Shown: positions 1 to 24,000 of the stretch, piece after piece
Layout: the number at the start of each line of letters is the position of its first letter
Position numbering within the stretch: position 1 is the first letter of the stretch
Assembly (NCBI RefSeq): GCF_963518325.1
Contig: NZ_CAUQJB010000007.1
Coordinates: 66,388-90,387 of the forward strand
Length of the DNA stretch: 24,000 nucleotides
Direction: 5' to 3'
Source of the DNA: an uncultured Vagococcus sp.
GTDB taxonomy: Bacteria; Bacillota; Bacilli; Lactobacillales; Vagococcaceae
Program-made: the position numbers and the translations under genes
Notes under the pieces: generated by a model
Told to the model about the DNA's origin: nothing
The model's database searches: none
What the model saw: the letters and a program-made list of their open reading frames with translations, nothing else

Positions 1-675
1 GTTGGATTTTCAGTGATTTTTATCATCTCGATTATCTTATTAGGAGGGGCCCATAAGAAGTGGCGTTTACCGATTTGGTTGAATTTACTCACCTTTATAA
101 ATGGCATGATTGGGAATTTTTTATTTTTATTTGGTTCACTTTATGTTGGGGCAGTCTATGGCTTCAGTCAGGTTGCGACCCATCTTTACATGCCTTATGC
201 CCTAGGTGTGATTTTGGCGATGTTTGGGACACAAAAAGTGACGGGGCTATTTCCAAAACAGCAAGAACTACCTGTTTTAATGGGTGGACTAAGTATAGGA
301 TTTATGCTCTTAATGATTCCTGAGATGGCCGTAGTGGCGTGGTTAGTCATTAGTTTCTTTAGAAGTGGCACAAGCTCGTGGTTAAACAATTATTATTATA
401 AAAAAGTAAATGTCCCAGTTGATCAGCGCCTGTTAGTTAAATTTACGACTCAAAATAAAGGAAGCTTAACTCATCAATTTTTATTGATGACATTGATGTT
501 ACTCTTAGCAAAAATAATGGGAGAATCTGGTAATGTATTGCTTGAACTTACAGGTGAAAAAATGGTTACGCCCATTCAACTAGTTATTTTAGATGTGACT
601 AAGTGGCTAAGTGCCGGTCTAATGTTACTAGCACTTGGATGTGTGTACCTCTTATGGCGAGGACGAAAAAAATGA
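1..675 (+). CDS. Polytopic integral membrane protein of unknown function, probably truncated at the 5' window edge
   Basis: The track ORF 13..675 starts at GTG, but the frame stays open back to nt 1 (gtt gga ttt tca). The translation is mostly hydrophobic helices (GNFLFLFGSLYVGAVYGF, LMGGLSIGFMLLMIPEMAVVAWLVISFF, LSAGLMLLALGCVYLLW). No family recognised. Confidence 0.55.
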   Translation, partial: VGFSVIFIISIILLGGAHKKWRLPIWLNLLTFINGMIGNFLFLFGSLYVGAVYGFSQVATHLYMPYALGVILAMFGTQKVTGLFPKQQELPVLMGGLSIGFMLLMIPEMAVVAWLVISFFRSGTSSWLNNYYYKKVNVPVDQRLLVKFTTQNKGSLTHQFLLMTLMLLLAKIMGESGNVLLELTGEKMVTPIQLVILDVTKWLSAGLMLLALGCVYLLWRGRKK

Positions 676-693
676 CATGACAGGAGACCTACC

Positions 694-1425
694 ATGGAAA
701 AAAAGACTCATATGAAATTTATTTTGATTCTCATCAGCATATTTTTACTATCGACCCTTTTATTAATGCTCATCGGTGAGCCACCTAAGTCCATTTTAGT
801 TATTATTCTCAGTGGAATGGCTTTTGCTCCCTTGGAAATTTATGCCACTGTTTTCTTTTTAGAAAGCTTCTTAAAGAGACGGGAAGAGAAGGAAAATGAG
901 TTCCGAGAAGACGCCGAGTATTTTTCGATTGCAGAAGAAGAGCAAAAGCAATTGATTTGGTTAATTAAACATAATTTAGGTGATGTTTTTAATAAAAATA
1001 GTCAAAAAAAGACTGGGGAGAATTTTTCGTATGTTTGCGCTAATGAGAACCATGTGATTGATCATAAATTGATTAATGAGTCGACGGTGGAAAAGCACTT
1101 GTTTGAAGAGTTTGAAACTGTCGGAGTGGTCATCAAAAAAGAAATTTTAGATTTTTATTCCGTATACTTGAAGTTTATTCCTTTGGATATTTTTAAAGAA
1201 TTACACGGCATTTATCAAATAATCGAGATTAGTCTCTTGTTTAGCGATAATCCCTATCTTTTTCAGGAAAAAGAGACCATTGTGTTAAAATACCGCAATA
1301 ATCAGTTTACCCAAGAAGATTATCAGCGATTGATTGAGTTAAGCATAAAACAATTAAAAGAAATTAATCATCACATTAGTAATATCGAGAAAATGACAAT
1401 TGAACATTATAACCGGACTCTGTAA
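694..1425 (+). CDS. Hypothetical protein with an N-terminal two-helix membrane anchor and a charged soluble domain
   Basis: AGGAG at 682-686 lies 7 nt upstream of the ATG at 694. The N-terminus has FILILISIFLLSTLLLMLIG and VIILSGMAFAPLEIYATVFFL, followed by an E/K-rich region. It is probably co-transcribed with the upstream membrane gene (18-nt gap). No family recognised. Confidence 0.6.
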   Translation: MEKKTHMKFILILISIFLLSTLLLMLIGEPPKSILVIILSGMAFAPLEIYATVFFLESFLKRREEKENEFREDAEYFSIAEEEQKQLIWLIKHNLGDVFNKNSQKKTGENFSYVCANENHVIDHKLINESTVEKHLFEEFETVGVVIKKEILDFYSVYLKFIPLDIFKELHGIYQIIEISLLFSDNPYLFQEKETIVLKYRNNQFTQEDYQRLIELSIKQLKEINHHISNIEKMTIEHYNRTL

Positions 1426-1440
1426 AGAAAAAATAGTGAA

Positions 1441-1476
1441 AAAGCCTGTTCTCAAAATATGAACAGGCTTTTTTTG
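1441..1476. terminator. Bidirectional rho-independent terminator between convergent genes
   Basis: Perfect 11-bp stem aaagcctgttc (1441-1451) / gaacaggcttt (1461-1471) with a 9-nt loop, an A-run before and a T-run after. Confidence 0.85.
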
Positions 1477-1479
1477 TCG

Positions 1480-2655
1480 CTAATTTAGACGTTTTAGGGT
1501 CACATGATAAGAATAATTAGCTTCTTCAGCCATTTTTTGAAGGATTTGCAACAATAGCAAGATCCAAACAAAGGCTAGCATAAAGGCCAGAAGTTCAAAA
1601 ACAGTTAAAGATAAGTAACCAACACCGAGAAATAGATAGAGGGCAGCGATTAGGGTTCCACCAATTAAATAGGAGATGATTAAAAACTCCCTGGTGACAG
1701 TTGGCAATAGCCAGCGAATGCTGATAATTAAGATAATGATTAAATAAACTAAGATACCGGCTACTTGATTATGAAAACCAACGAATGGGCCAGTTGTTGT
1801 ATAGGGAAATAGACCAACAGCGCCTAAATCAAGGGCAGTAGCTGTTAATAAGAACCGTAAAATAGTTAGTCGTTTATTTTTTAAGTTGGCATGTTGCAAA
1901 TCAACAAATAAATAATCAATTAAGGCTACCATTAAAAGAGCAGAGTACATCAGTGTTAAATTGAATTCCCATCGATGTTTGGCATCTGAGGTACCGAGGA
2001 AACTAAAGTTAAATTGCCACCATTGGTTATCTCTATTAGTAATCATCGCAAGCAAAACACCGCCAATAATAACAAAAATTAACAGATTGGTTAATTTAGA
2101 TGGGGTGATTGACAGTGCAGAATAGATCATAAAATAATTAACAATCGCAATAAATAAAAAGAACAGTAAGGTGGCAGTAAATAGATCAAACGTGGCGCCT
2201 TTAAAGACTAGACCTAGTATTTTGAAGAATACAAGCAATGATAGAGAGAGAATGATAATAAAAGAGACCAAAATCGTTGGGAAATTCCGCCAATAGACAT
2301 CCTTCGACTTGATTTGAAGCTGCTTACGTTTCCCTTGAATAAAAAAGAAACTGAAACTGAGACTGCCACTTAATAGGCCTAAAACAATCACCAAGTTGGC
2401 AATTGAAAACTTACCGACTAAAGGGATCGTGTTGTATCCCGAAAAAAACAAATAACAAAAGAAGCCGAGACTGACAATTATAGTAGGAATCAAAAACCAG
2501 CGTAAGGAGATGGTTTGATTTCCCGGTTTATTGATAGTAGGTTCAATCATAATTTTTTGATCAGCTACTTTTAAAATCACATTCGTTTCATCCTCTAATT
2601 TAAAGGTCTCTGTGATGGTTTCTGGTAATGAGACACTGTATTCGTTATCTTTCAT
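1480..2655 (-). CDS. Polytopic membrane protein (about 10 TM) with a short soluble N-terminal domain resembling an AbrB/SpoVT swapped-hairpin fold; function unknown
   Basis: 391-aa ORF. GGAGGGG SD upstream of the ATG on the minus strand (ggaggggttaaaATG). The N-terminus VSLPETITETFKLEDETNVILKVADQKIMIEP resembles the AbrB/MazE-type pattern (x-iP-x-l-x-gd-x-v-x-dg-iilxP). The rest is hydrophobic helices. Confidence 0.7.
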   Translation of the reverse strand: MKDNEYSVSLPETITETFKLEDETNVILKVADQKIMIEPTINKPGNQTISLRWFLIPTIIVSLGFFCYLFFSGYNTIPLVGKFSIANLVIVLGLLSGSLSFSFFFIQGKRKQLQIKSKDVYWRNFPTILVSFIIILSLSLLVFFKILGLVFKGATFDLFTATLLFFLFIAIVNYFMIYSALSITPSKLTNLLIFVIIGGVLLAMITNRDNQWWQFNFSFLGTSDAKHRWEFNLTLMYSALLMVALIDYLFVDLQHANLKNKRLTILRFLLTATALDLGAVGLFPYTTTGPFVGFHNQVAGILVYLIIILIISIRWLLPTVTREFLIISYLIGGTLIAALYLFLGVGYLSLTVFELLAFMLAFVWILLLLQILQKMAEEANYSYHVTLKRLN

Positions 2656-2809
2656 TTTAACCCCTCCAACTAGGATAATTTTTAACTCACTCTCATTTTA
2701 TATAAGATTAATTATAAATTATTTAATTGGATTAGCAAGCTAAAGGCTCTTTAGCAGGAGTATTCTATAAGGGTTACTTAAAGATTGATGGTATTGTTTG
2801 TCTGACCTA

Positions 2810-2818
2810 TGGTATAAT
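2810..2818 (+). promoter_or_regulatory. Extended -10 promoter element (TGgTATAAT) for the RidA-family gene
   Basis: tggtataat at 2810-2818, about 43 nt upstream of the ATG at 2861. It lies downstream of the track start at 2798, which argues against that longer ORF. Confidence 0.5.
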
Positions 2819-2860
2819 TTTTGGAAGTACCAAACGATGAAAGATGAAGGGAGTATTTTT

Positions 2861-3196
2861 ATGGCGATTTATCAACACACACGACTTGCAAGTAACCAAT
2901 CTCTTTATATTTCAGGGCAAACGCCAATGAAAGCTAATCAAACACCGAAAGATATTGAGACTCAACTGGATAATGTGTTAGAAAAAATAGGTTTTTTGCT
3001 TGAAGAAAATAGGTTAACGGTCAACGAATTGGTGAAACTAACCATTTACATCACGGATGTCTCGTATCTTGGCGCCGTGAGAGCCAAATTAGCGGCATTT
3101 ATTGGCGAACCTAAACCAACCGCTACGTTAGTGGTAGTGGCTGGTTTGATTGATCCTGATTTTAAAGTTGAGATTGATGGGATTGCGTCATTGTAG
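2861..3196 (+). CDS. RidA/YjgF/Rid-family (endoribonuclease L-PSP fold) enamine/imine deaminase-like protein
   Basis: The track ORF is 2798..3196. I prefer the internal ATG at 2861 (MAIYQHTRL...) because GAAGGGAG sits 7 nt upstream and the promoter -10 lies downstream of 2798. Family-typical segments: LYISGQTP, LVKLTIYITD, PTATLVVVAGLIDPDFKVEIDGIA. Confidence 0.85.
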   Translation: MAIYQHTRLASNQSLYISGQTPMKANQTPKDIETQLDNVLEKIGFLLEENRLTVNELVKLTIYITDVSYLGAVRAKLAAFIGEPKPTATLVVVAGLIDPDFKVEIDGIASL

Positions 3197-3200
3197 TAAA

Positions 3201-3252
3201 AAAAGACTGGATTAGTGGCCGTTAGACGACCGTTAATCCCGTCTTTTTCTTT
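3201..3252 (+). terminator. Rho-independent terminator after the RidA-family gene
   Basis: Long hairpin pairing 3204-3218 with 3030-equivalent arm 3230-3244 (aagactggattagtgg / ccgttaatcccgtctt) with one mismatch and two G-U pairs and an 11-nt loop, followed by tttttctttgtttt. Confidence 0.7.
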
Positions 3253-3326
3253 GTTTTAGGGAATTCAAAGGGTGGTTTTTGATAATGCGTTACTTTTTGC
3301 ATTTTAAAAATGAAAAACAGCTATTT

Positions 3327-3340
3327 TTAAAACGGTTTCA
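3327..3340 (+). promoter_or_regulatory. Candidate CcpA cre site overlapping the putative promoter of the PTS operon
   Basis: TTAAAACGGTTTCA matches the cre consensus TGWNANCGNTNWCA at 13 of 14 positions (position 2 is T, not G). A TATACT -10 candidate lies at 3348-3353. Confidence 0.3.
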
Positions 3341-3374
3341 TATTAGGTATACTTTAATAGAAAGGAGCAGTCAT

Positions 3375-5267
3375 ATGAGAATTAAGCTAATAATGACACA
3401 ATTATTATCTAGCGATTATCCTGTTTCGATTGAACGGCTGGCCCAAGCTTGCGATGTGTCTAAGCGAACGATCCAAAGTGAACTTAAGTATTTATCGGGT
3501 ATTGCCACTAAACATGGGTTTATCTTAGAGACCATTAGAGGGAAAGGCTATCTATTAGGGATTACAGATGACCTTGCGCTCAATCGTTTTTTAGATCTTG
3601 ATTTAGTAGGGAATACGGCTAGTCATCCGGAAGTTAGATTATTACAGATGATGTTTTTATTGCTTGACACCCCAGGCTATCTTACCTCAACTAAATTAGC
3701 GACTGAATGTCAAATCAGTCCGTCAACGGTCAGGAAAGATTTAAAAAAAATTGAAGACATCATTGGTTCCTATGAATTGGAAATTGAAAACAAACCATAT
3801 TTTGGTACCTTGATAAAAGGTAAAGAGCATCAAAAGCGGAAACTGTTAATTGATTTACTTTATCAGGAACGAGAACAAATGACCAGTCAAACCGTTTATG
3901 AAGACGTGATAAAAAAAGGAACGTTTTCATTTAATTACGCGATTATCCAAAAGGAATCTTTAGCAGACAATAGATTGTTTAATGAGGACTCATTGGATCG
4001 ATTAGCGTTGTATTTGGCCATTGGCAAGCATCGTCATCAAGTGAGCAATGGTGAGCTGGACGTTATTGAGGAGGCGCAACTTAAGCCTTTATGTGAAAAG
4101 ATTCTCATAAGTGCCTGGCCAAGCTGTGCAAACAAAGAGGAAGAAATTCATTTATTAATGAACGAAATGCGAGATGTTGGATCTTTCGAAAAGAATCAAG
4201 AGAGCCAGGAGAAGCAAATTATTGGTCGAATTAAACGCTCATTAGCTCAAGTTGATCAAAAATTTTCTACGACTTTTAACGAGGATCAAGAGTTGGTTAT
4301 GTCATTAAAAAACCATCTTTTGCCTCTAATTGAGAGAGTCATTAGTGAAAATCAACTAGAGAACCCCTTAATAGATGATGTTTACGCCCGTTATGCCGAT
4401 GCGTTTAGTGTCAGCCTCTATTTTATTGAGGTGTTTAATGCCATGACGAATCATCAAATCACCGCTGATGAGGTGGCCTATCTTTCACTTTATTTTGCGG
4501 GAAGTATTGAGAAACAAAAGAACCAGAATTTGAAGCGTTACCGACGAGTTTTGATTGTGTGTACAAGTGGAGGTGGAGCGGCTTACTTATTAAAGATGAA
4601 GCTGGAAAGTATTTTCATTGGAGCGGAAATCGAAACCACATCGGTTGTTAATTTAGAACAAATAGATCAAAGGGATTACGACATTATTTTATCAACGATG
4701 ATGTTTGACTTAGAACATGCAGCTATTCCTGTGATTAAATTGACTAATTTTTTGGATGATGTCGAGCAGGAGCAACTGAAGCGCTATATTAAAACAGGGA
4801 CTTTTGATAAAGGCTTTACGAGTATGAATGATTTCAGTTTATTGGATCTTTTTAAACCGGATTGTTTTGAGATTGTTGAAGCAGATGATTACTTAGGCTT
4901 ACTGGAAAGTCGAGCAAAACGGCTAAGTGTCCTTGGCTATGCCAATGCCGATTATCCAGCCAATGTTTTAAAGCGCGAACTCAGTATGACGACCATCTAT
5001 GGGCAAGGCATTGCCGGTCCTCACGGGATTGAGATGGGCGCCATTAAAGAATGTTTGGATGTTATTATTTTGAAACAGTCTTTGATCTATCAAGATAAAA
5101 AAGTTAAGCTAATTTTTCTTATTAATCTTGATAAAGGACATCTTCATTTACATAAGCAAATCAGCCGATTAATTATGACCTTAATGTCAGATTCGACTGC
5201 TCGCAAACGAGTGGAAGCGGCCACAGACTTCGATGATTTTATAAAAAAAATAAAAAACACACTTTAG
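3375..5267 (+). CDS. PRD-domain PTS regulator of the MtlR/LicR/ManR type (two HTH, two PRD, EIIB-Gat-like and EIIA-Mtl-like domains)
   Basis: The track ORF starts at 3279. I prefer the ATG at 3375 (MRIKLIMTQLL...), preceded by AAAGGAG. Two N-terminal HTH segments are present (VSIERLAQACDVSKRTIQSELKYL; LTSTKLATECQISPSTVRKDLKKI), followed by a central PRD-like helical region. The EIIB-like site is RVLIVCTSGGGAAYLLK (Cys) and the EIIA-like site is GIAGPHGIEMG (His). Confidence 0.9.
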   Translation: MRIKLIMTQLLSSDYPVSIERLAQACDVSKRTIQSELKYLSGIATKHGFILETIRGKGYLLGITDDLALNRFLDLDLVGNTASHPEVRLLQMMFLLLDTPGYLTSTKLATECQISPSTVRKDLKKIEDIIGSYELEIENKPYFGTLIKGKEHQKRKLLIDLLYQEREQMTSQTVYEDVIKKGTFSFNYAIIQKESLADNRLFNEDSLDRLALYLAIGKHRHQVSNGELDVIEEAQLKPLCEKILISAWPSCANKEEEIHLLMNEMRDVGSFEKNQESQEKQIIGRIKRSLAQVDQKFSTTFNEDQELVMSLKNHLLPLIERVISENQLENPLIDDVYARYADAFSVSLYFIEVFNAMTNHQITADEVAYLSLYFAGSIEKQKNQNLKRYRRVLIVCTSGGGAAYLLKMKLESIFIGAEIETTSVVNLEQIDQRDYDIILSTMMFDLEHAAIPVIKLTNFLDDVEQEQLKRYIKTGTFDKGFTSMNDFSLLDLFKPDCFEIVEADDYLGLLESRAKRLSVLGYANADYPANVLKRELSMTTIYGQGIAGPHGIEMGAIKECLDVIILKQSLIYQDKKVKLIFLINLDKGHLHLHKQISRLIMTLMSDSTARKRVEAATDFDDFIKKIKNTL

Positions 5268-5276
5268 GAGAATGAT

Positions 5277-5585
5277 ATGGAGACACAGGAAAAAGATATA
5301 TTTCAACTTATTGCCATTTCAGGGGACAGTCGAGGGGCGGCATTTGCGGCTTTGCGACTTGCTCGTAAAAAAAAATATGATGAAGCGACGCAAAAATTAG
5401 AAGAGGCCCGTCTGAAAGCAACGGAAGCACACAATATTCAAACAGCCCTAATTACAAAAGAAATCAATGGGGACAGTGATCCAGTAACTCTTTTAGGCGT
5501 CCATGCTCAAGATCATTTGATGACGACACTGTTGGCACGAGATTTAATTGAAGAACTAATTATGTATATGGAAGAACGAGACTAA
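5277..5585 (+). CDS. PTS lactose/cellobiose-family EIIA component
   Basis: 102 aa. It starts 9 nt after the regulator stop, with a TAGGAGAA SD. Three-helix-bundle type sequence with the conserved VHAQDHLM phospho-His region. Confidence 0.9.
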   Translation: METQEKDIFQLIAISGDSRGAAFAALRLARKKKYDEATQKLEEARLKATEAHNIQTALITKEINGDSDPVTLLGVHAQDHLMTTLLARDLIEELIMYMEERD

Positions 5586-5602
5586 CCAAAGGAGGAAATA
5601 AC

Positions 5603-5929
5603 ATGAACATTTTATTAGTATGTGCAGGTGGTTTTTCAACCACAATGATGATGGAAGAAATGAAGAAAGTAATCAATGGGTCGAAAAAATTGGATATTGC
5701 TGATTTTCCAATGGAAGCAGTAGGTGTAGATCGACTGCCAAACGTGATTGATGATTATGACGTGATTTTAGTTGGTCCCCAGTTAAGTCATAAATTTGAT
5801 TATGTCAAAGGGGAAGGGGATCAACGAAACATCCCAACGGTCTTATTAACATCGGAAATATATGGGGCAATGGATGGGGCAACAGTCGTGAAACAAGCGA
5901 TTTTAGCTTACCGTAAAAATCAAGCTTAG
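5603..5929 (+). CDS. PTS lactose/cellobiose-family EIIB component
   Basis: 108 aa with an AAAGGAGG SD. The N-terminus MNILLVCAGGFSTTMM carries the active-site Cys typical of cellobiose-type EIIB. Confidence 0.9.
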   Translation: MNILLVCAGGFSTTMMMEEMKKVINGSKKLDIADFPMEAVGVDRLPNVIDDYDVILVGPQLSHKFDYVKGEGDQRNIPTVLLTSEIYGAMDGATVVKQAILAYRKNQA

Positions 5930-5940
5930 GAGGTAACAAG

Positions 5941-7281
5941 ATGGAAAATGGTAAAGGGTTTTTTGGTAAAATTGAAGGATTAATCGGCAAAACATTAGTT
6001 CCAATTGCCAATAAAGTTGACAATCAACCGCATTTAACGGCGGTGAAGAAAGGGATGGTTGTGCTAACGCCAGTACTACTTTTAGGGTCAATGGCAGCAA
6101 TCTTTCCATCCATTCCAGAATTTATTCAAACGAGTGGCGTTCAGAATTGGTTTGAGACATACGGTTATATTTTTGATTTGATTACGAAAGCCACACTTGG
6201 TTTAGTTGGTCTCTATGCCGTAATGGGCATTAGTTATTTTCTGAGTGAGCAATATCAATTGTATACGATTGGTTCGGTTTGTCTCTCATTGATCGGTTTT
6301 CTTCTCGTCTCTTTAAATGTGGATGAAAATGGCAATATCGTTTCGACTTATTTGGATTCAAAAGGTCTTTTTACAGGGATTTTTATCGCTTTAATCTCTG
6401 TTGAAATTTATCGCTTTTTTACAAAACATAAGTTAGTGATTAAAATGCCGGAAGGGGTGCCGGATTTTGTTTCCAGCTCCTTTGAATTGATTACTCCAAC
6501 GGCTGCAATTGGTGTGCTCTTTATTATTATTAGAATGATTACTGATTCTTTAACAGGAGGTGTCTTACTTCCACAAGTAATCATGAACGTTTTAGCGCCT
6601 GCAATTGGAGGCATGGATTCCCTTTGGGTGATCTATTTAGTCTTAGTCTTACGGTTAACTTTTTGGTTTTTTGGGATTCACTCTGCGGTGTTATCAACCA
6701 TTATATCGCCAATTATTGTGCAATACTTATCAGAAAATATTTCAGCAAAAGCTGCTGGTGAAGTATTACCTCACGTATTAACTGGTGGTGGGATGTCAGC
6801 ATACGCAAATTTCACAGGTTCTGGTGTAACGATTGGTCTGGTGATTGCGATGATTCTAAGCAAGTCCAAACGCTATAAAAAAGTTGGTGCAGTTGCTTTA
6901 CTGCCATCTTTATTCGGTATAAATGAACCGGTTCTTTTCGGGGTACCGATCATCTTAAATCCAATTTTAATGATTCCGTTTATCTTTGGTGGTTCTTTAG
7001 TGGGCCTCTTGCCATTTGTTTTTATGAAGTTAGGTTTCCTCAATTATCCAATATTCGATCCTCCGTATGTTCCGGTCTTTCTTGAAGGTTTTTTAGTCGG
7101 ATTTGATTGGCGTTCAATTATTGCCAATGGGTTACAAATTATTTTGTCAGTCGGCCTATACTGGCCTTTCTTTAAAGTGTTAGAGAAGCAGGAATTAATC
7201 CGTGAACAACATGTTGAAGCGTCTAAACAATCGATTATTTCAGATGAAGATGAAGGCTTATTAGGAGATTTGGATTTTTAA
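5941..7281 (+). CDS. PTS lactose/cellobiose-family EIIC permease
   Basis: 446 aa, polytopic, with a TAGGAGG SD. Contains the family-typical PSLFGINEPVLFGVPIILNP segment and the N-terminal GKTLVPIANKV...HLTAVKKGM segment. Confidence 0.92.
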   Translation: MENGKGFFGKIEGLIGKTLVPIANKVDNQPHLTAVKKGMVVLTPVLLLGSMAAIFPSIPEFIQTSGVQNWFETYGYIFDLITKATLGLVGLYAVMGISYFLSEQYQLYTIGSVCLSLIGFLLVSLNVDENGNIVSTYLDSKGLFTGIFIALISVEIYRFFTKHKLVIKMPEGVPDFVSSSFELITPTAAIGVLFIIIRMITDSLTGGVLLPQVIMNVLAPAIGGMDSLWVIYLVLVLRLTFWFFGIHSAVLSTIISPIIVQYLSENISAKAAGEVLPHVLTGGGMSAYANFTGSGVTIGLVIAMILSKSKRYKKVGAVALLPSLFGINEPVLFGVPIILNPILMIPFIFGGSLVGLLPFVFMKLGFLNYPIFDPPYVPVFLEGFLVGFDWRSIIANGLQIILSVGLYWPFFKVLEKQELIREQHVEASKQSIISDEDEGLLGDLDF

Positions 7282-8369
7282 TGATAACTAACCAAATAAA
7301 TCCTAGAGTAGAAAAACTTCAACATTATTTATCAACCCAATCGATTGAGGGGCTGTTAGTAACCGATAAGCCTAATAAATTTTATTTATCAGGCTTTAAT
7401 GGAACAGATGTCGCTCTTTTAATCACCAAAGACCTTTCGTGGATTATTGCTGATGGTCGTTATTTGGAAGAAATAAAAAAAGAAGTAACAGGTTTTAGTG
7501 TGATTGATAATAAGGGAGATATGATTAAGACGCTTGTCTCCCTTGTTAAAGACCAACAGTTAACTTGTTTAGCTGTTGAGGCAGATAATCTAACCCTTAA
7601 GTGGTTTTTGGAGATGCAACATGGATTAAAGGGGCAATGTGACCTCTTTCCGACACAACATATTATTGAGCAGTTACGAATGATTAAAGAGCCAGCTGAA
7701 TTAGCTATTTTAAAAAAGGCAGCTGAACTAACTGATTTGGTCTATGATCATTGTTTGAAAATTACTAAACCAGGAATGACAGAAGCCATGCTTGCGGTTG
7801 AACTTGAACATTATATGAGACAGCAAGGGGCAGATGGTTGTTCATTCGAAACAATCGTTGCTTCTGGTAACCGTAGTGCGATGCCTCATGGTCATGCCAG
7901 TCATAAGTTGTTGGCTAAAGGTGAGCTAGTGACCGTCGATTTCGGCGTAAGGTATCAGGGGTATTATACTGATATGACGCGAACTTTTGCAATAGGCCAG
8001 GTTATGCCTGAATTGAAACATATCTACAAAATTGTCAATCTGGCTGGCTTAAAAGCTTTTGGGGAATTAAAGGCAGGCATGACAACAGGTGATTTGGATC
8101 AGATTTGCCGCGATTATATATATCAGGCGGGTTATGGTGATTATTATAATCATGGTACCGGTCATGGGATTGGCTTAAGTTGCCATGAATATCCCTATAT
8201 TAAAACTGGCTTAACAGAGGTGTTGCAGAAAGAAATGACGTTTACGATTGAACCGGGTATTTATTTGCCCGATTATGGTGGTGTTAGAATTGAAGATGAT
8301 ATTTATTTGAATAGTCAAGGATATGGAGAAAGTTTGACTAAATCAACGAGAGATTGGATTGAATTGTAG
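7281..8369 (+). CDS. M24B-family Xaa-Pro aminopeptidase/dipeptidase (PepP/PepQ/YpdF-like)
   Basis: 362 aa. The ATG overlaps the EIIC stop (TAATG, 7279-7283). All pita-bread metal ligand motifs are present: VTVDFG...YYTDMTRT, HGTGHGIGL, FTIEPGIY, VRIEDDI. Confidence 0.92.
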   Translation: MITNQINPRVEKLQHYLSTQSIEGLLVTDKPNKFYLSGFNGTDVALLITKDLSWIIADGRYLEEIKKEVTGFSVIDNKGDMIKTLVSLVKDQQLTCLAVEADNLTLKWFLEMQHGLKGQCDLFPTQHIIEQLRMIKEPAELAILKKAAELTDLVYDHCLKITKPGMTEAMLAVELEHYMRQQGADGCSFETIVASGNRSAMPHGHASHKLLAKGELVTVDFGVRYQGYYTDMTRTFAIGQVMPELKHIYKIVNLAGLKAFGELKAGMTTGDLDQICRDYIYQAGYGDYYNHGTGHGIGLSCHEYPYIKTGLTEVLQKEMTFTIEPGIYLPDYGGVRIEDDIYLNSQGYGESLTKSTRDWIEL

Positions 8370-9403
8370 TGAAAAAACAATTAATAGACCTCATGAAAGC
8401 TGATGCTATTGCCGGTAGAGAGCAGGAAGTACGAAGAGTCATTATCGATTATTTGACCCCTTTTGATATCAAGTTAGAAAGAGATGGTTATGGCAATCAA
8501 TATGCTTCATTAACTAATGGCAGCCAAAAACCTAAACTAATGATCATCGCCCATATGGATGAAGTCGGATTTATGGTCAAGCATATAACCGCAGATGGGT
8601 TTATTTATACTCAACCTTTTGGCGGCTGGAATTCCCAAGTTGTTTTGGGCCAACGGGTGACGGTGACGAGTAGACAAAAGGGAAGCAAGTATCGAGGTGT
8701 TTTTGGAACGACAGCAAAGAAAGGGCAGAACCCTCAAGAACCAGTGACATTAGGAGAAATGTACGTAGACATTGGCGCCAAAAATCAGAGTGAAGTCGAA
8801 GCTTTGGGCATTCAAGTAGGTGACATGATTACGCCTTCTGGTGAGATCGAGGAGTTACCTAATAATTTGATTTTAGGCAAAGCTTTGGATGATCGGTCAG
8901 GTTGTGTAATTTTACTGGAAGTTTTAAATCGTTTATCAAAAGAAGCACATTTAAATGTGGAAGTTGTTGGAGTCTTTTCTGCTCAAGAGGAAGTCGGTAC
9001 CCGAGGTAGTTTTGTTGCCGCTGCTAAAATCAACCCTTATGAAGCCTTAATTTTAGATGTGGCCACAGCCAAAGACACACCAGGAGCCGATCAATATCAA
9101 AATCGTTGCTTAGGACATGGCCCTGGCATTGTTTGGTTTGATAAGACGGCAGTCTCAGATGTCAAGCTAAGTGATAGAGTGATAGCCATTGCAAAAAAAG
9201 AGGGGATTCCCTTCCAGCACGACGTCTTTGCTGGTGGTGGAACAGATGCAGGTTCGGTACAATTAGCAGGTGGTGGCGTGCCAACTGTCGGATTAAGTCT
9301 CGGTGTTCGCTATTGTCATAGCGGCTCTTCTATCGCTAGTTTAGTTGATATGGAGGCATCAGTCAATCTAATCGTGGCTTATGTAAAATCAATTAATAGA
9401 TAA
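8369..9403 (+). CDS. M42-family aminopeptidase (FrvX/YpdE/PepA/CelM-like)
   Basis: 344 aa. The GTG start overlaps the M24 stop (TAGTG, 8367-8371). M42 motifs are present: AHMDEVGFMV, ALDDRSGC, SAQEEVGTRG, and a C-terminal CHS region. Confidence 0.92.
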   Translation: MKKQLIDLMKADAIAGREQEVRRVIIDYLTPFDIKLERDGYGNQYASLTNGSQKPKLMIIAHMDEVGFMVKHITADGFIYTQPFGGWNSQVVLGQRVTVTSRQKGSKYRGVFGTTAKKGQNPQEPVTLGEMYVDIGAKNQSEVEALGIQVGDMITPSGEIEELPNNLILGKALDDRSGCVILLEVLNRLSKEAHLNVEVVGVFSAQEEVGTRGSFVAAAKINPYEALILDVATAKDTPGADQYQNRCLGHGPGIVWFDKTAVSDVKLSDRVIAIAKKEGIPFQHDVFAGGGTDAGSVQLAGGGVPTVGLSLGVRYCHSGSSIASLVDMEASVNLIVAYVKSINR

Positions 9404-9442
9404 GGGAGCGATTATTCCGATTTCTCCCATGATTTGGCAACA

Positions 9443-9476
9443 AAAAGAAGGTTCCAAGGTGAACCTTCTTTTTGTT
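9443..9476. terminator. Bidirectional rho-independent terminator between the PTS-peptidase operon and the convergent transporter gene
   Basis: Stem aaagaaggttc (9444-9454) / gaaccttcttt (9461-9471) with a 6-nt loop, flanked by an A-run and a T-run. Confidence 0.85.
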
Positions 9477-9492
9477 GTGGTTTGACATGGTT

Positions 9493-10251
9493 CTATTTCT
9501 TGAAGACAGCATAATATAAGCCACCAACCATCACGGCGCCGCCAACAATATTTCCCAGATAGACTGGAATAAAGTTAAGGATAAACTCAGTCCACGTGGC
9601 ACCATTTTCAAAAATAGCTGCGGCAATGATAAACATATTAGCGACACTATGCTGAAAACCTATGGCCACAAAGGTTGTGACAGGAAACCAAATTCCTAAG
9701 TACTTGCCAACCGTATCTTTTGTTCCGTAGCATAACCAAACCGATAGCCCAACGAACCAATTGCAACCAATTCCTGAGACAAAAGCTTGTAGAAAATTGA
9801 CATTAATTTTTGCAGATGCAACTCTTAAGGTTTCATGCAAATAGTCGCCTGTGGCTGTTAAACCAACAATATGGCCAAAAAAATAGGCAACAAATAACGC
9901 ACCAACACTATTAGCCAGAGTAATGATCAAGAAATTCAAGCTTAATTCTTTGGTGGAGACCTTTTTATCAAACCAAGCAGTCGCCACTACAAACATATTG
10001 CCCGTAATTAATTCGCCGCCGCCTAGTAAAATAACGATTAAACCAATTGGGAAAATAGCAGCACCAATCAGACTGGCAAAGCTACCCCATTGTTCCGCAA
10101 TGGAAGAAATAACGCGAATATACGCCAAATAGCCCAAGGAAATCATGGCGCCTCCAATAAACCCTAAGATTAATTTTGCTTTTAGGGGTTTGTTGACTTT
10201 AGCAACCCCTTTTTTGATAGTGATGGCTAGTGTCTCTTCAAGTGAGTACAT
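9493..10251 (-). CDS. Formate/nitrite transporter (FNT) family channel, FocA/NirC-like
   Basis: 252 aa, six TM. FNT signature regions GGGELITGNMF and GFQHSVANMF are present. TGGAGG SD 7 nt upstream. Lies directly downstream of hutU on the same strand. Confidence 0.9.
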   Translation of the reverse strand: MYSLEETLAITIKKGVAKVNKPLKAKLILGFIGGAMISLGYLAYIRVISSIAEQWGSFASLIGAAIFPIGLIVILLGGGELITGNMFVVATAWFDKKVSTKELSLNFLIITLANSVGALFVAYFFGHIVGLTATGDYLHETLRVASAKINVNFLQAFVSGIGCNWFVGLSVWLCYGTKDTVGKYLGIWFPVTTFVAIGFQHSVANMFIIAAAIFENGATWTEFILNFIPVYLGNIVGGAVMVGGLYYAVFKK

Positions 10252-10284
10252 AAAGACGCCTCCAGATATTTTTTTGATTAGAAA

Positions 10285-10312
10285 GAAGGAGGTCTGTCAT
10301 CCAGCCTCCTTC
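10285..10312 (-). other. Stem-loop in the hutU-transporter intergenic spacer (possible partial terminator, attenuator or processing site)
   Basis: 8-bp perfect stem gaaggagg (10285-10292) / cctccttc (10305-10312) with a 12-nt loop. On the transcribed minus strand it is followed only by a weak U-tract (tttct). Confidence 0.35.
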
Positions 10313-10319
10313 AAGCTGA

Positions 10320-12344
10320 TTAGTTGAATAAGTCAGCCACTGCTTTATGGACTTTTTCTTCATCTGTTAGATAAGGAATCGTGATGTGATCCGTGCCCGC
10401 TCTCATCTCATTGTATTCAATCGATGTTTCAATGGCGTGCTCGTTTCGTGCCCAGCTTCTACGGGCGACACCGCCCATTGTATCCCAAGCAATCGCTGAT
10501 TTTATAATCTCATCACACAACTCGCTACCATCTAAGACCATTCCAAAGCCACCGTTTACTGACTTGCCGATGCCAACACCGCCACCATTATGAAGGGCAA
10601 TTAAGCTCATACCTCTTGCAGCATTACCAGCGAAACATTGAGTGGCCATATCAGCGGTGACATTGCTTCCGTCTTTAATATTAGAGGTTTCTCTAAATGG
10701 TGAATCCGTGCCTGAGACATCGTGGTGATCCCGACCTAACATGACGGGCCCGATTTTTCCATCACGAATCAATTCATTAAACTTCAAGGCAATGTTAATG
10801 CGACCCATAGCGTCCTGATAAAGGATACGTGCTTCGGTACCAACTACTAGCTGATTTTTTTCAGCGTCGCGAATCCAATTATAATTATCTCGGTCCTGAT
10901 AACGGCGGTTTGGATCAATGGCTTCCATGGCTGCTTTGTCAGTCGCCATTAAATCTTCATGCTTGCCGCTTAGACAGACCCAACGGAACGGACCGTATCC
11001 ATAATCGAAGAGCATTGGTCCCATGATATCTTCCACATAAGAAGGCCAGATAAAGCCGTCTTTATCATCGACACCATTTTTTGAGATTTCTTTGATACCT
11101 GAGTCGTAGATTGCTTTCATAAAGGAATTACCGTAGTCAAAGAAATAGGTTCCTTTGGCTGTTAATGATTTAATGACATTAAAATGACGTTCCAATGTCT
11201 TATCAACCAAAAATCTAAATTGTGCCTGATTATCTGCTAATAACTGAGTTCGCTTATCGAAGGTGATGCCGATAGGGCAGTAACCGCCTTCATGGACATT
11301 ATGGCAAGAGGTTTGATCCGATAACAAATCGATGTGAACATCGTGCTGATCCATGTATTCTAGCAACTCAACAATATTACCATGGTAAGCGATCGACGTT
11401 GCTTCCTTTTTATCTAGATAGGTTTTGGCAATGGCCACAGCTTCTTCAGGCGTTTTGGCTAAATTGCTAATCCAACCTTGCTCGAGGCGGGTATCGATCC
11501 GGGACATGTCCACTTCAGCGACGATGGTTACAGAGTTGGCAATTTCACCAGCTTTTCCTTGAGCACCACTCATGCCCCCTAAGCCAGAAGTAACAAACAG
11601 TTTGCCAGCCAAGTCACCTTCATCTGGAATACCTAATTTTAAACGACCGGCGTTAAGCAAGGTGTTGAACGTACCATGGACGATGCCTTGGGGGCCAATG
11701 TACATCCAACCACCAGCTGTCATTTGACCGTAATTAGTCACGCCCATTTGTTCTGCAATTTCCCAATCCTCAATATTATCGTATTCTCCTATTAGAAGGC
11801 CGTTAGTAATGATGACACGTGGCGCATCTTTTTTTGATTGGAACAAGCCTAAAGGATGACCAGATTCCACTACTAAGGTTTGCTCATCAGTCATTTCTTC
11901 TAAATAGCGTTTGATTAGGTGGTATTGCATCCAGTTAGAGCAAACTTGGCCGGTTTCGCCGTAAGTAACCAGTTCATAAGGATAGAGCGCCACGTCAAAG
12001 TCCAGGTTATTATCAATCATGACTTGCATAGCTTTGGCTGCCACACAATTTCCTTTGTATTCATCGATGGGTTTACCTTGGATACGTTCAGTTGGGTACC
12101 AACGATAGCCGTAAATCCGTCCTCGAGTGTTTAATTCGTTTAAAAATTCTGGAATCATTTGTTCATGGTATTTTTCTGGAATATACCGCAAGGCATTTTT
12201 TAACGCCAAGGTAGCTTGAGCTTGCGATAAACGAAAGCCCCTATCAGGTGCTCGACGGATACCTTCTTGAAATTTAGGCATATCGGGTAAGACATCCTCA
12301 AGTTTAATCGTCATGGATTTACTGATTTCTACATTGTTGATCAT
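10320..12344 (-). CDS. hutU: Urocanate hydratase (urocanase), long about 675-aa form
   Basis: 674 aa with a GGAGGAA SD. Highly conserved urocanase blocks are present: VTYGETGQV, GLGGMSGAQ (NAD site), YGQMTAGGWMYIGPQGIVHGT, GRDHHD, GGGVGIG. Confidence 0.97.
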   Translation of the reverse strand: MINNVEISKSMTIKLEDVLPDMPKFQEGIRRAPDRGFRLSQAQATLALKNALRYIPEKYHEQMIPEFLNELNTRGRIYGYRWYPTERIQGKPIDEYKGNCVAAKAMQVMIDNNLDFDVALYPYELVTYGETGQVCSNWMQYHLIKRYLEEMTDEQTLVVESGHPLGLFQSKKDAPRVIITNGLLIGEYDNIEDWEIAEQMGVTNYGQMTAGGWMYIGPQGIVHGTFNTLLNAGRLKLGIPDEGDLAGKLFVTSGLGGMSGAQGKAGEIANSVTIVAEVDMSRIDTRLEQGWISNLAKTPEEAVAIAKTYLDKKEATSIAYHGNIVELLEYMDQHDVHIDLLSDQTSCHNVHEGGYCPIGITFDKRTQLLADNQAQFRFLVDKTLERHFNVIKSLTAKGTYFFDYGNSFMKAIYDSGIKEISKNGVDDKDGFIWPSYVEDIMGPMLFDYGYGPFRWVCLSGKHEDLMATDKAAMEAIDPNRRYQDRDNYNWIRDAEKNQLVVGTEARILYQDAMGRINIALKFNELIRDGKIGPVMLGRDHHDVSGTDSPFRETSNIKDGSNVTADMATQCFAGNAARGMSLIALHNGGGVGIGKSVNGGFGMVLDGSELCDEIIKSAIAWDTMGGVARRSWARNEHAIETSIEYNEMRAGTDHITIPYLTDEEKVHKAVADLFN

Positions 12345-12399
12345 CGTTATTTCCTCCTGTTATTTGTATTGGAAAAGTTAAGTTGAAAGTTATACCTCT

Positions 12400-12432
12400 A
12401 TTGTAATACGAGTGAGTCAATAAAATGACTAA
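12400..12432 (-). promoter_or_regulatory. Putative activator-dependent hutU promoter: TTAGtC-N5-aTtGAC-N10-TACAAT (read on the minus strand)
   Basis: Plus strand reads attgta (12400-05), N10, gtcaat (12416-21), aaaat, gactaa (12427-32). The spacing is the same as in the exact copies at 12481 and 18775. The predicted transcription start site (TSS) is about 50 nt upstream of the hutU ATG. Confidence 0.45.
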
Positions 12433-12480
12433 TAATCCTTTTCGGCTTGAATAATTAAAAAAATAAATTTCTTTGCAAAA

Positions 12481-12513
12481 TTAGACGGAAATTAGACTGT
12501 CTAGCCTTATAAT
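12481..12513 (+). promoter_or_regulatory. Putative activator-dependent hutI promoter: TTAGAC-N5-TTAGAC-N10-TATAAT, no -35 box
   Basis: ttagac 12481-86, ggaaa, ttagac 12492-97, tgtctagcct, tataat 12508-13. The sequence at the canonical -35 position (acggaa) does not resemble TTGACA. AAAGGTGA SD and ATG at 12544. Confidence 0.65.
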
Positions 12514-12543
12514 GAAGTTAATAAAAAAGAAAAAGGTGATAGT

Positions 12544-13809
12544 ATGTTTGCAGATAAAATTTTAGTTAATTTTAGTCAGATTTTTAGCCCAATTGATAAG
12601 GGAAGACCCTTGAGAGGGAAGGAGATGGCTGAGGCGGTCATTCTTGAAAATGGTTATATCGCCATTAAGGACGGAAAGATACTCGCAATCGGCAGTGGGG
12701 AGCCAGAGGATCAATTAAAAGGTGATTCAACAGTGATTATCGATTATTCTGGCAAACTGGCGTCTCCAGGATTAATTGATTGTCACACTCATTTAGTTTA
12801 TGGCGGTAGTCGAGAAGGAGAGTTTGCAAAAAAATTAAACGGGGTAAGTTACTTGGATATTCTGAAGGAAGGGGGCGGAATTTTAAGTACAGTCAAGGCC
12901 ACTAGAAGTGCCAGTTTTGAGACGCTATATCATAAAACGAATCGACTTTTGGATAAAATGCTGATTCATGGTGTCACAACGGTCGAAGCAAAAAGTGGTT
13001 ATGGCCTGAACTGGGAAACGGAAAAGCGGCAACTAGAAGTAACTAAAACATTAACTAAAGACCATCCAATAGACTTAATTTCAACTTTTATGGCCGCTCA
13101 CGCCATACCAGAACAGTATAAAAATAATCCCGATGAGTTTATTCAATTAATCATTGATGACATGTTGCCAATGGTTAAAGCAGAGAACTTAGCAGAGTTT
13201 TGTGATGTTTTTTGCGAGACGGGAGTTTTTACAGCGGATCAATCGAGAAAACTGTTGACTGCTGCCAAAGAAATGGGCTTTAAACTGAGAATCCATGCAG
13301 ATGAAATTGATTCAATTGGTGGGGTTGACGTTGCTGCTGATCTACATGCCTTAAGTGCGGAGCATTTAATGGCTGCAACAGACGAGGGCATTCGCAAAAT
13401 GAGTGAGGCCCATGTCATTGGAAATGTTTTGCCAGGAACTACCTTTAGTTTGATGGCAGACACCTATGCGCCTGTCAAGAAAATGCTGGAGGCTGGAATG
13501 GCCATTACGCTGTCAACGGACAGCAATCCCGGGAGTTGTCCCACAGCCAACCTACAATTTATCATGCAGTTAGGCTGTTTCAACATGAAGTTAACGCCTG
13601 TTCAGGTGTTTAATGCTGTGACGATTAATGCTGCCTATTCGGTAGCGAGAGGTCAATCAATTGGGAGTTTTGATCAAGGGAAACAAGCTGATATCGCTAT
13701 TTTTGATGCACCAAATGTGGACTACCCATTGTACTTTTTTGCCACTAATTTAGTAACGGATGTCTATAAAAATGGGGAACACGTTGTGAAAAATGAGGTT
13801 CGCCACTAG
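12544..13809 (+). CDS. hutI: Imidazolonepropionase
   Basis: 421 aa amidohydrolase-fold protein. Motifs: [16 protein letters not shown] (HxH metal site), [21 protein letters not shown], and a C-terminal KQADIAIFD. Confidence 0.95.
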
Positions 13810-13822
13810 TAAAAGTAAAACG

Positions 13823-13856
13823 AAAGCTCCATTTAAACTGTAAATGGAGCTTTTTC
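13823..13856 (+). terminator. Rho-independent terminator after hutI
   Basis: Perfect 13-bp stem aaagctccattta (13823-35) / taaatggagcttt (13841-53) with a 5-nt loop and a T-run. Confidence 0.9.
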
Positions 13857-13960
13857 CCATAACTTCTCCTTTGCCCCTATATTTCGAAAGCGTTTTATCG
13901 TAAAATAGGGGGATAGACCGTTAATGATTTTCGGTCGATGTATTTGAGCTTAGGATATGG

Positions 13961-16900
13961 ATGAAAGAAGGTGAGACCTTGAGTAAAGTTGTATACGGTC
14001 AATTATTTGGAAACCCTGAGATTTTTGTCGATGGGAAATTGATGCTGTTTTCATTTACTAAAATTAACGCCCTACTTTATTATATGCTTGTTAACAGGAA
14101 AGTTAGTCGTGACGAATTATCAGGTTTATTATGGCCGGATATGGATGAAAAAAATGCTAAAAAGAATTTACGCAATACGATCTATCAGGCCAATAAAAAA
14201 TTAGGAGGAGACTATATTTGTTCGCCAAACAAATTCGTCTTGAGTTTAAACGATGAGTTAACTATTACAAGTGATGTGGAACAGTTTAAAGACAATCCCA
14301 GCGATAATTTATCCCTCTATGATGATAGTTTTTTAAAAGGCTTCTATTTAAAAGATTGCGAAGAATTCGATGCATGGACAGAGAAAATGCGAAGCTTTTT
14401 TGAGAAAAAATTTCTAAATGAGTGTTTCCGCAATGTCACTCAAGACATTGAGGAAAAACGTTTTGAAATGGTTGAAAAAAAATTACAAAAGTTAATTAGT
14501 CTGGATGAGTACGATGAGCGGCACTATCAATTGCTGATGCGTTATTATTATGAGGTAGATAGACATGAAAAAGTCATCGAAGTCTTTTATCATTTGGCAG
14601 ATGTCTTAAATTCGGAACTAGGAATTGCTCCAAGCCAAGAAACTCGCGATATTTTCGAATGTTCAGTGACGATGGTTAATAAAAATTTAGTGATTAATCG
14701 GCGCTTTACCACTAAATTTTTTGGTCGCATTGAGGAAATTCAATTGTTGGAGGCAAATTTCATCAAATTTAATCACAATGAAATGTGTCAATCTGTTTTT
14801 GTGAAAGGCGATATGGGCGTCGGTAAAACTAGTTTAGTAAACCGAGTCCTAGATAACGCGCCATATTTTCATATACTGGAAACCCAATGCTACGAAGTGG
14901 AAAAGTCTTATGATTTACGAGCTTGGCGTAAAATAGTCAATCAGTTATCTCAGTTAAGTGAGCATTATGGGGTAAGGCCAATACATTGGCAGGGAACCCT
15001 TGATCGTTTTTTTCCTAATATTGAAGATCCGTCGTTGGACAGGACATTTGCAGACGACAAGCATATTGACTTAAATGCATTGTCACAATTATTAATAGAA
15101 GCCATAAGAAAAATCAGTCACTTTAAGAAACTCGTCTTGGTTTTTGAAAATATTCAATGGTTAGATGATATGAGCTTTCAACTGTTGGTCAGTGTTATGC
15201 TGCATCTGAAAAATAAAGAAGGGATCTTTATTTTTACCTCGCGGAACGACATGAATTTAAGGCTTGTGAATTTTTTAACGACAATCAATTGTTATGAGTT
15301 ATTAATCAGCCTTACTCTGGAGCCTTTAACATTGGCCGAAACTCAGGAATTTTCAAGAAATGAACTTCTCAATCAAACACCTTCCCCTGATACCTTAGGG
15401 GAGTTATACCAATTAACGGAAGGGAATTTTTTCTTTTTAACTGAGTATATTAACATGATACGAAATAACGATCAGATTGATATTATGACCGTACGAATGC
15501 AAGATGCTTTGAGAAATCGATTTAGTAGTCTAACAGATGTTGAAATGAAAGTGGTTGAAGTGGTGGCTTACTTTTATGATTATGTTCCTGTGGAGCTATT
15601 GGCGGAAATTGTTAATTTACCTGCGTTTGAATTGGCACAGGCAGTTGAACATTTAGTAAAAGAAAACATTTTATTGGAACTTTTTGTTAGTGACGAAGTC
15701 ATGATTTGTTTTAGTCACAATCGTTTGAGGGAATTTATTTACATGAATCAGATGGTTTCAAAGAAACTCCTTTTGCATAAGGAGATTGCTTGTTTAATGG
15801 AAAAATCTCGAATGAGCAATATTAACGATCATTTGATTTTCGCAAAAATTGCCTATCATTATGAGCAGGCAAAAGAGTGGTTAAAATCGTTGGATTTTCA
15901 GTTACGATATTTGCAAGGTTACTTTAAATTCTATCACGAATTATTTCCGATCAATGCCATTCCAAATGATAGGTTGATGACAAACCCTGATCTTTGGAAA
16001 AAAGGAACCATCAAAGAGTTTGATAAAATTCGGCAAAAATTAGAGGAATTAGCACCTGTTTATCAAGATGATCACAGGTACTTATTATTGGCAATTCGCT
16101 TTTATAATATGGAGGGGCGCTATTTCATTCGTCAGGGAAAATACGAAAAAGGTCTTGAAGACATTCATTACGTCATTCGTGTTTCAAAAGAATTAAATGA
16201 CAGTCACTTTTTATTAGAAGGTTATAAACAAATGATTTATTATTGCATTCAAATTGATAATAGTCGTGAAATGCATGACTACCTTGAATTAGGACTGAAT
16301 GAGGCAATACGCAGCAATAATCATGAGTCTATTGGGATATTATTACGTTTAAAGGGCTTGAACTATTTAATGACAGGTGACTTATACATGGCGGAGCGTC
16401 AATTAACCGAATCAATCAATACCTTCTCTATCACGGATACGATTAAGGATAAATACAGCATTAATATTGCAGCAGCCTATGACTATTTAGCTGAGATTAG
16501 AAGTATTGAAGAAAATTACCCAGAAGCAATTAGACTACAGCAATTAGCGATCGATCTCTGCGAAAACAAAGGGGCATATTCAAGTCTATCTGTCTTTTAT
16601 ATTAATATGGGTGTTATTCTTTTTGGGAATGAGCAGTACTCGGAAGCAAAAATATATTTTGACAAAGCCTATAAGATTTACGAGGAGTTTTCTTCATTGT
16701 GGAAGAGACCCCAGTTAGACGCCTATATGTCTTTAATCAACCTTTATCAAGGGAACTATCAAGCTGTTTTTGTCTATTTAATCAGCTCGAAAAAATACAT
16801 GGAACGATTCGCTAATCCACGAGATATTGGGACTATTTATTTCGCTGAAGCGATGATTAAACGGCAGTTAGTTAAAGAAAACCATCAAGATAATAAGCTT

Positions 16901-17038
16901 TGGGAAATGCTTGATCAAGATGAATTATTTTATTTCAGAAAAGCCTTGGAGTATTTAAGCCCCAACCGAAATAAACTAGAGACAAATTTATTAAAAAGAA
17001 CCTTTAAACCTGAAGAATTAATAAATGGACTTAGATGA
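13961..17038 (+). CDS. Large SARP/AfsR-like transcriptional regulator: OmpR-type winged helix, BTAD, P-loop STAND (AAA/NB-ARC-like) ATPase and C-terminal TPR-like repeats
   Basis: 1025 aa. The winged-helix segment is INALLYYMLVNRKVSRDELSGLLWPDMDEKNAKKNLRNTIYQANKKLG. The BTAD segment is EYDERHYQLLMRYYYEVDRHEKVIEVFYHLADVLNSELGIAPSQETRDIF. Walker A is VKGDMGVGKTSL and Walker B-like is LVLVFENIQWLDDMS. The C-terminal about 400 aa is helical-repeat with Y/A/L periodicity (AAAYDYLAEI, EAIRLQQLAI, AKIYFDKAYKIYEE). The start could instead be the TTG 18 nt downstream. Confidence 0.85.
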   Translation: MKEGETLSKVVYGQLFGNPEIFVDGKLMLFSFTKINALLYYMLVNRKVSRDELSGLLWPDMDEKNAKKNLRNTIYQANKKLGGDYICSPNKFVLSLNDELTITSDVEQFKDNPSDNLSLYDDSFLKGFYLKDCEEFDAWTEKMRSFFEKKFLNECFRNVTQDIEEKRFEMVEKKLQKLISLDEYDERHYQLLMRYYYEVDRHEKVIEVFYHLADVLNSELGIAPSQETRDIFECSVTMVNKNLVINRRFTTKFFGRIEEIQLLEANFIKFNHNEMCQSVFVKGDMGVGKTSLVNRVLDNAPYFHILETQCYEVEKSYDLRAWRKIVNQLSQLSEHYGVRPIHWQGTLDRFFPNIEDPSLDRTFADDKHIDLNALSQLLIEAIRKISHFKKLVLVFENIQWLDDMSFQLLVSVMLHLKNKEGIFIFTSRNDMNLRLVNFLTTINCYELLISLTLEPLTLAETQEFSRNELLNQTPSPDTLGELYQLTEGNFFFLTEYINMIRNNDQIDIMTVRMQDALRNRFSSLTDVEMKVVEVVAYFYDYVPVELLAEIVNLPAFELAQAVEHLVKENILLELFVSDEVMICFSHNRLREFIYMNQMVSKKLLLHKEIACLMEKSRMSNINDHLIFAKIAYHYEQAKEWLKSLDFQLRYLQGYFKFYHELFPINAIPNDRLMTNPDLWKKGTIKEFDKIRQKLEELAPVYQDDHRYLLLAIRFYNMEGRYFIRQGKYEKGLEDIHYVIRVSKELNDSHFLLEGYKQMIYYCIQIDNSREMHDYLELGLNEAIRSNNHESIGILLRLKGLNYLMTGDLYMAERQLTESINTFSITDTIKDKYSINIAAAYDYLAEIRSIEENYPEAIRLQQLAIDLCENKGAYSSLSVFYINMGVILFGNEQYSEAKIYFDKAYKIYEEFSSLWKRPQLDAYMSLINLYQGNYQAVFVYLISSKKYMERFANPRDIGTIYFAEAMIKRQLVKENHQDNKLWEMLDQDELFYFRKALEYLSPNRNKLETNLLKRTFKPEELINGLR

Positions 17039-17080
17039 AATAAGGAACACCTCGTTTTTTACACAAGGTGTTCCTTATTT
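17038..17080. terminator. Bidirectional terminator between the convergent regulator and GlmL-like genes
   Basis: 15-bp arms aaataaggaacacct (17038-52) / aggtgttccttattt (17066-80) with a 13-nt T-rich loop. Confidence 0.75.
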
Positions 17081-17083
17081 AGT

Positions 17084-18466
17084 TTACAAGGGAATCAAAT
17101 ATTTAGTGAGCATCCTAAGAGCTACTTGGGGGTGATGCTCTGCCAATAGTCCTAAAGATGAGACGATATATGATGAATCCAAATAAAAAGCTGGTTTTAG
17201 TGGTTTTAGGTGTTGGGTGTCGGTTTGAAGAGCTGCTTTCAAAATGTTTTTTGGTTGGGAACTATTAATAATGATACCACCAGTTCCGATTAACAGATCA
17301 ATTTGGCGTAAATCCTTTCCTTGCTGATAATACGTATCATGACGAGGGTGGCGTTCTCTTCTTGTAACACCGGCATGACGATCCATCCCAATTGACACGG
17401 CGATTTTAGCCATTAAGTTATCAAAGTCAGACTGGTCTGGAGTACTTGGAATAAAATCGGGATGCTGTTCCCTAAGTAAGCAGTTACGCCTTAATTCAGT
17501 CTCATCGTAGTGATGGTTGCCATAGATATTAAAGTAGTCTGGCCCCGCGGTCTCAAACAAGCTAACGGCAGAATAACGCATCCCTAAATCACCTTCGACC
17601 GTCCTTTTTAGAAATGGTTCAGGTAATCCCTCGTACAGTAGTTGCTGATCGCTAATACTTTCACATGCTGAATGAACATCAGTAGTGGCTCCACCAACGT
17701 CCACAAGAGTTATCTTTCCAAAGCCTGGGATCTTCCCACTGCCTTGAGATAAAAGCTTGACAGCATGGAGAACGGCCATTGGTGTGGGGATAATTGGCGA
17801 ATTACTTAGCTTAGCAATCTGATCAAAGCCTTTCCCATAGATGATTTTTTCAAAAAAAATTCGCCTTAACCTTTCTCTAGTATCTGTGGCTTGTATTAAA
17901 TTGACTTTTGGAAGCACATTTTCTGTCAAATAATAGGTTCTATTCATTAGAATACGTTTTATTTCAGGGGCTGCTAGACGGTTACCTGCCACAATAAGGG
18001 GAATATCTTTGTTTAGGTGCGTCAGCTTTTGAGCACAATCAAGAATAAAAGCAGTATTGCCTCCATCTGTGCCCCCAGTTAGAAGAATAACATCGGGATT
18101 TAATTGATTTATTTTCTGAATGTCTGCTGAAGAAAGGCTGTAGGAGAAGGTTTTTAGTATTCTTGTACCTGCTCCTAAAGCAACTTTTTTTGCAGCAGCA
18201 GTTGTTAAGCTATGGGTAAGACCGATAGCAACCATGTTAAAGCCGCCAAAAGCAGATGAGCAGATTAGGGTTTGATGATTAGGCAGCTGTTCTATCTTTA
18301 AATCTTCAGCCATTTTAGTGATTAGTTCTTGATAGCTATCGAATAAATTAGTCTTACTTTGAGTGTTTACCGTAATATGAGACATGATTAATTCACTTTC
18401 AAGATCAAGTAAAATAGCTTTCGTGTAAGTACTGCCAAAATCGATGGTTAAAACATTGTTTGTCAT
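17084..18466 (-). CDS. GlmL/MutL-family (glutamate mutase accessory or reactivase-like) ASKHA-fold ATPase, with no mutase partner in the window
   Basis: 460 aa with an AAAGGAG SD. ASKHA phosphate-1 motif is LTIDFGSTYTKAI, phosphate-2 is LVDVGGATTDVHS and the adenosine motif is LLIGTGGII. A LLTGGTDGGN segment is also present. Length and motifs fit the GlmL/MutL (and more distantly EutA) group as I remember it. Not verified by search. Confidence 0.7.
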   Translation of the reverse strand: MTNNVLTIDFGSTYTKAILLDLESELIMSHITVNTQSKTNLFDSYQELITKMAEDLKIEQLPNHQTLICSSAFGGFNMVAIGLTHSLTTAAAKKVALGAGTRILKTFSYSLSSADIQKINQLNPDVILLTGGTDGGNTAFILDCAQKLTHLNKDIPLIVAGNRLAAPEIKRILMNRTYYLTENVLPKVNLIQATDTRERLRRIFFEKIIYGKGFDQIAKLSNSPIIPTPMAVLHAVKLLSQGSGKIPGFGKITLVDVGGATTDVHSACESISDQQLLYEGLPEPFLKRTVEGDLGMRYSAVSLFETAGPDYFNIYGNHHYDETELRRNCLLREQHPDFIPSTPDQSDFDNLMAKIAVSIGMDRHAGVTRRERHPRHDTYYQQGKDLRQIDLLIGTGGIIINSSQPKNILKAALQTDTQHLKPLKPAFYLDSSYIVSSLGLLAEHHPQVALRMLTKYLIPL

Positions 18467-18536
18467 TGTAAATCTCCTTTCGTTAAATGAAAATTAAATG
18501 AGAAAATAATTAGTTTTTAATAAGATTTTAGAGTCT

Positions 18537-18569
18537 AATAATAAATAAAAGAATCTAAAAAACGTCAAA
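18537..18569 (-). promoter_or_regulatory. Degenerate proximal copy of the repeat-promoter architecture: TTtGAC-N5-TTAGAt-N10-ATTATT (minus strand)
   Basis: Plus strand reads aataat (18537-42), N10, atctaa (18553-58), aaaac, gtcaaa (18564-69). The spacing is identical to the exact copies. The predicted TSS is about 60 nt upstream of the GlmL-like ATG. Confidence 0.3.
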
Positions 18570-18774
18570 TAACCGGTTAGACTTAAAAAAAATTAGGCAA
18601 TGGTATCTAAACTAAAAATAGGCCCGTCCTTTAAATAGAGAAAACCATCGGATTTGTTCTGGTAATTCGTTTGTCAGTTTTTTTATGGAATCTATATGTC
18701 TAAGGGACGCTTCAAAGAGATTAAGTTCATTTGTTTTTGACGTTTTTTATTGATTGCAAAACAGATTGATGTTT

Positions 18775-18807
18775 ATTATATACCAGGTGCGTCTAAAAAA
18801 TGTCTAA
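18775..18807 (-). promoter_or_regulatory. Exact second copy of TTAGAC-N5-TTAGAC-N10-TATAAT, on the minus strand and pointing toward the GlmL-like gene
   Basis: Plus strand reads attata (18775-80), taccaggtgc, gtctaa (18791-96), aaaat, gtctaa (18802-07). The reverse complement gives TTAGAC ATTTT TTAGAC GCACCTGGTA TATAAT. It lies about 300 nt upstream of the ATG at 18466. Confidence 0.6.
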
Positions 18808-18852
18808 TTTTTATAAGAGCTAAAAAGAGGGATAGTTTTTTTAAGAAAAGTA

Positions 18853-18886
18853 GCGTCTAAAAACAATGAAATTGGCTTTTTAGTCG
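18853..18886. repeat. Imperfect palindrome built from the same hexamer: GCGTCTAAAAA-N12-TTTTTAGtCGC
   Basis: 11-nt arms at 18853-63 and 18876-86 with 10 of 11 positions complementary. Located between the divergent promoters. Confidence 0.5.
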
Positions 18887-18900
18887 CCGTTTATCAGGGT

Positions 18901-18929
18901 TTGACACGAGTTTGCCTGAGTGGTAATTT
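18901..18929 (+). promoter_or_regulatory. Sigma-A type promoter for the folT-ftcD-fchA-fhs-hutD operon (TTGACA-17-TGgTAATTT)
   Basis: ttgaca at 18901-06, a 17-nt spacer ending in TGg (extended -10), and taattt at 18924-29. Confidence 0.55.
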
Positions 18930-19042
18930 GAGAGTGTAGTAGGAAAATAGAAGATTGAAACTAAAAAGAAAGTCACTGTTTGTTCGTGAATAAAGTGTTC
19001 CATGAGTTAGGTGAATTTCTTGAAAAGGAGAGAGTATGTAAG

Positions 19043-19570
19043 TTGAAACGTACAGTTGGTTCAAAAATAAGTGCTAAAGACATTGCCTTATTAGGATTAT
19101 TAGTGGCGATTGAGGTCATTCTAACTCGATTTTTTGCAATCGAAAATTCATTTGTTAGGATTAGTTTCGCTTTTTTACCCTTAATGTTAATGGGGCATTT
19201 ATTTGGACCATGGCTGGCAGGCCTTGGCGGTATCGTTGGTGATATTGTTGGCATGCTAATTTTCCCAAAAGCCATGTTTTTTCCGGGATTTACATTTAAC
19301 GCTTTTCTTATTCCCTTTCTATACGGCGTGATGTTTTACCGAAAAGATATCAATTTGAAACGAATTGTGATGGCCCAATTACTTATTATGGGAATGGTTA
19401 GTCTAGTTTTAACGCCAATCTGGCTGAATATTCTATTCAAGATTCCTATCTTTGAGTTATTGCCTGTCAGACTATTGAAAGAGGGCATTCTTTTTCCAAT
19501 AAATGTCTTCGTCAGTTATTGTCTGTTTAATAAGACCTCCCTTGTGACCGTGATGGAGATGGGAAAGTAA
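19043..19570 (+). CDS. folT: ECF-transporter substrate-specific (S) component, folate family (FolT-like)
   Basis: The track ORF starts at a TTG at 18980. I prefer the TTG at 19043 (MKRTVGSKISAKD...) because AAAGGAGAGAG lies 8-9 nt upstream. The product is about 175 aa with 5-6 TM and has the size and N-terminal layout of an S component (DIALLGLLVAIEVILTRF). It sits directly upstream of three THF-dependent enzymes. Confidence 0.72.
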   Translation: MKRTVGSKISAKDIALLGLLVAIEVILTRFFAIENSFVRISFAFLPLMLMGHLFGPWLAGLGGIVGDIVGMLIFPKAMFFPGFTFNAFLIPFLYGVMFYRKDINLKRIVMAQLLIMGMVSLVLTPIWLNILFKIPIFELLPVRLLKEGILFPINVFVSYCLFNKTSLVTVMEMGK

Positions 19571-19645
19571 ACAATGTATTTTGTAGGTATACCGGGTAAA
19601 GGTTTCGACTTTTCCCTAGTTAGATAAATGAAAGGAAGAAGTTAA

Positions 19646-20545
19646 ATGGCAAAGTTAGTAGAATGTATTCCGAATTTTAGTGAAGGTAGAGATGAAAGCG
19701 TTATAAAGGGGTTAGTTGAGGTCGCTAAAAGTGTCAGTGGCGTTACCTTATTGGATCATTCATCAGATCCCAGTCATAATCGCAGTGTGTTCACTTTAGT
19801 CGGCGATGTTGAAGGGATTCAGGAAGTTGCCTTCAAATTAGTCAGTTATGCCACGCAACACATTGATATGACTAAACAAACAGGTGAACATCCACGGATG
19901 GGAGCAACCGACGTGGTTCCTTTTGTCCCAATTAAAGATATTACCACAGAAGAATGCGTGGAAATATCTAAAAAGGTAGCGAAACGAATTAACGATGAGT
20001 TAGATATTCCGATTTTCCTTTATGAAGAATCTGCGTCTTCACCTGATCGAGTCAACTTGGCACGTGTGAGAAAAGGACAATTTGAAGGAATGCCTGAAAA
20101 ACTAATTCAAGACGAATGGGCCCCTGATTTCGGTAGCAGAAACATTCATCCAACTGCTGGCGTGACGGCCGTAGGCGCAAGAATGCCCCTAGTAGCCTTT
20201 AATGTCAACTTAGACACATCTGATATTACCATTGCCAACAAGATTGCTAAAATTGTTCGCGGTTCTGGTGGCGGGTTTAAGTATTGTAAAGGAATCGGCG
20301 TTATGTTAGAAGACCGCAATATTGCGCAAGTTTCCATGAATATGGTGAATTTTGAAGGAACCCCATTGTATCGTGCGTTTGAGACGATTCGTTTCGAAGC
20401 GAAACGTTATGGCGTTTCAATCATTGGGAGTGAGGTGATTGGTTTAACTCCTGCTAAAGCATTAATTGATACAGCTGAGTATTATTTGCAAATTGAAGAT
20501 TTCGATTATGGAAAACAAGTATTAGAAAATCACTTATTGAATTAG
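19646..20545 (+). CDS. ftcD: Glutamate formimidoyltransferase (formiminotransferase domain only)
   Basis: 299 aa with a GAAAGGAAG SD. The hallmark N-terminus is LVECIPNFSEGRD. Also present: HNRSVFTLVG, HPRMGATDVVPFVP and GARMPLVAFNVNL. Confidence 0.93.
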   Translation: MAKLVECIPNFSEGRDESVIKGLVEVAKSVSGVTLLDHSSDPSHNRSVFTLVGDVEGIQEVAFKLVSYATQHIDMTKQTGEHPRMGATDVVPFVPIKDITTEECVEISKKVAKRINDELDIPIFLYEESASSPDRVNLARVRKGQFEGMPEKLIQDEWAPDFGSRNIHPTAGVTAVGARMPLVAFNVNLDTSDITIANKIAKIVRGSGGGFKYCKGIGVMLEDRNIAQVSMNMVNFEGTPLYRAFETIRFEAKRYGVSIIGSEVIGLTPAKALIDTAEYYLQIEDFDYGKQVLENHLLN

Positions 20546-20564
20546 GAAGAGGAGTGTCAAAACA

Positions 20565-21191
20565 ATGGAATTAGTTGAGTTGAAAGTTAACGAATTTATG
20601 CATGTTTTAGGCTCTGATGAACCGGCACCCGGTGGTGGCTCTGCCTCTGCATTAGCCGCAGCTATGGGAATTTCATTAGTTAAAATGGTAGCAGAACTAA
20701 CTACTGGCAAGAAAAAATACGCTGAGCATGAAACGATGATTCAAGAAGTGTTAGTTGAAGCGACTGACCTACAAGCGATCCTGTTAGATGCCATTGATAA
20801 AGATACCCAAGCATTTAATGTTGTTTCAGCGGTTTTTTCAATGCCTAAAGAAACAGATGAAGAAAAAACTGCAAGGCGAGAAGCAATGCAGTTGGCTTTA
20901 AAAGGGGCAGCTATCTCACCATATGAAATGATGGAAACAATTGTCAGAGGGCTTAAAGTAGTAAAAAAAGCCGTTGGAAAATCGAATGTTAATGCAGCCA
21001 GTGATTTAGGTGTAGCAGCGTTAAACTTGAAGTCTGGCCTACAAGGGGCTTGGTTAAATGTGTTAATTAACCTATCAGGAATTAAAGAAGAGGCGTTTGT
21101 TGACGGCTATCGCGGTAATGGTCAGGCATTGTTAGAAGAAGGATGTCTGTTAGCCGATGAGATTTATGAAGAAATAGTGACCTTAGTTTAG
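20565..21191 (+). CDS. fchA: Formimidoyltetrahydrofolate cyclodeaminase
   Basis: 208 aa with a GGAAGAGGAG SD. The hallmark motif EPAPGGGSASALAAAMG is present near the N-terminus, and the protein is all-helical. Confidence 0.9.
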   Translation: MELVELKVNEFMHVLGSDEPAPGGGSASALAAAMGISLVKMVAELTTGKKKYAEHETMIQEVLVEATDLQAILLDAIDKDTQAFNVVSAVFSMPKETDEEKTARREAMQLALKGAAISPYEMMETIVRGLKVVKKAVGKSNVNAASDLGVAALNLKSGLQGAWLNVLINLSGIKEEAFVDGYRGNGQALLEEGCLLADEIYEEIVTLV

Positions 21192-21216
21192 ACAGAAAGG
21201 AAGTTAATGAGATATT

Positions 21217-22893
21217 ATGACTTATTTATCAGATATTGAAATTGCCAATCAAGTAAAAATGAAACCGATCAAAAACGTGGCTGATAGCTTAAATTTAGAG
21301 GAAGAGGACTATCAGTTATATGGAAAATACAAAGCTAAATTAGATGCCCTAGAGTTAGAAAAAATGAAGGATCAAAAAGATGGCAAATTGATTTTAGTAA
21401 CAGCAATCACACCAACACCAGCCGGTGAAGGAAAAACAACCACATCAGTTGGGTTGGCAGACGGTTTTACTAAGATTGGCAAAAAAGCGATGTTGGCTCT
21501 GAGAGAACCCTCATTAGGCCCAGTTTTTGGTGTTAAAGGTGGCGCGGCAGGTGGTGGTTATGCCCAAGTTGTGCCGATGGAAGATATTAACCTTCACTTC
21601 ACTGGCGACTTCCATGCGATTGGTGCAGCCAATAATTTATTAGCTGCTTTGTTGGATAATCACATCCATCATGGTAATAGTTTGCAGATTGACAGCCGAC
21701 GTATTACCTGGAAACGTGTGGTTGACATGAACGACCGACAATTACGTTATATTGTGGATGGCCTCCAAGGGAAAGTGAATGGTGTTCCCCGGGAAGATGG
21801 GTATGATATTACCGTTGCTTCGGAAATAATGGCCATCTTATGTTTGGCTAACAATATTGTTGAATTAAAGGAAAAATTACGTAAAATCATTGTTGCTTAC
21901 AATTTTTCTGGCGAGCCTGTCACAGCTGGCGATTTAAAAGCTGAAGGAGCTCTTACAGCTCTGTTGAAAGAGGCCATTAATCCTAATTTGGTACAGACTT
22001 TAGAGCATACACCTGCCTTGATACACGGAGGTCCATTTGCTAATATCGCCCATGGTTGTAACAGTGTCTTAGCCACAAAAATGGCTTTAAAATATGCTGA
22101 CTATACGGTAACAGAAGCTGGCTTTGGCGCAGATTTAGGGGCTGAGAAGTTTATTGATATTAAATGCCGCTTGGCTGATATTCGACCTGATGCAGTTGTC
22201 TTAGTGGCTACTATCCGAGCCTTGAAGATGCATGGAGGTGTTCCTAAAAATGAGCTTGGTGAAGAAAACATTGATGCAGTGATCAAAGGTTTGCCAAACT
22301 TGGAAAAACACTTGGCTAATATTCAGGATGTATACGGTTTGCCAGTGGTAGTTGCTATTAATAAGTTTCCAACAGATACTCAAGCTGAATTGACAGCCGT
22401 TGAGGAAGCTTGCAAAGAACGTGGGGTGGAAGTCGTCTTATCCGAAGTCTGGGAAAAAGGTGGTAATGGTGGCGTAGCCTTGGCTGAGAAAGTCGTTGAA
22501 TTAGCTGACCGCGATAACACCTTTAGTTACGTTTATGATTTGGAAGACAGTATTGAAGAAAAACTGAACAAGATTGTCCGCAAAGTATATGGTGGGACAG
22601 GTGTTGAATTAACCAAAGTAGCCCGTCGTGAAATGGCTGAATTGGAGCGTTTAGGTTTTGGGAATTTACCAATCTGTATGGCCAAAACTCAATATTCATT
22701 CTCCGATGATCCAACTTTAATCGGTGCGCCCCAGGATTTCACAGTGACCATTAAAAATATGAAAGTGTCGGCTGGAGCAGGTTTTATTGTCGCTTTAACT
22801 GGTGCGATTATGACGATGCCTGGTCTGCCTAAATCACCAGCCTCTGAACGAATCGATGTGGATGAAAATGGTGTAATCTCTGGCTTATTTTAG
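21217..22893 (+). CDS. fhs: Formate--tetrahydrofolate ligase (10-formyl-THF synthetase)
   Basis: 558 aa. Motifs: SDIEIA N-terminus, P-loop [59 protein letters not shown]. Confidence 0.97.
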
Positions 22894-22902
22894 GGGTGAT
22901 AG

Positions 22903-23502
22903 ATGAAAATAAGGACTATTAGCAAAAAGGACTATCGTGTTTCAACTTGGAGTGGGGGAGAGACTCAGGAATTGTTTCTCTTCCCAGTCCAGGGAACTTA
23001 TCAAATTGGTCAGTTTGATGTTAGACTATCCAGTGCCACTGTTGAATTGGCAGAAAGTCTTTTCACAAGTCTGCCTGGCTATCAAAGAGTCATTATGTCC
23101 TTGGATAACCCTTTAAGTTTGAGTCATCAAGGGAATGATAGTAAAAGGATGGTAGATTTAATGCCTTTTATCTCCCACCATTTTTCAGGAGAGGATCAAA
23201 CAACGTCAATTGGTAAGTGCAGAGATTTTAATTTGATTTATCGTGATGGTTTAGCTGGCGAATTAGTGGCTTGCTATCAAAAGGAGTCAGTCGTGATTAA
23301 GTCCGACGAGTTTGTCTTAGTTTATGCCCTTGAAGAAATTAGAGTCGAAATTTTTCAAGGACATCAGGTGACACATGCTCATTTAAAGAGAGGTAACAGT
23401 GTGGTTATTGAAGAGGTTACTGAGAATTGTTGGTTAGTGTTAACAGCCAAGAACAGAACAGAGAAACCAATAGCAGTCGTGGCAAGTATTAGCGAAAGTT
23501 AA
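22903..23502 (+). CDS. hutD: HutD/Ves-family protein (cupin-like, DUF886)
   Basis: 199 aa with an AGGGGTGA SD. The N-terminal STWSGGETQELFLFP matches the W-x-G-G-x-T-x-E signature of HutD. The hut context supports the call. Confidence 0.65.
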   Translation: MKIRTISKKDYRVSTWSGGETQELFLFPVQGTYQIGQFDVRLSSATVELAESLFTSLPGYQRVIMSLDNPLSLSHQGNDSKRMVDLMPFISHHFSGEDQTTSIGKCRDFNLIYRDGLAGELVACYQKESVVIKSDEFVLVYALEEIRVEIFQGHQVTHAHLKRGNSVVIEEVTENCWLVLTAKNRTEKPIAVVASISES

Positions 23503-23569
23503 GAGTGTTTTATTTGTAACCGATTTCAATAAAGCGAATCATTTCTGTTTTTTTGAAGGGAGAAAACTT

Positions 23570-24000
23570 ATGGAAACAAGTGTAGATGTAACAGAACTAA
23601 ACGAAATGGAAGAAAAATCGAAATTTAGTCTAAGCGGTGCCACGCTTTATGGAATAAATGCAGTCATTGGGTCTGGAATCTTTCTGTTGCCACAAACTAT
23701 CTATCGGGATTTAGGTCCAGCCTCGTTATTTGCGATGGTTTTTGACGCAGTTCTCGTGTTGTTACTGGCGGTCTGTTTTGCAGAAGTAGCTTGTTATTTT
23801 AATAAAAATGGAGGCGCCTTTCAGTATTCGAAAGCAGCTTTCGGTGACTTTATCGGCTTTATTGTGGGCTTATTAGGGTGGTTTGTGACAATTATCGCAT
23901 GGTCGGCTATGGCATCTGGGTTTGCCAAGCTGTTAATAGTGACATTTCCAGTTTTGACTGGTAAAAACACCTTAATAAGTATTTTACTGGTCATAGCCTT
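23570..24000 (+). CDS. APC-superfamily amino-acid permease (candidate histidine importer), 3' end beyond the window
   Basis: Not in the ORF track because it is open at the window edge. I translated it by hand from the ATG at 23570 (GAAGGGAG SD): METSVDVTELNEMEEKSKFSLSGATLYGINAVIGSGIFLLPQTIY... The GSGIF motif and successive TM helices are typical of APC permeases. Confidence 0.8.
   Translation, partial: METSVDVTELNEMEEKSKFSLSGATLYGINAVIGSGIFLLPQTIYRDLGPASLFAMVFDAVLVLLLAVCFAEVACYFNKNGGAFQYSKAAFGDFIGFIVGLLGWFVTIIAWSAMASGFAKLLIVTFPVLTGKNTLISILLVIA

Follow-up and report, generated by a model that had tools for sequence, protein, structure and literature searches.

The locus examined here raises the question of how hut genes are controlled in a cluster that encodes none of the described hut regulators. 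This pathway is controlled in other systems by HutC, a GntR-type repressor, by HutP, an RNA-binding antiterminator, and in Staphylococcus by HutR, a LysR-type protein. The window, meaning the whole stretch of DNA analyzed, comprises 24,000 nt from an uncultured Vagococcus sp. (GCF_963518325.1, contig NZ_CAUQJB010000007.1, 66,388-90,387 forward). Pfam searches of all ORFs in the window detected no GntR/HutC or HutP gene in the cluster, and no LysR-type gene was found there by Pfam either. Rfam returned nothing relevant at the gathering threshold across the whole window or at E<=1 over 18400-19050, no leader terminator was found in the cluster, and the hutI leader is only ~24 nt long. An initial annotation, made from the sequence, had pointed out that the described hut regulators, HutC and HutP, are of other types than the one encoded here, and the lack of such genes and of an Rfam element agrees with this.

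Direct repeats in place of a -35 element upstream of hut-cluster genes

A pattern search of both strands identified exactly two TTAGAC-N5-TTAGAC pairs in the window, against a mean of 0.00 and a maximum of 0 in 100 dinucleotide-preserving shuffles. They read TTAGAC GGAAA TTAGAC TGTCTAGCCT TATAAT at 12481-12513(+) and TTAGAC ATTTT TTAGAC GCACCTGGTA TATAAT at 18807-18775(-), confirming that the two TTAGAC-N5-TTAGAC-N10-TATAAT sites first annotated contain the only exact pairs. Because the spacers are unlike in the two copies, they represent a common motif and not a duplicated segment. Lone TTAGAC hexamers are also enriched in the window (21 observed vs 10.25 +/- 3.3).

Both exact sites are intergenic and precede hut-cluster genes, as had been annotated: one lies 31 bp upstream of the hutI ATG, and the other 309 bp upstream of the ATG (18466, minus strand) of a gene of the GlmL family. 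A scan with the sigma-70 -35/-10 consensus called neither site and found no usable -35, which bears out the annotated absence of a -35 box. The hexamers stand 10 and 21 bp from the -10 element, so neither is able to serve as a -35.

The annotated pair of sites proved to be incomplete: the two exact copies stand, but their geometry recurs in two more copies, degenerate in sequence, at 12432-12400(-) and 18569-18517(-). The window thus holds four boxes, upstream of hutU, upstream of hutI and, twice, upstream of the GlmL-family gene (Table 1). The hutU and hutI boxes are arranged back-to-back, with 48 bp separating their outer ends. The proximal box of the GlmL-family gene has a poor -10 after its first repeat pair and no good one at the canonical distance; from its sequence, it is a candidate second promoter or operator.

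Table 1. Genes, boxes and promoter features of the hut cluster in the window.
Feature	Position	Strand	Description
focA (formate/nitrite-transporter-family gene)	9493-10251	-	After hutU
hutU (urocanase)	10320-12344	-	Predicted target operon, with the transporter gene behind it
hutU box, degenerate	12432-12400	-	TTAGTC-ATTTT-ATTGAC-N10-TACAAT; predicted TSS ~12393
hutI box	12481..12513	+	Repeats TTAGACGGAAA (12481-12491) and TTAGACTGTCT (12492-12502); -10 TATAAT (12508-12513)
hutI promoter, continued	Predicted TSS ~12520	+	RBS AAAGGTGAT; ATG 12544
hutI (imidazolonepropionase)	12544-13809	+	TIGR01224, E 3e-136; predicted target
Hairpin, 13-bp stem and T run	13823-13853		Just after hutI; likely terminator
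Regulator gene (1025 aa; BTAD/AAA_16/TPR)	13961-17038	+	Domains from Pfam
GlmL-family gene	17084-18466	-	PF13941 MutL, NF040745; predicted target with two boxes ahead of it
Proximal box of the GlmL-family gene	18569-18517	-	TTTGAC-GTTTT-TTAGAT (18569-18553); third TTAGAC 18538-18533
Proximal box, continued	18522-18517	-	TATTAA, N10 after the third TTAGAC
Distal box of the GlmL-family gene	18807-18775	-	Predicted TSS ~18768; leader ~300 nt
folT operon promoter	18901..18929	+	TTGACA, 17-bp spacer, TGgTAATTT
folT (ECF S component)-ftcD-fchA-fhs-hutD-like genes	18980-23502	+	Downstream half of the pathway

The strong hairpin and T run that follow hutI probably part it from the regulator gene as a terminator, which suggests that the regulator gene is mainly transcribed alone. 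In the closest relative (L001), the folT-ftcD-fchA-fhs-hutD-like operon runs on into an amino-acid permease gene and hutH, and it reaches these genes wherever the DNA extends far enough (L001, L026-L028, L030 and L032).

The protein encoded between the two exact sites resembles AfsR in predicted architecture

The initial annotation had placed a SARP-type regulator gene between the two exact sites, and domain searches, structure prediction and profile matches to AfsR all agree with that assignment. Pfam matched the 1025-aa protein to BTAD (PF03704, E 6.4e-12, residues 114-231, above the gathering cut-off), to AAA_16 (E 1.6e-16, residues 252-416) and, in its C-terminal part, to TPR_12 (E 2.3e-8). 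The central part has the features of a STAND/NOD ATPase, with a Walker A motif GDMGVGKT at 283-290, of which G286, G288 and K289 are invariant in homologues, and Walker-B-like segments LVLVFENIQWLDDMS / LVLVFENIQWLDD.

An AlphaFold2 model built on 54 homologues (mean pLDDT 86, and >90 across residues 10-110) places an OmpR-type winged helix first, then the BTAD, which is helical, the ATPase domain and, last, a superhelix of TPRs. The predicted winged helix (wHTH) spans about residues 10-105, with strands at 11-14, 20-23 and 26-28, helices at 33-45, 50-57 and 63-81, and a wing at 93-96 and 102-104. A Foldseek search of the PDB ranked the STAND-TPR protein 6mfv first and Apaf-1 next, with CED-4 also among the matches, and aligned M. 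tuberculosis EmbR (2ff4) over 260 columns. The family profile matched 8k60 and 8jke, two chains of S. coelicolor AfsR, with E ~2e-5; phmmer gave no match in the PDB.

Pfam Trans_reg_C went undetected in residues 1-153, so the winged-helix call is based on the predicted fold together with similarity to the consensus. The residues invariant among the 54 homologues bunch in this domain (Y41, R50, W58, K68, N69, R71 and Y75), which agrees with a conserved DNA motif. The winged helix is N-terminal, and Response_reg had no match in the 1025-aa protein, that is, no receiver domain was found. As judged from sequence and model, the architecture is that of the large SARPs exemplified by AfsR. Automated annotation names some members of the family 'SARP family transcriptional activator', 'AAA family ATPase' or 'LuxR family', and NCBIfam holds no model specific to the regulator.

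The regulator is linked to hut genes across Bacillota

Homologues with 26-83% identity occur in Vagococcus, Enterococcus gallinarum, Isobaculum, Streptococcus, Granulicatella, Peptoniphilus, Clostridium, Neobacillus and others. The closest, at 82-83%, belongs to V. allomyrinae, consistent with a window from a Vagococcus-like Lactobacillales genome. Related loci numbered 35, including those of Vagococcus, Enterococcus, Isobaculum, Streptococcus, Peptoniphilus, Neobacillus and about 20 Clostridium. The regulator adjoins hut genes in 33 of them, in many different gene orders and in Bacilli, Clostridia and Tissierellia alike; the other two loci, L018 and L020, lie on short contigs, each about 6 kb long. 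Such adjacency is the mark of a pathway-specific regulator. No response regulator is conserved in these loci, and the SARP-NOD-TPR protein is the only DNA-binding protein that accompanies the boxes in the three Bacillota classes.

In a Neobacillus sp. (L035, 10001-21456), a 32%-identical paralogue lies beside folD, focA, folT, folC, ftcD, fchA and fhs, whereas hutH, hutU and hutI are absent; a box, TTAGAC-N5-GTTGAC-N10-TAGACT, is found upstream of ftcD. This content suggests a variant regulon for the catabolism of formimino compounds or for one-carbon catabolism. In three Clostridium species (L002 14888, L003 16879 and L004 13498), a box precedes a gene, situated within the hut neighborhood, for a ~275-aa DapF-like protein (diaminopimelate-epimerase fold), which, from its family, could be an amino-acid (histidine?) racemase of the regulon.

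Box sequence and geometry are conserved at hut promoters

Phylogenetic footprinting of the hut loci was positive: of the 36 sequences with an orthologue of the regulator, 31 have the box, with its 11-bp period and 10-bp gap to a -10 hexamer, ahead of hut genes, in a range that runs from Vagococcus to Clostridium, Peptoniphilus and Neobacillus. For the Streptococcus loci L029 and L033, the fetched DNA contained no box and ended short of the regions upstream of hutU and hutI. A comparison with V. allomyrinae shows the hutI box plus its -10 as an island of identity amid diverged sequence, and the same geometry recurs upstream of hutI in L026, L027, L028, L030 and L032. Orthologues of the hutU box fit ATAGAC-N5-(A/G/T)TTGAC-N10-TAnnnT in L026, L027, L028, L030, L031 and L032, and the degenerate hutU box was also picked up in every genome by a PWM built from the hutI and glmL sites. 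The spacing between the hutU and hutI boxes is constant at 48-49 bp (about 70 bp centre-to-centre) in six genomes (that of the window, L026, L027, L028, L030 and L032), and the sequence in between is not conserved; such constancy may reflect a higher-order assembly of the STAND protein over both promoters.

The distal glmL box is kept as TTTGAC-N5-TTTGAC-N10-TATAAT, and it fits TTTGAC-N5-TT(T/A)GAC-N10-TAnnnT in all seven glmL-carrying Lactobacillales loci. When the glmL leaders of seven genomes were aligned, the distal and proximal boxes were the only conserved islands, and the proximal pair TTTGACGTTTAATAGATTC was the best-conserved island of the whole leader. A structured RNA or riboswitch in this ~300-nt leader was considered and rejected, as Rfam gave no relevant match and only the two boxes are conserved. 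The GlmL family (methylaspartate-mutase accessory/reactivase, PF13941) is itself a conserved member of hut clusters in Vagococcus, Enterococcus, Isobaculum and Peptoniphilus; its gene is the sole one with two boxes ahead of it, and there are no glutamate mutase genes close by. On the way from the distal glmL box to the folT promoter there is a single conserved half-site, TTTTAGACGCT, at 18855-18860(-), which is the same in V. allomyrinae.

Outside the Lactobacillales, de novo repeat detection in Clostridium loci recovered, for example, ATAGAC-GCTTT-AAAGAC-N10-TATAAT upstream of hutU or ftcD. In many clostridia ftcD, and sometimes hutH, carries a box, and boxes are present in Peptoniphilus and Neobacillus too.

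The degenerate pattern WWGAY-N6-WWGAY-N10-TANNNT was then counted in about 23 kb of DNA flanking each regulator. In 33 sequences (1.43 Mb, both strands counted) it gave 52 matches, compared with 7.8 +/- 3.0 in locally shuffled sequence. Thirty-nine of these lie no more than 400 bp upstream of a recognized hut gene on the same strand, a zone that makes up 5% of the sequence, and most of the other 13 precede genes for a permease, FtcD, a HutG-like protein, an M20 peptidase or a DapF-like protein. Extending the scan to 36 sequences (782 kb) gave 56 matches, distributed over 31 of them. The count of 56 was obtained at a repeat period of 11, against 2-15 at the other periods between 8 and 15, and at a -10 gap of 10, against 5-20 at other gaps. 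This falling away indicates that the geometry is under strict constraint. Positions left free in the pattern are conserved as well, giving the consensus wTAGACGTTTT / wwwGAYG-N9-TATAAT. Written as heptamers TAGACNN with 4-bp spacers, the repeats span about -39 to -18, and the 3' repeat stops exactly 8 bp before TATAAT.

An exact-pattern scan of metagenomes returned 41 stretches. In three of them hutU follows immediately, and one of these three also has a regulator homologue next to it; the remaining 38 are away from hut genes, ahead of prfB, a type I restriction subunit gene, small ORFs and others. By our own estimate, a collection this large would contain about that many chance copies of an 18-base pattern. 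As most of these matches are hut-free, the sequence alone is diagnostic only in regulator-carrying genomes. In metagenome Ga0126336 (L044, L046, L047 and L051), the exact pattern TTAGACGTATATTAGACGTCTAAAGTGTATAAT occurs in tandem, about 115-235 bp apart, with no recognizable hut genes, and may represent a repeated promoter or a repeat element.

The folT-ftcD operon has a canonical promoter

The initial annotation had proposed a candidate operator for a hut regulon, and the regulon predicted here takes in only part of the hut genes: hutU, hutI and the GlmL-family gene have boxes, but the folT-ftcD-fchA-fhs-hutD-like operon has a canonical promoter. In 7/7 Lactobacillales loci, TTGACA-17-TGnTAnnnT precedes the folT/ftcD operon, with no box. 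A candidate box at the folT promoter, TTTGAC-N5-TTTGCC at 18900, was discarded as partial and unconserved, and it falls inside the canonical TTGACA-17-TAATTT promoter. No box precedes the operon of ftcD, fchA and fhs in this lineage, an operon that also carries hutH in the closest relative, so the regulator cannot be the sole hut switch here. A box-independent hutH, which would supply urocanate from histidine, fits, though it does not prove, urocanate or a later intermediate as the inducer.

A proposed AfsR-like mechanism and its alternatives

Taken together, these results lead us to propose, with a probability of roughly 0.8, that the AfsR-type activator encoded in the cluster (SARP, STAND ATPase, TPR) has the TTAGAC direct repeats as its operator, and that in this Vagococcus-like genome hutU(-focA), hutI and the GlmL-family gene are driven from the boxes. 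The motif with its conservation and geometry, the architecture of the protein and its linkage to hut genes are observed here, and from them we infer binding, activation, the TSS positions and the inducer. Two SARP domains would sit side by side on the two 11-bp repeats, which at about -39 to -18 would stand in for the absent -35, and the regulator would recruit sigma-A RNA polymerase to a good -10 hexamer by 'sigma adaptation', as for AfsR. The ATPase and TPR part would most probably turn the protein on with a pathway metabolite, that is, histidine, urocanate or a later intermediate.

By the published rule for SARPs, the direct repeats have a period of 11 or 22 bp and a distance of 8 bp separates the 3' repeat from the -10; the afs box comprises 22 bp, from -40 to -19, overlapping a poor -35 (PMC10936776). 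Small SARPs bind heptameric direct repeats with 4-bp spacers at their target promoters (PMC10972967). The 11-bp period and the 8 bp to the -10 seen here match this rule, in agreement with the SARP-like mode of replacing the -35 that had been annotated. The architecture of AfsR combined with SARP geometry at the boxes makes AfsR-like activation of -35-less promoters the most likely mode of action.

S. coelicolor AfsR shares with the present protein the domain order SARP-NOD-TPR, and its sites likewise place two 11-bp direct repeats over or in place of the -35 and leave 8 bp between the 3' repeat and the -10; the core TAGAC has three positions in common with the SARP core TCGAG. However, the similarity of the proteins is marginal (E ~1e-5) and confined to the BTAD-NOD junction, the carriers are Bacillota and not Actinomycetota, and the target is hut catabolism, not antibiotic regulation. 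The partner here would be sigma-A at a strong TATAAT -10, with no sign of Ser/Thr-kinase control. ActII-ORF4, DnrI, RedD and EmbR have the same wHTH and BTAD fold but are without NOD and TPR, EmbR having an FHA domain instead, and all are actinobacterial, cluster-situated and found in antibiotic or cell-wall contexts.

MalT of E. coli and GutR of B. subtilis offer a second parallel. Both are large ATP-dependent STAND activators with a repeat-type sensor, are encoded beside a catabolic cluster, and activate -35-less promoters through asymmetric repeated boxes, the same logic as proposed for the hut regulator. They differ in their DNA-binding domains (a C-terminal LuxR-type HTH in MalT), in their boxes and box positions, and in having no BTAD. 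Compared with HutC, HutP and HutR, the operator proposed here lies within the core promoter and is a direct repeat rather than a palindrome or a site on RNA.

The boxes might be bound by another factor, such as an OmpR/PhoB response regulator encoded elsewhere, with the SARP-like protein acting on other targets. The sites of such regulators (WalR, PhoP) share the hexamer direct repeats, the 11-bp period and the binding of tandem winged-helix domains, hexamer-N5-hexamer repeats being usual for this class, and one locus (L031) does have a two-component system beside the regulator. The protein encoded here, however, has no receiver domain, its box lies 8-10 bp from the -10 in accordance with the SARP-specific rule, and the loci conserve the SARP-NOD-TPR protein in three classes but no response regulator; we regard binding by such a factor as improbable. 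We give similarly little credence to a protein that binds the boxes yet represses, or has a dual role, by promoter occlusion. The box does overlap the core promoter, and the proximal glmL site, downstream of the distal promoter and with no well-placed -10, looks like a roadblock or operator, but a repressor role would suit that site only. The target promoters have a good -10 and no -35, the hallmark of activator dependence, whereas the box-less folT/ftcD promoters in the same clusters do have a consensus -35, and in AfsR a BTAD combined with this same geometry leads to activation.

Least probable of all, and in our judgment very improbable, is that the repeats are non-regulatory, arising from chance or composition, from weak -35-like TTGAC or from UP-like A/T tracts. 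TTGAC is indeed similar to the -35 consensus, and the scan of a very large metagenome collection found about 40 copies of the 18-base exact pattern, most of them with no hut gene nearby. Yet not one of the 100 shuffles of the window produced a match, the hexamers stand at the wrong distance for a -35, and the repeats are conserved islands in otherwise diverged intergenic DNA. The strict dependence on period 11 and gap 10, and the position of 39 of 52 matches upstream of hut genes, also argue against this reading.

To our knowledge, AfsR-like regulators have so far been studied only for antibiotic control in Streptomyces. A review describes SARPs as 'exclusively found in actinobacteria' (PMC10972967), and the activating signals of AfsR-like NLR-type regulators have been described as unknown (bioRxiv 10.64898/2026.09.02.748808). 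In the present case the carriers are Bacillota and the predicted targets are hut genes, a departure from an actinobacterial family of secondary metabolism that is one of taxonomy and usage, not of structure. Searches of open-access papers turned up nothing linking SARP, BTAD or AfsR proteins with hut genes and no description of the regulator or the box, in line with the annotated novelty of the regulon. What is known is thus the AfsR architecture and the promoter geometry; what is new is the phylum, the pathway and the motif.

The proposed regulon would fill a gap, because the open-access papers searched offer no account of hut control in those Lactobacillales and Clostridia that lack HutC and HutP, Enterococcus gallinarum and Streptococcus species among them. 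It would also widen SARP-type 'sigma adaptation' promoters to low-GC Gram-positives and primary catabolism. With a homologue tied to a pathway of four steps, only a handful of candidate ligands are left, and these can be purchased. At even odds, in our view, is the broader proposal of an uncharacterized Bacillota-wide SARP-NOD-TPR activator that senses a histidine-pathway metabolite directly, with a ligand guessable from context, and that governs the first SARP regulon outside Actinomycetota and secondary metabolism. If true, this would make it the first NLR-like SARP of bacteria with an activating ligand (histidine, urocanate, formiminoglutamate or a later intermediate) that can be so guessed, and a tractable model for the activation of this class. 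The 22-bp box with its -10 could serve as a compact activator-dependent promoter module for Bacillota engineering.

Catabolite-response elements and neighboring genes

The region 5' of the hut cluster (3279-9403) encodes, in one direction, a 662-aa Mga/PRD/EIIA-EIIB-type regulator, cellobiose-type PTS IIA/IIB/IIC components, and M24 and M42 peptidases. This pairing of PTS and peptidase genes is unusual and has no relation to the boxes.

Sites matching the cre (CcpA) consensus are not enriched in the window overall (31 vs 28 expected). A perfect palindromic cre, TGTAACCGATTTCA, lies between the hutD-like and permease genes at 23515-23528, and V. allomyrinae keeps this perfect site (L001 19562-19575). 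E. gallinarum has a perfect cre over the hutU promoter and another at the ftcD promoter (L028 8425-8438 and 15027-15040), and cre-like TGAAAGCG flanks the ftcD promoters of L026, L030 and L032. From the placement of these sites, catabolite repression is probably layered onto the hut system. More speculatively, a cre-like TCGAAAGCGTTTTATC with two mismatches is located at 13884-13899, just 3' of a weak promoter-like site (13854-13883) ahead of the regulator gene.

Follow-up and report, generated by a model that had tools for sequence, protein, structure and literature searches.

Among the closest described systems, AfsR of Streptomyces coelicolor (PDB 8K60, 8HVR and 8JKE) is a large SARP in which the SARP domain is followed by a NOD and a TPR region. 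Its operator consists of two direct repeats with 11-bp periodicity that overlap the -35 and abut the -10, and ATP binding is reported to raise its activity (PMC10936776). More generally, SARP operators follow a rule of direct repeats with 11-bp (or 22-bp) periodicity, in which the 3' repeat lies ~8 bp from the -10 and the box overlaps the -35 (PMC10936776). PimR-type SARP-LAL regulators, also from Streptomyces, carry a SARP domain fused to a large ATP-binding region of LAL or AAA_16 type (PMC3367932). The PimR boxes span 22 nt and contain two heptameric repeats with 4-nt spacers (PMC5930380). In GutR of B. subtilis and MalT of E. coli a STAND ATPase is joined to a repeat sensor at the C-terminus, and these proteins activate a catabolic operon when inducer and ATP are bound (PMC10936776). 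Their targets are sugar or polyol genes rather than hut genes, and MalT has a C-terminal LuxR-type DNA-binding domain in place of a SARP domain.

The hut genes themselves are controlled by proteins of other kinds. HutR of Corynebacterium is a hut regulator of the IclR type. HutC (GntR family) and HutP (an RNA-binding antiterminator) place hut genes under the control of histidine or urocanate (PMC12977541, PMC2425495). The folds and mechanisms (repressor or antiterminator) of these three proteins are unrelated to those of the regulator described here, although the job appears to be the same.

The regulator gene occurs in a 24,000-nt stretch of DNA from an uncultured Vagococcus sp. (hereafter the window), at 13961..17038 on the plus strand. 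It is flanked by hutI (imidazolonepropionase; 12544..13809, plus strand) and a MutL/GlmL-like gene (17084..18466, minus strand; PF13941, E 1.5e-138), with hutU (urocanase; 10320..12344, minus strand) located beyond hutI. All three are predicted targets. The product can with good confidence be regarded as a pathway-specific transcriptional activator of the hut genes that has the build of a large SARP and would be gated by a metabolite and ATP.

Regulator gene and protein architecture

The open reading frame that begins with the ATG at 13961 encodes 1025 aa, and there is no rival open reading frame of at least 80 aa on the opposite strand. The first-pass annotation was correct in treating this frame as a real gene, but the true start is probably the TTG at 13979, which gives a protein of 1019 aa. 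This start is preferred because it has a ribosome-binding site (GAAGGTGAG), agrees with the length of the RefSeq protein WP_314062145.1 (1019 aa) and coincides with the N-termini of homologues, which begin at the equivalent of MSKVVYGQLFG. Stably folding hairpins on both sides bear out the proposal that the gene has its own terminators. The first, an intrinsic terminator 3' of hutI (13823..13853, plus strand; -17.4 kcal/mol, z -6.7), is kept in locus L001 and isolates the regulator gene from the hutI promoter. The second (17038..17080) is a bidirectional terminator between the convergent regulator and MutL-like genes, with energies of -23.7 and -26.1 kcal/mol and z values of -6.7 and -8.4 in its two directions.

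The protein consists of four parts in series. An OmpR-type winged helix-turn-helix (wHTH) DNA-binding domain (aa 8-104; 13982..14272, plus strand), assigned from the AF2 model and Foldseek, is directly followed by a bacterial transcriptional activation domain (BTAD, PF03704; aa 105-241; 14273..14683, plus strand), as the definition of a SARP requires. The STAND nucleotide-binding oligomerisation module (aa 252-598; 14714..15754, plus strand) comprises a nucleotide-binding domain, a helical domain and a winged-helix domain (NBD-HD-WHD), and the remainder is an all-helical arm and TPR superhelix (aa 599-1022; 15755..17026, plus strand) that is presumed to be the sensor domain. The wHTH and BTAD of a SARP are therefore found together with the P-loop, NBD-HD-WHD arrangement and repeat sensor of a STAND protein. 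This is the domain order that had been read from the sequence (wHTH, BTAD, Walker A GDMGVGKTS, Walker B and a TPR-like C-terminus), and both Pfam and AF2 match it.

Pfam matches in the regulator include BTAD at residues 114-231 (E 6.4e-12, 46.5 bits; cut-off 22.1 bits), AAA_16 at residues 252-416 (E 1.6e-16) and TPR_12 at residues 836-909. Both BTAD and AAA_16 are matched in all 36 of the homologues scanned, TPR_MalT in 29 of the 36, and NB-ARC weakly in 14. The first-pass annotation had named Trans_reg_C and AAA_16/NB-ARC as the families to look for. Trans_reg_C has no match in the regulator or in any of the 36 family members, and the winged helix is recognised through the predicted structure only. 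For the nucleotide-binding module the outcome is divided: an AAA_16 module of the MalT/LAL type is present, but the NB-ARC type of AfsR is not.

The model of the N-terminal 250 aa has a pLDDT of 94, and its wHTH contains strands at 10-14, 20-23 and 26-28, helices at 33-45, 50-57 and 63-81, and a wing hairpin at 93-104. When this model was compared with the PDB using Foldseek, the only significant matches, which were also the top six, were the SARP domains of EmbR and AfsR (E 3.5e-9 to 4.7e-8, TM 0.65-0.68, ~255 columns). The identity of the N-terminus as a wHTH-BTAD, on which the initial proposal depended, is thereby upheld. EmbR of Mycobacterium tuberculosis (PDB 2FEZ and 2FF4) is the best match to this region in both structure and sequence (E 3.5e-9, 22% identity), and the AfsR domain superposes with a TM of 0.68 (E 5e-9, 17% identity). 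A family profile also matches AfsR (8k60, E 3.3e-5) and EmbR (2fez, E 2.4e-4). Single-sequence phmmer searches of the PDB gave no match for the full-length regulator; for the N-terminus the best was EmbR, sub-threshold at E 0.045, with a colinear alignment. The recognition helix (AKKNLRNTIYQANK) is nearly invariant among homologues, which fits a single DNA motif shared by the family, and the wHTH residues R50, W58, K68, N69, R71 and Y75 are invariant.

The full-length model (pLDDT 85) places the NBD-HD-WHD module at 252-598 with the TPR region extending to the end, and helices are predicted throughout aa 599-1022. By fold it is closest in the PDB to the STAND-TPR protein 6mfv (E 5e-15) and to Apaf-1, and further matches are to CED-4, Avs4 and plant NLRs. 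The P-loop is intact. Walker A (VKGDMGVGKTS, 14807-14833) contains G286, G288 and K289, which are invariant in the 36 homologues. Walker B (LVLVFENIQWLDD, 15128-15166) follows the family pattern hhhhFE(D/N), but its second acidic residue is replaced by Asn (FEN here versus FED in the family), which suggests that ATP hydrolysis may be weak. Conserved motifs in the C-terminal part of the family include YKQMIYYxIQ, NNHExIGILLRLKGL and NIAAAYNYLGEIR. Residues Y755, Q757, Y761, Q764, R796 and Y832 of the TPR region are likewise conserved.

Although the order of domains is that of AfsR, the NOD of the regulator matches AAA_16 rather than NB-ARC, the host belongs to the Bacillota and the predicted targets are primary catabolic genes. 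The protein was rejected as an AfsR orthologue, as it reaches only 13.2 bits with the NCBIfam equivalog NF053617, for which the cut-off is 1430, and lacks an NB-ARC-type NOD. No kinase partner is evident in the window. The PimR type is comparable in its fusion and in the 11-bp periodicity of its boxes, but differs in being actinomycete, in serving antifungal biosynthesis through a single target gene, and in the sequence of its repeats. EmbR differs in its C-terminal FHA domain, its control by phosphorylation and its lack of a NOD or TPR. Membership of the MalT or LAL group was rejected since no GerE/LuxR domain is among the Pfam matches of the regulator, and the 'LuxR family' names that some sources give it are unsupported on the same grounds. 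The regulator may be loosely similar to Bacillus GutR.

Linkage to hut genes

Homologues were found in 36 sequences, at 25-83% identity to the regulator, from taxa that include Vagococcus, Enterococcus, Streptococcus, ~20 Clostridium species, Peptoniphilus, Neobacillus and Sporomusa. At least one of hutU, hutI, hutH or ftcD lies within 10 kb of the homologue in 34 of these, and the two without hut genes nearby are contigs of ~6 kb. The order and orientation of genes around the homologue vary from sequence to sequence, and the linkage postulated in the first-pass annotation is conserved across these different arrangements. The family is widespread in the Bacillota and is almost always encoded beside hut genes. 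In the hut cluster of the window there is no unassigned open reading frame of at least 80 aa that could encode another regulator, and no identified cluster gene besides this one is a regulator; the regulator itself has no GntR or HutP Pfam match.

Candidate operators and alternative readings

The promoter of hutI (12481..12513, plus strand) consists of TTAGAC (12481-12486), N5, TTAGAC (12492-12497), N10 and TATAAT (12508-12513). It has no -35 element at normal spacing, and transcription is predicted to start near 12520. V. allomyrinae retains this block, with divergence in the adjoining spacer. The distal promoter of the MutL-like gene (18775..18807, minus strand) has the same composition, with TTAGAC at 18807-18802 and 18796-18791 and TATAAT at 18780-18775; it scores 35 bits with a position weight matrix (PWM), is conserved in loci L001 and L028, and is predicted to start transcription near 18768. 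These are the only two exact copies of TTAGAC-N5-TTAGAC in the window, and they are indeed the pair of exact repeat-promoters that had been noticed around the regulator gene. A degenerate box is present in the promoter of hutU (12400..12432, minus strand), with TTAGTC (12432-12427), N5, ATTGAC (12421-12416), N10 and TACAAT (12405-12400). It scores 23.5-25.8 bits, is situated 92 nt upstream of hutU and is conserved in V. allomyrinae; the start predicted for this promoter is near 12393. The proximal box of the MutL-like gene (18537..18569, minus strand) consists of TTTGAC, N5 and TTAGAT followed by an A+T-rich -10-like stretch, scores 18-19 bits and lies 107 nt upstream of the start codon; the block AAAAGAATCTAAAAAACGTCAAAT at this box is identical in L001. 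When up to two mismatches are allowed, the window contains 8 matches to the repeat pair against an expectation of 1.8, and all 100 shuffles gave fewer.

Upstream of the regulator gene is a conserved block (TTTCGAAAGCGTTTTATCGTAAAATA; 13882..13907, plus strand) that is probably its promoter region, with TAAAAT as the -10. The block contains no SARP box, and scans of 29 loci gave no such box ahead of the regulator gene, on which basis autoregulation was rejected. An ATAGAC-containing stretch at 13913 was also rejected as a box, as it is not kept in V. allomyrinae.

In Vagococcus and Enterococcus a canonical promoter, TTGACA-17-TGgTAATTT, precedes the folT-ftcD-fchA-fhs-hutD operon, which is followed by the permease gene and, to judge from L001, by hutH. 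A search for a box running in the direction of this operon found none in either genus, and some of the pathway may therefore be under different control. An Rfam scan of the whole window revealed no riboswitch, and in particular none of the THF class ahead of folT. A generic promoter scan returned 31 sites where 30 were expected, and in view of this lack of enrichment is not informative. No CcpA sites were found in the hutU-hutI and MutL-like/folT intergenic regions. The one perfect cre is located outside these two regions.

In other genomes, the pattern derived from the window alone matches 28 of 98 hut upstream regions versus 6 of 162 other upstream regions, and these six either adjoin the regulator gene or head a gene string that runs into hutH. 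The PWM yields 61 matches, compared with 0-1 in shuffled loci, and 64 after six loci were added. Of these 64, 44 fall in the 450 nt before a hut-cluster gene, and they come from 27 sequences. This PWM was refined on its own hits, and the independent evidence is the test with the window-derived pattern, together with the enrichment by position. In Peptoniphilus, Neobacillus and Sporomusa the boxes lie 76-92 nt upstream of ftcD or hutU. No boxes were found in the Oscillibacter locus or in three streptococcal loci, where the 10-kb flanks end before the hutU promoter. Judged by their sequence, the promoters of hutI, the MutL-like gene and, in degenerate form, hutU have the geometry of SARP operators, and this geometry recurs in the 27 sequences.

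The distribution of predicted sites makes it unlikely that the protein is an activator mainly for the formimino or one-carbon branch (ftcD, fchA, fhs and folate uptake) or for the MutL-like gene, sensing formiminoglutamate or a folate species. By number of predicted sites, ftcD with 12 ranks second behind hutU with 19, and boxes also occur at hutH, hutI, the permease gene and hutG. The presence of two boxes at the MutL-like gene would suit such a role, as would the Neobacillus homologue, which is found inside a folD-FNT-folT-folC-ftcD-fchA-fhs cluster with a box before ftcD and neither hutU nor hutH within 10 kb. However, in the window it is hutU and hutI that carry boxes, and the ftcD operon that has none in the same orientation.

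Still less probable is that the regulator acts on the same boxes as a repressor or dual regulator, occluding the -35/-10 spacer until an inducer releases it. Each box covers part of the core promoter, from about -39 to -23 as counted from the predicted start, and the -10 boxes are perfect or near-perfect copies of TATAAT, so the promoters might fire unaided, but none of the boxed promoters has a -35 hexamer at 16-19 bp, and with the TTGAC-like distal repeat in that role the spacer would be ~20 bp. The BTAD/SARP fold belongs to known activators, and the position of the box equals that of the AfsR and PimR operators. Head-to-tail direct repeats are likewise the arrangement described for SARP activators, whereas classical repressors more often use palindromes. 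Finally, it is very improbable that the regulator is a STAND NTPase that just happens to adjoin the hut genes and does something other than control transcription, such as defence sensing in the manner of Avs, despite Avs4, Apaf-1 and plant NLRs being among the fold matches, and identity as an anti-phage STAND (Avs and similar) was rejected: the regulator has no PADLOC match, it possesses a SARP DNA-binding domain but no effector domain, and strict hut linkage across classes of Bacillota together with a conserved hut operator would be unexpected for a defence gene.

Proposed mechanism and significance

The regulator most likely represents an inducer- and ATP-gated class of hut activator that works like AfsR, PimR and GutR, and it probably switches on the hut genes by binding the conserved repeat pair at their promoters. 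Two SARP domains would sit side by side on the two direct repeats (consensus (T/A)T(A/T)GAC, 11 bp from start to start), the downstream one of which would end 10 bp before a good -10 box. The bound SARP dimer would then replace the contact between sigma region 4 and the -35 and recruit RNA polymerase, as in AfsR. Direct targets in the window would be the promoters of hutU, hutI and the MutL-like gene. Without ATP and a metabolite of the pathway, which could be histidine, urocanate or a later intermediate, the regulator would be held inactive by its NOD-TPR part; such logic is that of GutR and MalT. Sequence analysis and structure prediction show how the protein folds and in what order its domains run, that its P-loop is intact, and that the hut linkage and the promoter architecture are conserved. 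The interpretation as a hut activator is supported, while DNA binding, activation rather than repression, the nature of the inducer, the role of ATP and an ATP-dependent oligomerisation are inferred. The predicted 22-bp operator, which at hutI spans 12478-12499, makes the activator idea directly testable.

No description of a SARP/BTAD/STAND-type hut regulator was found in the literature searched, including RegPrecise for lactic acid bacteria. To this extent the regulatory logic is new for hut genes, as the first-pass annotation had suggested, but the logic itself is established in GutR and MalT (PMC10936776). It is plausible, if still a tentative proposal, that many Bacillota (S. pyogenes, gut Clostridia and enterococci among them) have in this family their long-missing dedicated hut activator, with the TPR-NOD part directly binding a metabolite of the histidine pathway. 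In many Clostridia, urocanate metabolism feeds the production of imidazole propionate. In streptococci, the hut operon is among those most strongly induced in vivo (PMC6803311).

If this proposal is true, the family would be the first case, outside the Actinobacteria, of primary amino-acid catabolism controlled by a SARP-type STAND regulator whose small-molecule ligand is defined. It would also cover Streptococcus pyogenes, in which the hut operon is induced >80-fold in necrotising fasciitis. A SARP-STAND activator would be a fourth kind of hut regulator beside HutC, HutP and HutR, none of which is encoded in these clusters, and would account for how streptococci, enterococci and many Clostridia turn on histidine catabolism. 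It would offer a tractable SARP-STAND system with obvious candidate ligands, which AfsR still lacks, and would show that the reach of SARP regulators goes beyond actinomycete secondary metabolism.

The hut cluster and the regulator gene

The formimino-type hut cluster of the window is complete. It consists of genes for an FNT formate channel (9493-10251, minus strand), hutU (10320-12344, minus), hutI (12544-13809, plus), the regulator (13961-17038, plus), a MutL/GlmL-like protein (17084-18466, minus; PF13941, E 1.5e-138), a folT-like ECF S-component (18980-19570, plus), ftcD (19646-20545, plus), a cyclodeaminase (20565-21191, plus), fhs (21217-22893, plus), a hutD-like protein (22903-23502, plus) and the beginning only of an amino-acid permease (from 23571, plus). 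In the closest relative (locus L001) hutH comes after the permease gene. All cluster ORFs of at least 80 aa in the window are assigned, and none encodes a second regulator. The FNT gene lies directly 3' of hutU, as in L001 and L026, a position that fits formate export from the FtcD-FchA-Fhs branch. In Vagococcus, Enterococcus and Peptoniphilus (window, L001, L026, L028 and L030) the MutL/GlmL-like gene and the regulator gene stand tail to tail, and one or two SARP boxes (direct TTAGAC-type repeats upstream of a -10 element) lie ahead of the MutL/GlmL-like gene. PF13941 is known as the glutamate mutase accessory protein family; the window shows no genes for glutamate mutase itself. An unrelated operon upstream of the cluster (3279-9403) encodes a 662-aa PRD-containing regulator, PTS IIA/IIB/IIC, and Xaa-Pro peptidase-like and M42 peptidase-like proteins.

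The ORF assigned to the regulator in the first-pass annotation (13961..17038, plus) is genuine, with no overlapping ORF of at least 80 aa on either strand. Translation probably starts at TTG 13979, because this codon is preceded by GAAGGTGAG, the identical RefSeq protein from an uncultured Vagococcus sp. (WP_314062145.1) has the 1019 aa expected from it, and the N-termini of homologues match the equivalent position. The terminators proposed for both flanks are present as a hairpin 3' of hutI (13823-13853) and a bidirectional terminator common to the regulator gene and the convergent MutL-like gene (17038-17080), both folding far more stably than shuffled controls (z -6.7 to -8.4). A 26-nt block 5' of the regulator gene, TTTCGAAAGCGTTTTATCGTAAAATA (13882-13907), is identical in V. 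allomyrinae. Within it are the -10-like TAAAAT and the cre-like core GAAAGCGTTTT, and the block probably serves as promoter or control site of the regulator gene itself.

Domains and fold of the regulator

The domain order proposed earlier is recovered. Pfam identifies BTAD (residues 114-231, E 6e-12), AAA_16 (252-416, E 1.6e-16) and TPR_12 (836-909), and the winged helix is recognized by structure, but Trans_reg_C has no match in the regulator or any of the 36 family members. The full-length AlphaFold2 model, built on the 36-sequence alignment, is confident (mean pLDDT 85). It comprises a beta-sheet, three helices and a wing hairpin (residues 10-104), a helical BTAD (105-241), an NBD-HD-WHD module (252-598), and then an all-helical arm and TPR superhelix extending to the C-terminus. 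Modelled separately, residues 1-250 (pLDDT 94) have significant matches in the PDB solely to EmbR (2FF4, 2FEZ) and the AfsR SARP domain (8K60, 8HVR), with E 3.5e-9 to 4.7e-8 and TM 0.65-0.68 over ~255 columns; the next match has E 0.017. By sequence, the family profile also finds AfsR (E 3.3e-5) and EmbR (E 2.4e-4). From these structure and profile matches, the N-terminus as modelled is a genuine SARP domain despite the silence of Trans_reg_C, upholding the wHTH-BTAD fold on which the earlier proposal hinged.

Both Walker strings reported earlier, GDMGVGKTS and LVLVFENIQWLDD, occur in the protein. Walker A residues G286, G288 and K289 are invariant in the 36 homologues. The second acidic residue of Walker B is Asn in the regulator (FEN vs FED in the family), and this replacement suggests that nucleotide may be bound but hydrolysed slowly. 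In fold, the full-length model is closest to 6mfv (E 5e-15), a STAND protein whose sensor is a TPR domain; Apaf-1 and CED-4 rank next. The regulator's ATPase belongs to the AAA_16/MalT-LAL type of STAND NOD, whereas that of AfsR is of the NB-ARC type. For this reason the SARP-LAL architecture of PimR is the closest class. With 13 bits in the NCBIfam model, whose cut-off is 1430, the protein is no AfsR orthologue. Nor is it a MalT/LAL protein, since it carries no LuxR-type HTH; it matches no defence-system models and is related to neither HutC nor HutP.

Linkage to hut genes and the operator

The family comprises 459 clusters at 50% identity with E <=1e-30, with numerous homologues showing colinear full-length alignments. 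Among the organisms named for them are Vagococcus, Isobaculum, Enterococcus gallinarum, Streptococcus (including S. pyogenes), Granulicatella, Peptoniphilus, Anaerosphaera, Oscillibacter, many Clostridium species, Neobacillus, Lentibacillus, Carnobacterium and Sporomusa. The proposed role in hut control predicted conserved linkage, and 34 of 36 sequences (the window and 35 loci) have hutU, hutI, hutH or ftcD within 10 kb; the other two are contigs of ~6 kb. Relative to the hut operons, the regulator gene can be divergent, convergent or downstream, and because order and orientation vary so widely the association points to functional linkage rather than inherited synteny. In Sporomusa (L033) the large regulator gene is separated from hutH-hutU by a second, small BTAD-containing gene (14113-14880, 255 aa) and by a gene for a GntR/FCD regulator, an arrangement that suggests layered regulation in Negativicutes.

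The two exact repeat-promoters described earlier, TTAGAC-N5-TTAGAC-N10-TATAAT, are present at 12481-12513 (plus), 31 nt upstream of the hutI start codon, and at 18807-18775 (minus), facing the MutL-like gene. A degenerate copy, TTAGTC-N5-ATTGAC-N10-TACAAT, is found 56 nt upstream of the hutU start codon (12432-12400, minus), and a further box, TTTGAC-N5-TTAGAT, at 18569-18553 (minus). None of the box-bearing promoters has a -35 hexamer at usable spacing. In alignment with V. allomyrinae, the boxes and -10 elements form conserved islands amid diverged spacers. TTAGAC is overrepresented, with 21 copies in the window vs 10 expected, eight of them in the two intergenic regions. The 514-bp intergenic region 18467-18980 holds six of the 21, and the arms of a 14-nt inverted repeat (TAAAAAACGTCAAA at 18556, complement at 18736) enclose the leader that separates the two MutL-like-gene boxes; these features may provide extra binding sites or looping. 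Another conserved block, AAAGTTAAGYTGAAAGTTAT (12374-12394), lies in the predicted hutU 5' untranslated region, with one mismatch to V. allomyrinae and diverged flanks.

A pattern taken solely from the window (18 specified positions, <=4 mismatches) matches 28 of the 98 regions upstream of hut-cluster genes vs six of 162 other upstream regions in 29 other loci. These six adjoin the regulator gene or head a gene string running into hutH; the genes encode M20 peptidases, an ABC transporter and unknown proteins. None of 29 regions upstream of the regulator gene matches. A position weight matrix refined on its own matches finds 61 sites, vs 0-1 in shuffled loci. With six loci added there are 64 sites, of which 44, from 27 sequences, lie no more than 450 nt upstream of a hut-cluster gene (hutU, 19; ftcD, 12; MutL-like, 5; hutI, hutH and permease, 2 each; cyclodeaminase and hutG, 1 each). 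In Peptoniphilus, Neobacillus and Sporomusa, which are the most distant members, boxes lie 76-92 nt upstream of ftcD or hutU. The consensus is approximately nTAGACGTTTTnnnGACG-N9-TATAAT, and the recognition helix, AKKNLRNTIYQANK, is nearly invariant within the family, which fits one common motif. The box is not detected in the Oscillibacter locus or in the three streptococcal loci; in the streptococci the promoter upstream of hutU falls outside the 10-kb flank analysed. Several Clostridium species carry a strong box (30-34 bits) ahead of a gene whose 275-284-aa product has no Pfam match (L002 14963-15817; L003 16974-17801; L004 13592-14419). This gene heads a gene string leading to hutH and is a candidate new regulon member that might encode a transporter or an accessory protein.

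Ahead of the folT-ftcD-fchA-fhs-hutD operon, Vagococcus (including V. allomyrinae) and Enterococcus share a conserved promoter of canonical form, its -10 extended (TTGACA-17-TGgTAATTT), and carry no SARP box in the same orientation. In the window its -35 TTGACA is at 18901-18906 and its -10 TAATTT at 18924-18929, with a 17-bp spacer ending TGG; a solitary conserved GTCTAA (18855-18860) lies 41 bp upstream. No THF riboswitch is found upstream of the folT-like gene. A perfect cre, TGTAACCGATTTCA, is situated between the hutD-like and permease genes (23515-23528), with a one-mismatch copy just inside ftcD (19693-19706); cre-like matches are not enriched across the window (31 vs 28 expected). One speculative reading is catabolite control of uptake and the hutH step, with activator dependence of hutU and hutI.

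Proposed mechanism and significance

Published SARP sites consist of direct repeats one helical turn apart, with ~8 bp between the 3' repeat and the -10 and with the box over the -35 (PMC10936776); PimR boxes are 22 nt, comprising two heptamers with a 4-nt spacer (PMC5930380). The hut box, judged from its sequence, has this SARP geometry: with the 11-bp unit written AAATTAGACNN, the hutI promoter has exactly 8 bp from the 22-bp box to TATAAT. By analogy with AfsR, the regulator most likely acts by 'sigma adaptation', in which a side-by-side SARP dimer would bind the box in place of the -35 contact and recruit RNA polymerase, making the regulator a putative activator. Autoinhibition by NOD-TPR would gate recruitment until relieved by an inducer and ATP, as reported for MalT and GutR (PMC10936776). 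In this model the fold, the hut linkage and the operator come from the analysis itself; DNA binding, the sign of the effect, the ligand and the dependence on nucleotide are inferred.

The kind of regulator is already known, since by analogy it would work like large SARPs, GutR and MalT. Full-text literature searches turned up no account of a SARP/STAND regulator of hut genes. In S. pyogenes, hut is induced more than log2 6.4 in a transcriptome that leaves the regulator unnamed (PMC6803311), and a regulon reconstruction for lactic acid bacteria does not mention hut. The regulator brings a concrete, testable predicted regulon and operator, relevant to pathogens and gut anaerobes.

Follow-up and report, generated by a model that had tools for sequence, protein, structure and literature searches.

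A hut-linked branch of the GlmL/MutL ATPase family in an FtcD-type histidine catabolism cluster of Vagococcus

The stretch of DNA analyzed here (hereafter, the window) comprises 24 kb from an uncultured Vagococcus sp. and carries a full FtcD-type hut cluster surrounding a glmL-like gene on the reverse strand (17084..18466, −). The cluster includes a formate/nitrite-family channel that probably exports formate (9493..10251, −; PF01226, E 1e-71); hutU, encoding a urocanate hydratase of the long, 674-aa class (10320..12344, −; TIGR01228, 431 bits, with three urocanase Pfam domains); hutI, encoding imidazolonepropionase (12544..13809, +; TIGR01224, 454 bits); and a gene for a 1025-aa STAND activator with BTAD, AAA_16, and TPR domains by Pfam (13961..17038, +), convergent with the glmL-like gene. 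Beyond the latter lie folT, for the S component of a folate-family ECF transporter (19040..19570, +; TIGR04518, 143 bits; the start is likely the TTG at 19040, the mechanically called ORF beginning at 18980 and orthologues measuring 172 to 175 aa); ftcD, for glutamate formimidoyltransferase (19646..20545, +; TIGR02024, 418 bits); a gene for an FTCD_C-type formimino-THF cyclodeaminase/methenyl-THF cyclohydrolase (20565..21191, +; PF04961, E 6e-64); fhs, for formate-tetrahydrofolate ligase (21217..22893, +; an ORF whose orthologues are called as PF01268 FTHFS); and hutD (22903..23502, +; PF05962, E 5e-23). Pfam, run on ORFs of at least 80 aa, detected no B12-binding, GlmS, GlmE, methylaspartase, or cobalamin gene in the window, in agreement with an initial annotation made from the sequence alone, which had seen no B12-dependent mutase and no cobalamin gene here.

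The glmL-like gene, preceded by the ribosome binding site AAAGGAG (18474..18479, −; 7 to 8 nt before the ATG by sequence reading), encodes a 460-aa member of the GlmL/MutL family of ASKHA ATPases. The family assignment had been proposed from length and motifs, and profile searches bear it out, with scores over the curated cutoffs: PF13941 (MutL) matches at E 1.5e-138 and 462.8 bits over model positions 1 to 450 of 450, TIGR01319 at 397.5 bits (cutoff 204), and NF040745 (“accessory_GlmL”) at 509.3 bits, which passes its equivalog cutoff of 475; canonical GlmL reaches 608.6 bits with the Pfam profile, a far better score. The ASKHA motifs lie where the initial annotation had placed them, with DFGSTYTK at residues 8 to 15, DVGGATTDVHS at 255 to 265, and GTGGII at 393 to 398. 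The phosphate-1, phosphate-2, and adenosine motifs, along with SSAxGG, GGTDGGN, TVEGDLGM, RH, and GKDL, are all present in the window protein and invariant in an alignment of 99 sequences, in which some 66 columns are invariant over the hut-linked and mutase-linked members together.

The glmL-like and hut promoters have in common direct hexamer repeats with an 11-bp period, located about 10 bp upstream of the −10 hexamer. An exact 33-nt element of this kind, TTAGAC-N5-TTAGAC-N10-TATAAT, had been noted before both hutI and the glmL-like gene, and we find exactly these two copies in the 24 kb, against a shuffled-sequence expectation of 0.04 matches even at up to three mismatches. The hutI copy (12481..12513, +) lies 31 nt upstream of the ATG and is conserved in locus L001. 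The other copy, the distal promoter P1 of the glmL-like gene (18775..18807, −), reads TTAGAC-ATTTT-TTAGAC-N10-TATAAT, an exact match, and is located about 310 nt upstream of the ATG, not directly before it. The P1 architecture recurs in L001 and L002 as TTTGAC-N5-TTTGAC-N10-TATAAT/TATACT, and the repeats are kept at a different spacing in L003. Approximately 87 nt upstream of the glmL-like ATG is a proximal box, TTTGAC-GTTTT-TTAGAT with a weak −10 ATTATT (18553..18569, −), a degenerate second repeat pair that corresponds to the invariant ATTTGACG...TAGAT island in an alignment of four Vagococcus leaders; outside the two boxes, that alignment shows no conservation in the leader of about 300 nt, and an Rfam scan of the window returned no riboswitch or leader RNA. 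A degenerate promoter, TTAGTC-N5-ATTGAC-N10-TACAAT, probably serves hutU (12400..12432, −; assigned by sequence reading, unscored statistically), with ATAGTC-N5-ATTGAC-N10-TACAAT as its counterpart in L001, and the folT-ftcD operon has a predicted canonical sigma-70-type promoter (18901..18929, +; TTGACA-N17-TAATTT) that L001 and L002 retain. A putative bidirectional terminator hairpin (AATAAGGAACACC / GGTGTTCCTTATT; 17039..17079) separates the glmL-like gene from the regulator gene converging on it. The BTAD-STAND activator is the likely binder of the direct repeats, and we infer that it regulates the glmL-like gene as well. Its full-length orthologues (30% to 33% identity over about 1010 aa) are found in the hut clusters of Peptoniphilus, Fusobacterium, and Anaerosphaera.

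The initial annotation had specified in advance that its proposal would count as refuted if the hut-linked arrangement were not conserved in other genomes. The arrangement is conserved: hut/FtcD clusters hold 14 of the 14 clade members whose neighborhoods were read (the window, L001, L002, L003, L008, L080, L087, L088, L089, L090, and L170 to L173), in Vagococcus, Isobaculum, Listeria aquatica, Peptoniphilus, Anaerosphaera, and Fusobacterium, spanning three phylum-level groups. No GlmS, GlmE, or Mal gene occurs in any of the 14 contexts, and the association with FtcD, FTCD_C, and Fhs is consistent. Elsewhere in the family, the gene is nearly always flanked by glmS and glmE or next to a gene for another B12-binding protein; in a random sample of 80 family loci, about 73 have glmS and/or glmE alongside it. 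A phylogeny against mutase-linked GlmL likewise separates a hut-linked clade: the hut-linked proteins are monophyletic by neighbor joining (bootstrap 73/100 when the first ten members of known context are used), and a 227-sequence neighbor-joining tree, built from 14 hut-linked proteins plus 74 others and 139 representatives, places no mutase-linked member inside the hut clade. The hut clade shows relaxed conservation at ten positions that the mutase clade conserves to 94% to 100%, and the window protein deviates at nine of them (F73, F76, T84, T101, C144, L200, S270, S272, and H376). A residue other than Val at position 84 together with one other than Gly at position 376 is diagnostic of a hut-clade protein. 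Residues that are invariant specifically within the hut clade are nearly absent, contrary to what would be expected for a new conserved protein client.

Several further features of the relatives deserve mention. Aminotran_3, considered as a partner, was rejected, being present in Peptoniphilus and Anaerosphaera and absent in Fusobacterium, Vagococcus, and Listeria. Two long homologues (P0010 and P0026), considered as domain fusions, carry internal duplications and are probably assembly artifacts. When F. necrophorum was searched for a second, mutase-type copy, only F. gastrosuis and Cetobacterium were named.

An AlphaFold2 model of the window protein has a pLDDT of 92.6. Inside the ASKHA fold it contains a flavodoxin-like alpha/beta insert domain (residues 55 to 195, encoded by 17882..18304, −; domain model pLDDT 84.7), which holds six of the ten clade-separating positions (73, 76, 84, 101, 134, and 144). 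In the PDB, the insert best matches the domains that bind cobalamin in MetH and corrinoid proteins, interspersed with receivers of the CheY-like type (E about 2e-4, TM-scores 0.54 to 0.58). A claim that the insert mimics GlmS was dropped: profile–profile comparison with GlmS gives a probability of 14%, and the likeness to B12-binding domains is therefore at the level of a generic fold only. Sequence and profile searches of the PDB with the window protein gave no significant match, and no solved GlmL/MutL structure was found. For the whole protein, the best 50 Foldseek PDB matches are hydantoinase-A-type enzymes (Apc, N-methylhydantoinase) and sugar and acetate kinases, the nearest being acetophenone carboxylase (5l9w_B) and N-methylhydantoinase (9h03_A), at TM-scores of 0.35 to 0.39. 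These nearest solved structures are small-molecule-activating enzymes, an observation that counts against a maintenance-factor reading. The kinship to EutA-type reactivases put forward in the initial annotation stands at the level of the ASKHA superfamily; a more specific relation is not supported, because the window protein matches no EutA or DDR Pfam domain at E ≤ 10 and DdrA is absent from the best 50 Foldseek matches. The PDB profile search returned no reactivase match, and this absence of likeness to proven reactivases likewise counts against a maintenance factor.

Across the wider set of hut loci, the glmL-like gene is optional. It is missing from many hut clusters that have the same regulator and are otherwise complete, among them complete X-REG-hutU-hutI-FTCD_C-hutH-ftcD clusters, and the vacant slot in such clusters holds no 5-formyl-THF cycloligase or other ATPase. 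The gene also evolves rapidly: between the window and L001, its dN is 0.284, compared with 0.025 to 0.105 for ftcD, hutU, hutI, folT, and the regulator, a 3- to 11-fold faster rate than that of its neighbors, matched by hutD. Its dN/dS for the same pair is at most about 0.15 to 0.28 (an upper bound only, because dS is saturated), indicative of purifying selection.

Taken together, these data place the window protein in a small, previously undescribed hut-associated branch of the GlmL/MutL family that, on our best reading, does not serve glutamate mutase; literature searches pairing GlmL/MutL with hut, urocanate, Vagococcus, or Peptoniphilus brought up no relevant paper. Since the branch is linked to hut clusters and never to glutamate mutase, its automatic annotation as “methylaspartate mutase accessory protein GlmL” probably goes too far. 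The label “DNA mismatch repair protein MutL” carried by the Fusobacterium necrophorum entry is simply wrong.

As to function, we tentatively favor, with somewhat less than even confidence, the view that hut-clade GlmL is an optional accessory that uses ATP to maintain the pathway from histidine to glutamate and formate. The gene would be transcribed from promoters carrying 11-bp-period repeats like those at hutI and hutU, and binding of the BTAD-STAND activator to these repeats would switch it on together with histidine catabolism. Because the nucleotide-binding and catalytic-looking motifs of the family are kept, the protein is predicted to bind and hydrolyze ATP in the manner of mutase-linked GlmL. 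The diverged insert domain would be the part most likely to contact a partner or ligand and, as in the role presumed for GlmL, the ATPase might keep a pathway enzyme active, for instance by prying it open so that an inactive or trapped cofactor or ligand can leave. Among the enzymes that accompany it, urocanase, which binds NAD+ tightly, and the folate branch of FtcD, FTCD_C, and Fhs are the candidate clients. The data point to no one client in particular, because the gene co-occurs with two urocanase classes sharing only about 30% identity and also resides in operons that contain folate-branch genes only, without hutU (L090, L171, and L080). A more far-reaching version, which we regard as unlikely, holds that GlmL-type ATPases are not cobalamin-specific and that the hut clade uses ATP to repair a histidine-catabolic enzyme that does not depend on B12, or to exchange its cofactor, stripping, for example, reduced or adducted NAD from urocanase.

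A maintenance role must be weighed against the possibility that the protein acts on a small molecule, as a hydantoinase-A-like, ATP-dependent kinase that would activate the oxygen of an amide or enol group in a labile pathway by-product, which would thereby be salvaged. Candidate substrates would be 5-formyl-THF (arising from methenyl-THF), 5-oxoproline (from glutamate), and hydantoin- or imidazolone-propionate derivatives. The identity of the best PDB neighbors points in this direction, as do the weak Pfam matches of canonical GlmL to Hydant_A_N and Hydantoinase_A; the 66 or so invariant columns, with TVEGDLGM, RH, and GKDL, resemble an active site more than a chaperone surface, the patchy presence of the gene would suit an optional metabolite-repair enzyme, and its linkage to FtcD/FTCD_C/Fhs is consistent. 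However, the structural neighbors are matched at low TM-scores only, no hut-clade cluster contains a gene for a HyuB-type partner, and gene-less clusters have no cycloligase in its place; fast evolution would be unusual for a catalytic enzyme, and neither folate nor oxoproline salvage explains why the family at large neighbors glmS-glmE or B12 proteins. We consider this reading doubtful, if still credible. A kinase or hydrolase and a urocanase reactivase had both been raised as speculative roles in the initial annotation, and either may apply. That the protein instead partners the BTAD-STAND activator was also among the suggestions of the initial annotation; such a partner might make, destroy, or present the inducer or act as an ATP-dependent co- or anti-activator. 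This reading now appears quite improbable. The regulator gene does directly adjoin the glmL-like gene in 8 of 14 hut-clade contexts, with stop and start codons overlapping or abutting in Anaerosphaera, Peptoniphilus, and L173; upstream of the Vagococcus gene there are two boxes of the regulator type, and its evolutionary speed equals that of hutD, another poorly understood modulator. Such adjacency may merely mirror shared cluster membership, since both genes are hut-specific, and among 79 metagenome loci with regulator orthologues, almost all of them hut-linked, only 4 have the glmL-like gene. Conversely, six hut-clade contexts (L003, L080, L088, L090, L171, and L172) have no regulator nearby.

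It is also conceivable, but in our judgment highly improbable, that the protein is a genuine glutamate mutase accessory protein that has moved into the hut regulon, with histidine-derived glutamate fermented via methylaspartate by a mutase encoded elsewhere in the genome; the window covers 24 kb of a 154-kb contig. The score above the GlmL equivalog cutoff fits this account, as does the adjacency of hut and mutase genes in the Wohlfahrtiimonas locus L044. Yet even in L044, as in almost all sampled mutase loci, glmL sits between glmS and glmE; the hut-linked proteins group apart, in a clade that has lost residues invariant in the mutase clade, and both copies present in Anaerosphaera are hut-type. 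Peptoniphilus, moreover, reportedly ferments glutamate by the hydroxyglutarate route (attributed to Buckel and Barker). Finally, the gene could be a decaying, functionless remnant carried along in the cluster, as its rapid evolution (shared with hutD) and frequent absence from related clusters might suggest; this we find hardly credible, given a full-length ORF in 14 of 14 contexts, intact family-invariant motifs, a dN far below the saturated dS, and conserved promoter boxes of its own.

The optional presence of the gene and its regulation with the pathway suggest that anaerobic histidine catabolism includes an unrecognized step of maintenance or salvage; the pathway matters in bacteria of the gut and in pathogens, Fusobacterium necrophorum and Peptoniphilus being examples. 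That the branch is fixed in Firmicutes and Fusobacteria clusters without a B12 enzyme suggests that the activity of the family is usable outside cobalamin chemistry. Should the NAD-stripping reading prove true, the protein would be a reactivase that acts on a tightly held nicotinamide cofactor, and would offer a B12-free system for working out how GlmL/MutL proteins act. To our knowledge, their function has gone unexplained for decades.

Among known systems, the closest is GlmL/MutL of Clostridium cochlearium and C. tetanomorphum, which is 42% to 43% identical to the window protein from end to end and has the same length, fold, and ASKHA motifs. Clostridial GlmL, a methylaspartate mutase accessory protein, is encoded between glmS and glmE, whereas the window gene has no B12 gene nearby, shares a promoter element with hut genes, and encodes a protein of a separate clade. 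The Or-4 protein of ornithine degradation (NF040744), a GlmL-family offshoot, is homologous to residues 44 to 456 of the window protein, which scores 283.5 bits, below the NF040744 cutoff of 600. The partner of Or-4 is a B12-dependent aminomutase, whereas the window has no B12 enzyme. The functional model for GlmL is usually borrowed from DdrAB/PduGH and EutA, ASKHA ATPases encoded beside the enzymes that they maintain (PMC10356863). A reactivase role for canonical GlmL is itself presumed rather than based on experiment (PMC4682846, PMC10356863), which tells against the maintenance reading, and our literature search found no paper demonstrating such a role on glutamate mutase. Likeness of the window protein to DdrAB/PduGH and EutA was not detected beyond the superfamily, and the hut pathway has no cobalamin client. 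The ATP-binding subunits of hydantoinase A, oxoprolinase, and acetophenone carboxylase (PF01968, PF05378) provide the nearest solved structures; Hydant_A_N matches the window protein at E 0.31 and 11 bits, below its gathering score of 25, and the flavodoxin-like insert is a GlmL-specific feature. As for the regulator, activators of the SARP/AfsR type likewise combine a BTAD with an NTPase domain and TPR repeats. SARP boxes are laid out as direct repeats; the hut hexamers recur every 11 bp, the last ending about 10 bp upstream of the −10 hexamer. SARP/AfsR-type activators control antibiotic synthesis in actinomycetes, whereas the hut regulator is predicted to control histidine catabolism in Firmicutes and Fusobacteria.

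The glmL-like gene (17084–18466, minus strand), whose start is preceded by AAAGGAG and whose product is 460 aa long, sits inside a complete FtcD-type histidine-utilization (hut) cluster. On one side lie the genes for an FNT formate channel (9493–10251, minus), hutU (10320–12344, minus), hutI (12544–13809, plus), and a 1025-aa BTAD-AAA_16-TPR regulator (13961–17038, plus); beyond the glmL-like gene follow folT (an ECF S component), ftcD, the FTCD_C cyclodeaminase gene, fhs, hutD, and the start of an amino-acid permease gene. A perfect 13-bp-stem hairpin (AAAGCTCCATTTA...TAAATGGAGCTTT) at 13823–13853, between hutI and the regulator gene, suggests that at least some hutI transcription ends before reaching the latter. 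The remaining window content comprises a PTS operon, two peptidases, RidA, and membrane proteins, and no cobalamin-related gene is present within the 24 kb, as the initial annotation had stated for B12-dependent mutases and cobalamin genes alike. The PTS operon, of lactose/cellobiose type (PRD/Mga-like regulator, EIIA, EIIB, EIIC), is directly followed within 3279–9403 by genes for an M24 Xaa-Pro-type peptidase and an M42 aminopeptidase, an unusual pairing of sugar transport with peptidases.

All three ASKHA motifs that had been quoted for the protein are present (DFGSTYTK at residues 8–15, DVGGATTDVHS at 255–265, GTGGII at 393–398), and profile searches bear out its assignment to GlmL/MutL: PF13941 ("MutL") covers it end to end (E 1.5e-138), and TIGR01319 gives 397 bits vs a cutoff of 204. 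The NCBIfam equivalog "methylaspartate mutase accessory protein GlmL" gives 509 bits vs 475 for the window protein; this model accepts hut-clade proteins because their identity to genuine GlmL (42–43% for the window protein) is not below that among distant mutase-linked members. Current database names of hut-clade GlmL are probably misleading, and "DNA mismatch repair protein MutL", the public name on the hut-clade homologues P0077 and P0021 (Fusobacterium necrophorum; UniRef name for Anaerosphaera), is a name-collision misannotation. Two long homologues considered as domain fusions, P0010 and P0026 (588 and 562 aa), instead carry exact internal duplications of 50–125 residues and are most likely assembly artefacts.

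The hut linkage extends well beyond the window. We read neighborhoods for the 14 contexts grouping with the window protein, and glmS or glmE was nearby in none of them, vs approximately 73 of 80 general family loci in which one or both adjoin the gene, usually with methylaspartase (an effectively random sample among the matches listed, each species being represented by one genome; recovery of the canonical C. cochlearium operon served as a control). Besides three further Vagococcus lineages (L001, L002, and L003; 64, 57, and 46% identity), the contexts include Isobaculum melis, with the architecture of the window; Listeria aquatica, where the gene is penultimate in a hutU-hutI-ftcD-FTCD_C-fhs-hutD-permease-hutH operon; and a short locus, L172, with the order GlmL|hutI|hutU. 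Peptoniphilus hominis (L008), F. necrophorum (L087), Anaerosphaera multitolerans (L089), and L173 have X-regulator-GlmL-hutU followed by more hut genes, a Peptoniphilus sp. (L080) has hutH-ftcD-fhs-FTCD_C-GlmL, and a second Anaerosphaera copy (L090) and L171 have folD-ftcD-fhs-FTCD_C-GlmL. In these last two, a gene recorded as CntK_N-like (histidine-racemase-like) comes directly after the GlmL-like gene (L090 11390–12193; L171 5845–6702); Pfam did not confirm the domain in the L090 gene at E ≤ 0.001. Protein X (approximately 320 aa; L008 5956–6924, L087 5972–6925, L089 5943–6917, L173 6014–6964) is invariably encoded immediately upstream of the regulator in Tissierellia/Fusobacterium-type hut clusters, is 38–49% identical between species, has no Pfam match, and is not present in the window. 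The 584-aa urocanase (L087 11575–13329, L008 11515–13269, L089 11579–13333) shows approximately 90% identity across Fusobacterium, Peptoniphilus, and Anaerosphaera, a level that points to recent horizontal transfer or to extreme constraint, and only approximately 30% to the 674-aa class found in Vagococcus and Listeria (window 10320–12344).

Phylogeny likewise sets the hut-linked proteins apart from mutase-linked GlmL. They group together in neighbor-joining (NJ) trees, with a bootstrap of 73/100 for the bipartition of the first ten context-known members from 74 others, and a larger NJ tree (14 hut-linked, 74 other, and 139 cluster representatives) retains a hut clade without any mutase-linked sequence. 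The family numbers approximately 449 clusters at 50% identity among 1.84 billion representatives, and 13 of the 140 best-scoring full-length representatives placed in the tree belong to the hut clade. Elsewhere in the family, one Peptoniphilaceae MAG has a GlmL of the mutase clade (L023 11669–14254) that adjoins a corrinoid protein (B12-binding plus B12-binding_2) and three URO-D/MtaA-like methyltransferases in place of glutamate mutase, a further cobalamin context; at L047 (12510–14165) the neighbor of a GlmL-like gene encodes 551 aa with a B12-binding domain at the N terminus, alongside two octopine-dehydrogenase-like genes and a D-Ala-D-Ala-ligase-like ATP-grasp gene. At a further set of loci, proteobacterial for the most part (L014, L026, L031, L057, L061, L063, L071, L076, L079, L084, L085), glmS-glmL is accompanied by a GlmE-like gene sharing only 35–43% identity with C. 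cochlearium GlmE, without nearby methylaspartase; this set may represent a different mutase specificity.

An alignment of 99 sequences from the two clades has 66 invariant columns, among them those of all nucleotide-binding motifs and of SSAxGG, GGTDGGN, TVEGDLGM, RH, and GKDL. Ten positions with 94–100% conservation among mutase-clade proteins have relaxed in the hut clade, which has almost no newly invariant residues of its own; the window protein deviates at nine of them, and Val84 and Gly376 are kept by no hut-clade member. Six of the ten fall in a flavodoxin-like insert (residues 55–195) of the AlphaFold model (pLDDT 92.6; 84.7 for the insert modeled in isolation). The best PDB matches of the insert are cobalamin-binding domains of methionine synthase and corrinoid proteins, interleaved with CheY-like receivers (E about 2e-4, TM 0.54–0.58), and profile comparison gave no GlmS match; these features hint, short of proof, that the insert is the module facing a partner or cofactor.

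The promoter element TTAGAC-N5-TTAGAC-N10-TATAAT is, as initially described, common to hutI and the glmL-like gene: the window holds exactly two copies, at 12481–12513 (plus) and 18807–18775 (minus), against 0.04 matches expected by chance in shuffled sequence with three mismatches allowed. The exact glmL-side copy lies approximately 310 nt from the ATG, with a degenerate copy (TTTGAC-N5-TTAGAT, 18569–18553) nearer the start; in aligned leaders of four Vagococcus loci, the two repeat boxes are the only conserved islands. The hutU promoter (12432–12400) is a degenerate form of this architecture, TTAGTC-N5-ATTGAC-N10-TACAAT, and the folT-ftcD operon has, unlike these, an ordinary TTGACA-N17-TAATTT promoter. 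SARP/BTAD activators bind hexamers at an 11-bp period ending approximately 10 bp before the -10 element; since the repeats have this layout, the adjacent regulator is the obvious candidate binder. Of 79 metagenome loci (L091–L169) with full-length orthologues of this STAND protein (26–59% identity), nearly all are hut clusters, as are the corresponding loci of Fusobacterium, Peptoniphilus, Anaerosphaera, Isobaculum, and Vagococcus; regulation of hut genes appears to be its dedicated task.

We regard as established that the window protein is a GlmL-family ATPase in a distinct, hut-dedicated, dispensable clade, that its gene context is unconnected to glutamate mutase, and that its gene and hutI have a promoter element in common. 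As to its role, we tentatively prefer, at somewhat less than even confidence, a factor that would use ATP to maintain one of the hut-pathway enzymes, and we infer that it would do so through the conserved ATPase core together with the diverged insert domain. Gene context singles out none of the candidate clients. FTCD_C accompanies the gene in 13 of the 14 contexts (the exception being L172) and Fhs does so in most, but every FtcD-type cluster shares these two. Among hut enzymes, urocanase is, to our knowledge, alone in binding a cofactor tightly; the GlmL-like gene, however, accompanies both urocanase classes, and hutU is absent from the GlmL-containing operons L080, L090, and L171. For the whole protein, the nearest PDB structures are the ATP-binding subunits of acetophenone carboxylase and N-methylhydantoinase, then sugar and acetate kinases, at TM ≤ 0.41 among the top 50 matches; the main rival, a hydantoinase-A-like small-molecule-activating enzyme salvaging a by-product, we consider rather unlikely. 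Neither DdrA nor EutA is among those 50, and Pfam found no EutA or DDR domain at E ≤ 10; the proposed relationship to EutA therefore holds at the superfamily level only.

The suggestion of a partnership with the STAND regulator survives as adjacency, the two genes being neighbors in eight of 14 contexts and abutting or overlapping in several, but not as an obligate arrangement, as only four of the 79 regulator-bearing metagenome loci, nearly all of them hut clusters, have the GlmL-like gene; we judge such a role improbable. Complete X-REG-hutU-hutI-FTCD_C-hutH-ftcD clusters, and an ftcD-fhs-FTCD_C...hutU-hutI-REG-hutH cluster, exist without it, and the gene is therefore optional; no substitute gene was found in clusters lacking it. 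That it is simply a relocated true GlmL is decidedly improbable. The GlmL-like gene evolves quickly, with a dN between the window and the Vagococcus locus L001 of 0.284 (ftcD 0.025, hutU 0.041, hutI 0.076, folT 0.092, regulator 0.105), and hutD alone is comparable in the comparisons with L002 and L003; mutase-linked GlmL also outpaces GlmE and GlmS, less markedly. Because dN/dS is at most 0.15–0.28 (an upper bound, dS being saturated), the gene is under purifying selection, and a decaying relic is very hard to credit.

In the open literature searched, GlmL/MutL is handled as a presumed reactivase only (PMC4682846, PMC10356863), and we found no mention there of a hut-linked form. The hut-linked GlmL-like gene is real and more general than the initial annotation supposed, and represents a new variant within a known family.
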